This document shows, piece after piece, positions 1 to 64,000 of a DNA stretch of 64,000 nt. The notes under the pieces are model-generated. The model saw nothing but the letters and a program-made list of their open reading frames with translations, ran no database searches and was not told where the DNA came from. Within the stretch, counting starts at the first letter, position 1; each line of letters starts with the position of its first letter. The DNA comes from Solirubrobacteraceae bacterium (lineage in GTDB: Bacteria; Actinomycetota; Thermoleophilia; Solirubrobacterales; Solirubrobacteraceae): positions 1,690-65,689 of the forward strand of contig DASXNB010000004.1 in assembly GCA_036495305.1 (NCBI GenBank), written 5' to 3'. The position numbers and the translations under genes are program-made.

Positions 1-148
1 CCTACGTGGGGTGAGCGCTCAGACGTGACACGTGCGCGGACGCATGTGGCGGCCCAAAGCCCGGGCGCCACACGCGTCGTCGCTCGCCGGTGGCGACCAC
101 TTGACTCGCACTGTCGCCGCGCGCCGCGCGCCGCTAGGATCGCAACCT

Positions 149-2260
149 ATGGCGGTTAGGACCCCCGAGTCGAGCATCGCGCGCGCAGGCGGGTTGCCTG
201 AGAGCGAGCATGAGATCCGCGCGCTCTCGATCGACACGATCCGCGGTTTGGCGATGGACGCGGTACAGAAGGCCAACGCCGGACACCCCGGCACAGCGAT
301 GGCGTTGGCGCCACTCGCCTACACGCTCTACCGCCACACGATGCGGTTGAACCCGGTGGACACGCACTGGAAGGACCGCGACCGCTTCGTGCTCAGCGCC
401 GGTCACGCGTGTGTTCTGCAGTATTCGCTCACCCACCTCTGCGGCTTCGACCTGACCATCGACGATCTCAAGAGCTTCCGCCAGTGGCAGTCGCGCACTC
501 CTGGGCACCCAGAGCGCGGGCACACGGCGGGCGTCGAGGTCACCACCGGACCGCTCGGTCAGGGCATCGCAAACGCCGTGGGGATGGCGATGGCGGAGCG
601 TTTCCTCGCGGAGCGCTTCAACCGCCCCGGATACGAGGTGGTGGACCACCACACCTACGCGATCTGCTCCGACGGGGACATGATGGAGGGTGTCTCCCAG
701 GAAGCGGCCTCGATCGCCGGCCATTTCGCGCTGGGGAAGCTGATCGTGTGCTACGACGACAACCGCATCACGATCGACGGGACCACCTCGATCTCCTTCG
801 ACACCGAGAATCACATCGCACGGATGCACGCCGACGGATGGCACGTGCAACGGGTAGAAGATTCCGAGGACACGCAGGCGTTGTATGGCGCGCTGCTTGC
901 CGCGCGCGCCGAAACGGAGCGGCCATCGTTCATAGCGGTGCGCTCGCACATCGGCTACCCCGCGCCCAACGCGACGGACACCGCCAAAGCCCACGGGGCG
1001 CCTCTGGGTGAGGAGGAGGTGCGCGCCACCAAGGTGGTGATGGGATTCGACCCAGACGCTCACTTCCACGTGGACGAGCGCGTGTACGAGCACATGTCCC
1101 TGCACCAGTCGGGCGCGTCGGTACAGGATGAGTGGGAGAGTCGCGAGAAGGGGTGGCGCGAGCGCTACCCCGCGCTCGCGGATGAGTGGGACCGAGCCTG
1201 GTCCGGACGCTTGGCCGAGGGCTGGGAGGATGCGCTCCCCACCTTTGCCACCGGCGAGAGCATCGCCACGCGCTCGGCCGGGCAGAAGACGATGGCTGCG
1301 CTCAACCCCTTCGGCCCCACGATGGCGGGCGGGGCGGCTGACCTCGTGGAGTCCACCAAGACGGTTTTTGACGGAGCGGGCGAGTTCTCGAAGGTGCACG
1401 CGGGAAGGAACATCCCCTTCGGCATCCGCGAGCACGCGATGGGGGCGATAGTCAACGGGTTGGCGGCACACGGGGGGATGGTGAAGCCCTACGGCTCGAC
1501 GTTCCTCATCTTCTCCGACTACATGCGCGGCTCGGTGAGGCTCTCGGCGCTGATGAAACTCCCTGTGATGTGGGTGTGGACGCACGATTCGGTAGCGGTG
1601 GGCGAGGACGGGCCAACGCACCAGCCGGTTGAGCACTACGCGGCCTTGCGAGCGATCCCCCAGCTGTGGGTGATCCGCCCAGCCGACGCAAATGAGACGG
1701 CGGCAGCGTGGCGTGTGGGATTGGAGCGGGAGGATGGACCCGTAGCGCTGCTCCTCTCACGCCAGAACCTTCCCGTATTCGCGCGCACGGGGTTGTCCGG
1801 AGACGCAGGCTCCTCCGCGGGCACGGGAACCGACGAGGTTGTGTGCGCCCCGGCCGACGGGTTGGAGCGGGGTGGGTACGTGCTGTGGAGCTCCGCCGAT
1901 GGAGTGCCCGAGTTGATTCTGATCGCCACCGGTAGCGAGGTGGCGCCGGCGCTCCAGGCAGCCCGTGAGATCGCCGGGGAGGGTAAGCGCGTGCGAGTGG
2001 TGTCGATGCCCTGCATGGAGCTCTTCGAAGCGCAGTCACCCGAGTACCGCGAGAGCGTCATCCCCCAGGTCCCCGCGCGGCTCGCCGTCGAGGCGGGGGT
2101 GAGCATGAGCTGGTGGAAGTGGGTAGGCGACTCGGGCGACGTGGTGGGGATCGAGCACTTCGGGGCATCGGCCCCGGGGGGGACGGTGCTGAAGGAGTTC
2201 GGCTTCGGGGCCAACTCGATCGCGGATCGCGCGCGAGCGCTGCTGGAGCGCGTAGGCTGA
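149..2260 (+). CDS. tkt: Transketolase
   Basis: ORF 32..2260 carries transketolase hallmarks ([29 protein letters not shown]-terminal EHFGASAP). Start moved to ATG 149 (MAVRTPES); the upstream 39 codons look like GC-rich read-through. Confidence 0.93.
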
Positions 2261-2264
2261 GGGT

Positions 2265-3392
2265 ATGTCCTCCACACCCTCCCCACTACACAGGCTCTCC
2301 GCGCTCGGCCAAAGCGTGTGGATCGACTCCCTCTCGCGCGAGTGGATTCGCGGGGGGCACCTGCAGAAGCTGATCGACGAGGACGTCGTAGTGGGAGCCA
2401 CTTCCAACCCCAGCATCTTCCAGAAGGCGATGAGCTCGGGGGACGCCTACGACGAGCAGCTACGCACGCTGAAGGGCACCCTAGGGGGGCAGGCAAGCCG
2501 CGCCGATGTGCAAGCCGCCTTCTGGACGCTCGCCGAGCAGGACATCAGGGAGGCGTGCGACGCGTTCCGTCCCACCTGGGACGGGGGTTTGGGCCGCGAT
2601 GGGTATGTATCGCTCGAGGTTGACCCCCGCCTTGCTTACGACTCACTGCAAACCTTCCGCGAAGCGATGCGCATCCACGAGTCGGTCGACAGACCCAATT
2701 TGCTCGTAAAGATCCCCGCCACCAAGCCCGGGCTGGCGGCCATCGAGGACGCGATCGCCAAGGGTAAGTCGATCAACATAACCTTGATCTTCTCGCTGGG
2801 GAGGTATGCGGAGGTGGCGGAGTCCTACATCCGGGGCCTGGAGCGGCTGGTGGCCGAGGGGGGCGATCCCTCGAAGGTGGTGTCGGTCGCGAGCTTTTTC
2901 GTATCGCGCATCGACACCGAGGCCGACCGTCGTCTCGATGAGGTGGGCCACGGAGAGCTCAAAGGGAAGCTGGCTGTGGCCAACGCAAAGCTCGCTTACC
3001 GCCACTACCAGCACACCTTCCAGGGCCCGCGTTGGGAGTATCTCGCCGGAAAGGGCGCCACATCGCAGAGGGTGCTGTGGGCGAGCACTTCCACCAAGAA
3101 TCCCTCCTACCCCGACACGATTTACGTGGACGAGCTGATTGGTCCGGACACGGTGAACACGATGCCCGAGGAGACGGTGATCGCCTTCCAAGACCACGGT
3201 TCCCCCAGGCCCACCCTGCACGAGGGGCTCGCGGAGGCGCAAGCGGTCTTTGACGATCTCGCCGCCGCCGGGGTTGATTACGACGACGTAACCAACACGC
3301 TCGAGCGCGAGGGGGTGGAGAAGTTCGAAGCCGCCTTCAGCGAGCTGCTCGACTCGCTCTCGGCGAAGCTCGGGACGCTCGCGCCCGCATAA
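2265..3392 (+). CDS. tal: Transaldolase (long actinobacterial type)
   Basis: LGQSVWIDSLSR, GATSNPSIFQKA and LVKIPAT motifs; lies 4 nt after tkt, the classical tkt-tal pair. Confidence 0.93.
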   Translation: MSSTPSPLHRLSALGQSVWIDSLSREWIRGGHLQKLIDEDVVVGATSNPSIFQKAMSSGDAYDEQLRTLKGTLGGQASRADVQAAFWTLAEQDIREACDAFRPTWDGGLGRDGYVSLEVDPRLAYDSLQTFREAMRIHESVDRPNLLVKIPATKPGLAAIEDAIAKGKSINITLIFSLGRYAEVAESYIRGLERLVAEGGDPSKVVSVASFFVSRIDTEADRRLDEVGHGELKGKLAVANAKLAYRHYQHTFQGPRWEYLAGKGATSQRVLWASTSTKNPSYPDTIYVDELIGPDTVNTMPEETVIAFQDHGSPRPTLHEGLAEAQAVFDDLAAAGVDYDDVTNTLEREGVEKFEAAFSELLDSLSAKLGTLAPA

Positions 3393-3441
3393 AATTTCCG
3401 ACCGGGGGCGAGCGTGTCCCTTTCATGTCAAGCTTGAGCCG

Positions 3442-4383
3442 ATGAGTGCACACGATTTCGAGGACACCCTCGACTCAAACGTGCCTCAGCCGGACTCTGA
3501 ACGGGGGGCATGGGTCGCAGCCATAACGCTTGGCCTGCTCGGCGTGGCGGTGCTCGCGCTTGCCTTGAGCGGGCTGGTGGGGGGATCGCAAACCAGCGTT
3601 GCGCCACCCCCTGTGCTTGCCGTGACACCCACTCCGGTGGCGCAGGTCACACCGACTACCACCGCCACAACCCGCATTGAAAGTCCTACCCGGGTAAACC
3701 ACCGCGCGATAGTCAACGACCCATCGACAGAAGAGGCACACCGCGATTTCGCCGCTTTTGAGGCGCAAACAGGCACGCACATCGGCGAGCGGTGGATGCA
3801 GTCGTTCTATCCGATCTACGCCACCGCCCAGAAGACATTCGGGGTCAATTGGCTACTGATCGCCTCAATCCACAAGCAGGAGACCGCCTTCTCAACCGCA
3901 CCCTCTACATACAGGGGGCTCAACTTCGCCGGTTGCTGTGGGGGGCCGATGCAGTTCAACGTCACTAACGGAGGCGCACAGGGATCCGGTTCCACGTGGG
4001 CGTTGATGGCCAGCTCCTACCGCTACGCCAAGCGGCCCAACTCATACGGCCACCGCACCGTGAAGCATCCCTCCATCTACGACGACTTCGATTCGATCAT
4101 GGCCGGCGCCCACCTGCTCGCCTCAGACGGCGCGGGAAGCGCACTCGACGATTCCGCGTGGAACGCGGCGTATGACTACTACGGTCACGACCCCACCGGG
4201 GTGACCTACGCCGACCAGGTGCTGGCCCGCGCGATCGGATGGTCACAGCACGGCTTCTGCATCAACTGCGGCATCGAAACATCGCTGGTGGAAGCGGTGA
4301 ACGCCGCCTACGGCGCACCCGTTGCGGCATCTTTCGAAGCCGCGAAAACGGCGGCCGTCAAGCCCCGCCACCGCAAGCACTGA
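3442..4383 (+). CDS. Membrane-anchored lytic transglycosylase-like protein (SLT domain)
   Basis: N-terminal TM segment (AAITLGLLGVAVLALALSGLV). SLT-like catalytic region IASIHKQETAFS ... GPMQF. Confidence 0.6.
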   Translation: MSAHDFEDTLDSNVPQPDSERGAWVAAITLGLLGVAVLALALSGLVGGSQTSVAPPPVLAVTPTPVAQVTPTTTATTRIESPTRVNHRAIVNDPSTEEAHRDFAAFEAQTGTHIGERWMQSFYPIYATAQKTFGVNWLLIASIHKQETAFSTAPSTYRGLNFAGCCGGPMQFNVTNGGAQGSGSTWALMASSYRYAKRPNSYGHRTVKHPSIYDDFDSIMAGAHLLASDGAGSALDDSAWNAAYDYYGHDPTGVTYADQVLARAIGWSQHGFCINCGIETSLVEAVNAAYGAPVAASFEAAKTAAVKPRHRKH

Positions 4384-4395
4384 GGGGGCGCCACA

Positions 4396-4424
4396 CAACC
4401 CGGCCGGCCATACCGGCCGGGTTG
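4396..4424. terminator. Bidirectional hairpin between convergent genes
   Basis: Perfect 12-bp stem CAACCCGGCCGG / CCGGCCGGGTTG with a 5-nt loop, between the stop at 4383 (+) and the stop at 4435 (-). Confidence 0.6.
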
Positions 4425-4434
4425 TCAAGCAAAG

Positions 4435-5658
4435 CTATGCGGCGTCGGCCTGTGCGATCAGCTCCCCGGCCACACGGTCGGTAGCCGCTCCGGTGCCACC
4501 GAGCAGGCGACGGGAGAGCTGGGCGCGGCGGAAGTACAGCGGGGCATCGTGCTCCCACGTCGCCCCGATCCCACCGTGTACCGAGATCATTGTGCGAGCG
4601 CCCTGGTCGAGCGCCCTCCCCGCCACCGAGCGAGCTGCGCTCGCGGCGAGCGGGAACTCTTGCGGCGCGCCGTTGCGCGACCAGCCCGCGTAGTAGAGCA
4701 GCGAGCGGCCGTTCTCGAGCTGGCGCAGCACCTCCGTGAGGGAGTGCTTCACCGCCTGGTAAGACCCGATCGCACGCCCGAACGTGAAGCGCTCCTTCGC
4801 GTAGGTCACCGACACCTCGAGCGCCGTCTCCACGCTGCCGAGCGACTCGGCCGCGATCAACGCCTGGGCCAGGTGCCAAGCACCGGCGAGCGACTCCTCG
4901 CTAGCGTCGAGCAGCGTGGCGCTTGCTTTATCGAGCGTCACGTGACCCAACGAGCGGGTGGCGTCGTAGCGGTGCACGTCCTCGATGGACACCCCCGTAG
5001 CGGATGACTCCACCGCGATGCCCACAGGCTTGCCACTTGCCTGCGCCCCGCCATGGGGTGTGCCCCCTTGTGGGGTATCCAGTAGGGCCACACCCACGAG
5101 CAGATCCGCGCCCGGGGCATCCGGCACAAAAGCGACCTTGCCGCTCACAATCGCCCCCTCGCCCTCCCGTGTCGCCACCGGCGCGGACGGGCGGGTACTC
5201 CCGCGGGCCGCGTCCACGGTCCACGCGTCGGAGAGGTCTCCGGGGGGCATGGTTGGCAGGTATGCCGCCCTGCGCTCGCCACTTGAGAGCGGCTCCAACA
5301 GGCCTCCAGCGTTTGGGGAGTCGCCGAGTAGCGCGGTAGCCGGGAGGTGCCCCAAGAGGGGAATCGCTGCCAGTACGCGGCCACACTCCCCCAAAACCAG
5401 CATCGCGTCGAAGGCGTCGAGTCCCGCGCCACCGTGAGCCTCGTCGATCAACAATCCCGGCCAACCCGCCTCACACGCGGTGGGCCACAGGTCGGGTAGC
5501 GCTTTCTCTGAGCCGCCTGCCTGCGCCCCGCCATGGGGTGTGCCCCCCTGTGTGGTATCGAGTGCCGCTCGTGCCGCCTCCAGCGTCTTCGTGCGCGAGA
5601 GCGTCCCGCGGGCCGCCTCCCGCAAAAACTCCTGCTCGTCCGAGAGTGAGAGGTTCAT
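4435..5658 (-). CDS. Acyl-CoA dehydrogenase family protein (probable non-catalytic partner subunit)
   Basis: ACAD C-terminal signature (FGRAIGSYQAVKH, HGGIGATWEHDAPLYFRRA). Overlaps the upstream ACAD gene by 4 nt. Carries two copies of the in-frame mini-element. Confidence 0.85.
   Translation of the reverse strand: MNLSLSDEQEFLREAARGTLSRTKTLEAARAALDTTQGGTPHGGAQAGGSEKALPDLWPTACEAGWPGLLIDEAHGGAGLDAFDAMLVLGECGRVLAAIPLLGHLPATALLGDSPNAGGLLEPLSSGERRAAYLPTMPPGDLSDAWTVDAARGSTRPSAPVATREGEGAIVSGKVAFVPDAPGADLLVGVALLDTPQGGTPHGGAQASGKPVGIAVESSATGVSIEDVHRYDATRSLGHVTLDKASATLLDASEESLAGAWHLAQALIAAESLGSVETALEVSVTYAKERFTFGRAIGSYQAVKHSLTEVLRQLENGRSLLYYAGWSRNGAPQEFPLAASAARSVAGRALDQGARTMISVHGGIGATWEHDAPLYFRRAQLSRRLLGGTGAATDRVAGELIAQADAA
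5038..5083 (-). repeat. In-frame GC-rich mini-element, copy 1 (encodes LDTPQGGTPHGGAQA)
   Basis: Near-identical to 5518..5563 over about 45 nt (TGCCTGCGCCCCGCCATGGGGTGTGCCCCC.TGTG.GGTATC). Homologous to copies in three other genes. Confidence 0.85.
5518..5563 (-). repeat. In-frame GC-rich mini-element, copy 2 (encodes LDTTQGGTPHGGAQAGG)
   Basis: See copy 1. Same gene, 480 nt away, same frame and orientation. Confidence 0.85.
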
Positions 5659-6917
5659 GCCGCCGTCCCTTCCTTGGAGCGGAGCTCCGAAAATGGGATT
5701 CCCTTGTCAAGGCGCGGCTCGGGGGGCAACCCCAGCACACGCTCTCCGATCGTGTTGCGCAGGATCTCTTCCGTTCCACCCGCCGACTTCAAACCGGGGA
5801 GGAAGGAGATCATGTACGCCCACTCGCTGTCCTCAGCGAGCGCATCGGGGCCGATCACGTCGGTGATGAGGTCTCCGGCTTTGATCGCGCCGTTGACAAT
5901 GGTCACCTTCGCCAACCCCGCCTCCGGGCCAGGGATCTGGCCTTTCTGGAGCATCGTGAGGGTGCGATACCCGGTGAACCTCACCGCGAGTAGTTCAGAT
6001 GCGATCTCACCCAACTCCTTGCGTACCTCCGGGTCGCGCCTGCCGTGCTCGTCGGAAGCGATCCCCTTGGCGAAGCGCACGGAGTTGTAACCCAACCCCT
6101 CCCCGCCCAAACCGATCGTGACGCGCTCGAACATCAGTGTCGTGAGCGCTGTCCCCCAGCCGTTGCCCACGCCACCAACCACCGCGTCGGCGGGCAGCTC
6201 CACATCGTCGAGGAACACCTCGTTGAACTCCGCCTCGCCGGAGATCTGGCGCAACCCGCGCACTGTCACACCCGGGGCGTCCATGGGGAGGATGAACATC
6301 GTGAGGCCCTTGTGCTTGTGCTGCTCGGGGTCGGTCCTCGCGAGTAGCAGTCCGTAGGAGGAGAACTGGGCGTTGGTGGTCCACACCTTCTGCCCCGTCA
6401 ACCTCCAGCTACCGTCCTCCAGCTGGCGCGCGCGTGTCTGCACCGCCGCCAGATCCGAGCCCGCGGCGGGCTCCGAGAAGAGCTGGCACCACACCTCATC
6501 GCCGTGCAGCATCGGGCCGAGATAGCGCCCCTTCTGCTCGTCGGACCCGTGGGCGATGATCGTGGGACCGAGCATCCCCACGCCGATCGCGTCGAGGATC
6601 CCGGGCACCCCGGCCTTGGCGATCTCCTGGTTGCAAACCACCTGCTCGATCGGTCCCATCCCCTGGCCGCCGTACTCCTTCGGCCACGTCACTCCGGCGA
6701 GGCCCGCCTCGGCGAGCTTGCCCTGCCACGCGCGCCTCGCGGACACGATCTCCGCCTCGTCTACGATCGCGTCGGGCCCCGTCAACACCGGGGCCTCTCC
6801 CTTGTGTGCCTCGAGCCAGGTGCGCACCTTGACGCGGTGCTCTGCCTGCTCGGGCGTATCGTCGAGATCCACTTTTTCTCCCTTGGCTGACTGGCCAGTC
6901 AATATCTGGTCAGACAA
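5655..6917 (-). CDS. Acyl-CoA dehydrogenase
   Basis: Full-length ACAD (WTTNAQFS, GGTEEILRNTIGERVLGLP with the catalytic Glu context). ATGA overlap with the downstream ACAD. Confidence 0.9.
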   Translation of the reverse strand: MSDQILTGQSAKGEKVDLDDTPEQAEHRVKVRTWLEAHKGEAPVLTGPDAIVDEAEIVSARRAWQGKLAEAGLAGVTWPKEYGGQGMGPIEQVVCNQEIAKAGVPGILDAIGVGMLGPTIIAHGSDEQKGRYLGPMLHGDEVWCQLFSEPAAGSDLAAVQTRARQLEDGSWRLTGQKVWTTNAQFSSYGLLLARTDPEQHKHKGLTMFILPMDAPGVTVRGLRQISGEAEFNEVFLDDVELPADAVVGGVGNGWGTALTTLMFERVTIGLGGEGLGYNSVRFAKGIASDEHGRRDPEVRKELGEIASELLAVRFTGYRTLTMLQKGQIPGPEAGLAKVTIVNGAIKAGDLITDVIGPDALAEDSEWAYMISFLPGLKSAGGTEEILRNTIGERVLGLPPEPRLDKGIPFSELRSKEGTAA

Positions 6918-7008
6918 GGCTACTCCTGTTGGCGCTCCGCGGTCTCGATGGCCCGGCGGCTCCTTTGTATGGGCGCTTTCGCCGGGAGACTGTCCACCTG
7001 GGGTGGTG

Positions 7009-8145
7009 CTACTCGGTATCGGGGATCGGCGGCTCCGACTCCTTCGGCAGGTCGTAGAAATCCTCGAAACCGTCGTTCAGCAGCGTGCTTGCCTGCGTGC
7101 CCGGATTGGGGGAGTTGAGCAGCACCACGCCCAACCGCACCCCGTCGCGCTCGGCGGTCGCCACGAGGCACTTCCCGGCGAGTTCTGTGTACCCGGTCTT
7201 CATGCCGGTGGTGCCCGGGTAGCCGTAGATGAGTAGGGGATTGTTGTTGTACAGGTACAACTTCCCCCCCTTGATCGGGAAGGGGAGCGCCGCCTTGTAC
7301 GTGCGCACGATGTGCGCGATCCGCGGCTGCTCGAGGTCCATGTGCGCGAGCTCCGCGAGGTCGGCCGCGCAGGAGTAGTTACGGGCGTCTGTGTACCCCG
7401 ACGGGGAGGTGTAGTGGGTGCAACCCATCCCCAATCGCGCCGCTTCCTGGTTCATGCTTTGCACGAACGCGCTTGCCGTACCCGACACATGCTGGGCTAG
7501 CGCCATGGCCGCGTCGTTGCCGGAGGGAAGTAGCAGCCCGTAGAGCATCGTCTCGAGACGGACGTGCCTCCCCAGCGGCAGCACCCCCACCTTCGAGCCT
7601 GCCGAGTTCACGGCCTGCTTGGTGACGAGTACCCCTTCGTCGGGGGTCGAGCTCCGCACCACCCGCAACGCCGTCATCATCTTCGTGAGGCTCGCGATGT
7701 GCAGGTGGGTGTGTGGGTTTAGCTGCCACAACACCTTCCCGTTGTCGAGGTTGAACAGCAACCCCGCCCGTGGGGGATAGTGGAAAGCGACCTGCACCAC
7801 GCCCTCGCCTCCGCTCGTCCCCACCTCGCCCGCCTGCCCTCCGTCATGGGGGATCCCTGCGAGCGTGAGCGTGAGAGGGGGGCGCCCGAGCGGCAGGCCC
7901 GCGGGGGAGAGGTTCGGGGCCGAGTGCGACGCTCCGGGGCTGGTGTGCGTCGCTGTGCTCGTCGACGTGGCTTCGGAGCCGTGCGTGGTGGACGTGCGCG
8001 AGAGCGCGAACACCGCCGCTGCCACCGCGAGGAGCACGACGCCGGCGGCGCCGAACTGGCGCCTGCGGCGGCGTCTACGCATTTTCGCTTCCCGCGCCCT
8101 GATCGCGCGGGCACTCCGCTCCAGGAAGGGCGAGCCATGGCTCAT
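7009..8145 (-). CDS. D-alanyl-D-alanine carboxypeptidase (S11, PBP5-like)
   Basis: SxxK (ASLTKMM), SGN (PSGND) and KTG (MKTGYT) motifs; N-terminal basic plus TM signal anchor. Contains an in-frame mini-element (AGIPHDGGQAGEVGTSGGEG). Confidence 0.85.
   Translation of the reverse strand: MSHGSPFLERSARAIRAREAKMRRRRRRRQFGAAGVVLLAVAAAVFALSRTSTTHGSEATSTSTATHTSPGASHSAPNLSPAGLPLGRPPLTLTLAGIPHDGGQAGEVGTSGGEGVVQVAFHYPPRAGLLFNLDNGKVLWQLNPHTHLHIASLTKMMTALRVVRSSTPDEGVLVTKQAVNSAGSKVGVLPLGRHVRLETMLYGLLLPSGNDAAMALAQHVSGTASAFVQSMNQEAARLGMGCTHYTSPSGYTDARNYSCAADLAELAHMDLEQPRIAHIVRTYKAALPFPIKGGKLYLYNNNPLLIYGYPGTTGMKTGYTELAGKCLVATAERDGVRLGVVLLNSPNPGTQASTLLNDGFEDFYDLPKESEPPIPDTE
7801..7862 (-). repeat. In-frame GC-rich mini-element, copy 3
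   Basis: The reverse complement reads GCAGGGATCCCCCATGACGGAGGGCAGGCGGGCGAG..., about 85% identical over 33 nt to the copy in the methyltransferase gene. Confidence 0.8.
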
Positions 8146-8158
8146 GAGGGACCTCTCA

Positions 8159-8332
8159 TCAACGTGGAGGATTGCGCAAAGCCCCGACGATACCCACCGT
8201 TAGCAGCACGAGGATGAACACCGACACCACCGCCTCGAACGTGAACCCATACTGCTCAATGCCGGAAATCGTCAGAAACGCAAGGCCCAGGATGAACGCC
8301 AGCGCCACCGCCAGCACCGCCACGCGGGTCAT
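8159..8332 (-). CDS. Small two-TM membrane protein (57 aa)
   Basis: MTRVAVLAVALAFILGLAFL...; its ATG overlaps the stop of the upstream rhomboid-like gene (ATGA at 8329-8332). Confidence 0.45.
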   Translation of the reverse strand: MTRVAVLAVALAFILGLAFLTISGIEQYGFTFEAVVSVFILVLLTVGIVGALRNPPR

Positions 8333-8829
8333 CGTGCCGCCAGGCTTGCCTGCGCCAGCGAGGGCATCCCCACCGGGTCGCCCAACCCCACCACACCGAA
8401 CACAACCTGCACCACCACCCACATGCCTATCAGCGCTCCCGCCGGGATCTCCACCAGTGTTGTGTAGAGCGGCACCGGCACCAACGTGAGCACGCGCGCG
8501 TGGGGGAACAGCAGGAGGTAGATGGCGAGCACCCCCACCACCACTCCGAGGGTTCCGGCGATGAGCGGGGAGGGTGTGCCAGTGCCGGCCAGCGCCCAAA
8601 CTCCCACCCCCATGGCACCCGCGAATACGCACAGCCCGGCGAAGCGCACCCGCCCGAGCCTGTTCTCGACGCTTGGGCCTAGTAGCGCCAAGAAGCCCGC
8701 GTCAAGCAGGAAGGGCAGCACACCCACCCGGTGACTGGAGAACACGTAGATCGCGACGACCGCCACCACCACGGTGGCCGTCACAAGCGGGAAGTGCTCT
8801 CTGGGGATGTTGTCCTTGATGGGGATCAT
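8329..8829 (-). CDS. Rhomboid-like membrane protein lacking catalytic residues
   Basis: N-terminus and TM layout resemble rhomboid proteases (IPIKDNIPREHFPLVT, VENRLGRVRF, LLLFPHARV). GASG is replaced by AGTLG, and the HxxxN and C-terminal His are absent. Confidence 0.5.
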   Translation of the reverse strand: MIPIKDNIPREHFPLVTATVVVAVVAIYVFSSHRVGVLPFLLDAGFLALLGPSVENRLGRVRFAGLCVFAGAMGVGVWALAGTGTPSPLIAGTLGVVVGVLAIYLLLFPHARVLTLVPVPLYTTLVEIPAGALIGMWVVVQVVFGVVGLGDPVGMPSLAQASLAAR

Positions 8830-8844
8830 GTGGCCCGGCGCAGC

Positions 8845-8961
8845 CTATCCGGCTGGGACGTGGGGTCTGTCCGATGGGGCCGTTGGGAAAAGCGCCAGCA
8901 GGAACGTCATGTTTGTGATGTACACTAAGAGTCGCCAGAATGAGCTCAATCGATCGCTCAT
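8845..8961 (-). CDS. Small ORF A (38 aa), frameshifted paralogue of small ORF B
   Basis: AGAGG lies 8 nt upstream of the ATG. The first 30 nt are about 80% identical to ORF B with a 1-nt indel. Confidence 0.25.
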   Translation of the reverse strand: MSDRLSSFWRLLVYITNMTFLLALFPTAPSDRPHVPAG

Positions 8962-8974
8962 TTGCATCGCCTCT

Positions 8975-9001
8975 GGGGCCCGGTTCGCCGGGCCCCTTTT
9001 T
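8975..9001 (+). terminator. Rho-independent terminator with no plus-strand gene upstream
   Basis: GGGGCCCGG-TTCG-CCGGGCCCC followed by TTTTT on the plus strand only. Confidence 0.55.
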
Positions 9002-9010
9002 GTAGAGACG

Positions 9011-9044
9011 CCCCGGTGAGCATCGAGGCTGACTCTCACCGGGG
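9011..9044. other. 10-bp stem hairpin
   Basis: CCCCGGTGAG - 14 nt - CTCACCGGGG, 12 nt downstream of the small ORF B stop on the minus strand. Confidence 0.5.
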
Positions 9045-9055
9045 CATGGAGTGTG

Positions 9056-9124
9056 CTACGTCACGCCGCGGATGACCGCGATCATGAGCGCAATCGCCAG
9101 AATGAGCGCTATCGAATCACTCAT
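9056..9124 (-). CDS. Small hydrophobic peptide (22 aa, MSDSIALILAIALMIAVIRGVT)
   Basis: GGAGG lies 8 nt upstream of the ATG; single TM-like peptide. Confidence 0.35.
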   Translation of the reverse strand: MSDSIALILAIALMIAVIRGVT

Positions 9125-9247
9125 CTGCATCACCTCCTTTCCCGGGCCGTTCGGCCTCGGACCGGCCTGATCGGGAGGGGTGAAGACTCCTGTCTGCGAG
9201 CTTATAGGGAGATGCGGGCGGTACGCGCTCTTGGTTGGCTCATCCTT

Positions 9248-9276
9248 GCAATTCGCAACCTTGACTTGCGATTTGC
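9248..9276 (-). terminator. Hairpin just after the lipA stop
   Basis: 11-nt arms GCAATTCGCAA / TTGCGATTTGC (one mismatch) with a 7-nt loop; no U tract. Confidence 0.3.
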
Positions 9277-9280
9277 ATGG

Positions 9281-10276
9281 TTACCCGCTCGCGGCCAGCG
9301 GCCCTACACCGGGCCGTGGCTGGGGCACATGCTGGTCGGCGTGGTAGGAGGAGCGCACGAGCGGTCCTGCCGCCACGTGGTCGAAGCCGAGGGCGTAGGC
9401 GGCCTCCTCCAGCGCCTTGAACTCATCCGGGTGCCAGTAGCGCACGATCGGCAGATGGCGCTCTGAGGGGCGCAGGTACTGGCCGACGGTGAGCACCTGC
9501 ACGTCGTGTTCGCGCAGGATCTCAAACGTGTCCACCATCTCCTCGTGTGTCTCGCCGAGGCCCACCATCAAACCGGACTTGGTTACCACCTCGCCCTCGC
9601 CCATTTCCGATGCGCTGCGCAGCACGCGGCAAGAGCGCAGGAATTCCGAGCCCCTGCGGGCGATGGGGTAGAGGCGTGGCACCACCTCCACGTTGTGGTT
9701 GAACACATCGGGGCGCTCCGCGATCACCTTCGCGAGCGGCATCTCCTGGCCCTGGAAGTCGGGGGTGAGCACCTCGATCTGGCACTCAGGCGCCTGCTTG
9801 CGCACCTGACGGATCACGCCGACGAAAGCCGAGGCGCCCTTGTCGGGCAGGTCGTCGCGGTCAACCGAGGTGACCACCGCGTGGCGCAACCCCATGCGCG
9901 CGATCGACCGCGCCACGCGCGCGGGCTCGAGCGGATCGTCCCACGTGGGCTTGCCGGTCTTCACGTTGCAGAAGCCGCACCTGCGCGTGCACGTGTCGCC
10001 GAGGATCATGAACGTGGCGGTGCCCCGCTCCCAGCACTCCCCCACGTTCGGGCACGCCGCCTCTTGGCAGACGGTGTGGAGGTTCTCCTCTTTGATGAGC
10101 GCCGACAGCTCGCGGTAGCGCTGACCGCCGGCAGCCGGCACTTTGAACCATGGCGGCTTGCGCTCGTGCAGTGGGCGCACGTCGGAGCCGAGCACCTTCA
10201 GCACGTCCATCCCGCCAGGGTTGGCACGCGAGCGGGTCGCGTGCTCGCGGGTGGTGGTGGTTGGTGGGCTACTCAT
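9281..10276 (-). CDS. lipA: Lipoyl synthase
   Basis: CQEAACPNVGEC and CTRRCGFC radical-SAM/auxiliary cluster motifs. Confidence 0.95.
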   Translation of the reverse strand: MSSPPTTTTREHATRSRANPGGMDVLKVLGSDVRPLHERKPPWFKVPAAGGQRYRELSALIKEENLHTVCQEAACPNVGECWERGTATFMILGDTCTRRCGFCNVKTGKPTWDDPLEPARVARSIARMGLRHAVVTSVDRDDLPDKGASAFVGVIRQVRKQAPECQIEVLTPDFQGQEMPLAKVIAERPDVFNHNVEVVPRLYPIARRGSEFLRSCRVLRSASEMGEGEVVTKSGLMVGLGETHEEMVDTFEILREHDVQVLTVGQYLRPSERHLPIVRYWHPDEFKALEEAAYALGFDHVAAGPLVRSSYHADQHVPQPRPGVGPLAASG

Positions 10277-11004
10277 GCATCCACCAGCGTATGACCCGCG
10301 GGCGCCACGATCCCGATCTCCTGCGGCGCGACGGCTAGAGGACGACGGTTGTGGGCCTCACAGAAGCAGCGCGCCATACGCTCGGCGAACACGTTCAAAC
10401 CACCGGGGGGCGTGTGCCCAAGCTCCTGCTCGACCGAAGTCATCGTCACGTCGGGCAGCCCGCACGCCACGATCCACGAGAACGGCTCCAGGTCGTTGAC
10501 CACGTTCACGGCGAACCCGTGCGTGGATACCCCACGCGAGACGTGTACCCCGATCGAGGCGATCTTGCGGCCCTCCACCCATACGCCTGTGTAGTCGATT
10601 CCCTCCGCGCAGCGCGAGCGAGCCTCGATGCCGTACTTGCCAAGTGCCGCGACGATGGCGACCTCCATCGTGCGCAAGTGTGCGTTGATGTCGGCGATGC
10701 GCATGATCGGATAGCCCACGAGCTGGCCAGGGCCGTGGTAGGTGACACGCCCCCCGCGGTCGGTCGGCACGATCTCGATGCCCTTCGCGCGGTAGAAGTC
10801 TTCGCCGAGCGTCAGCTCGCCATCGAGGGAGCGGCGGCCCCGTGTGTAGACAGGCGGATGCTCGAGCAGGAGCAATGTGTCCGGGATCTCCTCGGCTTGA
10901 CGCTGGGCTTGGAGGTCGGCTTGAATCGCTACGGCGTCGCGGTAAGCAACCGTACCGAGACAGCGAACCTCGATGCTGGTGGAGATCTGGCGATCTTGTT
11001 TCAT
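10273..11004 (-). CDS. lipB: Octanoyl/lipoyl-[ACP]:protein transferase
   Basis: LLEHPPVYT, RGGRVTYHGPGQLVGYP, and a conserved Cys in VACGL. 4-nt overlap with lipA. Confidence 0.9.
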   Translation of the reverse strand: MKQDRQISTSIEVRCLGTVAYRDAVAIQADLQAQRQAEEIPDTLLLLEHPPVYTRGRRSLDGELTLGEDFYRAKGIEIVPTDRGGRVTYHGPGQLVGYPIMRIADINAHLRTMEVAIVAALGKYGIEARSRCAEGIDYTGVWVEGRKIASIGVHVSRGVSTHGFAVNVVNDLEPFSWIVACGLPDVTMTSVEQELGHTPPGGLNVFAERMARCFCEAHNRRPLAVAPQEIGIVAPAGHTLVDA

Positions 11005-11051
11005 CTACCGACCCTAGTGGTAGCACGGTCTGCGCGCCAGTAGGCGAAAAG

Positions 11052-12365
11052 CTACAGCGTCAAAGCTGCCGGCTCCTCCAACAGCTCCCGCACGCGCGCC
11101 AGGAAAAGTGCGGCATCGGCCCCGTAGAGAATCCGGTGGTCGCAAGCAAGCGTGACGCTCATCGTGTGCCGCGCGACGATCTCCCCGTCGCGCACGACGA
11201 TCGCTCGCTGCTCGACCGCACCCACCGCAAGGATCGCCGCCTGCGGAGGGTTGACTATCGCCGTGAAGTGGCGGATGCCATACATCCCCAGGTTCGACAC
11301 GGTGAACGTTCCCCCGCTCAGCTCTGGCGGAGTGACACTGCCATCGCGCACACGCTCCGCCAGCGCCCGCGTCTCGCGCGCGATCTCACCGAGCGCCTTT
11401 GTATCCGCGTCGAACACCGTCGGCACCACGAGCGCGCCCCCCGTCGGATCCTCGGATGACACTGCCACCGCCACCCCGACGTTCACCCGCGAGTGCAGCT
11501 CGAAGCGACCGTCGCGGTAGCTGCCGTTCGCGCGCGGGTGCTCGCGCAGCGCAAGCGCGCATGCCTTCACGATCATGTCGTTGTAGGTAGGCGCGTCTGC
11601 GTGCGAGAGCCGCTTCAGCTCCGTGCGAAGCGTCACGCAGGCCTCCATGTCCACGTCGGCGGTCAGCGTGAAGTCGGGGATGGTGGCCTTCGACTCCGCC
11701 ATCCGCCGCGCGATGGTGCGCTGCGTGCGTGTCAGCTCGACGCTGGTGGTGTCGCCCTTCGCGCCCGGCACCCCCTCTGCGGTTGGGGTTGCGCCGGCCG
11801 ATGTCTCGGCTCGCGTCGGAGCGTCGGATGGGGTCGGCGCCGTACCCGAAGGCTGCTCTGGCGTGGCGATAGCGGGGGAGGGGTGCGACGAACTCGCGAC
11901 CCCCTCCACGTCCGCCTTCACGATCCGCCCGCTCGGCCCACTCCCGTGCACGCCGCTGAGGTCCACGCCCGTCTCACGCGCGATCCGGCGCGCGAGCGGC
12001 GAGGCCTTTACACGGCCCTCAGCCGAGTCGCTCGGCGCGGGGGCCGGAACGCCATCGGGCTCGGGCTCCTGCGCCTTGGCACGTGCTCCCACCTCCTCGG
12101 CGGTCTCCTCCGCCACAGGCGGCCCCCCGCTCTCCACCGCCCCAATCCGCGCGATCAACTCTCCCACCGCAAGCGTCTGCCCCTCCTTTGCCACGGTCGT
12201 AAGGGTGCCTTCGAGGTCTGATTCGTAGGTCATGTTGGCCTTGTCGGTCTCGACCTCCACCAACTCTTCTCCCCGCCCCACGTGCTCGCCGTCGTGCTTG
12301 AGCCAGCGCAAGATCGTGCCCTCCTCCATCGTGTCGGACAACCTTGGCATCACGATGTCGGTCAT
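11052..12365 (-). CDS. Dihydrolipoamide acyltransferase (E2)
   Basis: N-terminal lipoyl domain (VETDKA), E3-binding domain (ASPLARRIA), catalytic DHRILYG. Confidence 0.9.
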   Translation of the reverse strand: MTDIVMPRLSDTMEEGTILRWLKHDGEHVGRGEELVEVETDKANMTYESDLEGTLTTVAKEGQTLAVGELIARIGAVESGGPPVAEETAEEVGARAKAQEPEPDGVPAPAPSDSAEGRVKASPLARRIARETGVDLSGVHGSGPSGRIVKADVEGVASSSHPSPAIATPEQPSGTAPTPSDAPTRAETSAGATPTAEGVPGAKGDTTSVELTRTQRTIARRMAESKATIPDFTLTADVDMEACVTLRTELKRLSHADAPTYNDMIVKACALALREHPRANGSYRDGRFELHSRVNVGVAVAVSSEDPTGGALVVPTVFDADTKALGEIARETRALAERVRDGSVTPPELSGGTFTVSNLGMYGIRHFTAIVNPPQAAILAVGAVEQRAIVVRDGEIVARHTMSVTLACDHRILYGADAALFLARVRELLEEPAALTL

Positions 12366-13360
12366 CTCCGGGCCTCCGCTTGCTTCACCACGCTAAGCAC
12401 TCCCTCCACGATCTGCTTCTCACGCGGGAAGGCGATTTCCTCCAAAGGCTTCGAATAGGGCATCGGCGTATCCGCGCCACTCACCCGCACCACCGGCGCG
12501 TCGAGGTCGTCGAAGGCCTGTTCTGCCACCAACGCCGCGAGGTTTGCGCCCACGCCTCCGTGCGGCCACCCCTCCTCCACCACCACGCAACGATTCGTCT
12601 TTGCCACCGACTCCAAGATCGCGTCGAGGTCGAGTGGGCGCAGCGTGCGCGGGTCGATCACCTCCGCCTCGATTTTGTGCTCGCTTGCGAGCTGCTCAGC
12701 GGCGCGCTCTGCCGTCAGCGCCATCCGCGACACCCCTACGATAGTCACGTCGTCGCCCGCGCGGGCGATGCGCGCCTGGCCGAAAGTGAGCGGCTGCTCG
12801 TCGCTCTCGTCCACGTCGCCCTTCACCCCGTACAACGACTCGTGCTCGATGAATATCACCGGGTTTTCGTCGCGGATAGCCGCCTTCAGCAGGCCGCGTG
12901 CATCGGCTGGTGTCGAGGGTACCGCCACGAGCAGCCCCGGCACGTGCAGGAACATCGCCTCCAAGCTGTGCGAGTGGGTCGGCCCGAGTTGGTGCCCCGC
13001 GCCTTGGGGCATCCGCACAACCAGCGGCACCCGTGCCTGACCGCCGAACATGTAGTGGATGTGCGCCGCATGGTTCACGATCTGATCGAACGCGAGCAGC
13101 GCGAAGTTCACCGTCATCAACTCCACCACCGGGCGCAACCCCACCATCGCCGCGCCTACGCCCGTTCCCACTATTGTGTTCTCGGAGATCGGGGTGTCGC
13201 GTACGCGTTGCTCCCCGAACTCCTCGAGCAAGCCGGAGGTCACCTTGAAGGCGCCCCCGAACACGCCGATGTCCTCGCCTATCAGCATCACACTCTCGTC
13301 GCGCTCCATCTCCTCACGGAGCGCGAGTTTAAGGGCGTCGCGGTAGCGCATCTCCGTCAC
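12362..13360 (-). CDS. 2-oxoacid dehydrogenase E1 beta subunit
   Basis: Typical E1-beta sequence (GEDIGVFGGAFKVT, RDTPISE). Overlaps E2 by 4 nt. Confidence 0.93.
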   Translation of the reverse strand: MTEMRYRDALKLALREEMERDESVMLIGEDIGVFGGAFKVTSGLLEEFGEQRVRDTPISENTIVGTGVGAAMVGLRPVVELMTVNFALLAFDQIVNHAAHIHYMFGGQARVPLVVRMPQGAGHQLGPTHSHSLEAMFLHVPGLLVAVPSTPADARGLLKAAIRDENPVIFIEHESLYGVKGDVDESDEQPLTFGQARIARAGDDVTIVGVSRMALTAERAAEQLASEHKIEAEVIDPRTLRPLDLDAILESVAKTNRCVVVEEGWPHGGVGANLAALVAEQAFDDLDAPVVRVSGADTPMPYSKPLEEIAFPREKQIVEGVLSVVKQAEARR

Positions 13361-13367
13361 GGCCGCA

Positions 13368-14468
13368 TCATCCGATTCCCTCGGGCGATTCCGGGTTGGC
13401 GGGGGCGGTCCGCCCCGAGCCGTGGAAGTGACCGTGCGTTTGCTCGCCCATCACATACACATCCTCATAGAGGGTGTCCGCTTCGGGAAAGGGGGAGGCC
13501 TCGGCGAACTCCACCGCCTGCTCCACCTTCTGCCTGGCGTCGTTGTCGATCTGCTCGCGCTGCTCTTTGGTGAGTGCGCCCTCCCGTTCGAGTAGGTCGC
13601 CAAAGGCGGGGATGGGGTCGCGCTCGCGCCACGATTCCACCTCCTCCTTCGTGCGGTAATCCTCGGGGTCGGCCATCGAGTGGCCGCGGAAGCGGTAGGT
13701 GATCGCCTCCACAAGCAGGGGTTTGCGCTCCTCCCGTACCTGCTCCAGGGCTTCGCCCACCACCTTGTGCGTGTCGAGGATGTCCATCCCGTCGCACCGC
13801 ATCCCCGGAACCCCGAGCGACTCGCCCTTGCGTTGTAGGTCGGTCACGGCGGAGTGGCGCGCGAGCGACGTCCCCATCCCGAATTGGTTGTTCACCACCA
13901 TGAACACCACAGGGAGCCTCCACAGGGCTGCGAGGTTCAGCGTCTCCCCGAACGTCCCCTGGTTGGAGGCACCGTCGCCGAATGTGCACAACGTCACCTC
14001 GTTCCCTGAGAGCGACGCGAGCGGTCCCTCCCCGGCTCGGCCGGAGAGGGACATGTTGCGGCGCTGGTCGCAGGCGAGGGCGATTCCCGCCGCTATCGGG
14101 AGGTTGCCGCCCACGATCCCGTACCCGCCCATGAAGCGCCGGGTGTAGTCGAACATGTGCATCGAACCGCCGTGCCCTTTCGAGCAGCCGTCCACCTTGC
14201 CGTACAGCTCCGCCATCACACGCTCGGGCGGCGTGCCGCGGGCGATCGCGTCGCCGTGGGAGCGGTAGGTGGACACGAGGTAGTCCTCCTCGCGCATTGC
14301 ACGCACGCTGCCCACGATTGTCGCCTCCTCCCCGATCGACAGGTGCAGGAAGCCACCGATCTTCGCCCGCGCGTACATCTCCCCAGCACGCTCCTCGAAG
14401 CGGCGGATCGTCACCATTGCCGCCAACCACTCGCGTGCAACCTCGGGCTCCGGCAGAAGCGGCGTCAT
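13368..14468 (-). CDS. 2-oxoacid dehydrogenase E1 alpha subunit (TPP-binding)
   Basis: TPP motif GDGASNQG...NN; YRFRGHSMADP. Confidence 0.93.
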   Translation of the reverse strand: MTPLLPEPEVAREWLAAMVTIRRFEERAGEMYARAKIGGFLHLSIGEEATIVGSVRAMREEDYLVSTYRSHGDAIARGTPPERVMAELYGKVDGCSKGHGGSMHMFDYTRRFMGGYGIVGGNLPIAAGIALACDQRRNMSLSGRAGEGPLASLSGNEVTLCTFGDGASNQGTFGETLNLAALWRLPVVFMVVNNQFGMGTSLARHSAVTDLQRKGESLGVPGMRCDGMDILDTHKVVGEALEQVREERKPLLVEAITYRFRGHSMADPEDYRTKEEVESWRERDPIPAFGDLLEREGALTKEQREQIDNDARQKVEQAVEFAEASPFPEADTLYEDVYVMGEQTHGHFHGSGRTAPANPESPEGIG

Positions 14469-14707
14469 CAGCCTTCCACGGTACTCCAGCGTGCGAGGAA
14501 GTCATCGCGCTCCATCAGATTCAGGTCCTCGCGCAGTTCACGTGCCTGGCGTGAGGCGGTCTGCGGGGGGCAATCCCAGAAGAACACCACCTCACCTCCG
14601 TCGATCTCCACCACCTCTAGATGATCCACGCGGTCGGGGCTTGCGAGGAACGCCGGGGCGATGCCCCCGCGGCGCACGATCAGGCGAAAGCAGCGGCCCG
14701 CTCTCAA
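14468..14707 (-). CDS. Hypothetical small protein (79 aa, non-ATG start)
   Basis: ORF abuts the pdhA start and the upstream stop. Only a TTG or internal GTG start is available. Confidence 0.3.
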   Translation of the reverse strand: MRAGRCFRLIVRRGGIAPAFLASPDRVDHLEVVEIDGGEVVFFWDCPPQTASRQARELREDLNLMERDDFLARWSTVEG

Positions 14708-15375
14708 GGCGTTCGTCTCCCAGCCGCGTTGCCCCCGACCTTGGGGCCCGGGGTTTCCGGAGTGGGGGTGGTAGTCCCAAAGTGGTGTGACTCGCGCGCG
14801 CGCGTATAAGCGGCGGCCCCCTCCAGGGAGCGCTCGCCGTGGAAGACGCGTTCGCCGACTCTCATCGCCGGCACGTCGCTCACGCCAAGTTCGGCGGCTC
14901 GGGCGGTGGCCGCCGAGAGCTGCGCGGCGGTGGAGCGCAGGTCGGCTCCCTTGAGCATTGCCGCCGGGTGCATCTCGCAGGCAGCGGCTGCGATCAGCAC
15001 GTTGTCTCGTACATCTAGTTTGCGCCCCCCGGCGAACGCCTGCCGGAAGGCGGCTTGTACGAACGGGACCACGCGGCCGATCGACTTAGCGTACGTGGCC
15101 GCTTTCATCGCAAAGACGCTGTCGAACGGGAAGGGCTCGGGCCAGCGCACGTTTTGTAGTCCGAGTTCTGCCGCACGTCGCTCCATGTCCATACGGAAGA
15201 TGTCCTCCTCTTCGCGGCAGCGAAACGCCTCGAAGGACTCCGCCCCGGGCAACTCCCGTGCAAGTACCGGCTGCCACTCGGTGGCGATGGGCATCGTTTG
15301 CAGCACCCTCTCCGCCGCCAGGTAGGCGAGCGGTGAGGCGAGGTCGAAGTAGAAGGCGGCGTCCGCAGTGGACAT
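14704..15375 (-). CDS. DsbA-like / 2-hydroxychromene-2-carboxylate isomerase family protein
   Basis: The N-terminal FYFDLASPLAYLA pattern is typical of the HCCA isomerase/DsbA fold. The C-terminal roughly 35 codons read through a REP-like repeat. Confidence 0.65.
   Translation of the reverse strand: MSTADAAFYFDLASPLAYLAAERVLQTMPIATEWQPVLARELPGAESFEAFRCREEEDIFRMDMERRAAELGLQNVRWPEPFPFDSVFAMKAATYAKSIGRVVPFVQAAFRQAFAGGRKLDVRDNVLIAAAACEMHPAAMLKGADLRSTAAQLSAATARAAELGVSDVPAMRVGERVFHGERSLEGAAAYTRARESHHFGTTTPTPETPGPKVGGNAAGRRTP
14784..14806 (+). repeat. REP-like element copy (GGTGTGACTCGCGCGCGCGCGTA)
   Basis: Matches the arms of the 54055..54117 inverted repeat and the copy at 27981..28006. Confidence 0.75.
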
Positions 15376-15385
15376 CGCTTCGAGC

Positions 15386-16789
15386 TTAACCGTGTATTAG
15401 CCAGCCGTCGGTGGCTCTGCCTGCCTCCATGACGGCCTCCGACAGCGTGGGGTGGCCGTGCACGATGCGCGCGACCTCGGCAAAGCCCCCCTCCAGTGCA
15501 CGTACGTTCACGAGCTCCTGGATCAGCTCGGTGGCGCGGGACCCCACGATGTGTCCGCCCAACAGCTCGCCGTACTTTGACTCCCCCACCACCTTCACCA
15601 TGCCCGTGCGGTCCCCGTAAACAGTGCCCCCGCCGACCGCCCCGTAGGGGACCTTGCCGACTACCACGTCGTACCCCTGCTCCTTGGCCTGCGCCTCGGT
15701 GAGCCCAAACGAGCCGACGTTGGGGGTGCAGAAGGTGGCGCGGGGGATGTCAACGTAGGAGAGTGGGTGCGTGGCGAGGCCTGCCGCGTCCTCGGCGGCG
15801 ATGATGCCCTCGTCGGAGGCCTTGTGGGCGAGCGCGGGGCCATGCACGAGGTCGCCGATCGCGTAGACCCCGGGGGCGGTGGTGCGCTGTGCGCCGTCCA
15901 CCCGCACGAGTCCCTTCTCATCGAGCTCAACGCCCGCGTCCTTCAAGCCGAGCGCGTCCACGTCGGGGCCGCGGCCGGCCGCGATCACGAGGTACTCGGC
16001 CTCACCCGACTCCGAGCCATAAGAGAAGCTCACAAAATCATCGCCTGAGTTCACGCTCTCGACCGGTGTGCCGGTGTGGACATCGATGCCCTGGCGCTTC
16101 AGCCCCCGCTCGACCAGACGCGAGATATCGGCATCCTCCGTGGGGAGCACCCGGTCGAGTACCTCGAACAGCTTCACCTCGCTACCCAACCGGGCGAAAC
16201 CAGAGGCAATCTCAGCCCCTGAGGCCCCCGCGCCGACCACGATCAAACGGGGGGGCAACTCGGGAAGCGCCCAAGCCTCCTCGGTGCCGATCACCCGCCC
16301 GCCGAACTCGACGCCGGGGATCGAGCGCTTCACCGAGCCAGTGGCGAGAATCACCGTGGTGGCGGTGAGGACTTGCTCACCCACACGCACCTTCACGCCC
16401 TCGCCTGTGCTGCCGTTGCCGCCACCATCGGGGCGCACGAGCGAAGCTTGGCCCTCGAAGAGGTCGATGGAGTTCTTCTTGAAGAGCCCCCCCACGCCGC
16501 CCACGAGCGTGGACACAACCTTCTCGCGGCGAGACTGCACTCCCCCGTAGTCGACCTCCACGCCGCTCACGTTCAAGCCGTAGTCCCCGGCCTCGCGGAT
16601 CTCGGTGAGGAGATCGGCCGAGCGGAGCACCGCCTTGGCGGGGATACATGCGTAGTTGAGGCAGCGCCCGCCCACCTTGTCCTTCTCGATCACGGCGGTC
16701 TTCTTGCCGAGCTGGGCCGCGCGGATCGCGGCGACGTACCCACCCGGACCGGAGCCGATCACGATGCAGTCATAAGAGGTGCCGTCCAT
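15386..16789 (-). CDS. lpdA: Dihydrolipoyl dehydrogenase (E3)
   Basis: GSGPGGY FAD motif, redox-active GGRCLNYACIPAK, C-terminal HGHPTLSE. Confidence 0.95.
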   Translation of the reverse strand: MDGTSYDCIVIGSGPGGYVAAIRAAQLGKKTAVIEKDKVGGRCLNYACIPAKAVLRSADLLTEIREAGDYGLNVSGVEVDYGGVQSRREKVVSTLVGGVGGLFKKNSIDLFEGQASLVRPDGGGNGSTGEGVKVRVGEQVLTATTVILATGSVKRSIPGVEFGGRVIGTEEAWALPELPPRLIVVGAGASGAEIASGFARLGSEVKLFEVLDRVLPTEDADISRLVERGLKRQGIDVHTGTPVESVNSGDDFVSFSYGSESGEAEYLVIAAGRGPDVDALGLKDAGVELDEKGLVRVDGAQRTTAPGVYAIGDLVHGPALAHKASDEGIIAAEDAAGLATHPLSYVDIPRATFCTPNVGSFGLTEAQAKEQGYDVVVGKVPYGAVGGGTVYGDRTGMVKVVGESKYGELLGGHIVGSRATELIQELVNVRALEGGFAEVARIVHGHPTLSEAVMEAGRATDGWLIHG

Positions 16790-16866
16790 ACGGGCGCGAG
16801 CCTATCGCACCCCCGCGTACAAACCCGCCGCCGGGGCCCCTGGCGCCAGACAAGCGCCTCCTCGGT

Positions 16867-17373
16867 CTACGCCTCGTCTGGCATTCCCGCGCGATCGCCC
16901 GCCTGAATGCGGCCCATCACGCGCACCAACTTCCAGAACAACCACCCCGACAGCCCGATCGAGACGACGCACAATCCGGCCGCGAGCAGCGTCTCGGCGA
17001 CAACCAGCGCCATCGAGGTGACGATGATCTGGAAGGCGAGTAGCGCCTCGAAGGAGAGTACGGCCCAGTAGCGGCGCTCCCACATGCCTCGCGCTAGTAG
17101 CAACAGCACGCCGGCCAGGAACAACCCGCCCGGCAGCGACCCGCCGTGGCGGGAGAGGTTGTGGACTGTGAGCACGCTCATCAGCACGGCGAGGGCCAGC
17201 GCGCTCGCGACGGCCATGGCAACGAGCAGGGCGCGCGGTCGCTCGCCGGGGGCCAGGGGGGCCAGGGGGGGCGGAACGGGGAGGGCCGGCGCTCGACGCG
17301 GTCTGTCACCGGCGTCTGCCCCCGCATCGATGCTCGCCCGCGCGGCGTCGGGCGCTGGACGATCTGTGAGCAT
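16867..17373 (-). CDS. Hypothetical multi-pass membrane protein
   Basis: Start set to ATG 17373 (MLTDRP); four hydrophobic segments. Confidence 0.45.
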   Translation of the reverse strand: MLTDRPAPDAARASIDAGADAGDRPRRAPALPVPPPLAPLAPGERPRALLVAMAVASALALAVLMSVLTVHNLSRHGGSLPGGLFLAGVLLLLARGMWERRYWAVLSFEALLAFQIIVTSMALVVAETLLAAGLCVVSIGLSGWLFWKLVRVMGRIQAGDRAGMPDEA

Positions 17374-17504
17374 GGTTTGGAGCCTACCGCGTCCCCAACG
17401 GTGGCCATCGGGTGGAGGGCCGCGTCGACTGGCGCTCGTCGAGAGCAGCGGAGACCGTGCTCCGGACTTTTGCAAGCCAGGTGGAGCACGGTCTCACTTC
17501 TGCC

Positions 17505-18470
17505 TCAGCCGCTGAAACCCAGTTCGTTGTTGGGCTCAAGGCCGTGGGTGATGAGTATTTTCAGCCTCACGACCGGTTCGGGGGTGACCGTTTTTTTGAT
17601 GTAGGCGATTTCAAAAGTGCAGACTTCGTTAAGCGCATAAGTTAATTTCCTGCACGTTTCAAGTTCTTCGAGATTGACGGTGAAAAAGCCTGCGCGGAAG
17701 GCGCCCGCCGTAAGGGCTGCGGGTTTGCCGGTTAGGAAGATATCCTTTACTTCTATCGTGCGTTTTTCTCCCGTTTTCGTGAAAATTCCGCCGGGATTTT
17801 TGAGTTCAAAGCAGGGAAAACCGGCAAGGCACGCAAACCCCGCAGCCAGTTCTTTTCCACTGGGGTCTTCGAGGAGGTCGATGCCCGACATTAAGCCTTG
17901 GGCACTGCCGCCGAGCGTGCAGTTGTAGGCTTCGGCTGCGAGTTCGGTTTCGAATATGACGTTTATCCCGGATGGCGCGGCTTCGATCATGTGCGTGGTT
18001 TCACCGGTACATTCGTCGGTGATTTTTATGCCCAGAATCGTGCATTCCACCTTCAAACCGGGTGTTCCGGTTCCGCCACTTGAAATTTTGTCTAAAAAGA
18101 AAGCTTCTTCCCCTGGTTCCATGAGTTGGGTTTTCCAGGGCAGGTGCAACGCGGTGATTTTGATCGTGCCGGCGCCGCATCCGCCCGTGACTGGTGTGCA
18201 TTCTGACATAGTGAATTTGGTGAGTTCGCCTTTGCCGCCCGCGTTTACATTGCCTTCGTCACTGCCTTTGCATGCCACCGCCACGGCTCCGGATGGTGTT
18301 TTCATGTCTTCGATTCGTATAGTTTCGGCGATTTTGGATTTTACGGCTATGGTTTCTTTAACGGGTGTTTTGTTCAGCTCCCATTCGAGTTCTTCGCCAA
18401 ACGCCGGGGTACAGGCGACAGCGCACGGCAAGCAGAGCCCGATCAGGATTGTTGCCAGCTTGGTATACAT
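17505..18470 (-). CDS. Cys-rich secreted (lipo)protein, unknown function, low GC
   Basis: Signal/lipobox-like N-terminus MYTKLATILIGLCLPCAVAC and many Cys. Local GC about 47-50% by hand count against about 70% in the flanks. Confidence 0.6.
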   Translation of the reverse strand: MYTKLATILIGLCLPCAVACTPAFGEELEWELNKTPVKETIAVKSKIAETIRIEDMKTPSGAVAVACKGSDEGNVNAGGKGELTKFTMSECTPVTGGCGAGTIKITALHLPWKTQLMEPGEEAFFLDKISSGGTGTPGLKVECTILGIKITDECTGETTHMIEAAPSGINVIFETELAAEAYNCTLGGSAQGLMSGIDLLEDPSGKELAAGFACLAGFPCFELKNPGGIFTKTGEKRTIEVKDIFLTGKPAALTAGAFRAGFFTVNLEELETCRKLTYALNEVCTFEIAYIKKTVTPEPVVRLKILITHGLEPNNELGFSG

Positions 18471-18681
18471 TGAATGTCTCCGTTCTATCCGGCCTGCCTA
18501 GTGCTCGGAAAAGGTCGGCCTGGAGTGGTGGCGCTCCGGCGGGCAGTGCCTGCAGGGCGCCTGGGAGACGAGCGTTACCAAACTAAAGATGTGAATACAA
18601 GGCCGTTGCCCCGCAAGGGCCGCATTTGTTTCTGATGCTGCAAAATGTGTCCGCCAACGCGCAATCGAACTGAACGGGCGA

Positions 18682-19398
18682 TCAGCCCAGCCCGTCACCG
18701 CGGGAGTGCGGGCCGAGCTCGAGCGCCGCTCTCAACGTGAGCGCCGCTCGCTCGGGGTCGCGGGCGTCGGAGATGGCGCGCAAAACGCACACGCGGGAAG
18801 CGCCCGCGTTGAGCACCTGGCTGACATTTTCTGAGTCGATACCGCCGATGGCGAAGAAGGGGACGTGGGCGTGGGCTGAGGCGTAGGCCACCAGCTCCCT
18901 ACCGACGGGGATTCGGCCTGGCTTCGTAGGCGTCGCGTGGACGGGCCCGACACCGATGTAGTCCACATAGGGGGAGCCGTCAGGAGAGGTGGGGAGCGCC
19001 GTGTCGATCTCCGAGGGGGCGTGGGTGGAGAGTCCCACGAGCATGTCGGGGCCGACGATCTTGCGGGCCTCGGCCACCGAGATGTCGTCCTGCCCGAGGT
19101 GTACCCCGTCGGCGCGCACCGCGGCGGCGATGTCGGGGCGGTCGTTGAGAATGAACAGCACGCCGTGCGCGTCGCAGGCATCGGCGGCGACGGAGGCGGC
19201 TTCGGTTAGGAACTCGTCCTCCAGGTTCTTCTCACGCAGTTGCACCACGTCCACCCCACCGGCGATGGCGGCGGCGAGGAACTCAAAGAGGTCGCGTTCG
19301 CCGGGCATGCAGTCGCACACCAGGTACAGGCGGGCGGCGGCAAGACGCGCGCGGCGCTGCTCGCCATTGGGATCGGGGACGGGCCGCAGGTGGGCCAT
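18682..19398 (-). CDS. thiE: Thiamine-phosphate synthase
   Basis: LYLVCD, VVQLREK, GVHLGQDD, IGVGPVHATPTK, FAIGGI. Start trimmed to ATG 19398. Confidence 0.9.
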   Translation of the reverse strand: MAHLRPVPDPNGEQRRARLAAARLYLVCDCMPGERDLFEFLAAAIAGGVDVVQLREKNLEDEFLTEAASVAADACDAHGVLFILNDRPDIAAAVRADGVHLGQDDISVAEARKIVGPDMLVGLSTHAPSEIDTALPTSPDGSPYVDYIGVGPVHATPTKPGRIPVGRELVAYASAHAHVPFFAIGGIDSENVSQVLNAGASRVCVLRAISDARDPERAALTLRAALELGPHSRGDGLG

Positions 19399-19516
19399 GC
19401 GCGCAGTCTGACACTTGCGGGGGGATGTTCCGGAGTTGATCCATATCGCGGTTTGGCCCGGCGGAGGTGTATAGGCACAGAGGAGCCGCGGTGGGGTGCC
19501 CTCTAGCATCAGAACC

Positions 19517-20715
19517 ATGCACACAGGTGAAGGCTCAACAGTGGACGTGGCGATCATCGGTGGGGGGATCGTCGGGTTGTCGGTGGCCTGGAAGGCGCGG
19601 GGGGTGGGGATGTCCGTAGGGGTGTACGAGCGGGGGGAGATCGGAGGGGGCGCGAGTCACGTGGCGGCAGGGATGCTGGCGCCTGTCGCGGAGGTGGAGT
19701 TCGGTAAGGCGGGGCGCGGGGTGCTCGATCTCGGGTTGCGCTCGGCAGCGATGTGGCCCGCTTTCGCGGCTGCCCTGGAGCGCATGAGTGGGACCTGTGT
19801 GGAGTTGCGTAAGACCGGGACGCTGGTGGTGGCCCGCGACGAGGACGAGGCGCGGGAGCTCGAGCGCCAGCTCGCTTTCCGCGAGTCGCTGGGGGTATGC
19901 GCGAGGAGGCTGCGGGCAAGCGAGGCCCGCGAGCACGAGCCGGCGCTCGCCCCAACGGTGCGCTTGGCGTTGCATGCCCCCGACGATCACAGCGTCGACC
20001 CACGCAGGGCGGTGGAGGCGTTGCGGCTGGCATGTGAGCGGGAGGGTGTGGAGATGCACGAGCACACCCCCGCGCGAGTGAGGCTCGACGCGGACGAGGC
20101 CCGCGCGGTTGGAGTGTTTTTGGGGAAAGAGGCATCGTGCGAAGCGGTGAGCGCACGCGAGGTGGTGGTGGCAGGGGGAGCGTGGAGTGGGGAGTCATCA
20201 ATTGGACTACCTTCGTGCTTGGGGGTTCCCGTGAGGCCGGTGAAGGGTCAGATCCTGCGACTCCGCGATCCTGCGGGACCCGGGATGCTCGGAGGGGTAG
20301 TGAGATTCGAGGGCGGCTATCTCGTGCCCCGCGGCGATGGGGGATACGTGTTGGGTGCCACCATGGAGGAGCGTGGGTTCGAGCCGAAGGCCACCGCCGG
20401 GGGTGTGTACGAGCTGTTGCGCGACGCCCATGAGCTGGTGCCCGGCGTCAGCGAGCTTCAGATCGAGGAGTTGGGTGTGGGGTATCGCCCGGGCACACCC
20501 GACAACGCCCCGCTGATCGGCAGAGCCGCCGTGGAGGGGTTGACGTGGGCGACTGGGCACCATCGCAACGGGATACTGCTCGCGCCGCTCACCGCCGAGC
20601 TTGTAGTGGCTTCGCTCACCGGTGACGCAAAGCACGAGCAACCGCTCTCGGTGTGCGATCCAACTCGGTTCCGGGAGCCCGCACACACCACACGGCACGA
20701 TGAGATTCTCTCTTC

Positions 20716-20719
<4 letters not shown>
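19517..20719 (+). CDS. thiO: Glycine oxidase / FAD-dependent oxidoreductase
   Basis: DVAIIGGGIVG dinucleotide fold; sits upstream of thiS-thiG. Start uncertain (GTG 19496, ATG 19517, or GTG 19541 with the best SD). Confidence 0.85.
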
Positions 20720-22184
<1,465 letters not shown>

Positions 22185-22317
22185 CGATGGTCCTTTCTCG
22201 ACGGGTCTCTGCGCTCAGCCTAACCGAGCCTGCACCCGCCACGCGCGGGTGTGCGTGCACCCGGTCGCCCTCGCAACGTTCGGTGGAGGGGGCAGGCCGC
22301 CTACACTGGTCCGTCCT

Positions 22318-23247
22318 ATGCGACCCCGTCATTTCCTCACAGGCGCCGAGCTTGACGCGGCCGAGCTCGACGCGCTGCTCGACCGTGCGATCGAGCTGAA
22401 GGGCGCCCCGCTCTCCTCACGCGCGCTTGCCGGCCGCGGCGTTGCCTTGATCTTCGAGAAGCCTTCTACGCGCACGCGGCTCTCCTTCGAGATGGGGGTG
22501 CACGAGTTGGGGGGCCATCCGGTGGTGTTGCGCTCGGGTGAGATGCAGCTCTCGCGGGGGGAGTCGCCGCGGGACACCGCGCTCGTGCTCTCCCGCCAGG
22601 TGGCGGCGGTGGGTATCCGTACCGGTCCACACGCGCTCGTGGAGGAGGTTGCGCGGTATGCGGAGATCCCCGTCATCAACATGCTCACCGCCCTCCACCA
22701 TCCCTGCCAGGCGCTTGCCGACTTGATGACCGCACGCGAAACGTTCGGTGAGCTCGCCGGACTGCGGTTGGCGTATGTTGGCGATGGCACGAACATGGCC
22801 CGTTCGCTTGCGATCCTCGGATCGCTCGCGGGCATGGACGTGGCGATCGCCTCCCCGGAGGGGTATGCGCTCGAGGATGACCTCTCGTTGCCGCCGGGCG
22901 CGGAGGGGTCGCTCACGCTCTACCGCGACCCCCGCGAGGCGGCGAAGGGAGCGCACGTGTTGTACACCGACGTGTGGGTGAGCATGGGCGACGAGGACAC
23001 CGCAGAGGAGCGCCGCGCGGCGCTGGCTCCCTACCGCCTCGACGACGCTCTACTTGACCTAGGTGCGGACGGGGCGATAGCGCTGCACTGCCTCCCCGCC
23101 CACCCCGGCGAGGAGATAACCGCCGAGGTACTCTACGGCTCGCGCCAGCGCATCTGGGATCAGGCGGAGAGCCGCCGTCATGCGCAGAAGGCGTTGTTGG
23201 AGCTGCTGGTGGAGCCGGCGTCGGTATACCCCCTGGGGCACAGGTGA
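22318..23247 (+). CDS. argF: Ornithine carbamoyltransferase
   Basis: STRTRLSFE, HPCQALAD, WVSMG, HCLPAH. Start trimmed to ATG 22318. Confidence 0.9.
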   Translation: MRPRHFLTGAELDAAELDALLDRAIELKGAPLSSRALAGRGVALIFEKPSTRTRLSFEMGVHELGGHPVVLRSGEMQLSRGESPRDTALVLSRQVAAVGIRTGPHALVEEVARYAEIPVINMLTALHHPCQALADLMTARETFGELAGLRLAYVGDGTNMARSLAILGSLAGMDVAIASPEGYALEDDLSLPPGAEGSLTLYRDPREAAKGAHVLYTDVWVSMGDEDTAEERRAALAPYRLDDALLDLGADGAIALHCLPAHPGEEITAEVLYGSRQRIWDQAESRRHAQKALLELLVEPASVYPLGHR

Positions 23248-24875
23248 GCGCTCCCGTGCAAGCGGGAGCGAAGCTCGCCGCCAACGGCCTCGATACTGGC
23301 GAGGACCCTGGCGGGCAGGCGCTCCCCAAACGGCCCGAGCGGGGCGATGAGATCGAGTTGCACATCGATTCGCTCGCCCACGGCGGCGAGGGAGTGGGTC
23401 GTCTCACCCTTCCGGGTACCCCCCATGACGGGGGGCAGGCAGGCGGCGATACCCCATCCGGGGCACACGGCGGCGGATACGTGGTATTCGTCTCGGGTGC
23501 ACTGCCCGGCGACCATGTGAAGGCGCAGATAGTCAAGCGCAAGCGCAGCTACGCGCACGCGCGACTTGTGGAGATCGTGCAGGAGAGCCCCGAGCGTATC
23601 CCCCCCACCGCAAAGCACCCGGGGGTGGCGTGGCAGGTGTTGCCCTACGAGCGCCAGCTGCAGATCAAGAGTGAGCAGGTGGAGGATGCACTGCGGCGGA
23701 TCGGCAAGCTCGACGGCTTTGAGATGCAGGAGATCGTCCCGGCGGTGGAGCGGTGGCGCTACCGCAACAAGCTGGAGTATTCGTTTGGGAAGGGCCCCGA
23801 CGGAGAATTGGTGTGCGGCTTTCACGCCCCGTCGGGTTGGAACGCGGTGGAGCAGATCGAGGATTGTTTGCTCGCGTCTGAGCGTGGCAACCAGGCTCGC
23901 GAGCTTGCGCTGCGGTGGTGTCGCGAGCAGAATCTGCTCCCCTGGAGCCGGGGCGGGCGCCCTGGCGGTGGGCGGGCGCAGTTGGAGGATCTCGGCGGAG
24001 ACCCCGTTGACAGCGAGAGTCCTCAGCGGCGCTCGCGCGAGGAGCGCACTGGCCCCGCACCCGACGGGAGACCTTTCCTGCGCAACCTCGTGGTGAGAGA
24101 AGGCCGCCACAGCGGCAGGTTGCAGATCCGGTTGGTGAGCACCGATGGCGAGTTGGACGTGCCAACGCTCGCGGCGGCGCTCGTGGCGGAGTTGGGCGAG
24201 GAGACTGTGAGCGGGGTGCTGTGGACACGCTCCTCATCGCTCGCCGAGACCACGATGGGAGGCGAGACGGAGCTCGTGTGGGGCGAGGCCGAGTTGCCTG
24301 AGCGTCTCGCCTATCCCGCCCTTGGGAGGGAGCTCGACCTACGGATCTCCTCTGAAGCGTTCTTCCAAACGAACACCGAGATGGCGGAGGCGCTGTACGG
24401 GATCGTCACCGATTACGCCGCTCTGGAGGGGTGGGAGCGTGTGTATGACCTCTATTGCGGGATCGGCACGATCGCACTCACGCTCGCCCCCCACGCCGGT
24501 GAGCTGTGGGGGATCGAGATCGTGGAACAGGCCGTGGCGGACGCAATCGCGGCGGCCAAGCGCAACGAGGTGACCAGCGCGCACTTCTTCGCCGGCGACG
24601 CCCGCCTCGCGCTGCCTGAGCTACTCGAACGTGCCGGTAAGCCCGACGTGGTGGTGGTGGATCCGCCCCGCGCGGGCCTCTCGCAAAAGGTGGTGCGCCG
24701 CATCATCGACGCCTCGCCCAAGCGCATCGTCTACGTCTCCTGCAACCCCACCACACTCGCCCCCAACGCCGCGCAACTCGTGGAGGCGGGCTGGCGCCTG
24801 GTGAAGGTCCGTCCGGTGGATATGTTCCCGCAGACCCCCCACATCGAGTGCGTTGCGATGCTCGAGCGGGGGTAG
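23244..24875 (+). CDS. 23S rRNA / tRNA (uracil-5)-methyltransferase family (TRAM + SAM MTase)
   Basis: TRAM-like N-terminus; FFQTN, DLYCGIGT, VVVDPPRAG, YVSCNP. Two insertions, one of which is the mini-element. Confidence 0.85.
   Translation: MSAPVQAGAKLAANGLDTGEDPGGQALPKRPERGDEIELHIDSLAHGGEGVGRLTLPGTPHDGGQAGGDTPSGAHGGGYVVFVSGALPGDHVKAQIVKRKRSYAHARLVEIVQESPERIPPTAKHPGVAWQVLPYERQLQIKSEQVEDALRRIGKLDGFEMQEIVPAVERWRYRNKLEYSFGKGPDGELVCGFHAPSGWNAVEQIEDCLLASERGNQARELALRWCREQNLLPWSRGGRPGGGRAQLEDLGGDPVDSESPQRRSREERTGPAPDGRPFLRNLVVREGRHSGRLQIRLVSTDGELDVPTLAAALVAELGEETVSGVLWTRSSSLAETTMGGETELVWGEAELPERLAYPALGRELDLRISSEAFFQTNTEMAEALYGIVTDYAALEGWERVYDLYCGIGTIALTLAPHAGELWGIEIVEQAVADAIAAAKRNEVTSAHFFAGDARLALPELLERAGKPDVVVVDPPRAGLSQKVVRRIIDASPKRIVYVSCNPTTLAPNAAQLVEAGWRLVKVRPVDMFPQTPHIECVAMLERG
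23405..23478 (+). repeat. In-frame GC-rich mini-element, copy 4 (about 1.5 units; LPGTPHDGGQAGGDTPSGAHGGG)
   Basis: GGTACCCCCCATGACGGGGGGCAGGCAGGCGGC is about 88% identical to the fadE-like copies. The following GATACCCCATCCGGGGCACACGGCGG matches the 5' part of those copies. Confidence 0.85.
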
Positions 24876-24886
24876 TCTTCGCGACC

Positions 24887-25825
24887 ATGCGCGCAGCCAT
24901 CGTCCGTGACGGAGAGGTTCACGTAGAGGATCGACCCGACCCCGTGCCCGGCGCTGGCGAGGTGCTCGTACGGGTACGCGCGGCGGGATTGAACGGCGCC
25001 GACATGATGCAGCGGCGCGGGCTCTATCCCGCGCCGCCCGGCTCACCGGCCGACATTCCTGGGTTGGAGTTGGCTGGCGAGGTCGCGGCGCTCGGACCGG
25101 GCGCGACGCGCTTTGCCGAGGGGGATCGCGTGATGGCGATTGTCGGCGGTGGGGGGCAGGCGGAGTTGGCGGTGGTGCACGAGCGCCAACTCATGCCCGT
25201 ACCGGCGGCGCTGGATTGGGCGCACGCGGGTGGAGTGCCAGAGGTGTTCACCACAGCCCACGACGCGCTCTTCACACAGGCCGAACTACGCCCCGGAGAG
25301 CGGCTGCTCGTGCACGGCGGCGCCGGTGGGGTAGGGACAGCGGCGATCCAGCTCGGCAAAGCAACCGGTGCGCGCGTGACGGCGACGGTGCGCCGCGAGG
25401 AGATGAGAGGGCAAGTAGCGGAGTTTGGCGCCGAGGCGATCGCGCCGGAGAGTTTTGCCGGGGAAGGCCCCTTCGACGTGATCCTGGAGCTGGTGGGAGC
25501 GCCCAACTTCGAGGAGAACATGACGGCGCTGGCTACCGGTGGGCGTATTTGCGTGATTGGGGTGTCGGCGGGCGTGAAGGCGGAGCTGAACCTATTGGCG
25601 CTGATGGGCAAGCGGGCACGCATCCACGGCTCTACATTGCGTGCCCGACCGCTCGAGGAGAAGGCGTGCGCGGCAAGGGCGCTGGAGCGCGAAGTGCTAC
25701 CGCTGTTCGACTCCGGCGCCGTCACCGTGCCACTGGCAGAGACCTTCCCACTCGCAGAGGTCGCGACGGCCTACGACCGTTTCGCGGAGGGCGGAAAGCT
25801 CGGCAAGATCGTGCTGACGGTCTAG
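24887..25825 (+). CDS. NAD(P)H:quinone oxidoreductase (MDR/zeta-crystallin family)
   Basis: GLNGADMMQRRGLYP, VHGGAGGVGTAAIQL. Start trimmed to ATG 24887. Confidence 0.85.
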   Translation: MRAAIVRDGEVHVEDRPDPVPGAGEVLVRVRAAGLNGADMMQRRGLYPAPPGSPADIPGLELAGEVAALGPGATRFAEGDRVMAIVGGGGQAELAVVHERQLMPVPAALDWAHAGGVPEVFTTAHDALFTQAELRPGERLLVHGGAGGVGTAAIQLGKATGARVTATVRREEMRGQVAEFGAEAIAPESFAGEGPFDVILELVGAPNFEENMTALATGGRICVIGVSAGVKAELNLLALMGKRARIHGSTLRARPLEEKACAARALEREVLPLFDSGAVTVPLAETFPLAEVATAYDRFAEGGKLGKIVLTV

Positions 25826-26479
25826 CTAATACGGCGGTTGCGCCGCGTACCACTCCCCGAGCGCGCGGAAGGCGTCCCAGAAGGCGCGCTTTGTGTCCTG
25901 CTCGTCGAGGGAGTCGTCGATGTTGGGGACGTAGAGGGCGTCGATGGAGGGCGTGAATTGCTGGACCTCGCCGGGACGCGCTTGCAGTGGACGGGAAAGG
26001 GGGATGTCGAGGTCGCCCAGCACGGTAAGGGCCTCGGGTCCCATGACCACCACGATGCGGGGTTGGACGATGGCGATCTCTTCGGTGACGCGCGCGATAC
26101 ACGCCGGATCGGCTAGCGAGGAATCGGCGAGCGGACACTTGACGCAGAGCGTGCCGTAAACCGCCAGTGGGTCGATGGAGAGCCGCTTGAAGGACTTCAT
26201 CAGCGCGGAGCCGGAGCGGCCGTAGAAGGCGACGCCCTCCTCGACCTCGGAGGGGAGGGGGGAGTACTTGAGCAGCATGATGTCGGCCTGGGGGTGGCCG
26301 GAGCCGAGGACGGGCATGAGGTGTCCGCGGGGGCAGTGCGGGCACGACTGCAGCTCGCGTGTGAGGGAGTTGAGCTCTCGTATCGCCCGCTCGAGGTACT
26401 TCTCGCGGATCTCGTCATCTGTGGCGGGCATGGACGCGGAGGGATTTGACGGCGGCTCCGGTTGTCCTTGCGCGTGCAT
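25826..26479 (-). CDS. Uracil-DNA glycosylase superfamily protein (family 4/5-like)
   Basis: CxxCP ... GSGHPQADIMLL ... FYGRSGSAL pattern. Start uncertain (26527, 26479 or 26431). Confidence 0.6.
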   Translation of the reverse strand: MHAQGQPEPPSNPSASMPATDDEIREKYLERAIRELNSLTRELQSCPHCPRGHLMPVLGSGHPQADIMLLKYSPLPSEVEEGVAFYGRSGSALMKSFKRLSIDPLAVYGTLCVKCPLADSSLADPACIARVTEEIAIVQPRIVVVMGPEALTVLGDLDIPLSRPLQARPGEVQQFTPSIDALYVPNIDDSLDEQDTKRAFWDAFRALGEWYAAQPPY

Positions 26480-26504
26480 CAGTAGTTGCGCCGTCGTGGG
26501 CGGC

Positions 26505-27947
26505 CTATGTCCTGCCTCCGCCCCCACGGGTGGCTTTGCGGACGCGTCGCTCGCGCGCGGCGCGGCGGGCGGAAGGGGGGGTGGCTTTGGTTTGCAGGAA
26601 CTTGAGCGCTTGCACGTAGATGAGGGAGGTGGGCTTGGTTGTGATTTGGGCGTCCATCAACGACTGTAGGAACTCCTGGGGGCCGTCGAAGTCGTGCATG
26701 CGGATGCGTACAGATCCGAGGCCCTGGGCTACGTGGGAGTCCGAGCCGGCGCCCGCGACGAGGCGGTACTTGGCGGCGAAGCGGACGGCCTCCTCGTTGA
26801 AGGAGCCAATGGCGACACGGGGGTTGAAGACCTCGATGGCGTCGACGTCTGGGAGGATTGATAGGAGGTGGTGGTAGTCGGGGACAGAGTGCATACGGTC
26901 GAAGGGGTGGGGGACGTACACGAGGCCACCCTGGCGCTTGATCTCCGCGACCGTCTCCTGGAGAGTGAGCCCGCGGGGGATCTTCTCCTCGATGAACAGT
27001 CCGATGACCTCGCCCTGGTTGGCGGTCTTGACCTCCTCGCCCACAATCACCTTCATGCTTGCGGCGGCGGCCTTTTCACGGGCCTCTAAGGCCCCGGAGA
27101 TCTCATTGTGGTCGGTGACCGCGATCGCCCCGAGCCCGGCTTCTTTGGCTGAGGCGAGGAGTACCTCGACGGGGGTTTCGCAGTCGTGGGAGTGGTCGGT
27201 GTGCATGTGCAGGTCGACGTCGACGAGAGGGCGGCGCGAGAGGAGGGTGCGGAGCGTTGGGTCGCCTTCGGTGTCGTGGCGACGGGAGGCGAGCTCGCGG
27301 TAGAGCTGCTCCAGGGCGTCTGTGGCGGCGGAATCGTCGGCGATCACTTGGTAGTCGCCGGGGAAATGACGGCTCATCAGCGCCGCGGTCTCTGGGAGGG
27401 AGGCGATGCGGGCGTCGAGTCGTCCGAAGAAGGTCTCCACGAAGCGTCGGGCGAGCAGCGTGGAGAGCACCCGTTCGGTGGGAGCGTGGAAGGAGCCGAC
27501 GTTGAGTGCGCGGGAGTAGCGCAGTGCCGTGGAGGAGGCGGAGGGGGCGAAGGGCTCGTGGACGTGTACGAAGTCGAGCGGGAGACGGGTGAGTAGATCC
27601 TCGAGTGTGCGGGCGACATCGACGGGGAGGGCGCGCGCGGGGCGGCCGGTGGTGGAGGGAACGTCGAGGACCTCGCCGATGGCGATGACGCGGGGTTCGC
27701 CACCGGAGGAGCCTTCGAGCAGCGACTCCGCGCCGCCGGGGTCGGACTTGGTGGCGCGCAGGGAACGCCGCGACTCGCGCACACGCTCGGGCGAGCGGGA
27801 GGGCGCGAGGACTAGCACCCTGTGGCCGCGTGCGGAGAGCTCGGTGCAGACTCTCGCCACATGCGCATTCACCGCGTTGTCTTGCGCCTCCCAGGGGTAG
27901 GGGGTGACGTGGGCGATCGAGAACGGCGAGGCCATCGGCCTAACCAT
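26505..27947 (-). CDS. Fusion protein: GT4 N-terminal-like domain + PHP metal-dependent phosphoesterase domain
   Basis: N-terminal half resembles the N-domain of PimA-type GT4 enzymes (IAHVTPYPW, GHRVLVLAPS, FVHVHEPF). C-terminal half has PHP motifs (DLHMHTDHSHD, VTDHN, GEEV, VPHPFD, GSDSH). Confidence 0.7.
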   Translation of the reverse strand: MVRPMASPFSIAHVTPYPWEAQDNAVNAHVARVCTELSARGHRVLVLAPSRSPERVRESRRSLRATKSDPGGAESLLEGSSGGEPRVIAIGEVLDVPSTTGRPARALPVDVARTLEDLLTRLPLDFVHVHEPFAPSASSTALRYSRALNVGSFHAPTERVLSTLLARRFVETFFGRLDARIASLPETAALMSRHFPGDYQVIADDSAATDALEQLYRELASRRHDTEGDPTLRTLLSRRPLVDVDLHMHTDHSHDCETPVEVLLASAKEAGLGAIAVTDHNEISGALEAREKAAAASMKVIVGEEVKTANQGEVIGLFIEEKIPRGLTLQETVAEIKRQGGLVYVPHPFDRMHSVPDYHHLLSILPDVDAIEVFNPRVAIGSFNEEAVRFAAKYRLVAGAGSDSHVAQGLGSVRIRMHDFDGPQEFLQSLMDAQITTKPTSLIYVQALKFLQTKATPPSARRAARERRVRKATRGGGGRT

Positions 27948-27980
27948 TATGGCCCCGTCACGCTCTCTCGGAGCGACCTC

Positions 27981-28006
27981 GCGCGCACGCGCGCGCGAGT
28001 CACCCC
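27981..28006 (-). repeat. REP-like element copy
   Basis: The reverse complement GGGGTGACTCGCGCGCGCGTGCGCGC is almost identical to 54055..54080. Intergenic, between the ino1 stop and the PHP-fusion start. Confidence 0.8.
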
Positions 28007-28039
28007 TTTCGTATTACTTGGTCCGCGCCCTTTCTCGCA

Positions 28040-29260
28040 CTACTTAGTCCGTGTCCGGACGGCCCCTGCACGAGCGGGAGTGGCCTTGCGTGGCGCCGTG
28101 CGACCCTTGGGATGCGTGGCGGTTTTACGGGAGTGCTTGGCGATGAACTTCTCGGTGTCCTCGCGGGCGATGTTGTCGGGGCGCTGGTTGTGTGGGGACT
28201 TCATGAGGTATGAGGAGGGGCCGTCGAGCTGGCCACCGACGCCGTTGTTGAGCGCGAGCTTGCAGCAGCGCACGGCGTCGATGACGATGCCGGCGGAGTT
28301 GGGGGAGTCCCACACCTCGAGCTTCATCTCGACTGTGAGGGGGACGTCGCCAAACGCTTGGCCCTCGACGCGGATGTGGGCCCACTTGCGGTCGGTGAGC
28401 CACGGGACGTAGTCGGAGGGGCCGATGTAGACATCCTCGGGCGGGAGCTGCTCGTCCATGATGGAGGTGACGGCGTTGGTCTTTGAGATCTTCTTTGACT
28501 CCAGGCGCTCGCGCTCGAGCATGTTGTAGAAGTCCATGTTGCCGCCCACGTTCAGTTGGGAGGTGCGGAGCATCTTCACGCCGCGGTCCGCGAAGAGACG
28601 GGCGAGGGTGCGGTGGACGATGGTGGCGCCGACCTGGGACTTGATGTCGTCGCCGACGATCGGGAGTTTGGCCTTCTTGAAGCGCTTGTCCCAGTAGTCC
28701 TCGCGGGCGATGAAGACGGGGATGCAGTTGACGAAGCCGCAGCCGGCGTCGAGGATCTGCTCCACATACCACTTGGTGGCGTCCTCGGAGCCGACCGGGA
28801 GGTAGGAGACGACCACGTCGGTGTGGGTGTCCTTCAAGATGCTCACGATGTCGGCGGTCTCGCCGGGGGCCTTTTTGATCTTCTGCTTGAGGTACTTGCC
28901 CAGGCCGTCGTGGGTCATGCCGCGGTAGACCGGGACACCGAGGTTCTTCGGGACCTTGGCGAACTTCATCGTGTTGTTCTGCCCGGCCCAGATGGCTTGC
29001 CCTAGGTCCTTGCCGACCTTGGTGGCGTCGATGTCGAACGCGGCTGTGAATTCGATGTCGCTGATGTGGTAGCCGCCGAGGTCGACGTGCATGAGGCCCG
29101 GTACGAGCTCGTTGGGGTCGGCGTCCTTGTAGTAATGGACGCCTTGCACGAACGCGGAGGCGCAGTTGCCGACGCCGATGATGGCGACGCGAACCTTGTC
29201 CTGCTGATAACGGGCCGCGCCGTTGGAGGAGGGGGCGCCGTTGCTCTTTTGAATGCTCAT
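28040..29260 (-). CDS. ino1: myo-Inositol-1-phosphate synthase
   Basis: [46 protein letters not shown]. Confidence 0.93.
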
Positions 29261-29394
29261 CTAATGCTCAATCCTTTGTGGAAGTTCGGGGAGAGTACCC
29301 CGATGCGAGTCTTGGGTGACAGATGGTGGGGATGTGCTCCGCCCTTGCGGGCTACGCCGTGGCGTGCCCGTAGGCGATTCGGCGGTGGGTGGCG

Positions 29395-30072
29395 TCATGC
29401 GGGAGAGGAGAGGGCGCGCTTGACGTGGTGGATGCGCTGGGCGACGGTGACGACGCTGAGCGCGGCAAGCACGTAGACGGCGGGGGCGAGCAGTTGGAAG
29501 TCGCCGAGCGAGGCGCCGCGCGCGAAGAGTAGGCCGATCGAGAGGATGACGACGCGGACGGGGCGGGTGGCGATACCGACCTTGCATTCGACGCCAAGCG
29601 CCTCCGCGCGGGCGCGGGTGTAGGAAACCATCAGGGAGGCGAGCACCGCGACCACCACGGCGGCGGCTGCCCCGGCGCGTCCTTCGCGGGCGAAGTCGGC
29701 GGCGACCGCGGTGAGGACGATGCCCTCCTCGATGCGGTCGAGGGTTGAGTCGAGGAAGGCGCCGAAGGGGGTGCCCTTGCCCGACATGCGCGAGTAGCGG
29801 CCGTCGAGCGTGTCCATGACGGAGCCGACGATGAAGGCGATACCGCCGAGGAAGTAGAGGCGTTCCCAAACCAGCGCTGCCGCCACGACGTTGAGGAGGA
29901 GGCCGGTCATGGAGATCGCGTTGGGGGTGAGGCGCGACTCGATCAGGCGGTTGCGGACCATCTCGCGACGTTGCGCTCCCGTGAGCGCGACCCGCCCATT
30001 GCGGGGTGTGCGTGCGGCGCCCGCGCGACGTCGCGTGGTGGACTGCCTGTGTGATGGAGGGGATGTGGTCAT
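29395..30072 (-). CDS. CDP-alcohol phosphatidyltransferase (phosphatidylinositol-phosphate synthase-like)
   Basis: DxxDGxxxR...GxxxDxxxD motif (DTLDGRYSRMSGKGTPFGAFLDSTLDRIEEG); adjacent to ino1. Confidence 0.8.
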   Translation of the reverse strand: MTTSPPSHRQSTTRRRAGAARTPRNGRVALTGAQRREMVRNRLIESRLTPNAISMTGLLLNVVAAALVWERLYFLGGIAFIVGSVMDTLDGRYSRMSGKGTPFGAFLDSTLDRIEEGIVLTAVAADFAREGRAGAAAAVVVAVLASLMVSYTRARAEALGVECKVGIATRPVRVVILSIGLLFARGASLGDFQLLAPAVYVLAALSVVTVAQRIHHVKRALSSPA

Positions 30073-30090
30073 CTAGTTGCGGCTATGACC

Positions 30091-30870
30091 CTACCCGGCT
30101 CTGGCGGTGGCCGGGGAGAAACGCCAGGCCGCGGGCCGCAGCTGTCCGAGGCGCCGCGCGACGAGCGCGGAGGCGCCCGCGGTGAGCGCGCCGAGGATTG
30201 CGTCGAGGACGAAGTGGTTGGCGGTGGCGATGATGACGAAGGCGATGAGCAGCGGGTAGAGCCGCCACAGGACACGCGCTATGAGAGTGCGCGAGAGCGA
30301 GGCCAGCGGCCAGCCGATCATGATCGCGAAGGCGACGTGCATCGAGGGGACCGCCGCATAGGGGTTGAAGAGCGTGTTCATCGATGCGCTGGCGTGCGAG
30401 ACGTGGACCCCGGTGAGGTCGGATACCGAGTCGATGAAGCCCCACTCCGGTAGGAAGCGCGGGGGGGCGGTGGGGAAGACGGCGTAGCCCACGAGTGCGA
30501 TGAGCATGGCGACGGCGAACATGTTGCGCACGAAGTAGAAGGAGCGGTTGTGGCGCATGTAGAGGTAGATGAGCGCCGCGAGGGTGATCGAGGTTTGGGC
30601 ATTCACGTAGAGCCAGCTCGAGAAGTCCATGAGGGTGTGGCTGGAGGAGGCCCACGCCTGCACGGAGGGCTCCACGAATACGTGCAGGGTGCGCTCGATC
30701 TGGATCAGATCGCGGGCATGCTGGAAGGCGGCTGTGGCTTTGCCCTCGACCAGGCCCCGCACAAGCGAGTAGGCGCCGTAGGCGAGACCCACAAGTGCGA
30801 TTTGGCGCAACAAATCGAGCCATCCCTGCGGCAGCGCAAGCGCGCGCAGGGTCCTTAGCCGGGCTGCCAT
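30091..30870 (-). CDS. PAP2-superfamily membrane protein (Aur1/Ipt1-like PAP2_3 type)
   Basis: Multi-TM protein; PSMHVAFA and ANHFVLDAILG motifs. Confidence 0.65.
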   Translation of the reverse strand: MAARLRTLRALALPQGWLDLLRQIALVGLAYGAYSLVRGLVEGKATAAFQHARDLIQIERTLHVFVEPSVQAWASSSHTLMDFSSWLYVNAQTSITLAALIYLYMRHNRSFYFVRNMFAVAMLIALVGYAVFPTAPPRFLPEWGFIDSVSDLTGVHVSHASASMNTLFNPYAAVPSMHVAFAIMIGWPLASLSRTLIARVLWRLYPLLIAFVIIATANHFVLDAILGALTAGASALVARRLGQLRPAAWRFSPATARAG

Positions 30871-30879
30871 CGTGAAAGG

Positions 30880-32277
30880 TTAGCCCATGAAACGGTAGAG
30901 GCGCCAGTGTTGGGAGTGCCACAGCTCGCGCAAATAGGGCACTCCGCGCGCGACGAGCGCGCCCTCCAGGCGGCCGGCTTTGTCGAGGGGGGCGTCGGGG
31001 AGCGCCACGTATTGCACCCGGTTTTCAGACAGCCACGCGCGGTAGGCGGAGCGTGTGAGGGTGGGGGCGTAGAAGAGCGATGCGTAGCGGGTGTCGAGCT
31101 GGCGCTCCCAGCCGCGGGCCAGCTCGACACCGTCGTGGCCGGCTAGATAGGCGGCCTCCCAGTGGGCTTTGGTGAGGGGGACCTCGACGATCGTGTGGTT
31201 GCGCGCTCCTGCCTCGCCATTGGTTAGTTGCGCGGCGTCGAGGTGTTTCAACTCCGCGAGGAGGGGAGCGTAGTAGGAGGCGTGTACCGAAGGGTCGGAG
31301 GCGATCGAGTTGTAGTCGCGGATGGGGGTGACGAGTTGCCAGTAGAGCAGCGCGGGGGCCAGTGCCGCGAGCAGCGCGCGCGAGTGGCGGATCCCCCACG
31401 CACCGGCGCCGGCTGGGCTCTCCCACAGCACCCCGGCGAGCAGCGGCCCGGCGAAGAGTGGACCGAGGCGGGCGGCGTTGCCGCCCATGGGCGTGTGGAT
31501 GGCGAACGCGGCGATCAGGGCAAGCGCATAGAGGGTGGCGCCCGCGCGTACGGCCCTCCGTCCGCGGGGGCTGAGCGGGCCCTGGGGGTAGAGCAGCGCG
31601 ATCAGCGCGACGCCGGCGAGGGCAGGCCAGAAGGCTGAGGGGGCGAAGGGCTCGTATCCCCCCTCGGGGTAGGCGAGGGTGAGGATCAGAATCGGTGTCA
31701 GAGCGGCGCCGGCGAGGGCGAGGCCGTGCTTTCTGTTCGCGACGGCGTAGGCGAGTCCGGCGAGGGCGAGAAAAGCTCCCGCGACCGGGCTTGCGATGCT
31801 GGTGAGGAGGGCGAGCCCGAGTGCGGTGGCGAGTTGGCGGTGCATCAGGGCGAGCACGGAGCCGAGCCCGACCGCGAGGCCAAGGTCGAACGGGACGCGC
31901 CCCGAGAGAAGTCCGACGGAGACGCCAAGCGCGAACCAGGCGGCGGACACGCGGGCCGCACGTGGGGGGAAGGCGCGGCTCGCGATGAGCGCGAACACGA
32001 CGCTCGCGGCTAGCGCCGAGCAGGCGAGCAGTACACGTACACCAACCAGTGCTCCCAGCGCCGGTGAGAGCAGCGAGTAGCCCGGGAGGTAGTGGCCGTG
32101 CGCGGCATACCAACCCGTGTCCCACGTGGAGAAGCCGACACGCGCGAACAGGTTGCTCCTGTACGTGGCGGCGGCGAGATCTGCGGCCGGTGGTGCGAGG
32201 ATCAGGTAGAGCAGCGCCAGCGGAACCGCCACGAACAACGCCACGGCCCACGGCCTGACGGCGACCTTTAGGAACAT
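30880..32277 (-). CDS. Large polytopic membrane protein, possible GT-C type glycosyltransferase
   Basis: About 10 or more TM segments followed by a soluble C-terminal domain. The function is inferred from architecture and context only. Confidence 0.5.
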   Translation of the reverse strand: MFLKVAVRPWAVALFVAVPLALLYLILAPPAADLAAATYRSNLFARVGFSTWDTGWYAAHGHYLPGYSLLSPALGALVGVRVLLACSALAASVVFALIASRAFPPRAARVSAAWFALGVSVGLLSGRVPFDLGLAVGLGSVLALMHRQLATALGLALLTSIASPVAGAFLALAGLAYAVANRKHGLALAGAALTPILILTLAYPEGGYEPFAPSAFWPALAGVALIALLYPQGPLSPRGRRAVRAGATLYALALIAAFAIHTPMGGNAARLGPLFAGPLLAGVLWESPAGAGAWGIRHSRALLAALAPALLYWQLVTPIRDYNSIASDPSVHASYYAPLLAELKHLDAAQLTNGEAGARNHTIVEVPLTKAHWEAAYLAGHDGVELARGWERQLDTRYASLFYAPTLTRSAYRAWLSENRVQYVALPDAPLDKAGRLEGALVARGVPYLRELWHSQHWRLYRFMG

Positions 32278-32281
32278 CGGG

Positions 32282-32310
32282 TTGACACGCTAACAGTGGT
32301 CATGTATGTT
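32282..32310 (+). promoter_or_regulatory. Sigma-70-like promoter candidate (TTGACA-17-TATGTT)
   Basis: Consensus -35 with a 17-nt spacer and a 4/6 -10, in the AT-richer intergenic region facing the island operon. Confidence 0.35.
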
Positions 32311-32514
32311 TATAGATGTTCCATGTGCACAACGGGTGCGCTGGTGAATACATAAGGTCGGGTTTGGGTCGGTCTTCGTGGTCGACACCAACAGTATTGA
32401 CGGGGACCTTGGGAGAGGGACCGGGTCGTTCTTGAGAGGGAGTTGTTTTTCGCGTGCATTCGTTCGGGGATCATGTGTCTGAGAGTCCGTGTGTTTCTGG
32501 CGGGTCCTTTATAG

Positions 32515-32539
32515 GACGCGTCAGCGTCGCTGACGCGTC
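32515..32539. repeat. Perfect 25-bp palindrome GACGCGTCAGCG-T-CGCTGACGCGTC
   Basis: Read directly from the sequence; 12-nt arms with a single central nucleotide. Confidence 0.95.
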
Positions 32540-32560
32540 TCTCTCTCTCTCTCTCTCTCT
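32538..32560. repeat. (TC)11 dinucleotide microsatellite
   Basis: 23 nt, TCTC...T, overlapping the last 2 nt of the palindrome. It is 224 nt upstream of the operon start codon. Confidence 0.95.
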
Positions 32561-32783
32561 GGCCGAGCCGCCGAACAGGCGCTAGCGGCCTAAACCGCCG
32601 GGAAGAACCGCGCAGAGCCGGGCAGAACGCCCGTCTGAACGCACTTGCGCGCACCGCCGTTCGCGGCGATGCGCGTACCGCTCGTTGTAGTCGCGGCGCG
32701 TATATGTGCGCGACCCGTTTGTCCTTGCCCGCCGCACAGGCGCGGGTTTCGTGTGGCGTGCTCCTACAGGAGGGGATGATCTC

Positions 32784-35189
32784 GTGCTGAGCCTTGCAGA
32801 AGTGACCACCCGCAAGACAACCAGGCTGATGGCGCTGGTCGCAGCGGCACTCCTCGCGTTTGCCGCCCTCGCGACGCAATCGTGGGGAAGCGCGGGGTGT
32901 CACAACGAACAGTTCCGCACGGGGCTGGGAGCGAACCTTCCGGACTGCAGGGCATACGAGCAGGTGTCGCCGCAAGAAAAGAGCGCGGGCGGAGTGGACG
33001 GCGGACTGGCCGCCGCAACGCATCCGGGACCGGAGCAGGCCGCGGACAACGGTGAAAGCGTGACCTACGAGTCGCAGACCGCATTTGCGGGAGCCGACCC
33101 TCAGAGTGCGCTCCTGAGCAATCAATACATGTCGCGGCGTACCGCGAACGGCTGGAGCACAACCGCGATAACGCCGCCACAGGAACTTGAAAACGGCAAG
33201 ATCAACATCAGCCCGGGGAGCGTTTACTACTCGCTCTACCAGGGCTTCGGATCGAATCTCGAATACGGGTATCTCGTTGCCTCTAAGCCGGCACCGGTGA
33301 AAAGCGCTCCCGCGGGTTACTCGATGCCCTATCTGCACAACAACTTCAGCGGCAAGTATGCGCTTTTGGCCGAAACCGCTCCGCCGGTCGTGGCGCCTCT
33401 GCCAGGGACCTGCTGTAGGGGTCTCAAAACGAACTACCAGGGTATGACCGCCGATGGAAGCCATGTGATTTTCGAAGCCAATGACGCGCTCGTACCCGGC
33501 GCGTTTGAAGGAAACGAGAATCTCTACGAGTGGAATGAAGGAACATTGGAACTCGTCAACGTTCTTCCAAATGGAGCGGTTGAACTCGGCAGATTCGGTA
33601 TGAACGGTTGGGAAAAATTTCCACCCGAACTCACCAACAACGCTCTTTCGAGGGACGGTAAGCGTGCGTTTTGGTCGACTAACAACGGCGAAGGCACCAA
33701 AGGCCAAGTTTACATGCATGAAATCACTCCTTCCGGACCTCGCACGGTAGACATTTCCGCTACCCAGAAGACAAATGGAAGCGGACCCGAAGGACACGAT
33801 CCGGGCGGAACGGGGCAGGCGCAATACTGGGCCGCAAACGCCGAAGGGACTCTTGTCTACCTGACCAGCCCGGAGCAGCTCACAAACGAAGCAACGGCGT
33901 CATATCGGCCTTTGCAGTTCGTGACAGGGACCAGCCCGGCCATCGAAGGCGATCTGTACCAGTACAACGTGGGAACCGGGAAACTGACAGATCTGACCGT
34001 CGATGAAAACACAGGCGAAAGAGCCGGTGTGCAGGGCGTCATCGGCGCGAGCGAAGACGGCTCCTACGTGTACTTTGCCGCCAAAGGCGTGCTCGCGAAT
34101 GGTGCGGTGGCCACCTCGTCAAACGACCTCAGGGCGGCAAATATCTACGTTTGGCACGACGGCGAAATCAAATTCATTGGTACTACCGACGCCCACAGCC
34201 AGTATCTCTTTGGCGAAGACGAGGAGTGGGGCTCAGCAGCAGGCGAGGTTGGCGCCCGCGTGAGTCCGAACGGAAAGTATCTCGCGTTTACATCGGTGTC
34301 GCAGTTCGGCAGTCACAATACGGAACCGGCGACTTCCCAAGCCTGTGTGCCGAAGGTGGGTGAGGAAGCCATCCTCAACTACCTCAATTACTTCACCAAC
34401 AACGGCAAACGATGCACGCAAGTGTACGTTTACGACGCCGCCACGGCCGAACTCACCTGTGCCTCATGCGCGCCCGCTGGACTTCCGTCAACGGGCGACT
34501 CTTATGTGCCGCACGGGATCGGACTTGAACCGGTGCCTGGATGGCAGGAGTCCAGCGATCAGCAGCGCTACCTCTCGAGCGACGGACGCCTCTTCTTCGA
34601 GAGCTCTGCCGGATTGGTGGCCGGCGATACGAACGGAAACGAGGACGTATACGAGTGGGAGCCGGCGGGTGTGGGCGGGTGCTCGGGTGCAAGGCCGTGT
34701 CTGAGCCTCATATCCGGTGGGGTCAGTGCACGCGAATCGCAGTTCGTGGACGCCAACGCCACGGGCAGCAACGTCTTTTTCATAACCTTTGACCAGCTCG
34801 CCGGCAGCGACGGCGACGAACATCAGGACCTCTACGATGCGCGTGTCGACGGCGGATTTGTGGCGCCGCTGGCTCCCCCCTGTCAGGGCGAAGTATGCAG
34901 GTCGGCGGTCACGCCCGCTCCGGCGATCTACGGGGCGCCCACAAGCCAGGCGTTTAGCGGTGTTGGCAACCCTTACAACGAAGCGTTTGCCCCCAAGAGC
35001 GTAAAGAAGGTGAAGGGCGCCAAGTCGAAGATCGAGACAAAGCGGCGCACCGCCGCGCTGAAGCGCTGCCAAAAGATGAAAACCATCAGCCAGAGAAAGC
35101 GCTGCAAGCAACGCGTAAACAGTAAGTCCGCAAAGAACGCGCGGACCGGGCATGGACACGGCAAGCAGGGTAACGGGAGGGGCAAGTGA
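32784..35189 (+). CDS. Secreted PD40/TolB-like beta-propeller protein with polybasic C-terminal tail
   Basis: GTG start 10 nt after AGGAGG; signal peptide LMALVAAALLAFAALATQSWG. Seven blade-like units (SxDG...F ... (D/N)xYx(W/Y): ENLYEW, GQVYMH, GDLYQY, ANIYVW, TQVYVY, EDVYEW, QDLYDA). K/R-rich last roughly 64 aa. Confidence 0.75.
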   Translation: MLSLAEVTTRKTTRLMALVAAALLAFAALATQSWGSAGCHNEQFRTGLGANLPDCRAYEQVSPQEKSAGGVDGGLAAATHPGPEQAADNGESVTYESQTAFAGADPQSALLSNQYMSRRTANGWSTTAITPPQELENGKINISPGSVYYSLYQGFGSNLEYGYLVASKPAPVKSAPAGYSMPYLHNNFSGKYALLAETAPPVVAPLPGTCCRGLKTNYQGMTADGSHVIFEANDALVPGAFEGNENLYEWNEGTLELVNVLPNGAVELGRFGMNGWEKFPPELTNNALSRDGKRAFWSTNNGEGTKGQVYMHEITPSGPRTVDISATQKTNGSGPEGHDPGGTGQAQYWAANAEGTLVYLTSPEQLTNEATASYRPLQFVTGTSPAIEGDLYQYNVGTGKLTDLTVDENTGERAGVQGVIGASEDGSYVYFAAKGVLANGAVATSSNDLRAANIYVWHDGEIKFIGTTDAHSQYLFGEDEEWGSAAGEVGARVSPNGKYLAFTSVSQFGSHNTEPATSQACVPKVGEEAILNYLNYFTNNGKRCTQVYVYDAATAELTCASCAPAGLPSTGDSYVPHGIGLEPVPGWQESSDQQRYLSSDGRLFFESSAGLVAGDTNGNEDVYEWEPAGVGGCSGARPCLSLISGGVSARESQFVDANATGSNVFFITFDQLAGSDGDEHQDLYDARVDGGFVAPLAPPCQGEVCRSAVTPAPAIYGAPTSQAFSGVGNPYNEAFAPKSVKKVKGAKSKIETKRRTAALKRCQKMKTISQRKRCKQRVNSKSAKNARTGHGHGKQGNGRGK

Positions 35190-38014
35190 TGCGGAGGGCG
35201 CTGACAGCATCGATCATGGTAGTTGCGGCTGCGCTGGCTGTGGCCGCACCGGCGTTGGCTGGGTTCGGCCTGGCCGAAGAACACGGGTTCGAAGTCTCGA
35301 TTACCAACCAGGACGGCACACCCGACACGCAGGCGGGTTCGCATCCCTTTGCGTTTACCACGACACTCAATTTGAACACCGAAGGCACTGGAGGCAAGAT
35401 TCACGCGGCGGGCGGGGACGTGCGGGATGCAGTGCTGGATCTTCCGCCCGGTCTCGTGGGTGACACCAGTGCGGTTCCGACATGCTCGATTGCTGCTTTC
35501 ACGAAGACGGAACTCAACTTCGGTGACAGCCACCCTTGCCCCGACGATACGCAGGTGGGGGTGATAAATCTCCAGCTCAACGGTTTTCCACCGGCAGAGC
35601 CGGTGTACAGCTTGACGCCTCCCAAGGGCGATCCGGCAGAGTTCGGGTTCATCGCGCTGACCTCACCGGTGGTCATAGTGCCCTCCGTGCGGACGGGCCG
35701 CGACTATGGCGTGAGTGCCACGGTCCCAACGATTCCCGAGGCCTTCTCGATGGTGAAAGCCGAACTGACGCTCTGGGGCGTGCCGGGCGACCCCGCGCAC
35801 AACGAAGAACGGGGAGGGTGCTTGAAAGAATTCGTGGAAGAACCCAACGAAGGCGAATGTCCCGTCAGCAACGCGCCGCGTCCGTTCTTGAGCCTGCCGA
35901 CCTCATGCACAGGTCCGCTTCATTGGTCTGCACGGGTGGATTCTTGGGAAGAACCCGGCGTTTGGAAGACAGCGGAAACGACCACTCCCGGTATGACGGG
36001 TTGCGAGAGGATCGGCTTCGCTCCGAACCTTCAGGTGCAAGCCGAACCGGCCGAGGCGGCCTCGCCGAGCGGGTTGAGCGTTCAGATCAATGTGCCACAG
36101 ACGTACGAAGACCCGTCCGGCCTGGCGTCGGCGAACCTCAAGGACACGACCGTGACGTTGCCCGCGGGTGTGGCACTGAATCCGTCGGCGGCCGACGGTC
36201 TGGCGGCTTGCGGCGAAGCGCAAATGGGCCTGCACGACGCGGCGCCGGCGCAGTGCCCTAATGCGTCGAAGGTGGGCACGGTTGAAATCACGACGCCATT
36301 GTTGGGACATCCGTTCTCGGGCGGTGTGTACCTGGCACAGCAGGGCAACCTGCCCGGCAACGGCAGCAACCCGTTCGGTTCGCTGCTGGCGATCTATATC
36401 GCCGCGGAAGATCCGATCTCGGGTGTGATCGTGAAGCTCGCGGGCGAAGTCAAACCTGATCCCGCCACCGGGCAGCTGGTCACGACTTTCCTTGACAATC
36501 CGCAGCTGCCGTTTGACAGCTTGAAGCTGAGCTTTTTCGGCGGGCCGCGCGCGCCGCTTACCACACCGACATTCTGCGGATCGTATGCGGCGACTACGCA
36601 GATGACGCCGTGGAGCGGCGGCGCATCCGCTACGCCGGGGGGCTATTTCACCATCGCCTCCGGACCGGCCGGCTCGGGGTGCTTGAGCTCGGAAGCGTTC
36701 ACGCCGTCGTTGGTGGCGGGTACGACCAGCAACCAGGCCGGCGCGTTTACGCCCTTTACGTTGACGATGAATCGCAACGACGGCGAACAGAACCCGTCGC
36801 GTATCCAGGTCACCACGCCGCCGGGTTTGTTGGGGCAACTCTCCGGCGTAACGCTGTGCGGGGAACCGGCGGCGAGGCTCGGGACGTGCGCTGCGGAGAG
36901 TTTGATCGGACACACGACGGTGGCCGTAGGTGCAGGCAGCAACCCGTTCTATGTCACGGGCAACGTGTACCTGACGGGGGGCTACAACGGCGCGCCGTAC
37001 GGGTTGTCGTTTGTGGTTCCGGCTATAGCGGGACCGTTGAACCTGGGTACGGTGGTGGTCCGCGCGGCAGTCGATGTCGATCCTACGACGGCTGCGTTGA
37101 CGGTCACAAGCGAACCGCTGCCGCAGATCCTGCAGGGTATTCCCTTGCACATCAGGGCGGTGAACGTGACGCTCGACCGGCACGATTTTATCATCAATTC
37201 AACGAATTGCGCGCCTATGGCGCTGCGAACGACGATGACCGGCGCGCTGGGCGGCGTCGACACGGTCGAGACGCACCTGCAGGTGACCAACTGTGCGGTG
37301 CTTGGGTTCAAGCCGCAATTCCACCCCTTTGTTTCCGGGCGTAACTCGCGTCAACGCGGCGCCGCCCTCGACGCGCGCTTGAGCTATCCCAAGGGCGCGG
37401 AGGGCAGGGAGGCCAACATCGCGAAGGTGCGGGTTGAACTGCCAAAGCAACTGCCATCGCGGCTGGAAACGCTTCAGAAGGCGTGCCTCGACGGTGTCTT
37501 CAACCGCAATCCCGCGGAATGCCCCGCGGCTTCGCGCGTCGGGATCGCGCGAGCCAGGACGCCGGTGCTGCCGGTGGAGCTGGAAGGCACCGTGTTCTTC
37601 GTATCCCACGGCGGCGCGAAGTTCCCCGACCTCGTGGTGGTCCTCCAGGGATACGGCGTTCGTGTAGATCTGGTCGGCAGCACGTTCATCAGCTCCGCGG
37701 GTGTCACCAGCACCACGTTCGAACAGGTCCCGGATGTGCCCGTGGAAAGCTTCGAGCTGTATTTGCCACAAGGCCGTTATTCGGCGCTCGCCGCCAACGG
37801 GAACCTCTGCAAGCACCTAAACATGCTGATGCCTACGGACTTCCAGGCGCAGAACGGCAAGACGATTCACCAGTCCACACGGATCAAGGTCACCGGGTGC
37901 GCGGCAAAGTCAGCGCGCAGCGCGCGTCTGCGTCATCAACAGCAGAAATACCGAGGCAAAAACGGTCGGACAGCCAGTCACGGTCGTACCGCCGACAAGA
38001 GGGGGCACCGATGA
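35189..38014 (+). CDS. Secreted 941-aa protein of unknown family, basic C-terminal tail
   Basis: ATG overlaps the upstream TGA (TGATG); a GTG at 35186 is also possible. [10 protein letters not shown]; signal peptide ...AVAAPALA. I recognise no motif from a characterised family. Confidence 0.75.
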   Translation: MRRALTASIMVVAAALAVAAPALAGFGLAEEHGFEVSITNQDGTPDTQAGSHPFAFTTTLNLNTEGTGGKIHAAGGDVRDAVLDLPPGLVGDTSAVPTCSIAAFTKTELNFGDSHPCPDDTQVGVINLQLNGFPPAEPVYSLTPPKGDPAEFGFIALTSPVVIVPSVRTGRDYGVSATVPTIPEAFSMVKAELTLWGVPGDPAHNEERGGCLKEFVEEPNEGECPVSNAPRPFLSLPTSCTGPLHWSARVDSWEEPGVWKTAETTTPGMTGCERIGFAPNLQVQAEPAEAASPSGLSVQINVPQTYEDPSGLASANLKDTTVTLPAGVALNPSAADGLAACGEAQMGLHDAAPAQCPNASKVGTVEITTPLLGHPFSGGVYLAQQGNLPGNGSNPFGSLLAIYIAAEDPISGVIVKLAGEVKPDPATGQLVTTFLDNPQLPFDSLKLSFFGGPRAPLTTPTFCGSYAATTQMTPWSGGASATPGGYFTIASGPAGSGCLSSEAFTPSLVAGTTSNQAGAFTPFTLTMNRNDGEQNPSRIQVTTPPGLLGQLSGVTLCGEPAARLGTCAAESLIGHTTVAVGAGSNPFYVTGNVYLTGGYNGAPYGLSFVVPAIAGPLNLGTVVVRAAVDVDPTTAALTVTSEPLPQILQGIPLHIRAVNVTLDRHDFIINSTNCAPMALRTTMTGALGGVDTVETHLQVTNCAVLGFKPQFHPFVSGRNSRQRGAALDARLSYPKGAEGREANIAKVRVELPKQLPSRLETLQKACLDGVFNRNPAECPAASRVGIARARTPVLPVELEGTVFFVSHGGAKFPDLVVVLQGYGVRVDLVGSTFISSAGVTSTTFEQVPDVPVESFELYLPQGRYSALAANGNLCKHLNMLMPTDFQAQNGKTIHQSTRIKVTGCAAKSARSARLRHQQQKYRGKNGRTASHGRTADKRGHR

Positions 38015-39882
38015 GCACGCTCAATAGAGACCTACGCGTTCGGCTCGTGGCGATGGTCGCCGCCGGGTTGCTGATTGCACTGTGCGCGGCCGCGCCGGCC
38101 TCGGCGGCCGTGCCTGTGGTGACGACGGGCGTGGCCAGCGAAGTGATGGCTTCGAGCATGAAGGTCTGTGGAACGGTGAACCCCGAAGGCGAAAGCACCA
38201 CTTACCACTTCAATTACGAACACTACGAAAATGGATGGCAGCTGGAAAAGAGCGCGCCGGCGTCGGCGGGCGCGGGGACGGCGGCTAACGAAGTCTGCGT
38301 CGCGCTCTCGGGCTTGATGCCGCAAACCAAATACTGGTATCGTATCGTCGCTGAAAACGGATCGGGCGAATCGCTTGGAGAAGAACTGAGCCAACAGACC
38401 CCGGCTGCCGTCGAAGGATTGGCGACCGAACCGCCCACCAACCTGACACGTCTCGGCGCGACGAGCAGCGTTACGCTGAATGGCGTTCTCGCTCCAAACG
38501 GGCACGACACGCATTATTATTTCGAATATGCAAAAGGTATCTACGTCCCTGTCAAAGGGGTCAAAAACGAAATAGCGCCTGCGCTGCCCGGTGGGGATGC
38601 GGGCGAAGAAAGCAAACTCGTACACGTGTCTGCGACCGTCGAAATACCGACCAACGTCGAATTTTCGTACATGCTTGTGGGTGTCAATCAATTCGGCGCC
38701 ACCTACGGCTCCGAACAGAGGGTGTTTGTGCCGGCGGTGGAGGGCGTGCAAACCCTCTCACCGACAGAACTGACCGCGAGCAGCGCCGTTCTGAACGGCA
38801 CGCTCGAACCGAATGGCTTCGATGCCCACTGGCAGTTCGTGTGTGTGGCGCCCGAAGCCGCGGCGCCAAGCGTGGCGGCGGACGCGGGATCGGCGAGCGG
38901 CCCGGTGGCGGTGAACGCGAGATTGACGCAGCTGTCGAACGGCGACCCGCTCGAGGGAAACACTAAAATGTCTTGCAGCCTGGTTGCCTCCGACTCGCTT
39001 GGTTCCAACGAAGGTGCATTGGTGAAATTCACCACCCCGGCGGCGGCCCCTCTGATCGAAAACGGTGCGCAACCGGGAGTTACCACGACGACCGCGGGCG
39101 TTCACTCCAACATTCAGACAGAGAACGAACCCACCGCGCTTTGGGTCGAATACGTGGACGCCGCGGGATACGACGCCACGGCCGCGAATCCGTATGAAGC
39201 GGGCGGAAAGACCGTCGCCGCTCATCTGGAAGCGACGCCTTACGTAGTGCGCAATGCGACGCGCGGCATCGTGGGACTGTCTGCGGCCACGGCCTACCAT
39301 TACCGTTTCGTCGCCGAAAACGCCACAGGCGTCACGTACGGGTCGGATGTCACGTTTACGACGGCGCCATTGAGTCCTCCGATGGTGACTACCGGCGCCG
39401 CGAGCGGTGTCTCGGCAACGGGTGGGACGATTTCCGGCACGGTCAACCCGGAGAGCCTGAAGACAAGTTACGAGTTCCAGATCGGTGAGACGAGCAGTTA
39501 CGGCGGTGCCGAAATATTCGGCGACGCCGGCGAAGCGGGTGGCGACGAAGCGGTCTCAACGACCCTGAGCTATCTCGTACCGGGCATGACGTACCACTAT
39601 CGCCTCCTTGCCACTAACGCCGACGGTACGACGTATGGGCCGGACATGGTTTTCACGACCCCGAATGTCCCCTCGCCGATAGGACAACCTGTGCCGACTC
39701 CGCTCCTGGCGTTTGCGCCGGCTGTCTTCCCGGTGGAACCAAAAACGCCCGCGACGCAGCCTCGGCACAAGGTCAAGGCCAAGACCAAAGGCAAGAGCAA
39801 GGCGAAGCACAAGAAGAAGGCGGTGGGCAAGAAGCAAGGTAAGAAAGCCGTCCGCAAAGGCCAGCGCAAGAAGAAGAAATGA
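38011..39882 (+). CDS. Secreted protein with five FN3/Ig-like repeats and a poly-Lys tail
   Basis: ATGA overlap with the upstream gene; signal peptide ...CAAAPASA. Repeats carry VNPEG..T.Y.F.Y ... Y(H/W)YR.VA.N ... FTT. 22 of the last 40 residues are K/R. Confidence 0.75.
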   Translation: MSTLNRDLRVRLVAMVAAGLLIALCAAAPASAAVPVVTTGVASEVMASSMKVCGTVNPEGESTTYHFNYEHYENGWQLEKSAPASAGAGTAANEVCVALSGLMPQTKYWYRIVAENGSGESLGEELSQQTPAAVEGLATEPPTNLTRLGATSSVTLNGVLAPNGHDTHYYFEYAKGIYVPVKGVKNEIAPALPGGDAGEESKLVHVSATVEIPTNVEFSYMLVGVNQFGATYGSEQRVFVPAVEGVQTLSPTELTASSAVLNGTLEPNGFDAHWQFVCVAPEAAAPSVAADAGSASGPVAVNARLTQLSNGDPLEGNTKMSCSLVASDSLGSNEGALVKFTTPAAAPLIENGAQPGVTTTTAGVHSNIQTENEPTALWVEYVDAAGYDATAANPYEAGGKTVAAHLEATPYVVRNATRGIVGLSAATAYHYRFVAENATGVTYGSDVTFTTAPLSPPMVTTGAASGVSATGGTISGTVNPESLKTSYEFQIGETSSYGGAEIFGDAGEAGGDEAVSTTLSYLVPGMTYHYRLLATNADGTTYGPDMVFTTPNVPSPIGQPVPTPLLAFAPAVFPVEPKTPATQPRHKVKAKTKGKSKAKHKKKAVGKKQGKKAVRKGQRKKKK

Positions 39883-39899
39883 GATGTCCACAGGTCGAG

Positions 39900-39925
39900 G
39901 GGCACAATCCTGCACGGCTGTGCCC
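39900..39925 (+). terminator. Weak hairpin after the operon
   Basis: GGGCACA - 12 nt - TGTGCCC; no U tract. Confidence 0.25.
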
Positions 39926-39972
39926 GACGCACTGAGGTTCCGTTGGGAAGGGTCGCGGAGGGAGAGGGCGAG

Positions 39973-41073
39973 ATGACAGTTCATTCGCCCCCACACGGAC
40001 GTGAAGGTGGTGCGGCGGTGCGTCCCCGCCGCGGCGACACGGCCCGCGAGGGCGCGCACGTCGCCGCGATGCAGCGTCGGCGCCTGCTGCACGCGTTCTG
40101 CGAGATCGTCGGCGAGTCGGGACTGGAGCGGGCGGGGATCGGGCGTGTGTGCAAGCGCGCCGGCGTGTCGAGGCGCACCTTCTACGACCTCTTCGAAGAC
40201 CGCGAAGCGTGCTTCCTCGCCGCGCTCGACGGTGCTTTCGAGCGAATGGCGGCGTTCGTGCGCGACGCGTGCGACGGCGAATTGACGTGGGAAGAGCGCA
40301 TTAACCACGCCACGGATGCACTACTCACGCTGTTCGACCGCGATCGCGCGACCGCGCGTATGTGCGTAGTGGAGACGCTCAGGGGCGGCCCGCGGGCGCT
40401 CGACCGCCGCGCTTCGGCCCTCGCGATGCTCGCGAGGGCGGTCGATGAGGGTCGCGAGGTTGCGGCGCGAGAAGGGATGGGCGCGCCGTCGCCGCTCACC
40501 GCGGAAAGCGTGGTGGGGGGCGCGCTGTCAGTGATCCACACCCGTTTGCTCGACCGCGCCGACGCTCCGCTCTCGCCGCTCGCGGAACCGCTTGCGGAGA
40601 TGATCGTGCGTCCGTATCTCGGCGCCCGCGTTGGCTCGGTGGGTGCAAATGGACGGCGCCCGACGGGTACCACGCGACTCGCGAAGGGGAGGCGACGTGC
40701 GCAAGAGAGGCGTCGAGGGGAGGACGGCGCGCAACGGGCTGGAGCGGCGGACGTACCCGATGTAGGCGCTCCAGTCGGGAGCAGGCCCGCGGTGGACGAC
40801 ACGTCGTTGAGCCTGTTCGACAACCTGGCGATTCGCGTCACGTACCGCACCGCCATGGTGATCGCGACTATCGCCGAGAACCCTGGCGCGAGCAGCCGAT
40901 CGGTGGGCGAGCGGGCCGGGATAGCCGACCAAGGGCAGGCGTCGAAGCTGCTGCGTCGCCTGTGTCGTCACGGGTTGATCGAGCACCAGCTGGAGGCGCG
41001 CGGGAGGGGCGAGGCGTACGCGTGGGCTCTCACCGACCGCGGGCGGGCGGTACACGAGACGCTCTCGACTTAG
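39973..41073 (+). CDS. Transcriptional regulator, TetR-type N-terminal HTH fused to a C-terminal MarR-like winged helix
   Basis: TetR signature GIGRVCKRAGVSRRTFYDLFEDREACF. The C-terminal 90 aa, ATIAENPGASSRSVGERAGIADQGQASKLLRRLCRHGLIE...YAWALTDRG, look like a wHTH. ATG 39973 follows GGAGGGAGAGGG. Confidence 0.65.
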   Translation: MTVHSPPHGREGGAAVRPRRGDTAREGAHVAAMQRRRLLHAFCEIVGESGLERAGIGRVCKRAGVSRRTFYDLFEDREACFLAALDGAFERMAAFVRDACDGELTWEERINHATDALLTLFDRDRATARMCVVETLRGGPRALDRRASALAMLARAVDEGREVAAREGMGAPSPLTAESVVGGALSVIHTRLLDRADAPLSPLAEPLAEMIVRPYLGARVGSVGANGRRPTGTTRLAKGRRRAQERRRGEDGAQRAGAADVPDVGAPVGSRPAVDDTSLSLFDNLAIRVTYRTAMVIATIAENPGASSRSVGERAGIADQGQASKLLRRLCRHGLIEHQLEARGRGEAYAWALTDRGRAVHETLST

Positions 41074-41102
41074 GCTACGAGGGAGCGGTACAGCCGCCTG
41101 GC

Positions 41103-41981
41103 TCAGCTCGCCAGCAGGAACTCAGCCACCCGGTCGATCGCGTCCGGGCGGTCAAACCACCACCAGTGCCCAGCGTCGGGCAGCTCGAGCAACTCGCTGT
41201 TCGGCAGCGCCTTCGCGTACTCGGCGGCGAAGTGTGGGGGAATGTAGGGGTCGGCCATCCCCCACACCACGAGTGAGGGCATGGTGAGCAGCGAGAGGCG
41301 CTCGCCCGCCTTCGCCAGCACCTCGCTGGGGGAGCTACGGTAGAGGCGGAGGATGGCCCGCTGGGTGCCCTGGTCGAAGTGGTCGAGGACCGTGTCCAAC
41401 CAGGTCTCGGGCATCGGACCGGGCTTGAAGTTGCCCTCACGTGAGGTGAACCGCAAGATCGGGCGGGCGGTGGCGCCCATGACCAGCTCCCCCAATCCGG
41501 GGGTGCGCCAGGCGCGGGCGGTGCGGTGCCAGTCATATCCGGGGAGGAACGTGACGGCGTTGGTGACCACCAGCCGCTCAATCCGCTCCGGGTGGGCTTG
41601 TGCGAAGGCGAGACCCACGGCACCCCAGTCGTGCACCAGCATCCTGACCTTCTCCACTTCCACCATGTCGAGAAACCGCTCGATGAAGGCGGAGTACTCC
41701 TCGATCGTGTACTTCAGGTACCCCGGCTTGCCTGAGCGCCCGAAGCCGGGCAGGTCGGGCGCAAGGCCACCGGTGCGCTCTAGAAAGCCCGGCCCATAAG
41801 GCGGAGGTTCAACCCACTGATCTGAGGGGCGCTTTGCCCGCCACCAACGTCGCCACCACGAGCGCGTGGCGTGGCGCTCGCGAGGAGAGATCCAGTCGTC
41901 GGAGTTGGTCGGCACGCCGTGCAGGTACAGCGCGGGCGCGGCCGGCCCTTCCGTGGGGGCGCTGCGCCAGAAGACGGGCAT
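41103..41981 (-). CDS. Alpha/beta hydrolase (haloalkane dehalogenase-like fold)
   Basis: LHGVPTNSDDW, PDLPGFGRS, nucleophile elbow VHDWGA, C-terminal GHWWWFDRP. Start set to ATG 41981 to avoid overlapping the divergent gene. Contains a W/R-rich insertion. Confidence 0.75.
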   Translation of the reverse strand: MPVFWRSAPTEGPAAPALYLHGVPTNSDDWISPRERHATRSWWRRWWRAKRPSDQWVEPPPYGPGFLERTGGLAPDLPGFGRSGKPGYLKYTIEEYSAFIERFLDMVEVEKVRMLVHDWGAVGLAFAQAHPERIERLVVTNAVTFLPGYDWHRTARAWRTPGLGELVMGATARPILRFTSREGNFKPGPMPETWLDTVLDHFDQGTQRAILRLYRSSPSEVLAKAGERLSLLTMPSLVVWGMADPYIPPHFAAEYAKALPNSELLELPDAGHWWWFDRPDAIDRVAEFLLAS

Positions 41982-42065
41982 GCCACCGCGTGCCCCGGAT
42001 GGGGTATCGATCTCGGCGGTGTTGTCGGTGGGCGACGGCACGCGGCGAGGATATAGCGTGGGCGT

Positions 42066-42878
42066 GTGCCCCACGCCTGGAAGCGCCCCACCCGTGCGCG
42101 CGTGCTTCGCATCCGCGACCGCTTGCGCGAGGTGTACGGCATCCCCCGTATGACCCCCCACGGGCGGCCGCTCGATGAGTTGATCCTGACGGTGCTCTCC
42201 CAGAGCACGAACGATCGCAACCGCGATGTCGCCTTCCTGCGTCTGCGCGAGCGCTTCGCCTCACCCGGCGGGCCGATGGATTACGCCGCCATGCTCGCGG
42301 CGCCCGTCGCCGAGGTGGAGGAGGCGATCCGCCCAGGAGGGATCTCCAAGGTGAAGTCGGCGCGCATCCAGGCGATCCTCGCCGCGATCGCCGGCACCCC
42401 TCCGCCGGGAGCCGGTGTCGCGGATGAGGCTCCCCCGCGGGATGCCTCGCCAAGCCGTGCGGGCGCATCTTGCGCGAAGGAGCCGCTGTCGCTCGAATGG
42501 ATGCGCGATGCTCCGATCGAGCAGAGCCGCGCCTACCTGTGTGCCCTGCCGGGTGTCGGGCGCAAGACGGCGGCGTGCGTGCTCCTGTTCTCCTTCGGCC
42601 TCCCCGACATTCCCGTGGACACGCACGTCTCGCGTGTGGGCACGCGATTGGGTCTGTTTCGTGAGGGCGCTCCCTTCGAGGAGCTGCACGATCAGATGCT
42701 CGCCATCACCCCACCCGGCGAGGAGCTCGAGTTCCACGTGAACCTCCTGCGCCACGGCCGTCGAACCTGCCACGCCCGCACCCCCGCCTGCGGCGAGTGC
42801 GCGCTGGCGCGGATGTGCCCGAGTCGAGGCCTCTTCACGTCGGTGGCAGTCGCGGCCCGCGACAGGGCGGGGGCTTGA
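42066..42878 (+). CDS. nth: Endonuclease III-like HhH-GPD DNA glycosylase
   Basis: LSQSTNDRN, HhH LPGVGRKTAACVLLF, VDTHV, and the 4Fe-4S cluster loop C-x6-C-x2-C-x5-C at the C-terminus. Confidence 0.8.
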   Translation: MPHAWKRPTRARVLRIRDRLREVYGIPRMTPHGRPLDELILTVLSQSTNDRNRDVAFLRLRERFASPGGPMDYAAMLAAPVAEVEEAIRPGGISKVKSARIQAILAAIAGTPPPGAGVADEAPPRDASPSRAGASCAKEPLSLEWMRDAPIEQSRAYLCALPGVGRKTAACVLLFSFGLPDIPVDTHVSRVGTRLGLFREGAPFEELHDQMLAITPPGEELEFHVNLLRHGRRTCHARTPACGECALARMCPSRGLFTSVAVAARDRAGA

Positions 42879-42920
42879 CTTATCGTCTCAGCGGCATTCG
42901 CGGCTCGGCGCTGGGCGGGC

Positions 42921-43337
42921 TCACGATGGCTCCGGTAGCAGTTGCAGCGCCATGCAGTGTGCGGGCCTGATCGTGTGGAAGTGGCGATGGTCGAGCGTGG
43001 CGAGCTTGTGCTCGTCAAGCATCTCGGTTGCCGCCACCACGGAGGCGTCCACGAGTCCAAGGGAGAGGTCGCGGTAGGTGTCAAGCAGCTCACCAGCGCG
43101 TGCCAGCCAGCGCTTCGGGAGATCGAGCAACTCCAAGGAGCCGCTTGCGAACTCTTCCAGCAGCGCCGCAAAAGCGCGCGGCCAGGGTCGCAGCATGTAC
43201 TCCACCTCGACCAGTACGCAAACCGGCACGATGCGCCGCTCTGCGCTGTTCTGAATCAGTTCGACGCAGCGCTTGTGGTCTGGATCTGTCGCATCCAGCA
43301 GTGCGACGAGCGGACCCGTGTCGAGGATCAGCGCCAT
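42921..43337 (-). CDS. vapC: PIN-domain toxin
   Basis: MALILDTGPLVALLD with acidic residues spaced as in PIN domains. Overlaps the upstream antitoxin gene. Confidence 0.8.
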   Translation of the reverse strand: MALILDTGPLVALLDATDPDHKRCVELIQNSAERRIVPVCVLVEVEYMLRPWPRAFAALLEEFASGSLELLDLPKRWLARAGELLDTYRDLSLGLVDASVVAATEMLDEHKLATLDHRHFHTIRPAHCMALQLLPEPS

Positions 43338-43549
43338 ACGTCAGGCTCATAGGTTCTCCCGCGCGCTTGACCAGCAGTGCTTATCACCCCGACGCAAGAG
43401 AGCTTGGCCGGTGGCGCGGTGTTGAGCGCAAGCTCCCGCTCGAGCGCTTCCCGCACAAGTTGGGGGAAAGTCACTCGGCGCTCCCGCGCCGCTTGATGGG
43501 CACGATCGAGCAGGCCTCGATCCGCCTGGATCATCACACGTTGCATCAT
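43328..43549 (-). CDS. vapB: Ribbon-helix-helix antitoxin
   Basis: MMQRVMIQADRGLLDRAHQAARERRVTFPQLVREALEREL resembles a CopG/RHH fold. 10-nt overlap with vapC. Confidence 0.7.
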   Translation of the reverse strand: MMQRVMIQADRGLLDRAHQAARERRVTFPQLVREALERELALNTAPPAKLSCVGVISTAGQARGRTYEPDVWR

Positions 43550-43565
43550 GCTAGCAATGCTAGCA
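43548..43565. promoter_or_regulatory. Tandem 9-bp repeat ATGCTAGCA x2 (each with a GCTAGC palindrome) at the vapB start
   Basis: Read directly from the sequence; typical position for a TA autoregulatory operator. Confidence 0.4.
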
Positions 43566-43694
43566 GCAGGCAAGCGGTCGGTTCTGAGGGCTTCAGATCG
43601 GAGCATGGTCCTTTCCCTATTCCGACAGATCCCCGGTAAAGGGGACACTCGCGGCGGGCGCGATCATCGTCGAGCAATACTCGGTGGGCGTGGC

Positions 43695-44369
43695 TCAACC
43701 GTGCGGGATCACTGCGAAGGCGATCACCGCGTACTGCAGCGCCGCCGCGGCGATCACGAGCGCGTGGAAGATCTCGTGATACCCGAACACCTTCGGCCAG
43801 GGGTTGGGGCGCTCGCTGGCGTACACCACCGCCCCCAGGACATAAAGCAGCCCACCCAGCGCGAGCCCGGCCACGCCGAGCCACCCGATCGAGGCGGGCA
43901 GCTCGCCGAACACCGCCGCAGACACCAAGCCGAGCGCAACATACACGGCGGCGAACACCCACTTCGGGCCGTCGATCCACAAGAGCTTGAACACCACCCC
44001 GCCGAGCGCCCCCGCCCACAGCACGATCAGGATCGTGATGGAAAGCGATCCTTTCAGGGCGAGTAGCGCCACCGGTGTGTAGGTGCCGGCGATCAGCACG
44101 AAGATCATCGAGTGATCGAGTCGTCGCATCCAGCGCCGCGCGGCCGGTCGCCAGGTGACGCGGTGGTAGAGCGCGCTGGTGCCAAACAGCGCCGACACCG
44201 CCGCTGCGTAAATACTCGCCGCCAGGCGAGCCCGTCCGTCTGACGCCGCCAGGATCAAAGCCACACCGCAGCCGAGCGACGCGAAGAAGGCGTACTGATG
44301 CGAGACGCCACGCAGCTTGGGCTTGACGGGTCCCTCCGTCGATTTCGACGGTGGCTTCACCACGGTCAT
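43695..44369 (-). CDS. Hemolysin III / PAQR family channel protein
   Basis: Seven TM segments; SHQYAFF, LYHR, FGYHEIFHALV. Confidence 0.85.
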   Translation of the reverse strand: MTVVKPPSKSTEGPVKPKLRGVSHQYAFFASLGCGVALILAASDGRARLAASIYAAAVSALFGTSALYHRVTWRPAARRWMRRLDHSMIFVLIAGTYTPVALLALKGSLSITILIVLWAGALGGVVFKLLWIDGPKWVFAAVYVALGLVSAAVFGELPASIGWLGVAGLALGGLLYVLGAVVYASERPNPWPKVFGYHEIFHALVIAAAALQYAVIAFAVIPHG

Positions 44370-44396
44370 CGTCTGACGGTAGCGCTTCTGGAGGCG

Positions 44397-45344
44397 CTAA
44401 ACGCCTGGGACGCCGGTAGCCGGCGTGGCGCTTGCGAGCTTCTCGCGCTCGCGCTCGGGGGTCACTCGCACGACATCCCAGGCGAGCCTCACCCGAGCCA
44501 TGCCGAGGATCAGCCAACCCGATGGGTCGAGCTCCCACCAGCGCAGTCCGTGAAATGCCGAACGGGGGAAGGCGTGATGGTTGTGATGCCACGCCTCCCC
44601 AAGCGAGGGGAGTGCCAGCCAGAACACATTCGTGGAGTGGTCCTCAACGGCGAATCTCCGGCTGCCGAAGAAGTGGCAGATCGAGTTGATGCTCCACGTG
44701 ACGTGGTGCACGAAGAAGATCCTGACAAGCCCTCCCCACAGCAGCGCGCTCAGCGCGGCCGCGAGTAAGCCTCCGCTCAAGCCCAACCCCAGCAGGAAGG
44801 GGATCGCCAGGCTGTAGAGCGCGATCAACGGGAACGCCTTGTTGATACGTCGCATCCCCCTGTCTTCGAGCAGGTCGGGGGCGAACCGTTTCGAGGAGGC
44901 TTGCCCGTGCGTTGAGAACAGCCAGCCGGTGTGTGCGTGCCACAGGCCACACACCATCCCGCTGACACCGGCCCCCTGGCCGGCGTGGGGGCTGTGCGGG
45001 TCGCCCTCCTCGTCGGTGAACGTGTGGTGCTTGCGGTGGTCTGCCACCCAGTCGATCACCGGCCCCTGTACAGCCATCTCGCCGAGCACCGCGAGCGTAT
45101 ATCTCATCCACGCGTGTGTTTGGAACGCCCGGTGGGTAAGGAGCCTGTGGAAGCCCACGGTGATCCCGATCGCCGTGGCCATGTACATCACCGCCATGAT
45201 CGCCAGATCGAGGGGGCTGAGAAAGCTGTCCCACAGCAACACACCGCCCGCGATGACGCCGAGGAACGGCAGCACCACGGCCGCGATGTTCACGTTGCGC
45301 TCGACGCGGGTCACTCGCCTGGAGTTACCCAGACCTGTCCCCAA
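44397..45344 (-). CDS. Acyl-CoA (stearoyl) delta-9 desaturase-type fatty acid desaturase
   Basis: Three His boxes: HRLLTH, HRKHH, HNNHHAF. Confidence 0.88.
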   Translation of the reverse strand: MGTGLGNSRRVTRVERNVNIAAVVLPFLGVIAGGVLLWDSFLSPLDLAIMAVMYMATAIGITVGFHRLLTHRAFQTHAWMRYTLAVLGEMAVQGPVIDWVADHRKHHTFTDEEGDPHSPHAGQGAGVSGMVCGLWHAHTGWLFSTHGQASSKRFAPDLLEDRGMRRINKAFPLIALYSLAIPFLLGLGLSGGLLAAALSALLWGGLVRIFFVHHVTWSINSICHFFGSRRFAVEDHSTNVFWLALPSLGEAWHHNHHAFPRSAFHGLRWWELDPSGWLILGMARVRLAWDVVRVTPEREREKLASATPATGVPGV

Positions 45345-45353
45345 TCGTTACTC

Positions 45354-45366
45354 GCAGATAATCTGC
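45354..45366. promoter_or_regulatory. Palindrome GCAGAT-A-ATCTGC abutting a TATTAT -10-like hexamer upstream of dnaK
   Basis: Lies in the 68-bp AT-richer divergent region between the desaturase gene and dnaK. Confidence 0.3.
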
Positions 45367-45412
45367 TATTATCCGACTTAGATTTGATCGCAACAACTGA
45401 AGGAGCATCCTC

Positions 45413-47326
45413 ATGGGCAAGACCATCGGAATTGATCTCGGCACCACGAACTCGTGCATGGCCGTGCTCGAGGGTGGCGAGCCCACCGTCATCGAGAACG
45501 CTGAGGGCGGCCGTACAACCCCCTCTGTCGTCGCCTTCACCGCCTCCGGCGAGCGCCTCGTGGGTACCGTCGCCAAGCGCCAGGCGGTGACCAACCCGCA
45601 GAACACAATTTTCTCCATCAAGCGTTTCATGGGCCGCAAGGAGGCCGAGGTGCGCGAGGAGGAGTCGATCGTCCCCTACAAGGTCGTCTCCGGACCCAAC
45701 GGCGACGCACGGGTGGAAGCCGACGGCAACCAATACTCCCCGCCCGAGGTCTCGGCGATGATCCTACAAAAGCTGAAGTCCGACGCTGAAGCCTATCTGG
45801 GCGAAGCGGTGGATTCAGCCGTCATCACGGTCCCCGCCTACTTCAACGACGACCAGCGCCAAGCCACCAAGGACGCCGGCAAGATCGCCGGGCTCGATGT
45901 CAAGCGTATCATCAACGAGCCCACCGCCGCCTCGCTCGCTTACGGACTCGACAAGGAGTCAGACCAGACGATCCTGGTCTTCGACCTCGGCGGCGGCACC
46001 TTCGACGTGTCGGTGCTCGAGATCGGCGATGGGGTCTTCGAGGTTAAGTCCACCGCCGGCGACAACCACCTCGGCGGCGACAACTTCGACAAGGCCATCG
46101 TGGACTGGTTGGTAGCCGACTTCAAGCGCGACCAGGGCATCGACCTCTCCGCCGATCCGATGGCGCTGCAACGCCTCTATGAGGCCGCGGAGAAGGCCAA
46201 GATCGAGCTCTCCACCACGCAGGAGACGCAGATAAACCTACCCTTCGTAACCGCCGATTCCTCCGGCCCCAAGCACCTCGATACCCGCCTCACGCGGGCC
46301 AAGCTCGCCGAGCTCACCTCCGCGCTGCTCGATCGTGTGGTGGCGCCCGTGCGCCAAGCTATTGACGACGCGAAGGACAAGGGCGTCAAGGAGATCGACC
46401 ACATCGTGCTTGTGGGTGGTATGACCCGCATGCCCGCCGTCCAGGAGAAGGTGAAGGAGCTCACCGGCAAGGACCCCCACCGTGGGGTCAATCCTGACGA
46501 GGTCGTAGCGGTGGGCGCCGCCATCCAGGCGGGCGTGCTCGCCGGCGATGTCAAGGACGTGCTCCTGCTGGATGTCACCCCCCTCACGCTCGGTATCGAG
46601 ACCAAGGGTGGCGTGATGACCAAGCTCATCGAGCGCAACACCACCATCCCCACGCGCAAGGGGGAGGTGTTTTCAACGGCTGAGGACAACCAACCCTCGG
46701 TGGAGATCCATGTGCTCCAGGGCGAGCGCGAGATGGCTCAGTACAACAAGTCGCTCGGCAAGTTTCAACTCACCGGCATCCCCCCGGCGCCGCGCGGTAT
46801 CCCGCAGATCGAAGTGGCGTTTGACATCGACGCCAACGGCATCCTCAACGTGTCCGCCAAGGATCTCGGCACCGGCAAGGAGCAGAAGATCGAGATCAAG
46901 GCGGGGTCGGGGCTCTCCGACGAGGAAGTCAAGTCGATGGTTTCCGACGCCGAGTCGCACGCCGAGGAGGACCGCAAGGCGCGCGAACTAGCGGAGGCCC
47001 GCAACAACGGCGAGAACGCCGCCTATCAGGCCGAGCGCCAGCTCACAGACCTAGGCGACCAGGTAGATGCCGACTCCAAGTCACGCATCGAGGACGCCAT
47101 CAAGGAGGTACGCGAGTCGCTCGAGTCAGAGGACCCCGCCGCCATCAACGCTCGCACCGACGCCCTCCAGAGCGCTTTCCACGCGGTCTCCGAGGCGATG
47201 TACCAGAAGGCCCAGGCCGACGCGGCCGCCGCCGGCGACGGTGCGGGTCCCGCCGCTGAGGCCGACGGCTCGTCCTCTGAGGAGGATGTCGTGGACGCCG
47301 AGGTGGTTGACGAGGGCAAGAGCTGA
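45413..47326 (+). CDS. dnaK: Chaperone DnaK (Hsp70)
   Basis: [27 protein letters not shown]. Confidence 0.98.
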
Positions 47327-47955
47327 TGGAGGAGGTAACGCCAGAGGCCGAGGTGGAGCAACCAGAGGTCGAACGAGCGCAGGACGCGGGAGTCTCTCCT
47401 CCGGCTCCATCCCAGCCCACCCCCGATCAAGGGGTGGGCCCCGCAGGGGCGTCCTCCTCCCCACAGCCCACCGCCGGCCAGGGGGTGGACCCCGGAGGAG
47501 AGATCGAAGCGGAGCTTGACGAAATGGTGAAGACCTCCGCGGAGCGCGACCACTACCTCGCGCTCGCGCAGCGCACCCAGGCGGACTTCGAGAATTACCG
47601 CAAGCGTGTGGCCCGCGACGCCGCTCAAGCGCAGGATCGCGGTGTAGCGAAGCTCGCAAAGGAGTTGCTCCCGGCGCTTGACAACCTCGACCGTGCGCTC
47701 GACGCCGCGGCCGAGGAGGACCCGCTGCTCACCGGTGTGAAGCTCGTGCGCGCGGAGATCGCCGCCGCGCTCGCCCGTGTGGGCATCGAGGCATTCTCCC
47801 CGCTTGGCGATCCCTTCGATCCCAACGTGCACGAGGCGATGGCCCAGCAGCCGGTCGAGGGCGCCGCGTCGGGAACCGTCGCCGAGGTCTACCAGAACGG
47901 GTATCGCATGGGCGACACCGTCATCCGCCCAGCGCGCGTGCTGGTGGCCGCGTAA
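47326..47955 (+). CDS. grpE: Nucleotide exchange factor GrpE
   Basis: QADFENYRKR, DPFDPNVHEA. The ATG overlaps the dnaK TGA. Confidence 0.93.
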   Translation: MEEVTPEAEVEQPEVERAQDAGVSPPAPSQPTPDQGVGPAGASSSPQPTAGQGVDPGGEIEAELDEMVKTSAERDHYLALAQRTQADFENYRKRVARDAAQAQDRGVAKLAKELLPALDNLDRALDAAAEEDPLLTGVKLVRAEIAAALARVGIEAFSPLGDPFDPNVHEAMAQQPVEGAASGTVAEVYQNGYRMGDTVIRPARVLVAA

Positions 47956-47967
47956 CGAGGAGCCCAC

Positions 47968-49101
47968 ATGGCCACACGTCCCGACTACTACAAGACGCTC
48001 GGGGTCGACAAGAAGGCGAGCGCCGAGGAGATCAAGAAGGCCTACCGCAAGCTCGCGCGCCAGTACCACCCCGACCGCAACCCCGACGACAAGCAGGCGG
48101 AGGAGCGCTTCAAGGAGATCTCCCAAGCCCACGACGTGCTCGGGGACCCCGAGAAGCGCAAGCAGTACGACTCCGGCAGCGGTCCCTTCGCCGCCGGTGG
48201 CGCGGGCGGACCGGGCTTTGGCGGCTTTGGTAACTTCGACTTCGACGCCTCCTCGATGGGCGACATCCTCTCCAACCTCTTCGGGGGCGGCGCTGGAGGA
48301 GGAGGCGGCGCTGGAGGAGGCGGACGGCGCGGCAAGGCGCGCCCCCAGCGCGGTCGCGATCTGGAGACCGAGGTAAGCATCTCCTTCGACCAAGCCATCT
48401 CCGGTGCGCAGGTGCCCCTGTCGGTACCCACCAGCGGCGCCTGCCCCACCTGCCACGGCACCGGAGCCAAGCCCGGCACCACGCCGAAGGTGTGTCCCCG
48501 GTGTGAGGGCCGCGGCATCGAGACGCAAGGACAGGGGATGTTCTCGATCTCCCAACCCTGCTCGCGTTGCGGCGGTAGCGGCACCGTCATCGAGGACCCC
48601 TGCCCCACCTGCGGAGGCTCGGGTGCGGTGCGGACGGTGAACAAATTCCGCGTCAACATCCCTGCTGGTGTGAAGGAGGGCTCCCGCATCCGGGTGGCCG
48701 GCAAGGGCGAGGCCGGGGCTCGTGGTGGTCCCGCGGGAGATCTCTACGTCGTGACACACGTCTCGCCCTCACCGGTGTTCAAGCGCAAGGGAGACAACCT
48801 CGAGGTGGACGTTCCCCTCACGATCCCCGAGGCGCTGCGTGGGGGTGACATCCGTGTGCCCACGCTCGAGGGCTCAAAGACGTTGCGGGTCAAGCCCGGC
48901 ACCAACCATGGCGCCGTGCAGCGGTTGCGCGGCGAGGGACCCCCCAAGCTCGGGAGCAAGACTCGAGGGGATATCCACTACCGCTTCACCATCGATGTGC
49001 CCGAGAAGCTCACCTCCGAGCAAGAAGAGGCGGTCGAGCAACTCTCCAAGGTGATGAACGGCGATCCCCGCGCGCAATTGTTCTCGGAGGCTCCCTCATG
49101 A
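47968..49101 (+). CDS. dnaJ: Co-chaperone DnaJ
   Basis: J domain with HPD, G/F region, four CxxCxG zinc-finger motifs. Confidence 0.96.
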
Positions 49102-49574
49102 GCGACAAGCCCGTCACCCGTGTGAAGGTGGAGACCGACCGTGGCGTGTTCATGATCTCCGTGGCGGCCGAGCTCGCCAATATGCACCCGCAAACGCTTC
49201 GCATGTATGAGTCGCGCGGTTTGGTGGAGCCGAAGCGATCGCCCAAGGGCACCAGGCTCTACTCCCAGGAGGATGTGGAGAGGTTGCGGCGCATCCATGA
49301 GATGACCGCCGAGCTTGGGTTGAACCTCGCCGGGGTACAACGTGTGCTCGACCTCGAGTCGGAGGTGCGGGACATGCACGCACGTATCGAACAGCTGGAA
49401 GTGAAGGCATTGCACACCCAGGTCGAGCTCGCCGAGGAGCTGGAGCGCGTGCGCCGCTCCTTCCGTGCCGAGCTCGTCCCCTATCGCGGTGCTGGCGCCG
49501 AGTTGGTGCGCGCGGCGGATGCACGCGCGTTGTTCCGGATCCCACCCACCTCGCCGAAGGAGGGAACGCGATGA
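49098..49574 (+). CDS. hspR: MerR-family heat-shock repressor HspR
   Basis: MerR HTH ([23 protein letters not shown]); classical position after dnaJ. Confidence 0.88.
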
Positions 49575-51781
49575 CACCGCCCAATGGACAAACGCCGGGG
49601 GGCGCGACCACGGCGCCATCGCCCGAGGAGGAGCAGAAGCCGCTCGAGCGCTTTGGCAAGGACCTCACCGAGCTGGCCGAGCAAGGCAAGCTCGATCCCG
49701 TGATCGGCCGCGACGAGGAGATCCGCCGTGTGATCCAGGTGCTTTCGCGCCGCACCAAGAACAACCCGGTGCTCATCGGTGAGCCGGGTGTCGGCAAGAC
49801 CGCGATCGTCGAGGGTCTCGCCCAGCGTGTCGTATCAGGCGACGTGCCCGAGTCACTTCGGGAGCGGCGTGTGATCGCGCTCGATATGGGTGCGCTCATC
49901 GCGGGCGCCGTCTATCGCGGCGAGTTCGAGGAGCGTTTGAAGGGGGTGCTCAAGGAAGTGTCGGAGGCTCAGGGCACGGTGATCCTCTTCTTGGACGAGC
50001 TTCACACCATCGTCGGCGCGGGCGCCGCCCAGGGCGCGGTCGATGCTGCCAACCTGCTCAAGCCGATGCTCGCCCGCGGGGAGCTTCGCTGCGTGGGCGC
50101 CACCACTCTGGACGAGTATCGCAAGCACATTGAGAAGGACGCCGCCCTGGAGCGTCGCTTCCAGCCGGTGATGGTGGGCGAGCCTTCCGTGGAGGACACG
50201 ATCGCGATCCTGCGGGGGCTGAAGGAGCGCTATGAGACCCACCACGGCGTGCGTATCCAGGACGCGGCGCTCATCGCCGCCGCGACGCTTTCCCACCGCT
50301 ACATCGCCGACCGCTTCCTACCCGACAAGGCCATCGACCTGATCGATGAGGCCGCCTCGAAGATTCGCATCGAGATCGACTCCGTGCCCACGGAGATAGA
50401 CGAGGTGGACCGTCGTGTGATGCAACTTGAGATCGAGCTCACCTCGTTGCGCAAGGAGAAGGACGAGCCTTCCAAGGAGCGCCGCGGCGCGATCGAGGCG
50501 GAGTTGGCGGAGCTGCGCGCGCGCTCGGATGAGATGCGCGCCCAGTGGGAGCGCGAGAAGCAGGCGATCCAGGGCGTGCGCGAGATGAAGGAGCGCTTGG
50601 AGCAGGCGCGCGTGGAGGCCGAACGGGCCGAGCGCGAAGCCAACCTCCAGCGCGCCGCCGAGCTGCGCTACGGAGAGATACCGGAGCTTGAGAAGCAACT
50701 CGCCGAGCACGAAGCGGCTGAGCGCGAACGAAGCGAGGGCGAAGCCATGGCCGACGGTGCCGGTGGTGAGGCTGGGGTGGGCGGGCCTCAGTTCCTCAAG
50801 GAGGAGGTGGACGCTGAGGACGTCGCAGAGGTGGTGGCCCGCTGGACCGGAATCCCTGTCTCACGGCTTATGGAGGGGGAAGTGGAGAAGTTGATCCACA
50901 TGGAGGAGCGTTTGCACGAACGCGTTGTCGGCCAGAATGAGGCGGTGGAGGCGGTGGCCACCGCGTTGCGCCGCTCGCGTGCGGGCCTGCAAGACCCCAA
51001 TCGTCCGATCGGCACATTCCTTTTCCTCGGCCCCACCGGAGTGGGCAAGACCGAGCTCGCGCGAGCCCTGGCCGAGTTCATGTTCGATTCGCAAGACGCG
51101 ATGGTGAGGATCGACATGAGCGAGTACATGGAGAAGCACTCCGTATCCCGCCTCGTGGGCGCGCCCCCCGGGTACGTGGGCTATGAAGAGGGGGGCCAGC
51201 TAACCGAGATGGTGAGACGCCGCCCTTACAGCGTGGTGCTGCTGGACGAGATCGAGAAGGCCCACCCCGATGTGTTCAACACGCTCCTACAGGTGATGGA
51301 CGACGGCCGTCTCACCGATGGGCAGGGACGCACCGTGGACTTCAAGAACACCGTGCTCATCATGACCTCCAATATTCCGGTGTCCGCCACAGGCGACGAC
51401 CTGCGGGCGGAATTGACCAATCACTTCAAGCCCGAGTTCATCAACCGTCTGGATGACATCGTTCGCTTCGACCCGCTCTCCCGCGAGCAGATATCGGAGA
51501 TTGTTGACTTGCAGCTACAGCGCGTGGTCGAGCGAGTGGCAGAGCGCGGTGTCCAGCTCGAGATCACCCCCGAGGCCAAGCTGCTGTTGGGCAACATGGG
51601 CTACGACCCCACCTATGGCGCCCGGCCCCTGCGGCGCGTTATCCAGAAGCAATTGGTGGACAAGCTTGCGCTCGCATTGCTAGAGGGGCGGTTTCACTCT
51701 GGTGACACCGTTGCCGCCGACGCGGTCGACGGGCAGTTGTCCTTGGAGCGGTGCGCTCAACCTGCAGCGACCGGGACCTGA
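49571..51781 (+). CDS. clpB: ClpB-type AAA+ disaggregase lacking the N-terminal domain
   Basis: NBD1 (GEPGVGKTA), coiled-coil M domain, NBD2 (GPTGVGKTE), GARPLRR. Only about 26 residues precede the [14 protein letters not shown] linker. ATGA overlap with hspR. Confidence 0.9.
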
Positions 51782-51793
51782 ATCGTAGAGGCC

Positions 51794-52276
51794 TTACGCT
51801 GCGAGAATCTGCGCGGCGAGGATCGCCGCGTTGCGCGCGTTGTCGAGCCCGACACACGCGACAGGCACACCGGGTGGCATCTGGACGATCGAGAGGATCG
51901 CGTCGAGGCCGCCGGCGGCGGTGAGGCGGCCCGAGAGGGGGACGCCGATGACAGGCAGATCTGTGTGGGCGGCAACCGCGCCGGGGAGCGCCGCGGATAT
52001 GCCTGCACCCGCGATGACGACGCGCAGGCCACGTGACTTGGCGCTCTTGGCGTACTCGGCCACGATGTCGGGTTCGCGGTGGGCGGAGGCGACCTTCATC
52101 TCGTGGGGGATACCCCGGTCGCGGAGCTCGTTGGCGGCCTTCTCCATCGCCTCCATGTCGCTTGAGGAGCCCATCACGATGCCGACGAGTGGACCGGCGA
52201 CATCGAACTCCTCGAGCTGTGCTTGCACCTCGGCCTCAGCGAGTCCGGCTCGGATTGGTGTGGGGGCGTCGCTCAT
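51794..52276 (-). CDS. purE: N5-carboxyaminoimidazole ribonucleotide mutase
   Basis: [24 protein letters not shown]. Confidence 0.93.
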
Positions 52277-53619
52277 GGTGTGGTGGTGGTTTGGGGTTCT
52301 GCGTTGGCGGCGATGTCGCGCCGCATTTGCTTGCCGTCGAACGTGATGTTCTCAGCGGCAGCATACGCGGCGGCGCGGGCGGACTCGGGGTTGGGGCCGA
52401 GGGCGGTGACGTTGAGAACGCGACCGCCGGCGGTGACGATTGAGGGGGGGGTGGCGCTGCCGGCGTCCGACCTTTCCCCGGAATCGCCGTTGCTCGCGCC
52501 GCCGCCGGTTCTGAGGGCGGTGCCAGCATGCGTGACCTCGATACCGCCGGGAACATGGTCGAGCCCGAAGATCTCATCGCCGGAGGACGATGAGGAGGGG
52601 TAGCCGGCTGAGGCGAGCACGAGCGTAACCGCCCAATCGGTGGTCCAGTCGAGGACGGTGCCTTCGAGCCCCCCTGGGTGGGTGCAGGAGAGCAGCAGCT
52701 CGAGCAGGTCGGAGCGCAGACGTGGGAGGACGGCTTGGGTCTCTGGGTCGCCGAAGCGGACGTTGAACTCGAGCACGCGGGGACCGTCGGAGGTGAGCAT
52801 GAGCCCGGCGTAGAGGACCCCGTGAAAGGGGGTGCCACGGTCGCGCATGAGGTTGACTATTGGCTGGTGAACGGCGGCGGCAAGGCCCTCGACGGCGGCG
52901 GTGTCAAAGCCGGCGACGGGCGAGTAGGAGCCCATGCCACCGGTGTTGGGTCCCAGGTCGCCGTCGTTGATGCGCTTGAAGTCGCGAGCGGGGGCCATCG
53001 GGACGGCGCGGATGCCGTCACAGAGCGCGAGTAGCGAGAGCTCCTCACCGAGGAGCAACTCCTCGACTATGGCGGAGACGCCACCCTCGCCGAAGCGGTG
53101 CTCGACGAAGATCTCCTCGAGCGCGGCGCGGGCTTGCTCGGGGTGGTTTGCCACGGTGACGCCCTTACCGGCGGCGAGACCGTCGGCCTTCACCACCACA
53201 CCGGGGTTCGCGAGATCCGCCACGGCGTCGATGCCCTCTTGCAGCGACTCCACCCGCCGCCAGCGGGCGGTGGGGACTCCAGCCTGCTCCATCGCGTCCT
53301 TGGCGAAGGCCTTGGATCCCTCCAGTCGCGCGGCGGCGGCGGCGGGGCCAAACGCCGTGTGACCGCGCTGCTTGAGGGCGTCCACGAGGCCCGCCACGAG
53401 CGGAACCTCGGGGCCGACCACGGTGAGATCGACACCCTCGTGCTCGACCGCTGAGACGAGCCCGTCGATGTCGTCCACGGGAATGTCGATCAAGCGCGCG
53501 TCGGCGGCGATACCGGCGTTGCCAGGCGCGCACAGCAGCTCTGGGTGCCGCGGCGAGCGGGCGAGGGCGCGCACCAGGGCGTGCTCACGCCCCCCCGATC
53601 CGACAACCAGGACCTTCAC
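52273..53619 (-). CDS. purD: Phosphoribosylamine-glycine ligase
   Basis: [22 protein letters not shown]-grasp core. Confidence 0.93.
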
Positions 53620-53664
53620 GCGGTTACTTGAACCTTCCGCATCGACAGTGGCGGACAGGGGTAC

Positions 53665-53946
53665 TCACAGCGAGGCGATCAGCTCATCGACGGGGATCGC
53701 GGCGAGTGTCTCGTAGCGGCCGGTGCCGCGGGAGCCAAGCTCGAGCGAGACGCGGGCCATGGTCTTCTCGTCGGGGGCCTCGACGACGGAGATGAAGTCG
53801 ACGTTGCCGAGGGTGGCCCATTGCGCCTTGACGGTGGCGCCGAGTTGCTCGACCTCCTTGTTGACCTCGCGAATGCGCTCGGGGTTGTTCTTGACGGTTT
53901 GCACTCCCTCGGGCGTCAACGTCGAGAGCATGATGTAGGTGGGCAT
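53665..53946 (-). CDS. GYD-domain protein
   Basis: MPTYIMLSTLTPEGVQT...; GGAGG SD upstream of ATG 53946. The longer ORF to 54114 runs through the REP-like inverted repeat. Confidence 0.7.
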   Translation of the reverse strand: MPTYIMLSTLTPEGVQTVKNNPERIREVNKEVEQLGATVKAQWATLGNVDFISVVEAPDEKTMARVSLELGSRGTGRYETLAAIPVDELIASL

Positions 53947-54054
53947 GGCTCCTCCGTTCTTCGCGGTTCGCGCCGGGGTGGCGCGCTTCCCTCGTTTGTA
54001 CAGGATCGACGGGCGGCGGGGGGTGGAGGGGGAGGAGTTGGGGATATCCATTTT

Positions 54055-54117
54055 GGGGTGACTCGCGCGCGCGTACGCGAAGTAGAGCTTGCTTTGCGCG
54101 CGCACGCGAGTCACCCC
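54055..54117. repeat. Inverted pair of REP-like elements (GGGGTGACTCGCG ... CGCGAGTCACCCC)
   Basis: 13-bp perfect outer stem plus imperfect CG-rich extension, in the divergent GYD-purD-purE / purB intergenic region. Confidence 0.85.
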
Positions 54118-54157
54118 CTGAGGGACATACCATCCCCTCCACGGCGATAATGGGGAT

Positions 54158-55468
<1,311 letters not shown>

Positions 55469-55523
55469 TCTCGCGTTAGGCCGACCGCGGAGCGGCCGGC
55501 CCACGCGAATCGGGAGTTGCCCC

Positions 55524-56168
55524 CTACGGAATGTCGATTGCCGCCGGCAGGGTTGTGTTTTCGCCGGTGCCCACGAATCGCAGCGATGTGGGGCCTGTCT
55601 CGGTGATCGAGTAAACGTTCTCCGATACTCCGCTGTCTGCGCCGTCACTACTCGACAGCACAGATTGAACCCCGTCGGGGGTTACCCCGACGATCTTCTG
55701 GCGTGTGTCTTGCCCGTACGGCGGTGGGGTTTGGGGCATGAGAATGTTCAACTTGCCTTCCTCGGCTTGGGTCGTGGTCGCGCAATCGAGCGACCCGTTG
55801 GCCCACAGGCAGAGAGAGTTGGCGCCTGGCACGAGATACCACTGACTACCGCCACCCGGCGCGGGTACCGCGCGGGCGAGGGCGATGTTGGGGCCGTATT
55901 CACTTGCCATGCCCGGCGATTCCGCGGCGTCTAACAGGCCGGTCGGGACGGAGGTGGCGGGCGCCTGGTCGAGTGCGGTGAAGCTCGCGCTTTGAATTGC
56001 CGATGTTGAGGCGGCGCGGGCTGACACGTGGTGCAGGTAGGCGCCATGGTGTCTGTGTTGATGAGGGGCTTTTGTGGCGCCCGCCACGCCCACGGCAAAG
56101 ACGCCGACGGTGAGTGCGCTCGCCACGACTACGAGCCTCATGGTTGTATTTTTGAGGTAGTGGATCAT
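55524..56168 (-). CDS. Secreted hypothetical protein
   Basis: Signal peptide MRLVVVASALTVGVFAVGVAGA (the start may be 56141); His-rich segment; no recognisable domain. Confidence 0.5.
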   Translation of the reverse strand: MIHYLKNTTMRLVVVASALTVGVFAVGVAGATKAPHQHRHHGAYLHHVSARAASTSAIQSASFTALDQAPATSVPTGLLDAAESPGMASEYGPNIALARAVPAPGGGSQWYLVPGANSLCLWANGSLDCATTTQAEEGKLNILMPQTPPPYGQDTRQKIVGVTPDGVQSVLSSSDGADSGVSENVYSITETGPTSLRFVGTGENTTLPAAIDIP

Positions 56169-56378
56169 CCCCAGTACGCCTCCCCCCAGATCTCTCGGCG
56201 ACGGTAGCCGCGCATAACCGGCAACGATGACTATCTCTCGGAATAGTTTCGGCAGCCAATATAAGGGTGATGTAGCGAAATATCTACCGATCGGGCCCTT
56301 GGTAACAGGATGGTAACAAATCCAATCATCGGGATAATGCTAAAGTGGTGTAGCGTGCGTACAATAGTACGCGGCGCG

Positions 56379-56390
56379 ACGACGTGTCGT
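56379..56390. promoter_or_regulatory. pur-box candidate ACGACGTGTCGT (5-2-5 inverted repeat)
   Basis: First of two or three copies upstream of purC; related copies lie upstream of purF and purN. Confidence 0.4.
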
Positions 56391-56423
56391 TTCGGGGGAC
56401 ACTTCCCGGGGCAGTCGGTTAGC

Positions 56424-56435
56424 ACGACGTGTCGG
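56424..56435. promoter_or_regulatory. pur-box candidate ACGACGTGTCGG
   Basis: Second copy, 45 nt after the first. A degenerate third copy is at 56459..56470. Confidence 0.4.
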
Positions 56436-56578
56436 AGTGGGCCGGCGATCCCGTTTGCACGACGGTGGCTCGCGGTAGTCGAACGAGCGGCCATGCGGCA
56501 GGCGTTGGCGCTCGGACCTCCAGAGGCGCCTCTGCTCGGAGAGCGCTCCGCCCGCGACCGTTGCTAGCATCGCGCCGC

Positions 56579-57478
56579 GTGAGCGTCCTCGCCGACTTGC
56601 CCCTAATCGCCAGCGGGAAGGTGCGCGAGCTGTATGACCTCGATGACCGTCTCTTGATGGTGGCGAGCGACCGCATCTCCACCTACGACGCGGTCCACCC
56701 CACGCCTATCCCCGATAAGGGGAAGGTGTTGACCGGGCTGTCGGCGTTCTGGTTCGAGCACACGAAGGGGATCGTGGCCAACCACATGCTCTCGGCAACC
56801 GAGGGGGTTCCGGCGGAGGCGCGTGGGCGCGCGCTCGTGGTGCGCAAGCTGAAGATGCTTCCCGTGGAGTGCGTCGTGCGCGGCTACATCACGGGGTCGG
56901 GGTGGAAGGACTACCAGGCCACCGGGAAGGTGTCAGGGATCGAGCTGCCCGCGGGGTTGCGCGAGTCTGAGCAGTTGCCCGAGCCGATCTTCACGCCCTC
57001 CACGAAGGCCGAGGTGGGCCACGACGAGGCGATCGATTTCGAGCGTGCCGCCGAGCTAGTGGGGGACAGGGGGCTGATGGAACGCGTGCGGGACATCTCG
57101 ATCGACCTCTACTCCCACGCGGCCGCACACGCGCGCGAGCGGGGTGTGATCCTCGCCGACACCAAGTTCGAGCTCGGTCTCGATGAGGACGGCGAACTGG
57201 TGGTGGGCGACGAGGTGCTCACACCAGATTCTTCGCGCTATTGGCCTGTGGAGGGCTACGAAGTGGGGAAGGGCCAGCCAAGCTTCGACAAGCAGTATGT
57301 GCGCGATTGGGCTGCGGGGAGCGGTTGGGACAAGAAGCCACCCGCCCCCGCGATACCCGCGGACGTGGTGGCGGGTACGCGCGCACGGTATGTGGAGGCG
57401 TATGAGCTCATCGTCGGCGAGCCCTTCAGTGCCTGGCTTGAGCGGACCGCCTCCGAGCCACGCGGCGGCACGGCGTGA
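56579..57478 (+). CDS. purC: SAICAR synthetase
   Basis: GKVRELYD, SDRISTYD. GTG 56579 chosen; the upstream part of ORF 56429.. is non-homologous. Confidence 0.9.
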   Translation: MSVLADLPLIASGKVRELYDLDDRLLMVASDRISTYDAVHPTPIPDKGKVLTGLSAFWFEHTKGIVANHMLSATEGVPAEARGRALVVRKLKMLPVECVVRGYITGSGWKDYQATGKVSGIELPAGLRESEQLPEPIFTPSTKAEVGHDEAIDFERAAELVGDRGLMERVRDISIDLYSHAAAHARERGVILADTKFELGLDEDGELVVGDEVLTPDSSRYWPVEGYEVGKGQPSFDKQYVRDWAAGSGWDKKPPAPAIPADVVAGTRARYVEAYELIVGEPFSAWLERTASEPRGGTA

Positions 57479-57702
57479 GGGCGCGCGTGTTGATCCGCCC
57501 CAAGGCGGGCATCCTCGATCCTCAGGGCGAGGCGGTTCAGCGGGCGCTCCCGGCGCTTGGGTTCGAGGACGTGGCGAACGTGCACGTCGGCCGCTTGGTA
57601 GAGCTTGATGTGGACGACCCCGGTCAGCTCGAGCCGATGTGCGAGAAGCTGTTGGCGAATCCTCTTGTTGAGGACTACGAGATCATCCTCGCCGGTGACT
57701 GA
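57475..57702 (+). CDS. purS: FGAM synthase subunit PurS
   Basis: 75 aa, KAGILDPQGEAV. Confidence 0.88.
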   Translation: MRARVLIRPKAGILDPQGEAVQRALPALGFEDVANVHVGRLVELDVDDPGQLEPMCEKLLANPLVEDYEIILAGD

Positions 57703-57720
57703 CCGCCACCGCGTGAATCG

Positions 57721-58431
57721 ATGAGGTTCGGGGTCCTTCAGTTCCCGGGCACGTGCGACGAGGTGGACGCATTGCACGCCGCCAGACGCGTTGGCGACGC
57801 GGAGCTCCTGTGGCATGGCGAGCGCGACCTGAAGGGGTGCGATGCGATCGTGGTGCCGGGTGGGTTCTCCTATGGCGACTACCTCCGCGCGGGGGCGATC
57901 GCGCGCTTTTCGCCCGTGATGGAGTCGGTGATCGCCTTCGCCAAAGACGGGGGGTTGGTGCTCGGGATCTGCAACGGTTTTCAAGTTCTCTGCGAGGCGA
58001 AACTGCTTCCTGGGGCGCTACTCCCAAACGCGAATCTCCGTTTCACCTTCAGGCAGGTGGACCTCGAGGTGGTGCGGCCTGACACGGCTTTCACTTGCGC
58101 TTGTGGGCCGGGTAGATCGTCGCGGGGGCCCGGCGGGCGGGAGCAACTCGCGCGCCTCAGCATCCCCGCGAAGCACTCGTGGGGACGTTATTACGCCGAC
58201 GAGGCCACCCTCGCGATCATGGAGGAAAGTGGGCAGGTGGTGCTGCGGTATGCCGAGGGGGAGAACTTCAACGGCTCCACCCACGACATCGCGGGGGTGA
58301 GCAACGAGGTGGGGAACGTCTTCGGGTTGATGCCCCACCCCGAGCACGCCGTTGACGAGCTCACCGGTTCGGTCGATGGGCTGTGCATCTTCGCCTCGAT
58401 GCGCATGGCGGTGGAGGGTGCGCGTGTCTGA
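57721..58431 (+). CDS. purQ: FGAM synthase glutaminase subunit PurQ
   Basis: FPGTCDE, nucleophile GICNGFQ, HPEH. Confidence 0.92.
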
Positions 58432-60718
58432 TTCGGCGACGCTCCCCACGGTGAAGGACGCGCTCGCGCTCGGGCTCACCGAAGCCGAGTACAAGCTGAT
58501 CTGTGAGAAGCAAGAAGGGTCGCCAAACCAGGTGGAGTTGGCGATGTACTCGCTGTTGTGGAGCGAGCACTGCGCTTATAAGCACTCAAAGAAGTTGCTG
58601 CGCACGCTCCCCACCGAGGGCGAGTACGTGGTGATGGGTCCGGGCGAGAACGCCGGTGCGGTCGATCTCGGCGACGGGTTGGTGTGCGCGTTTAAGGTGG
58701 AGTCCCACAACCACCCCTCCGCCGTCGAGCCCTTCCAGGGCGCCGCCACGGGTGTGGGGGGGATTCTCAGGGACATCTTCGCGGTAGGTGCCCGCCCGGT
58801 GGCGGTGCTCGATTCGCTGCGATTCGGCGATCCCTCGAGCCAACGATCCCGCTACCTACTCGACCGTGCTGTTGCGGGCATCGGGCACTACGGCAACTCC
58901 ATCGGGGTTCCCACGATTGGCGGGGAGGTGTACTTCGAGGGTCCCTACGAGCAGAACTGCCTCGTCAACGCGATGGCTCTGGGCATCGCCAACCGTGAGG
59001 ACCTTGTCACAAGCGCCGCGGTGGGGGTGGGCAACACCGTGGTGCTCTTCGGTGCCTCCACCGGCCGCGACGGCATCGGCGGCGCCTCGGTGCTCGCCTC
59101 CGCGGAGCTGGGGGAAGACGACGACAAGCGACCCACCGTCCAGGTGGGCGACCCCTTCGAGGAGAAGAAGCTCATGGAGTGCTCGCTGGAGTTGTTGGAG
59201 CGTGGCCTACTCGTCTCGCTCCAAGACCTCGGCGCGGCCGGGCTCACCTCCTCGGCCTCTGAGATGGCGTCCAAGGGAGAGGTGGGGATCGACATCGATG
59301 TCGCCAAGGTCCCGCTCCGCGAGGCCGACATGGAGCCCTTCGAGATCATGGTGTCCGAGTCGCAGGAGCGCATGCTCTGCGTGGTGGAACCCCACAACGT
59401 CGATGCCGTGATGGTGCTTTGCGAGAAGTGGGAGGTGGGTGGCGCCGCCATCGGTTGCGTCACCGACAGCGGTCGCATGCGCGTGTACGACGGGGGCGCC
59501 CTTGTTGGCGATATGCCCGTGAGGGCGCTGGTAGACGATTGCCCCCTTTATGACCTGCATCCCGCGAAGCCGCAGGCCACCGTCTATGCGGAGCCGAAGG
59601 CGGAGCTCGTCCTCAACGACTCCTCGGTGGGCATCGTGCGCGACGCGATGGACGGTGGAGCATGGGGAGAGATCCTCCTCGCGCTGCTCTCCTGTCCCAA
59701 CATCGCGTCCCGTCGCCCCCTGTTCGAGCAATACGACGCGATCGTGCAATCCCGTACCGTCCGTCGTCCCGAGCAGGCGGACGCGGCAGTGCTCACAATT
59801 CGCGCCCATGGTTCGAGCCCCAGGGTCGAGTGGGGCGCTTCCCACGAGGATCGTCCCCTCCCTGCCATGGGGGTGTCGATCGATTGCAACGGTCGCCGCG
59901 TAGCCGCCGACCCCTACACCGGCACGGTTGCCGCGGTGCTCGAGTGCGCGTCGAACCTCGCCTGCGTTGGTGCCCTTCCGCTCGGGACAACCAACAACCT
60001 CAATTTCGGCAACCCCGAGAAGCCCCACATAGCGTGGCAACTAACCGAATCTGTACGCGGGCTGGGGGACGCCTGCCGCGCGCTCGCCGCGCCCGTCGTG
60101 GGGGGCAACGTGTCGCTTTATAACGAGGGTTCTACCACTGGTCCGATCTACCCCACCCCCGTGATCGGCATGGTGGGAAAGCTCCCCGACGCCCACTTTG
60201 CCGGGCAACTCGGTTTCGCGCGCGCGGGCGACACTGTCGCGCTGGTCGGTCAGTTTTCACCCTCCCTTGCCGCCTCCGAGCTTGCCAAGCTACGTGGCGA
60301 GGGACTCCCCGACGGCCTCCCCCAGCTTGACCTAGTTGTGGTGATAGCCGCCCAAAACGCCATCCGTGCGGCGGTACGGGAAGGGGCGGTGGCGAGCGCC
60401 CACGACATCGCCGAGGGTGGGCTCGGAGTGGCGCTCGCCGAGTGCTGCCTAGCGGGGGAAATCGGCGCACAAATCGAGCTCGACAGCTACACACTCGACA
60501 CCCTCTTCGGTGAGGGCTCCGGGGGGTTTGTCGTGAGCGGCGAGGAGCAAAACCTGCGCACGCTCGAACGGTTCACGCCCATGCAAATCCTGGGTGTCGT
60601 CGGCGGCGAGGTGTTGCGCATCGTGGGCCCGGGGGGCACGCAGGAGGGCGAGCGGATCGAGCTGACTCTGGCTGAGATGACCCGAGCTCACGGCGCCCTG
60701 GCGGAGCTTTTCGCGTGA
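58424..60718 (+). CDS. purL: FGAM synthase subunit PurL
   Basis: [21 protein letters not shown] 58424 follows GGAGG and overlaps the purQ end. Confidence 0.93.
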
Positions 60719-60731
60719 GTCCCGCTTCCCC

Positions 60732-60743
60732 ACGACGTGTTGG
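60732..60743. promoter_or_regulatory. pur-box candidate ACGACGTGTTGG
   Basis: In the purL-purF spacer; 11/12 identical to the box at 56424. Confidence 0.35.
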
Positions 60744-60838
60744 CGGAGTCTTTTCGCGTGAGCACCCTCGCAAACACCGTCCGGACGGACCGTGGAGGGC
60801 CGTCTCGTGGATGGGGCGCTGCTAGCGTGAAGCTGGCA

Positions 60839-62407
60839 ATGTCTGCGAGCCCTCGTCCGGAGGACCGTGACGGACCGCGCGATGAGTGCGGTGTGTTTGG
60901 CATATACGCGCCGGCTCACGAAGTCTCGCGCCTCTCCTATTTCGCGCTCTATGCACTCCAGCACCGCGGGCAGGAGTCAGCCGGAATCGCCGCCGCCGAC
61001 CGTGGCGGCAACATCATGACCCGCCGCGAGTTGGGTCTCGTGAGTCAGGTGTTCGATGAGAACGACCTCCACACGCTTGCCGGGGAGCTTGCGATCGGTC
61101 ACGTTCGCTACTCCACCACAGGTTCAAATGCCTGGGAGAACTCCCAACCCGTGCAACGCTCCGCCGGCACCAACGGTTCCACGCGCGAGCTCGCCCTCGC
61201 CCACAACGGCAACCTCATCAACGCCGTCGAGCTCCATGACGAGCTCACAGAGCGGGGTGTTACGTTCAGCTCCACCTCAGATTCGGAGATCGTGGCGGCG
61301 CTCATAGCCACGCACCCCGCCGAGCACATCGAGGACGCCATCGCCGACATCCTCCCTTGCCTCAACGGTGCCTTCTCGATCGTGGTGATGACCAAGGACA
61401 AGGTCGTCGCCTTCCGCGACCCCCACGGTTTGCGCCCGCTCGTGTTGGGGGTCATCCCCGCCAACGGAACCCCCGCGGAGGGTGGGCAGTCCATGAAGGG
61501 CGGAGACCTCACGGAGGGTGGGCAGCCAACAGCGGGTGGGCAACCCGCGGAGGGCGGGGAGTCCTCCGATCCCCCCCGCTACTGCGTGGCGAGCGAGTCG
61601 TGTGCGTTTGACATCATCGGCGCCACCCTCCTGCGCGACGTCGAACCCGGGGAGATCGTCACGCTCGGCGAGCACGGCATCGAGAGCCGCCGTGTGATGC
61701 CCGATGCTCGCAAGGCGTTTTGCGTGTTCGAGTACATCTACTTCGCCCGCCCAGACTCTCGCATGAACGGCAACGTCCTCCAGGTTGCCCGTGGGCGCAT
61801 GGGGGAGATCCTCGCACGCGAGTCCCCTGTGGATGCCGATCTCGTGATCCCCGTCCCCGACTCCGGCAACCCTGCCGCCCGCGGCTTCGCTCGTGCCTCC
61901 GGGTTGCCCCAGGACGACGGGTTCGTCAAGAACCGCTATGTCGCCCGCACCTTCATCCAACCGGGCCAGGAGCTACGAAAGCACGGGTTGCGCCTCAAGT
62001 TCAACCCCCTCCCCGAGGTGGTGGGGGGCAAGCGCCTCGTCGTAGTGGACGATTCGATCGTCCGTGGCAACACCACCCGCCAGATCGTGCAAATGCTCAG
62101 AGACGCGGGGGCCGTAGAGGTGCACATGCGCATCTCCGCTCCCCCCATCAAGCACCCCTGCCACTACGGCATCGACATGTCAACGCGCGAGGAGATGATC
62201 GCCCACAAGCGCTCCACCGAGGAGATCGCCGCCGAGTTGGGTTGCGACTCGCTCGCCTACCTCTCCCTCGACGGGGTGTACGAGGCGGTGGGCGCCGGGG
62301 TGGGGGGGCGACAATCCCACTGCGACGCCTGCTTCACGGGGGACTACCCGGTGAAGGGCAGCGACTCCGCGCAGGGCAAGTACGCCCTGGAGATCGCCGG
62401 CGCCTAG
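60839..62407 (+). CDS. purF: Amidophosphoribosyltransferase
   Basis: Propeptide followed by CGVFGI; RGQESAGI; PRPP loop VVVDDSIVRGNT. Carries an insertion of about 40 aa. Confidence 0.92.
   Translation: MSASPRPEDRDGPRDECGVFGIYAPAHEVSRLSYFALYALQHRGQESAGIAAADRGGNIMTRRELGLVSQVFDENDLHTLAGELAIGHVRYSTTGSNAWENSQPVQRSAGTNGSTRELALAHNGNLINAVELHDELTERGVTFSSTSDSEIVAALIATHPAEHIEDAIADILPCLNGAFSIVVMTKDKVVAFRDPHGLRPLVLGVIPANGTPAEGGQSMKGGDLTEGGQPTAGGQPAEGGESSDPPRYCVASESCAFDIIGATLLRDVEPGEIVTLGEHGIESRRVMPDARKAFCVFEYIYFARPDSRMNGNVLQVARGRMGEILARESPVDADLVIPVPDSGNPAARGFARASGLPQDDGFVKNRYVARTFIQPGQELRKHGLRLKFNPLPEVVGGKRLVVVDDSIVRGNTTRQIVQMLRDAGAVEVHMRISAPPIKHPCHYGIDMSTREEMIAHKRSTEEIAAELGCDSLAYLSLDGVYEAVGAGVGGRQSHCDACFTGDYPVKGSDSAQGKYALEIAGA
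61458..61585 (+). repeat. In-frame repeat expansion in purF (NGTPAEGGQSMKGGDLTEGGQPTAGGQPAEGGESS)
   Basis: GGAACCCCCGCGGAGGGTGGGCAG is related to the GTPHDGGQ element, followed by three degenerate GGAGGGTGGGCAG-like units. Confidence 0.75.
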
Positions 62408-62472
62408 CCCAATTCAACTGACCTTACCATTTTTGGCGGTAAGATCGATAAGATGCGGTAAGGTTGGTTGGG

Positions 62473-63654
62473 ATGGATCCCTTCAAGAACCCGTTCCGTC
62501 CCGGTGCCGGAACGCCTCCCCCGGCGCTGATCGGCCGTGATGAGCTGATCGAGAAATACAACGTCGCGTTGCAACGCACGCTGAGCGGTCGTCCGGGCAA
62601 GAGCGTCATGCCGATCGGCCTACGAGGCGTGGGCAAGACAGTGTTGCTGAATCGCTTCGAACAGCTGGCGCGCGAGAGCGGCATACAGACGGGCTTCCTC
62701 GAGGCGCCGGACACCGGCGAGTTCAAGCGTCTTCTGGCCACGCGACTTCGGTCCATTCTCGTGGGGCTGGATCAAGGGTCTGTCTCGCAGGCGGTCAAGC
62801 GGGCGATGGGGATATTGAAGTCGTTCACCTACACCCTGCCCGACGGCATGGCGATCTCGCTCAGCGTCGATCCGGTACTCGGGAGTGCAGACTCCGGTGT
62901 GCTCTCGGAGGACACAACCGACCTCCTTGTCGCCGTCGGAGAGGCCGTCAAGGATCGCGAGACCGGATTGCTGCTTGCGATTGACGAGGTTCAATACCTC
63001 ACAGCCGAAGAGTTGGCCGCACTCATCAGCGCGATCCATCGAACAGTCCAACTCAGCTTGCCCGTGATCCTCGTGGGCGCCGGATTGCCACAGCTACCGG
63101 GTCTCGCGGGCAGCGCCAAGTCGTATGCCGAGAGGCTGTTCGATTTCCCCCACATTGGACCCCTCGCACGAGTGGACGCACAAGCGGCCCTCGAGCTGCC
63201 GGCCGAGGCCCAAGATGTCACATTCAGCGTAGATGCGCTAGCCGAGTTGCTGGACCGAACTCATGGTTATCCCTACTTTCTTCAAGAGTGGGGCTATCAC
63301 GTTTGGAACGTAGCTCCGAAGTCTCCGATCACTGTCGAGGATGTGCGCTTGGCCGCGCCCGACGTACAGCGTCAGCTAGATGAGAACTTTTTCCTTGTCC
63401 GGATGGACAGATTGACCCCGGCGGAGAGGCGCTATCTCGCCGCGATGGCTGCGCTGGGTGAAGGGCCGCATCGATCGGGCGATGTGGCCGCGCGTCTTGA
63501 CGTGAAGGTTGAGAGCGTGGCGCCCCGGCGCTCTGCGCTGATCCGGAAGGGCATGGTGTTCAGCCCCGCACACGGCGACACCGCCTTCACGGTGCCGCTG
63601 TTTGATGAGTTTTTGCGGCGCACACACAGCGTTGGGCGCAAATCCCAGTCATGA
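62473..63654 (+). CDS. AAA+/STAND-like ATP-binding protein with C-terminal winged helix
   Basis: Walker A GLRGVGKT, Walker B LLAIDEVQYL; C-terminal wHTH-like segment (RYLAAMAALGEGPHRSGDVAARL). Confidence 0.7.
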   Translation: MDPFKNPFRPGAGTPPPALIGRDELIEKYNVALQRTLSGRPGKSVMPIGLRGVGKTVLLNRFEQLARESGIQTGFLEAPDTGEFKRLLATRLRSILVGLDQGSVSQAVKRAMGILKSFTYTLPDGMAISLSVDPVLGSADSGVLSEDTTDLLVAVGEAVKDRETGLLLAIDEVQYLTAEELAALISAIHRTVQLSLPVILVGAGLPQLPGLAGSAKSYAERLFDFPHIGPLARVDAQAALELPAEAQDVTFSVDALAELLDRTHGYPYFLQEWGYHVWNVAPKSPITVEDVRLAAPDVQRQLDENFFLVRMDRLTPAERRYLAAMAALGEGPHRSGDVAARLDVKVESVAPRRSALIRKGMVFSPAHGDTAFTVPLFDEFLRRTHSVGRKSQS

Positions 63655-63659
63655 TGATT

Positions 63660-63667
63660 GACACGTC
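63660..63667. promoter_or_regulatory. pur-box core (GACACGTC = reverse complement of GACGTGTC)
   Basis: Only the 8-nt core matches, 66 nt upstream of the purN ATG. Confidence 0.25.
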
Positions 63668-63732
63668 AGGCCGAAATATGGCTCTCGGAGGAAGACGTAT
63701 TCGGTCGAGGGCGGTGCGCGGGATGGCGGGAC

Positions 63733-64000
63733 ATGACTGAGGTCACCAGCTCTCTACCGGTCGCGGTTCTCGCTTCGGGCGCTGGTACCAACCTGCAAGC
63801 GCTCCTCGACACCGTGCACAACCGCGAGGCCGACGTGGTGGCCGTCGCCTCTGACAACCCCTCCGCCCCGGCGCTGCGGCGAGCGGCAGACCGTGGCGTG
63901 GAGACGCGTGTGTTCGAGCGCTCGGCCTACGCCGTCCGGCAAGAGCGCGACCTGGCGATGGCAGATTGGCTTTCAGAGCGCGGCGCACGTTTGGTGGTGC
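63733..64000 (+). CDS. purN: Phosphoribosylglycinamide formyltransferase (5' fragment, runs off the window)
   Basis: My translation from ATG 63733: MTEVTSSLPVAVLASGAGTNLQALLD... This is the typical PurN N-terminus. It is absent from the ORF track because there is no stop in the window. Confidence 0.8.
   Translation, partial: MTEVTSSLPVAVLASGAGTNLQALLDTVHNREADVVAVASDNPSAPALRRAADRGVETRVFERSAYAVRQERDLAMADWLSERGARLVV

Follow-up and report, generated by a model that had tools for sequence, protein, structure and literature searches.

In-frame selfish repeats have so far been a curiosity, known chiefly from Rickettsia and from a handful of Gram-negative genomes. The Rickettsia palindromic elements (RPEs) are dispersed, transposase-less repeats of ~100-150 bp that lie in frame in protein-coding genes (MITE review, PMC10969869). 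Intragenic REPs are palindromes of 20-40 bp found within genes of Opitutus terrae, Thauera and R. conorii (RPE-4, RPE-6); they occur as single units, dimers or clusters, encode 20-80 residues, are sometimes present twice per ORF, and have been argued to be placed in linkers or loops (Di Nocera et al. 2013, PMC3733652). Of the known kinds, intragenic REPs and RPEs come nearest to the sequences reported here, which belong to a family not previously described. The family was found in a contig of a Solirubrobacteraceae bacterium, in a window of 64 kb (the whole stretch of DNA that was analysed), and it is probably a miniature, non-autonomous repeat family spreading at the DNA level in Solirubrobacterales genomes. 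The original prediction, made from the letters of the window, had known of nothing like it in high-GC Gram-positives; this holds for the family, and short intragenic palindromic repeats were already known in other phyla (PMC3733652).

Like RPEs, the element is inserted in frame into many unrelated conserved genes, adds a peptide that may be compatible with the fold and has no transposase coding capacity. Compared by description, it is much shorter than an RPE (39-42 nt, made of 18-24-nt modules, against ~100-150 bp). In addition, its host is a free-living, high-GC order of soil actinobacteria rather than an alpha-proteobacterial intracellular parasite, and one and the same site can be empty, half, full or stacked from one close relative to the next, whereas RPE insertions are largely ancient and fixed. 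REPs carry a GTAG or CGTC tag at one end, but neither the consensus nor the 53 copies listed here have a terminal tag, and CGTC is confined to the loop of the GAC variant. REPs are also mostly extragenic and often arranged as inverted dimers, in contrast to units that are ~90% coding, head-to-tail and sense-biased.

The window contains five clear copies, one each in the genes for a transaldolase, a D-Ala-D-Ala carboxypeptidase and an RNA methyltransferase and two in an acyl-CoA dehydrogenase (ACAD) gene, together with two modules that stand alone (solo modules) and, in purF, a relic that has decayed and been amplified in tandem. Pfam confirmed the host identities given in the original prediction (Acyl-CoA_dh, Peptidase_S11, TRAM plus tRNA_U5-meth_tr, and PurF GATase domains). 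Both ACAD insertions are 42 nt long and on the minus strand: TTQGGTPHGGAQAG at site 1 (5515-5556) lies between ALD and GSE, and TPQGGTPHGGAQAS at site 2 (5035-5076) between LLD and GKPVG. The corresponding copies (5512-5563 and 5032-5083) are 90% identical over 52 nt and have the variant CACACCCC..GGGGCGCAG in common; their 18-mer core was observed twice against 0.12 expected from shuffles. In the PBP5-like carboxypeptidase gene (PBP, minus strand) the insertion LAGIPHDGGQAGEVG (7817-7866, with the core element at 7828-7866) is in the N-terminal region, and the Peptidase_S11 domain begins at residue 129, downstream of it. The RNA methyltransferase gene harbors a canonical 39-nt unit, TLPGTPHDGGQAG (23406-23444, plus strand), within the TRAM domain. 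The PBP (7827-7869), RNA methyltransferase (23403-23447) and ACAD copies show a mutual identity of 81-88% over 34-43 nt, so that the reported near-identity of the ACAD copies and the presence of the same DNA in the other two genes were reproduced, at identities of 81-90%.

One solo module, ACCCCATCCGGGGCACACGGCGGC (TPSGAHGG; 23451-23474, plus strand), adjoins the canonical unit on its 3' side. The other (DTPSGARGG; 41982-42009, minus strand) lies in a long ORF (41103-42161) upstream of an alpha/beta-hydrolase domain, and may be translated, depending on the true start codon. The two are 93% complementary to each other, and the module at 23451-23474, with an identical loop, begins the lpdA insertion of a related locus (L003). 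The transaldolase copy (2466-2498, plus strand; RTLKGT-LGGQAS) is decayed and was recovered as a weak nhmmer match at 2465-2503; a 6-nt internal deletion has removed the loop and the His codon, and the orthologous position is occupied by a full copy in three relatives (L151, L074 and L047). The transaldolase copy and both solo modules were absent from the original prediction. Its suggested relative in lpdA (16390-16430) does not resemble the element in its DNA and was discarded, though there is an 11-residue indel relative to L003. The other suggested relative, the N-terminus of grpE, has a module-like ACCCC..GGGG palindrome and is a candidate member of the family.

The family is built from an 18-24-nt unit, (C)ACCC(C)-loop-GGG(G)CA. 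Its most frequent composite, of 39-42 nt, joins module 1 (ACCC-N4-6-GGGC) to module 2 (ACCCCCCATGRCGGGGGGCAGGCRRGC) and is translated as T-x-x-G-G-T-P-H-(D/G)-G-G-Q-A-G. Repeat units of ~21-45 nt, GC-rich throughout, occur alone, paired or stacked, adding 7, 14, 20 or 26 residues. In the aligned copies, modules stack head to tail on the same strand and information content is at background beyond positions -17 to +26 of the core. The ends of the element (ACCC... and ...CAGGCRRGC) are not inverted repeats of each other, and the 3' tail is able to amplify in tandem, as in L148 and purF. No single fixed motif marks the 5' flank, which is GAT, CGC, AGC, CTC or GGC according to subfamily, and subfamilies with their own loop sequences recur at unrelated loci. 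The proposal of an RPE-like mobile or recombinogenic mini-element is supported, with the amendment that it is modular, its 18-24-nt units standing alone or stacked.

As predicted, the core can be drawn as the hairpin CCCCCC-ATGAC-GGGGGG, with a 6-bp G:C stem and a 5-nt loop, and a further stem of 3-4 bp accompanies it; its stability, however, is unexceptional (z about -1 against shuffles), the folding energies being ordinary for the composition whichever strand is folded and whether DNA or RNA parameters are used (z -0.03 to -1.4). A stem-pair variant (C-G to A/C, on the opposite strand a G.T wobble) was seen in three copies, from two genes that are unrelated, both partners always being changed together. 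We rejected it as proof of the folding strand, as it is anecdotal and most stem positions are fixed by the search pattern. No Rfam family matched anywhere across the window.

Outside the window, MAGs of Solirubrobacterales and metagenomes from soil contain element DNA at no fewer than 53 non-redundant sites. The core pattern matches at least 119 loci among GTDB contigs (one genome per species), and a stricter pattern matches 30 further loci in metagenomes. About 47 of the matches listed are labelled Solirubrobacterales or Solirubrobacteraceae and, again among the matches listed, all copies with conserved flanks come from loci so labelled except one (L051, labelled Anaerolineales). The host genes are unrelated, representing more than 20 Pfam families; relatives were read as loci of 8-21 kb. 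Viral contigs gave no matches and hence no sign of a phage vehicle, and a 43-column flank-padded profile run against an index of 5.8 billion proteins returned 163 candidates and a single match, a word index being unsuited to a 10-residue motif. The exact ACAD protein of the window had no record, and DnaK assigned part of the window to JGI metagenome 3300036845. Since the sources are all metagenome assemblies and C6 and G6 runs are error-prone, the repeats might be thought artefacts of assembling or sequencing GC-rich homopolymer hairpins. This is almost certainly not so, because independent assemblies, made in different projects, have the same insertions at orthologous positions, always in frame and with a quantised length.

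Every copy collected reads CCC CAT GRC GGG GGG CAG GCA, a conservation of the core that is partly by construction, the copies having been gathered by an exact 20-26-nt core pattern. In the genes of the window, CAT makes up 12% of His codons, GCA 9% of Ala codons and GGG 28% of Gly codons. The original prediction had looked to further copies and a strand or frame bias, and both were found: among the sites listed (at least 53), ~43 are in sense orientation and 5 in antisense (p = 1e-8), and the six-frame distribution is strongly skewed (chi-square p = 1e-19). A coding frame could be assigned to ~48 of the 53 sites listed, ~90% lying inside coding sequence, with frames at loci called by a GC3 heuristic rather than a gene finder. 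One sense frame (GTPH) accounts for ~33 of these 53, and ~10 are read in the +1 frame. The claim that every copy follows the sense of its host in the G(T/I)PH(D/G)GGQAG frame is thus correct for the two ACAD copies, PBP and the RNA methyltransferase, but does not extend to the ~10 of 53 sites listed that read +1 or to the few that are antisense or non-coding. Within the window, GC skew and gene direction switch together.

The favoured frame gives a hydrophilic peptide rich in Gly, Pro, Thr and His (Kyte-Doolittle hydropathy -1.2 to -1.4), and the antisense frames give peptides that are hydrophobic or contain Cys or Trp. We propose that the inserted peptide would have no function of its own, and that copies in other orientations or frames would be purged by selection for their stop codons or their hydrophobic, Cys- or Trp-containing peptides. 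The strong preference for one reading frame, and the occurrence of the motif in many enzymes, could instead mean that G-T-P-H-D/G-G-G-Q-A-G is a selected functional motif (a modification, recognition or metal site) that was gained repeatedly. That reading is very unlikely: the invariance of rare codons places the identity at the DNA level and is not what convergence would give, ~15 of the 53 sites listed are in the +1 frame, antisense or non-coding, and the motif is missing from most close orthologues of each host. Moreover, the inserted residues drift freely, His among them (replaced by K, L, R, D or P in ACAD orthologues), so that the peptide motif is not conserved, and the element DNA in lpdA of L003 is read as APPMTGGRQ. 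Given the invariant rare codons and the readings in other frames, homology is, as judged from the sequences themselves, at the level of DNA, and we regard the family with good confidence as a dispersed element that acts at that level and is tolerated in frame.

Comparison with relatives revealed both empty and filled sites. The closest relative found (L151) lacks both ACAD copies, leaving clean 42-nt gaps, and the PBP copy (a 45-nt gap), which is also missing from L047, and keeps the transaldolase copy. Among 121 ACAD sequences (the window plus 120 orthologues), site 1 is empty in 96 and site 2 in 79, and the filled states are quantised at +7, +14, +20 and +26 residues. The transketolase, lpdA and purF sites are likewise filled in some relatives and empty in others, and presence and absence switch among relatives that are 75-89% identical. 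The original prediction had set beforehand a test for the case that these were loops of ancestral origin (lineage signature indels), which would then have been lost many times; the empty ACAD and PBP sites of L151 and the 96 and 79 empty ACAD sites are its outcome. Although the transaldolase copy is common to the window, L151, L074 and L047, and that at ACAD site 2 to the window and L081, ancestral loops are an extremely unlikely explanation: empty is the majority state in ACAD, many purF orthologues show the 14-residue base state of their loop, genes that are unrelated cannot each have inherited near-identical DNA, and the segments are missing from PDB and Pfam homologues. The alignments indicate that the copies are insertions.

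The two copies within one gene evolve in concert. L047 has a half element at both ACAD sites and the window the GGAQA variant at both; in L081, site 1 is empty and site 2 filled. On an NJ tree of the 121 sequences, a rough NJ/parsimony count gave minima of 19 (site 1) and 31 (site 2) changes of state. Recurrent change at the two ACAD sites could reflect recombination between lineages instead of repeated insertion and excision.

The purF stretch (61458-61585, plus strand; NGTPAEGGQS...) is a decayed, tandemly amplified part of a hypervariable PurF loop and consists of 2.6 copies of a 36-nt tandem repeat. It gave no match to the DNA profile of the element, while its sequence GGA ACC CCC GCG GAG GGT GGG CAG matches the core at 18 of 27 positions. 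In orthologues the loop is between 14 and 88 residues long, many of the 120 having the 14-residue base state; in some, the same loop contains a canonical TPHDGGQA or HPEGTRQAG. The stretch is missing from L103, and tail amplification similar to that in purF was seen in L148. The predicted descent of this stretch from a diverged copy is thus supported indirectly, by the core match and the TPHDGGQA loops of orthologues, although the DNA profile does not detect it.

Judging from their protein context, the insertion points probably lie in loops, as predicted, or near termini. In the RNA methyltransferase, the 59 positions of the TRAM profile are stretched over 78 residues, a spacing from which we infer the place of the insertion. 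A weak AlphaFold model of ACAD (mean pLDDT 51), built with 42 close orthologues and used for local secondary structure only, puts the site 2 insert (pLDDT below 50) between strands E186-193 and E210-217 (pLDDT 88-92); in the same weak model a coil region holds site 1.

Where empty and filled alleles could be compared, they differ by a seamless in-frame indel without target-site duplication. Insertion takes place after a pyrimidine-ending codon (typically CTC GAY) and before the next codon, and the three empty sites of the 'GAT' class (two in ACAD, one in lpdA) read CTS GAY|G. No duplication was found at the ACAD sites in comparison with L151, or in the pairs of empty and filled alleles at lpdA and ACAD site 1; the transketolase site has GCGAGC on both flanks and is ambiguous in this respect. 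GAGC flanks both ends of a subset of copies and could be a short duplication or part of the element. We did not accept it as a target-site duplication, since in-frame lengths do not follow from it consistently. Classical MITEs have terminal inverted repeats and a fixed-length duplication, neither of which is seen at the ACAD and lpdA sites. The element is more like the IS200/IS605 PATEs and REP/RAYT systems in lacking terminal inverted repeats and target duplication, in its seamless alleles, in having hairpins near both ends and strand asymmetry, and perhaps in a short preferred flank (PMC6006769, PMC8266576). It differs from PATEs in being far shorter, in a 5' flank that varies by subfamily, and in that no Y1 enzyme was found (tblastn in 1.1 Mb, of low power).

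Mobilisation by a single-strand, hairpin-recognising HUH/Y1 enzyme (of the REP/RAYT or the IS200/IS605 'peel-and-paste' type) would account for the seamless gain and loss, the lack of duplications, the preferred 5' flank and the strand asymmetry. We put this step forward as the leading, still tentative, inference; searches for Y1 and RAYT transposases by tblastn found none in 1.1 Mb of sequence, with approximate queries and low power. At one locus (L046), two inverted core matches 1.3 kb apart were considered as a flanked transposase and dismissed, as they enclose ftsZ and are without the family flanks. A still more specific version, which is improbable, holds that the mobile unit is a single ~20-nt hairpin that nests into earlier copies at ..GGGCA^C and is reversibly and precisely excised and re-inserted by a domesticated single-strand HUH enzyme whose target is the non-template strand in transcribed genes. 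Were it true, the hairpin would be among the smallest mobile DNAs known and would equip the Solirubrobacterales with an internal source of disordered loops and linkers for their core enzymes.

It is also possible, if rather doubtful, that no dedicated enzyme takes part and that copies spread and are lost through host replication, repair and recombination, by ectopic gene conversion or template switching (using the flank homologies CTCGAY..GGC and GAGC), slippage promoted by hairpins, and tandem amplification. A 12-nt flank, CTCGAYGGCAAG, is common to the two ACAD sites, and each genome has the same variant or half-form at both. The tandem tail amplification in L148 and purF, the GGCA..GGCA repeats that bound the indels, the GAGC on both sides of several copies and the failure of the same low-power tblastn search to detect a transposase also agree with such routes. 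However, 3-6 nt of microhomology offers little guidance for copying a 39-nt unit to over 50 unrelated sites in different genomes, and the insertions are precise and seamless. Furthermore, subfamily loops recur at unrelated loci, as with propagation from master copies, and the strong strand asymmetry would require an extra explanation.

The family extends the phenomenon of in-frame repeats to an abundant, poorly studied order of soil actinobacteria, in a much more dynamic and modular form. Loops of essential enzymes that are empty, half, full or stacked in relatives 75-89% identical constitute a natural series, which can address how conserved folds come to tolerate inserted disordered peptide and how hypervariable low-complexity loops such as that of PurF originate. 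Should a cognate enzyme come to light, single-strand transposition within genes could be studied on a very small substrate. The inserts will also cause confusion when orthologues are aligned, when 'conserved signature indels' are analysed and when domains are detected: the middle ACAD domain, for one, is not called in the host protein.

Two segments of the acyl-CoA dehydrogenase (ACAD) gene, 5032-5083 and 5512-5563, were aligned by a repeat finder at 90% identity over 52 nt, and the 18-nt core that they share is found two times in the window, where shuffled sequence gives an expectation of 0.12. The original prediction of two near-identical GC-rich segments in this gene is thus confirmed, as is their recurrence in two further genes: the repeat finder independently paired the copy in the PBP5-like gene (7827-7869) with that in the RNA methyltransferase gene (23403-23445; 81% over 43 nt), and an ACAD copy with the methyltransferase copy (88% over 34 nt). 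Pfam identified the hosts as an acyl-CoA dehydrogenase, a Peptidase_S11 D-Ala-D-Ala carboxypeptidase, a TRAM plus U5-methyltransferase protein and, for a more diverged candidate, PurF. A profile built from the four ACAD, PBP5-like and methyltransferase copies retrieved those four only within the window; all lie on the sense strand of the host and read G(T/I)PH(D/G)GGQAG, the common orientation and frame that had been predicted. The transaldolase gene carries a copy with a 6-nt internal deletion (2466-2498), and a second module 3' of the methyltransferase copy (23451-23474) is 93% complementary to a solo module at 41982-42009, upstream of an alpha/beta-hydrolase domain inside the long ORF 41103-42161.

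A scan of GTDB, one genome per species, with the degenerate core CCCCATGRCGGNGSGCAGGC returned at least 119 loci; copies outside the window were gathered with exact core patterns, and taxon labels were taken from record titles. Among the matches listed, about 47 loci are labelled Solirubrobacterales/Solirubrobacteraceae MAGs, and family-type conserved flanks are found in matches so labelled with one exception, L051, a 2.8-kb contig labelled Anaerolineales that nevertheless has them. No conserved flanks surround the core in the remaining listed matches, which come from Proteobacteria and other groups and are likely to be due to chance. A stricter 26-nt pattern yielded 30 further metagenome loci and no match in viral contigs. 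Solirubrobacteraceae MAGs encode proteins that match those of the window at 85-100%, and a JGI soil metagenome contig carries part of the window. The element recurs roughly every 16 kb in the window, compared with about every 50 kb in other loci of the family. A local cluster far denser than other places was seen in the 8-kb locus L022 (Solirubrobacterales MAG MFD06092.bin.1.125), with five copies or relics on one strand, including one in the C-terminus of glutamyl-tRNA reductase.

When copies are aligned on the core, positions between about -17 and +26 are rich in information and those beyond are at background. The canonical unit, ACCC-N4-6-GGGC plus ACCCCCCATGRCGGGGGGCAGGCRRGC, spans 39-42 nt (13-14 codons), and both of its halves are small hairpins made of a C-run, a loop and a G-run. 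A lone unit also occurs (e.g. ACCCCATCCGGGGCAC...), as does module 2 without its partner; elsewhere a third unit, translated HPEGH(K/R), is added, and in L148 and L033 the 18-nt tail is tandemly amplified.

That the copies were inserted into their hosts, as originally proposed, is borne out by presence and absence among orthologues. Synteny with the window is shown by eight of the loci. The closest relative among the matches listed, L151 (86.5% nucleotide identity in ACAD), lacks both ACAD copies, with clean 42-nt gaps bordered by GAY and GGC, and also the PBP5-like copy (45 nt); its transaldolase gene holds a full copy where that of the window is the deleted one, and this is the single copy in its 21 kb. 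The transketolase N-terminal site is filled in L017 and empty in the window and L074, the lpdA site is filled in L003 and empty in the window, and the purF loop is filled in the window and empty in L103. In a census of 121 ACAD sequences (that of the window and 120 orthologues at 75-89% identity), site 1 (5515-5556) was empty in 96 and site 2 (5035-5076) in 79, and filled states clustered at +7, +13/14, +20 and +26 residues. A neighbour-joining tree implied at least 19 state changes at site 1 and at least 31 at site 2, a rough count that recombination can inflate. On these alignments we regard the copies as insertions with turnover. Since both ACAD sites of one genome tend to share state or variant (GGAQA at both in the window, a half-form at both in L047), the data point to intragenic gene conversion between them; a 12-nt flank, CTCGAYGGCAAG, is common to both sites when empty.

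After orthologous sites were merged, at least 53 sites remained, with frames called from GC3 periodicity and open frames. Among the matches listed, about 33 are sense in frame 0, about 10 sense in frame +1, none sense in frame +2, about 5 antisense and about 4 non-coding or ambiguous. The bias expected of further copies is therefore present (sense to antisense about 43:5, p = 1e-8; six-frame chi-square p = 1e-19, both among the matches listed), but the claim that every copy uses the GTPH frame holds for the four window copies and the frame 0 sites, not for those in +1 or the few antisense and non-coding ones. Stop codons account for part of the bias: TGA falls in frame +1 of the ACCCTGAAGGGC subfamily, in frame +2 of the GAC variant, and in frame 0 of the ACCCCATGA subfamily, which itself occurs in frame +1. 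They do not explain the strand bias, because the antisense frames are all open. Antisense-frame peptides are hydrophobic or contain Cys or Trp, whereas the hydropathy of the frame 0 peptide is -1.2 to -1.4; selection acting on the peptide would filter both frame and strand.

Every copy contains CCC CAT GRC GGG GGG CAG GCA, those outside the window having been picked by exact core pattern. In window genes CAT makes up 12% of His, GCA 9% of Ala and GGG 28% of Gly codons. At about ten sites the same DNA is read in the +1 frame as ..APPM(T/A)GGRQ.., for instance in lpdA of L003, where module 2 lies in a different codon phase within a solo module; a few copies are antisense or non-coding; and inserted peptides drift freely among orthologues (His to Lys, Leu, Arg, Asp or Pro). 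Because the shared codons are rare, other frames and strands are used and the peptide drifts, we conclude that the copies are homologous as DNA and not as peptide.

By Pfam, the hosts are unrelated housekeeping genes, among them ACADs, carboxyltransferase, HemA, CysG/HemD, DNA polymerase III delta', NuoG, LeuRS, MurT, a chorismate-binding enzyme, PFOR, IDH/IPMDH, ribosomal protein L19, aminotransferase, PurB, RibBA, CarB and enoyl-CoA hydratase. The insertions may occupy loops, as proposed. In a weak model of ACAD (mean pLDDT 51), site 2 is a loop with pLDDT <50 flanked by strands near 90 and site 1 a coil between helices, and the 59 profile positions of the methyltransferase TRAM domain are stretched across 78 residues; many copies lie within 10-50 residues of a terminus, and in L137 and L146 the element provides the ORF start. 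At one orthologous intergenic site seen in three metagenomes (L139, L143, L149), the element follows an ATG in a ~19-codon ORF (MRTLTGTPHGGGQAGGNGR*) upstream of a gene; this ORF may encode a leader peptide, or the copy may just be non-coding.

Orthologous purF loops range from a 14-residue base state (ALGVIEASEDGPER) up to 88 residues. Because some of them hold canonical TPHDGGQA or HPEGTRQAG and the window loop, NGTPAEGGQS..., is a 36-nt tandem repeat, the window stretch is best read as a decayed, amplified copy, in keeping with the diverged purF copy first suggested. A suggested degenerate relative in lpdA (16390-16430) was rejected, its DNA being unrelated to the element; this 11-residue Gly-rich insertion, DGGGNGSTGEG, is missing from the L003 orthologue and is a separate indel. 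For the candidate at the grpE N-terminus, the JGI gene call places the start downstream. Between the dnaK stop and that start (47400-47500) lies a direct repeat, present twice, CAGCCCACC(C/G)CCG..CA(A/G)GGGGTGG(G/A)CCCCG, which encodes QPTPDQGVGPAG / QPTAGQGVDPGG and contains a perfect 8-bp palindrome, CCCACCCC-GATCAA-GGGGTGGG; as the called gene begins after it, the repeat may be an N-terminal extension or a 5' leader. Another hypervariable loop of a core enzyme is the Gly/Ser/Ala-rich segment of transketolase at ~1800-1950 (residues ~590-640), which differs in sequence from L074 and L081 and is 10-20 residues longer or shorter there.

The element is a dispersed, modular repeat at the DNA level, with seamless alleles and no target duplication, that evolves in concert and amplifies its tail. 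Its closest kinds are Rickettsia palindromic elements (RPEs) and the intragenic GTAG- or CGTC-tagged REPs of Opitutus, Thauera and Rickettsia (PMC3733652). The predicted likeness to RPEs holds for how it works but not for length, host or sequence family; from the intragenic REPs, which also work alike, it differs in having neither terminal tag nor extragenic bias, and, unlike classical MITEs, it has neither terminal inverted repeats nor duplications. In the literature searched, neither the element sequence nor repeats of Solirubrobacterales were described, in line with the suggestion that nothing similar is known from high-GC Gram-positives; the kind is known from other phyla.

Several features fit a possible mobilisation by a single-strand HUH/Y1 system of the REP/RAYT or IS200/IS605 type (PMC6006769, PMC8266576): the absence of inverted termini and duplication, hairpins close to both element ends, a flank preference, seamless gain and loss, and strand asymmetry. 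As to this 5' preference, CTS GAY followed by G is the sequence at 3/3 empty 'GAT'-class sites. In a recurrent variant the two bases of one stem pair are both altered, so that the opposite strand has a G.T wobble there; the double change was seen in three copies in two unrelated genes and the single change never, which is suggestive of base pairing in the stem. Against such a system count the thermodynamically unexceptional hairpins, a flank that varies by subfamily and the absence of a Y1 gene from the 1.1 Mb searched, a search of low power. The main rival to HUH mobilisation is that the units spread without an enzyme of their own, through gene conversion, template switching and slippage.

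The window has other features of note. A lower-GC block at 32706-39882 (0.61-0.64 against about 0.67) contains three very large ORFs (827, 942 and 799 aa), two without a Pfam match and the third with only weak fn3/PhoD_N-like ones; it may be an acquired island or hold cell-surface genes. Allowing one mismatch, another repeat that is unrelated to the element, GGGGTGACTCGCGCGCGCG, is present at 14784-14802, 27988-28006, 54055-54073 and 54099-54117, four occurrences where 0.34 would be expected. Two of them, inverted relative to each other and separated by 25 nt, are found directly upstream of purB, and another separates a glycosyltransferase/PHP gene from the gene for inositol-1-phosphate synthase; the repeat may be a regulatory or REP-like site. 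The minimum of the cumulative GC skew falls at ~17000-19500, where minus-strand genes give way to plus-strand ones, which could mark a replication origin or merely an operon boundary.

Follow-up and report, generated by a model that had tools for sequence, protein, structure and literature searches.

A multi-copy Solirubrobacteraceae cassette encoding three large exported proteins, a dual-HTH regulator and a conserved leader

Introduction

Proteins that act at the bacterial cell surface have been described in several systems that resemble the locus reported here. The S-layer proteins of Lactobacillus bind teichoic acids non-covalently, and their genes are highly expressed and occur in multiple or silent copies (PMC3666127). 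Giant Ig-like adhesins (MSCRAMM, AgI/II, Bap, SiiE, Ebh) carry a shaft of repeated beta-sandwiches, the length of which is set by module duplication. In actinobacteria, the mycobacterial surface protein HBHA binds polyanions through its Lys/Ala/Pro-rich C-terminal tail.

We analyzed a stretch of 64,000 nucleotides (the window) from a Solirubrobacteraceae bacterium. This soil actinobacterium carries a self-contained 8.8-kb cassette comprising the genes for three large exported, non-enzymatic proteins (P1, P2 and P3), a regulator (Reg) and a leader, and none of these parts has a described function. The cassette is widespread and multi-copy in Solirubrobacteraceae.

Results

The whole cassette (promoter, leader, P1, P2, P3 and Reg, all on the + strand) spans positions 32256..41073. 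Its left limit was placed at the onset of nucleotide homology to a related locus, L085, a homology that reaches 40243, and its right limit at the Reg stop codon. This codon abuts GGCTACGAgGGAgc, which matches the uninterrupted intergenic site between the 465-aa protein and abhydrolase genes of another locus, L001. A preliminary description had recognized a three-gene operon at 32784-39882, a unit that is too short on both sides: a conserved, putatively structured leader (32345-32569) lies upstream of P1, and the dual-HTH regulator makes the genes four. The remaining gene structure was confirmed. The three large ORFs (32784-35189, 35189-38014 and 38011-39882) are linked by stop/start overlaps, TGATG at 35187-35191 for P1/P2 and ATGA at 38011-38014 for P2/P3, and each has a signal peptide and its own SD (GGAGGGG at 32770-32776 ahead of the GTG start codon of P1, 35174-35181 for P2, and AGAGGGGG at 37999-38006 for P3), while tRNA, integrase and transposase genes are absent from the borders. 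The lower GC content noted before is real, but the dip is smaller than stated and the contrast modest, as the P1, P2 and P3 genes have 60.0, 63.5 and 61.3% GC versus 66% for the window. Their GC3 values (0.70, 0.76 and 0.72) are ~10-15 points below those of the neighbors (0.80-0.91), and the 60-nt lines across the trio have a median GC of 0.62 (range 0.42-0.82) versus 0.67 elsewhere.

Behind its signal peptide, P1 (32784..35189, + strand, 801 aa) has a conserved disulfide loop (CxNExFRTG..LPDCRAYExVSP) and a large beta-propeller; its C-terminal tail is rich in Lys/Arg and is predicted to form a two-helix hairpin at residues 748-787. Cleavage sites in its homologues are of the A-x-A type, not lipoboxes. 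The Pfam PD40 match of P1 is sub-threshold (18.5 versus 20.9 bits); its homologues bear PF07676. The AF2 model (pLDDT 77, pTM 0.77) matched the Tricorn, S9-peptidase and TolB propellers in Foldseek with a probability of 1.0 and E-values down to 2e-10. The propeller proposed earlier, described there as seven-bladed and PD40/TolB-like, is retained; for the blade number, the strand pattern suggests eight or more. In many cassettes P1 is fused to FN3, and among P1 relatives there are also some fusions with NHL or SGL-type propellers. An LPXTG motif had been reported as absent; P1 does contain an internal LPSTG at residue 567, which was ruled out as a sorting signal because it is not C-terminal, is not followed by a TM segment and is not conserved.

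P2 (35189..38014, + strand, 941 aa) comprises, after its signal peptide, four homologous beta-sandwich modules of ~220 aa each (residues about 25-270, 271-500, 501-705 and 706-905) and a basic tail, and contains 18 Cys. It is predicted to be all-beta, with one internal hydrophobic window within a predicted beta-strand region, and its motif QAGSHP (residues 48-53) is invariant. In line with the preliminary description, which recognized no characterized family, P2 had no family match in Pfam, NCBIfam, PADLOC, PHROGs or PDB sequences. Its Foldseek matches were all Ig-like domain strings, from integrin legs and alpha-2-macroglobulin to pilins and MSCRAMMs (Bbp, AgI/II and the CfaB pilin among them), and these are generic, with TM-scores of 0.16 or less. 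At 50% identity the P2 family falls into more than 8,000 clusters, all labeled hypothetical and most of them from metagenomes of Solirubrobacteraceae, and in relatives of 2-7 kaa the 270-700 region is repeated up to 16 times.

P3 (38011..39882, + strand, 623 aa) combines a signal peptide with five FN3-like repeats of ~100 aa (36-132, 150-242, 246-344, 348-451 and 458-552), a Pro-rich linker and a basic tail (23 K+R among the last 60 residues); the repeat number agrees with the earlier count, and the scores for fn3 and PhoD_N exceed the threshold. In P1 and P3, TM-like hydrophobic stretches are confined to the N-terminus. All three proteins have acidic bodies and end in a conserved Lys/Arg-rich tail lacking a TM segment. 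The last 40 residues contain a median of 11 K+R in P2 homologues and 18 in P1 homologues (about 2 expected), and no C-terminal hydrophobic segment was found among the 389 homologues of this survey of P1 and P2 tails. The tails of P1 and P2 extend at their very ends into the SD of the following gene, so that their conservation is partly nucleotide-level. It is correct that sortase signals and TM anchors are missing, as had been pointed out, but the polybasic tails constitute a candidate anchoring device; alternatively, they could target DNA, membrane or an external polyanion rather than the wall. Pfam, NCBIfam, PADLOC and PHROGs searches identified no catalytic domain in P1-P3.

Reg (39973..41073, + strand), a dual-HTH regulator by Pfam and by its PDB matches to TetR and MarR proteins, starts either with the ATG at 39973 or with a GTG at 40018. 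A TetR_N HTH (about residues 39-84) leads into a TetR-like core, which a basic linker joins to a MarR-type winged helix at the C-terminus; more than 1,000 homologues have this two-domain layout, and Reg adjoins cassettes at other loci too. The ligand-binding TetR core hints at metabolite-responsive control, which fits a nutrient-related role as well as an adhesin.

A sigma-70-like promoter, TTGACA-17-TATGTT (32282..32310, + strand, 10/12 matches in a promoter scan), precedes the leader, and a TTGAC-type -35 is found at a similar upstream distance in most leader copies having upstream flank. The leader element (32345..32569, + strand, ~225 nt) is a candidate structured RNA by conservation and covariance model. 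On the same strand it contains GA block 1 (32411-32420), GA block 2 (32434-32442), hairpin P3 (about 32451-32478), the 12-bp palindromic hairpin P5 (32514-32540) and a (UC)11U tract of 23 nt (32538-32560), along with a 5' hairpin and a variable hairpin between hairpins P3 and P5. Its identity to the leader of L085 is 91-92%, and it stays at 83-90% at loci where the P2 proteins share only about 45-52% identity. With the covariance model, 20 complete copies and 12 copies truncated by contig ends were found, every one of them on the + strand and ahead of the first gene of its cassette; pairing is found in 87% of cells versus 44-62% in slid controls, and the covariation score is 0.194 versus 0.07-0.10. 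No match was found among 4,227 Rfam families, the single-sequence fold of the full leader is no better than shuffles (z = -1.3), and the leader is absent from about half of the P2 loci with long upstream flanks.

The conservation of the trio as neighbors in related genomes, which the preliminary description had suggested testing, is borne out by P1 lying directly upstream of P2 in 53/58 loci. Among the 18 fully flanked loci, FN3 is present in 13 and Reg in 12. The FN3 module is either carried by P1 as a fusion or has a gene of its own behind P2. Several cassettes or paralogues can be found per contig, and in related genomes they occupy different sites, with insertion polymorphism. The picture of a one-off island gives way to that of a multi-copy, positionally mobile cassette.

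Discussion

The absence of a family for P2, the synteny of the trio and its exported, non-enzymatic products leave a dedicated extracellular or envelope assembly as the most economical reading. An extracellular or envelope assembly had been proposed before; the exported, non-enzymatic and uncharacterized nature of the trio stands, but that picture did not include anchoring, regulator, leader and copy number. We consider, at a probability of about 0.5, that the cassette builds a non-enzymatic, cell-surface complex of the rod or adhesin type, tethered electrostatically by its basic tails and controlled by leader and regulator; that the proteins lie at the surface, are tethered there, form a complex and act as adhesin or coat is what we infer from the sequences. 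A single transcript from the near-consensus promoter would carry the ~225-nt structured leader, in which the two purine (GA) blocks would clamp the (UC)11U tract around three hairpins. Stop/start-coupled translation would yield P1, P2 (the rod) and P3 in fixed proportion, each to be exported by Sec, oxidized to disulfides and presumably held on anionic wall or membrane polymers by its Lys/Arg-rich, TM-less tail. As relatives lengthen P2 by repeating the D2-D3 unit, P2 may be the extensible shaft, with P1 and the FN3 string as its probable obligate partners, and the TetR/MarR dual-HTH protein and the shared leader would set when each paralogous cassette is expressed.

Other readings were weighed against this one. 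The strong promoter, the long structured 5' leader, the acidic bodies with basic, putatively cell-wall-binding ends and the many paralogous copies with a near-identical 5' region would all suit alternative S-layer or coat proteins forming a 2-D lattice over the cell, with paralogous cassettes as switchable variants, much as in Lactobacillus, where S-layer genes show high expression, exist in multiple or silent copies and encode teichoic-acid-binding proteins (PMC3666127). Such a lattice is nevertheless unlikely. Three different coupled proteins are found instead of one lattice subunit, and module repetition makes relatives range from 0.9 to 7 kaa, a variation that is typical of rods and not of lattices. 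Pfam gave no SLH, CWB2 or S-layer domain, and nothing points to an expression-site mechanism, every copy being equipped with a promoter of its own. We also regard as improbable that the cassettes encode substrate-capture or nutrient-binding surface complexes, comparable in function to polysaccharide-utilization loci or cellulosome scaffolds, with each cassette tuned to a ligand of its own and induced via the ligand-binding TetR core of its regulator. Flanking genes differ at every locus, no hydrolase, transporter or binding-protein gene is conserved beside the cassettes, and no CBM or lectin domain was detected with Pfam, although the dedicated regulator diverges fast (48% aa versus about 86% nucleotide identity for the structural genes), paralogues are many and diversified per genome, propeller, FN3 and Ig-like modules often serve as scaffolds for binding carbohydrates or ligands, and the NHL or SGL-type fusions of P1 relatives point the same way.

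The upstream element might instead act as DNA, either as an operator array for the dual-HTH regulator, as a cassette-exchange recombination site, or both. Its strongest feature is a perfect 12-bp palindrome, in which symmetric changes would also be expected of a dimer-binding site; the high-identity block shared with L085 begins a short way ahead of the promoter, consistent with recombination within the shared 5' region, and cassette sites vary between related genomes. Against this, the palindrome loop measures 3 to 5 nt and stem pairing is kept via compensatory changes, the GA blocks and UC tract are complementary on the same strand with many G-U pairs, which would turn into A-C mismatches on the opposite strand, the element always lies in one orientation downstream of a promoter, and about 220 nt at 85-90% identity go far beyond operator needs; a purely DNA-level role is rather doubtful, and DNA and RNA roles are not mutually exclusive. 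An origin from a phage or mobile element, as tail-fiber/receptor-binding proteins or an anti-phage/toxin system, is very improbable: GC3 below that of the neighbors, insertion polymorphism, the occurrence of Ig-like and FN3 strings in phage tail proteins and a weak Pfam match to the Ig-like domain of tip attachment protein J are set against Sec signal peptides on all three proteins, no phage or mobility genes nearby, no PHROG or PADLOC match for P1-P3 and no relative in 2.9 million viral contigs or in plasmids.

A tail-tethered rod or adhesin-type complex can be compared, part by part, with known systems. With cis-acting 5' leader RNAs such as riboswitches, attenuators and mRNA-stabilizing 5' UTRs, the leader shares its placement between promoter and first gene, conserved helices with compensatory changes and a GC-rich hairpin followed by a pyrimidine tract, which could serve as terminator or anti-SD. 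It differs from known 5' leader RNAs in having two GA blocks that clamp an invariant (UC)n tract of 23 nt, and in the examined loci, which were chosen through P2, it is seen only with this cassette. P1 has the fold of the TolB, Tricorn and S9-peptidase propellers and carries in addition a conserved disulfide loop near its N-terminus, more Cys pairs and a tail that is helical and basic; unlike S9 peptidases, it has no S9 alpha/beta-hydrolase domain, and it shows no obvious TolB N-terminal domain or Pal partner. HBHA, despite its polyanion-binding tail, has a coiled-coil body and is not known to have a signal peptide or homology to the cassette proteins.

Gram-positive S-layer and other surface proteins with non-covalent anchoring, such as SlpA and CbsA of Lactobacillus, are likewise Sec-exported and non-enzymatic, with a cationic teichoic-acid-binding region for retention, several paralogous or silent genes per genome and, for the mRNA, a long 5' untranslated leader (PMC3666127). 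They have no sequence or Pfam similarity to the cassette proteins, however, and consist of a single lattice subunit with a folded wall-binding domain, in contrast to the cassette, whose three coupled proteins end in short Lys/Arg tails of mostly low complexity; moreover, copies are switched by inversion at one expression site, whereas each cassette has its own promoter. P2 resembles the giant Ig-like adhesins in its modular shaft and the way it is lengthened, but the cassette lacks their LPXTG/sortase signal, T1SS signal or TM anchor, and is distinguished from them by a module family without a Pfam model, by a propeller gene as obligate partner and by having its own regulator.

Organization and surroundings of the cassette

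The region at 32256-41073 (+) is organized as a cassette, in which a promoter and a conserved leader precede genes for three exported proteins, P1 to P3, and a regulator gene, Reg. A promoter scan placed a near-consensus promoter (TTGACA-17-TATGTT) at 32282-32310 (+). P1 (32784-35189, +, 801 aa, GTG start), P2 (35189-38014, +, 941 aa) and P3 (38011-39882, +, 623 aa) are chained in the manner and at the positions given by the preliminary description, with overlapping stop and start codons at the P1/P2 junction (aac ggg agg ggc aag TGATG) and at the P2/P3 junction (aag agg ggg cac cgATGA). A Shine-Dalgarno sequence had also been claimed for each gene and all three were found: GGAGGGG lies 7 nt ahead of the GTG of P1, and the purine-rich GGGAGGGG (for P2) and AGAGGGGG (for P3) sit within the final codons of the respective upstream gene. 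The lower GC content reported for these genes is real, but its size is modest (60.0-63.5%; P1 60.0%, P2 63.5% and P3 61.3%, versus 66% for the window). Per 60-nt line, the median GC is 0.62 in the P1-P3 region versus 0.67 elsewhere. The GC3 values (0.70 for P1, 0.76 for P2 and 0.72 for P3, versus 0.80-0.91 for neighbouring genes) are lowered in the three genes and not in Reg.

The remaining window is ordinary chromosome, including thiamine genes, ATCase, DnaK and inositol-phosphate synthase. A tRNA scan and a scan of the flanking ORFs agreed with the earlier statement that no integrase, transposase or tRNA lies at the borders. No Rfam family reached its gathering score anywhere in the window, and this includes the TPP riboswitch, despite the presence of thiamine genes at 18682-21718 (TMP synthase, ThiO-like oxidase and ThiG). 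Beside these genes, a second lower-GC patch (16867-18470, -, 0.59-0.62) holds ORFs of 202 and 321 aa, neither of which has a Pfam match. In addition, a 279-aa ORF at 30083-30922 (-) has a GC3 of 0.49 and a GC1 of 0.875, abnormal for the genome, and is still conserved beside a 465-aa ORF in L001, one of the fetched loci carrying P2 relatives; this could reflect an error in the annotated frame or an unusual gene.

The three exported proteins

P1 to P3 were searched with Pfam, NCBIfam, PADLOC and PHROGs, and P1, P2 and a 38-sequence P2 profile were run against PDB sequences. Apart from a weak PD40 match and fn3-type matches, these searches returned nothing. The sole TM-like hydrophobic segment of P1 and of P3 is N-terminal; P2 has one further internal hydrophobic window, within a region of predicted beta-strands. 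In P1, a cysteine follows the signal peptide and pairs with a conserved DC, forming part of a conserved N-terminal disulfide loop (CxNExFRTG..LPDCRAYExVSP..KNGG.VDGG). A lipoprotein assignment was rejected, since this cysteine is not in a lipobox and the P1 homologues have A-x-A cleavage sites a few residues ahead of it. The PD40 model (PF07676) scores 18.5 bits on P1, below its cut-off of 20.9, and many P1 homologues are annotated with it. The AF2 model (pLDDT 77, pTM 0.77) is a large beta-propeller, for which Foldseek returned a probability of 1.0 to 1k32, 5olj, 5yp4 and TolB entries, in line with the PD40/TolB-like fold proposed earlier; as modelled, the propeller superposes on those of TolB, S9 peptidases and Tricorn, and it carries no attached hydrolase domain. 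The C-terminus is a basic segment with a predicted two-helix hairpin (residues 748-787). For P3, the five FN3/Ig-like repeats first read from the sequence were recovered with a self-trained HMM (93-104 aa each), and matches to fn3 (29.8 bits, cut-off 25) and PhoD_N (32.4 bits, cut-off 30) were obtained.

For P2, no characterised family had been recognised in the preliminary description, and none emerged from the searches made: there was no match in Pfam, NCBIfam, PADLOC, PHROGs or PDB sequences, the last even with the 38-sequence profile. Its model is all-beta (pLDDT 75) and, against PDB and BFVD, Foldseek retrieved solely generic strings of Ig-like domains at TM-scores of at most 0.16 (integrin alpha legs, alpha-2-macroglobulin, complement, CfaB, AgI/II, Bbp and phage Ig/FN3 proteins); a particular homologue cannot be singled out from these. 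The top class among these was alpha-2-macroglobulin, and a thioester protein of this kind was rejected, as P2 has no CxEQ motif; there is also no A2M Pfam match in P2, and the TM-scores to alpha-2-macroglobulin do not exceed 0.10. Profile-profile comparison of the quarters of P2 resolved four homologous modules of ~220 aa, D1 to D4 (97.5% for D2 versus D4, 95.5% for D1 versus D2), each with a disulfide-stapled LPxG...C...CP..S.VG loop. The invariant QAGSHP (residues 48-53, window 35330-35347) occurs only in the head module, D1, to which R168, D172, W196, H204, R208 and C211 (residues 168-211) are likewise confined. Judged by their conservation, the invariant head-module residues are a possible binding, cross-linking or catalytic site.

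Relatives of P2 number more than 6,284 in 90% clusters and form 8,115 clusters at 50% identity; all are labelled as "hypothetical" or "uncharacterized repeat" proteins and, where the source names an organism, it is always Solirubrobacteraceae. In giant relatives of 2,112-7,161 aa (P0121-P0129), a single QAGSHP head module is followed by up to 16 repeats of the D2-D3 unit (query ~270-700), as would be expected for a rod of variable length.

Basic C-terminal tails and the question of anchoring

P1, P2 and P3 each combine an acidic body with a C-terminal tail that is rich in Lys/Arg and has no hydrophobic segment. The tails are conserved in the homologues, with a median K+R count in the last 40 residues of 11 for P2 and 18 for P1, where ~2 would be expected. 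With an 18-residue window and a KD threshold of >1.6, no hydrophobic segment was found in the C-terminal 70 aa of 389 homologues or of P1-P3 themselves. The extreme ends of P1 (..NGRGK) and P2 (..KRGHR) are encoded by the Shine-Dalgarno region of the next gene (35174-35189 and 37999-38014), and therefore these terminal motifs may be conserved as nucleotide rather than protein sequence.

The preliminary description had stated that an LPXTG motif and a TM anchor are both absent. There is indeed no C-terminal sorting signal, but an internal LPSTG does occur in P1 (residue 567, 234 aa from the end); it is the only LPXTG-like string and is not kept in homologues, where the consensus is PPTG. The absence of a C-terminal LPXTG followed by a TM segment agrees with the further claim of an operon devoid of sortase signals, and no sortase gene was present among the scanned flanking ORFs of the window or the called genes of the loci L002-L004, L085 and L088.

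Synteny and the cassette regulator

Conservation of the gene order was surveyed in 88 fetched loci. In 53 of the 58 loci with sufficient flank, the gene next to P2 on its upstream side is P1-like. The FN3 string takes one of two forms, an N-terminal fusion to P1 or a gene downstream of P2. The trio is syntenic outside the window as well. Immediately downstream or upstream of the cassettes is a gene for a protein of ~330-370 aa with TetR_N and a C-terminal MarR-type winged helix, which in the window is the fourth gene, Reg (39973-41073, +). Its TetR_N HTH is supported by PF00440 (30 bits, cut-off 24) and by alignment of PDB TetR regulators to residues ~26-130. The C-terminal part matches HTH_27 (24.1 bits, cut-off 22.2), MarR_2 just below its cut-off (26.0 bits versus 27) and the MarR-type regulator PcaV (residues 294-364, E = 5e-4). 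Its layout is shared by over 1,000 members of the family, and PF12802 is found on many homologues. Several cassettes or paralogues can occur per contig. In two loci, an extra 237-aa gene without a Pfam match, absent from the window, lies between P2 or P3 and the regulator (L002 12958-13671, L004 14723-15436).

A conserved leader upstream of the cassette genes

Between the promoter and P1 lies a conserved non-coding leader of ~225 nt (32345-32569, +). It is 91-92% identical to that of L085 and 83-90% identical in more than 10 loci in which P2 identity is just 45-52%, and thus it is far more conserved than the proteins encoded downstream. Searches with nhmmer and a covariance model gave 20 complete copies, plus 12 that are cut off by contig ends. 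Every copy is on the cassette strand and precedes the first gene of its cassette (P1, an FN3-P1 fusion or Reg). Contigs begin or end inside the leader in L008, L010, L013, L022, L035, L036, L038, L070, L079 and L086. This is expected of a near-identical multi-copy repeat, and it suggests that assemblies are interrupted at the leader and that tandem cassettes can occur. No Rfam match was found for the leader, the best sub-threshold scores over 32200-32850 being to miRNA models at E >= 2.

Consensus and single-sequence folds suggest a 5' hairpin and a pairing in which GA block 1 (GGGAGAGGGA, 32411-32420, +) contacts the distal half and GA block 2 (GAGAGGGAG, 32434-32442, +) the proximal half of an invariant 23-nt (UC)11U tract (32538-32560, +). 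The predicted GA:UC pairing encloses a CGCGUG..CAUGUG hairpin, a sequence-variable hairpin and a GC-rich palindromic hairpin of 12 bp (32514-32540, +). With the structure derived from the window sequence, pairing is kept in 87% of cells (60 pairs, 20 sequences) versus 44-62% when the partners are slid. The covariation score, for the same window-derived structure, is 0.194 versus 0.07-0.10 and was reached by none of 500 shuffles. Both partners change in fourteen of the pairs, no variation occurs in the GA:UC helices, and many G-U pairs fit the + strand only. The variable hairpin lacks statistical support (mean z = -0.5), and the single-sequence fold of the whole leader is no better than that of shuffles (z = -1.3).

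A small ORF in the leader was rejected because the copies differ by frame-breaking 1-2-nt indels and 2-nt hairpin-loop differences, and the substitutions are compensatory rather than synonymous. A phase-variable (TC)n repeat was also discarded, given that the tract has nearly equal length across aligned copies. The leader is probably a cis-acting leader RNA. The hairpin and the pyrimidine tract could act as an attenuator, or the UC tract could be an anti-Shine-Dalgarno sequence neutralised by the GA blocks. Approximately 20 nt past the UC tract, many leader copies have a semi-conserved CTAG-containing palindromic motif (GGCGCTAGCGGCC, 32577-32590), possibly an operator or an additional RNA element.

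Proposed exchange between genomic sites and between cassettes

The backbone of L001 is that of the window (GT4-PHP, Ino1, CDP-alcohol transferase, 279-aa ORF, 465-aa ORF and abhydrolase), with the cassette at a different point: between Ino1 and the transferase in L001 (4990-14385) and between the 465-aa gene and the abhydrolase in the window. Each is empty at the cassette site of the other, a reciprocal insertion polymorphism, and the sequence right after the Reg stop in the window (GGCTACGAgGGAgc) matches the uninterrupted site in L001. Since the cassette occupies another point on this same backbone, and the neighbours of other cassettes are unrelated, a functional tie to the adjoining phosphatidylinositol genes (Ino1, CDP-alcohol transferase and GT4) was dropped.

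In L085 (9477-17490), a nearer relative than L001, homology to the window is at the nucleotide level and restricted to 32256-40243, with unrelated flanks. Promoter, leader and P1-P3 are ~86% identical in nucleotide sequence, and identity stays at 83% or above in almost every 200-nt stretch between the promoter and the P3 tail, while the Reg proteins are only 48% identical. Together with the GC3 lowered in P1-P3 and not in Reg, this pattern suggests that the promoter-leader-P1-P2-P3 block is exchanged by recombination independently of the regulator.

Interpretation and comparison with known systems

The system is large, lineage-specific and uncharacterised, with a four-gene-plus-leader architecture. 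We infer, with a probability of about one half, that the cassette encodes a stoichiometric, non-enzymatic surface complex controlled by the leader and its own regulator. The complex would be Sec-exported, disulfide-stabilised and located at the cell surface, with P2 as an extensible rod and the P1 propeller and the FN3 string as its partners. Polybasic tails would hold all three proteins on anionic envelope polymers, the shared leader and the TetR/MarR protein would set expression, and the many paralogous cassettes would provide surface variation. The extracellular or envelope assembly envisaged in the preliminary description is partly supported, but that picture was incomplete, as Reg and the leader had been missed. 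A more ambitious picture, which we put forward only tentatively and regard as rather doubtful, is that of a lineage-wide, multi-copy system in Solirubrobacteraceae whose leader-recombining units give switchable or combinatorial wall-tethered appendages or coats. Each unit would comprise a promoter, a leader of a new riboregulatory class with a (UC)n tract clamped by GA blocks, the propeller, a length-variable rod, the FN3 string and a private TetR-MarR dual-HTH regulator, and units would swap between genomic sites and between cassettes via recombination at the shared leader.

Several rivals should be weighed against the surface complex. One is a lattice-forming S-layer; no S-layer anchoring or lattice domain (SLH, CWB2 or Lactobacillus SLAP) was matched in Pfam or NCBIfam at E <= 0.1. 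A ligand-induced scaffold for substrate capture is a further rival. As for the leader, action at the DNA level competes with the RNA reading: a protein could bind the palindrome as a DNA site, and the strand-specific G-U pairs would favour RNA. A phage or defence origin is poorly supported. Phage Ig/FN3 proteins are among the generic P2 matches, and relatives were found neither in viral contigs nor on plasmids. The hallmarks of a prophage or mobile element (integrase, transposase, tRNA target, convincing flanking repeats and viral or plasmid relatives) were all missing, although the site differs between the window and L001; neither a mobility gene nor a flanking repeat accounts for this movement.

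Solirubrobacterales are among the commonest soil Actinomycetota, and to our knowledge almost nothing is known of their cell surface; our literature search found nothing on the P2 family or on the envelope of this order. Thousands of giant proteins labelled "hypothetical" belong to cassettes of this type; for P2, with over 8,000 clusters at 50% identity, there is neither a Pfam model nor a solved structure. Seen as a unit, the cassette becomes a testable system of three exported proteins, a candidate electrostatic anchor, a regulator of its own and a leader common to the copies. This leader has an unusual invariant (UC)n tract and could readily be proposed as a new RNA family; it would also account for the breaks at cassette borders in metagenome assemblies of these organisms. 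A surface complex of this kind, if real, would represent a sortase-independent and TM-independent display of large protein assemblies on the Gram-positive wall.

Regarding known systems, the cassette differs from sortase substrates, known S-layer anchoring modules, thioester proteins and every Rfam family, lacking the defining features of each, and its memberships are generic only (beta-propeller, FN3 and TetR HTH). It resembles giant Ig-repeat adhesins. It is also similar to non-covalently anchored Gram-positive surface and S-layer proteins, which bind the wall through cationic ends, exist as several paralogues and have a long 5' leader (PMC3666127); the counterparts in the cassette are its basic ends, its paralogues and its own long 5' leader. 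The cassette probably belongs among the wall-associated surface protein assemblies, and the RNA motif attached to it is probably new.
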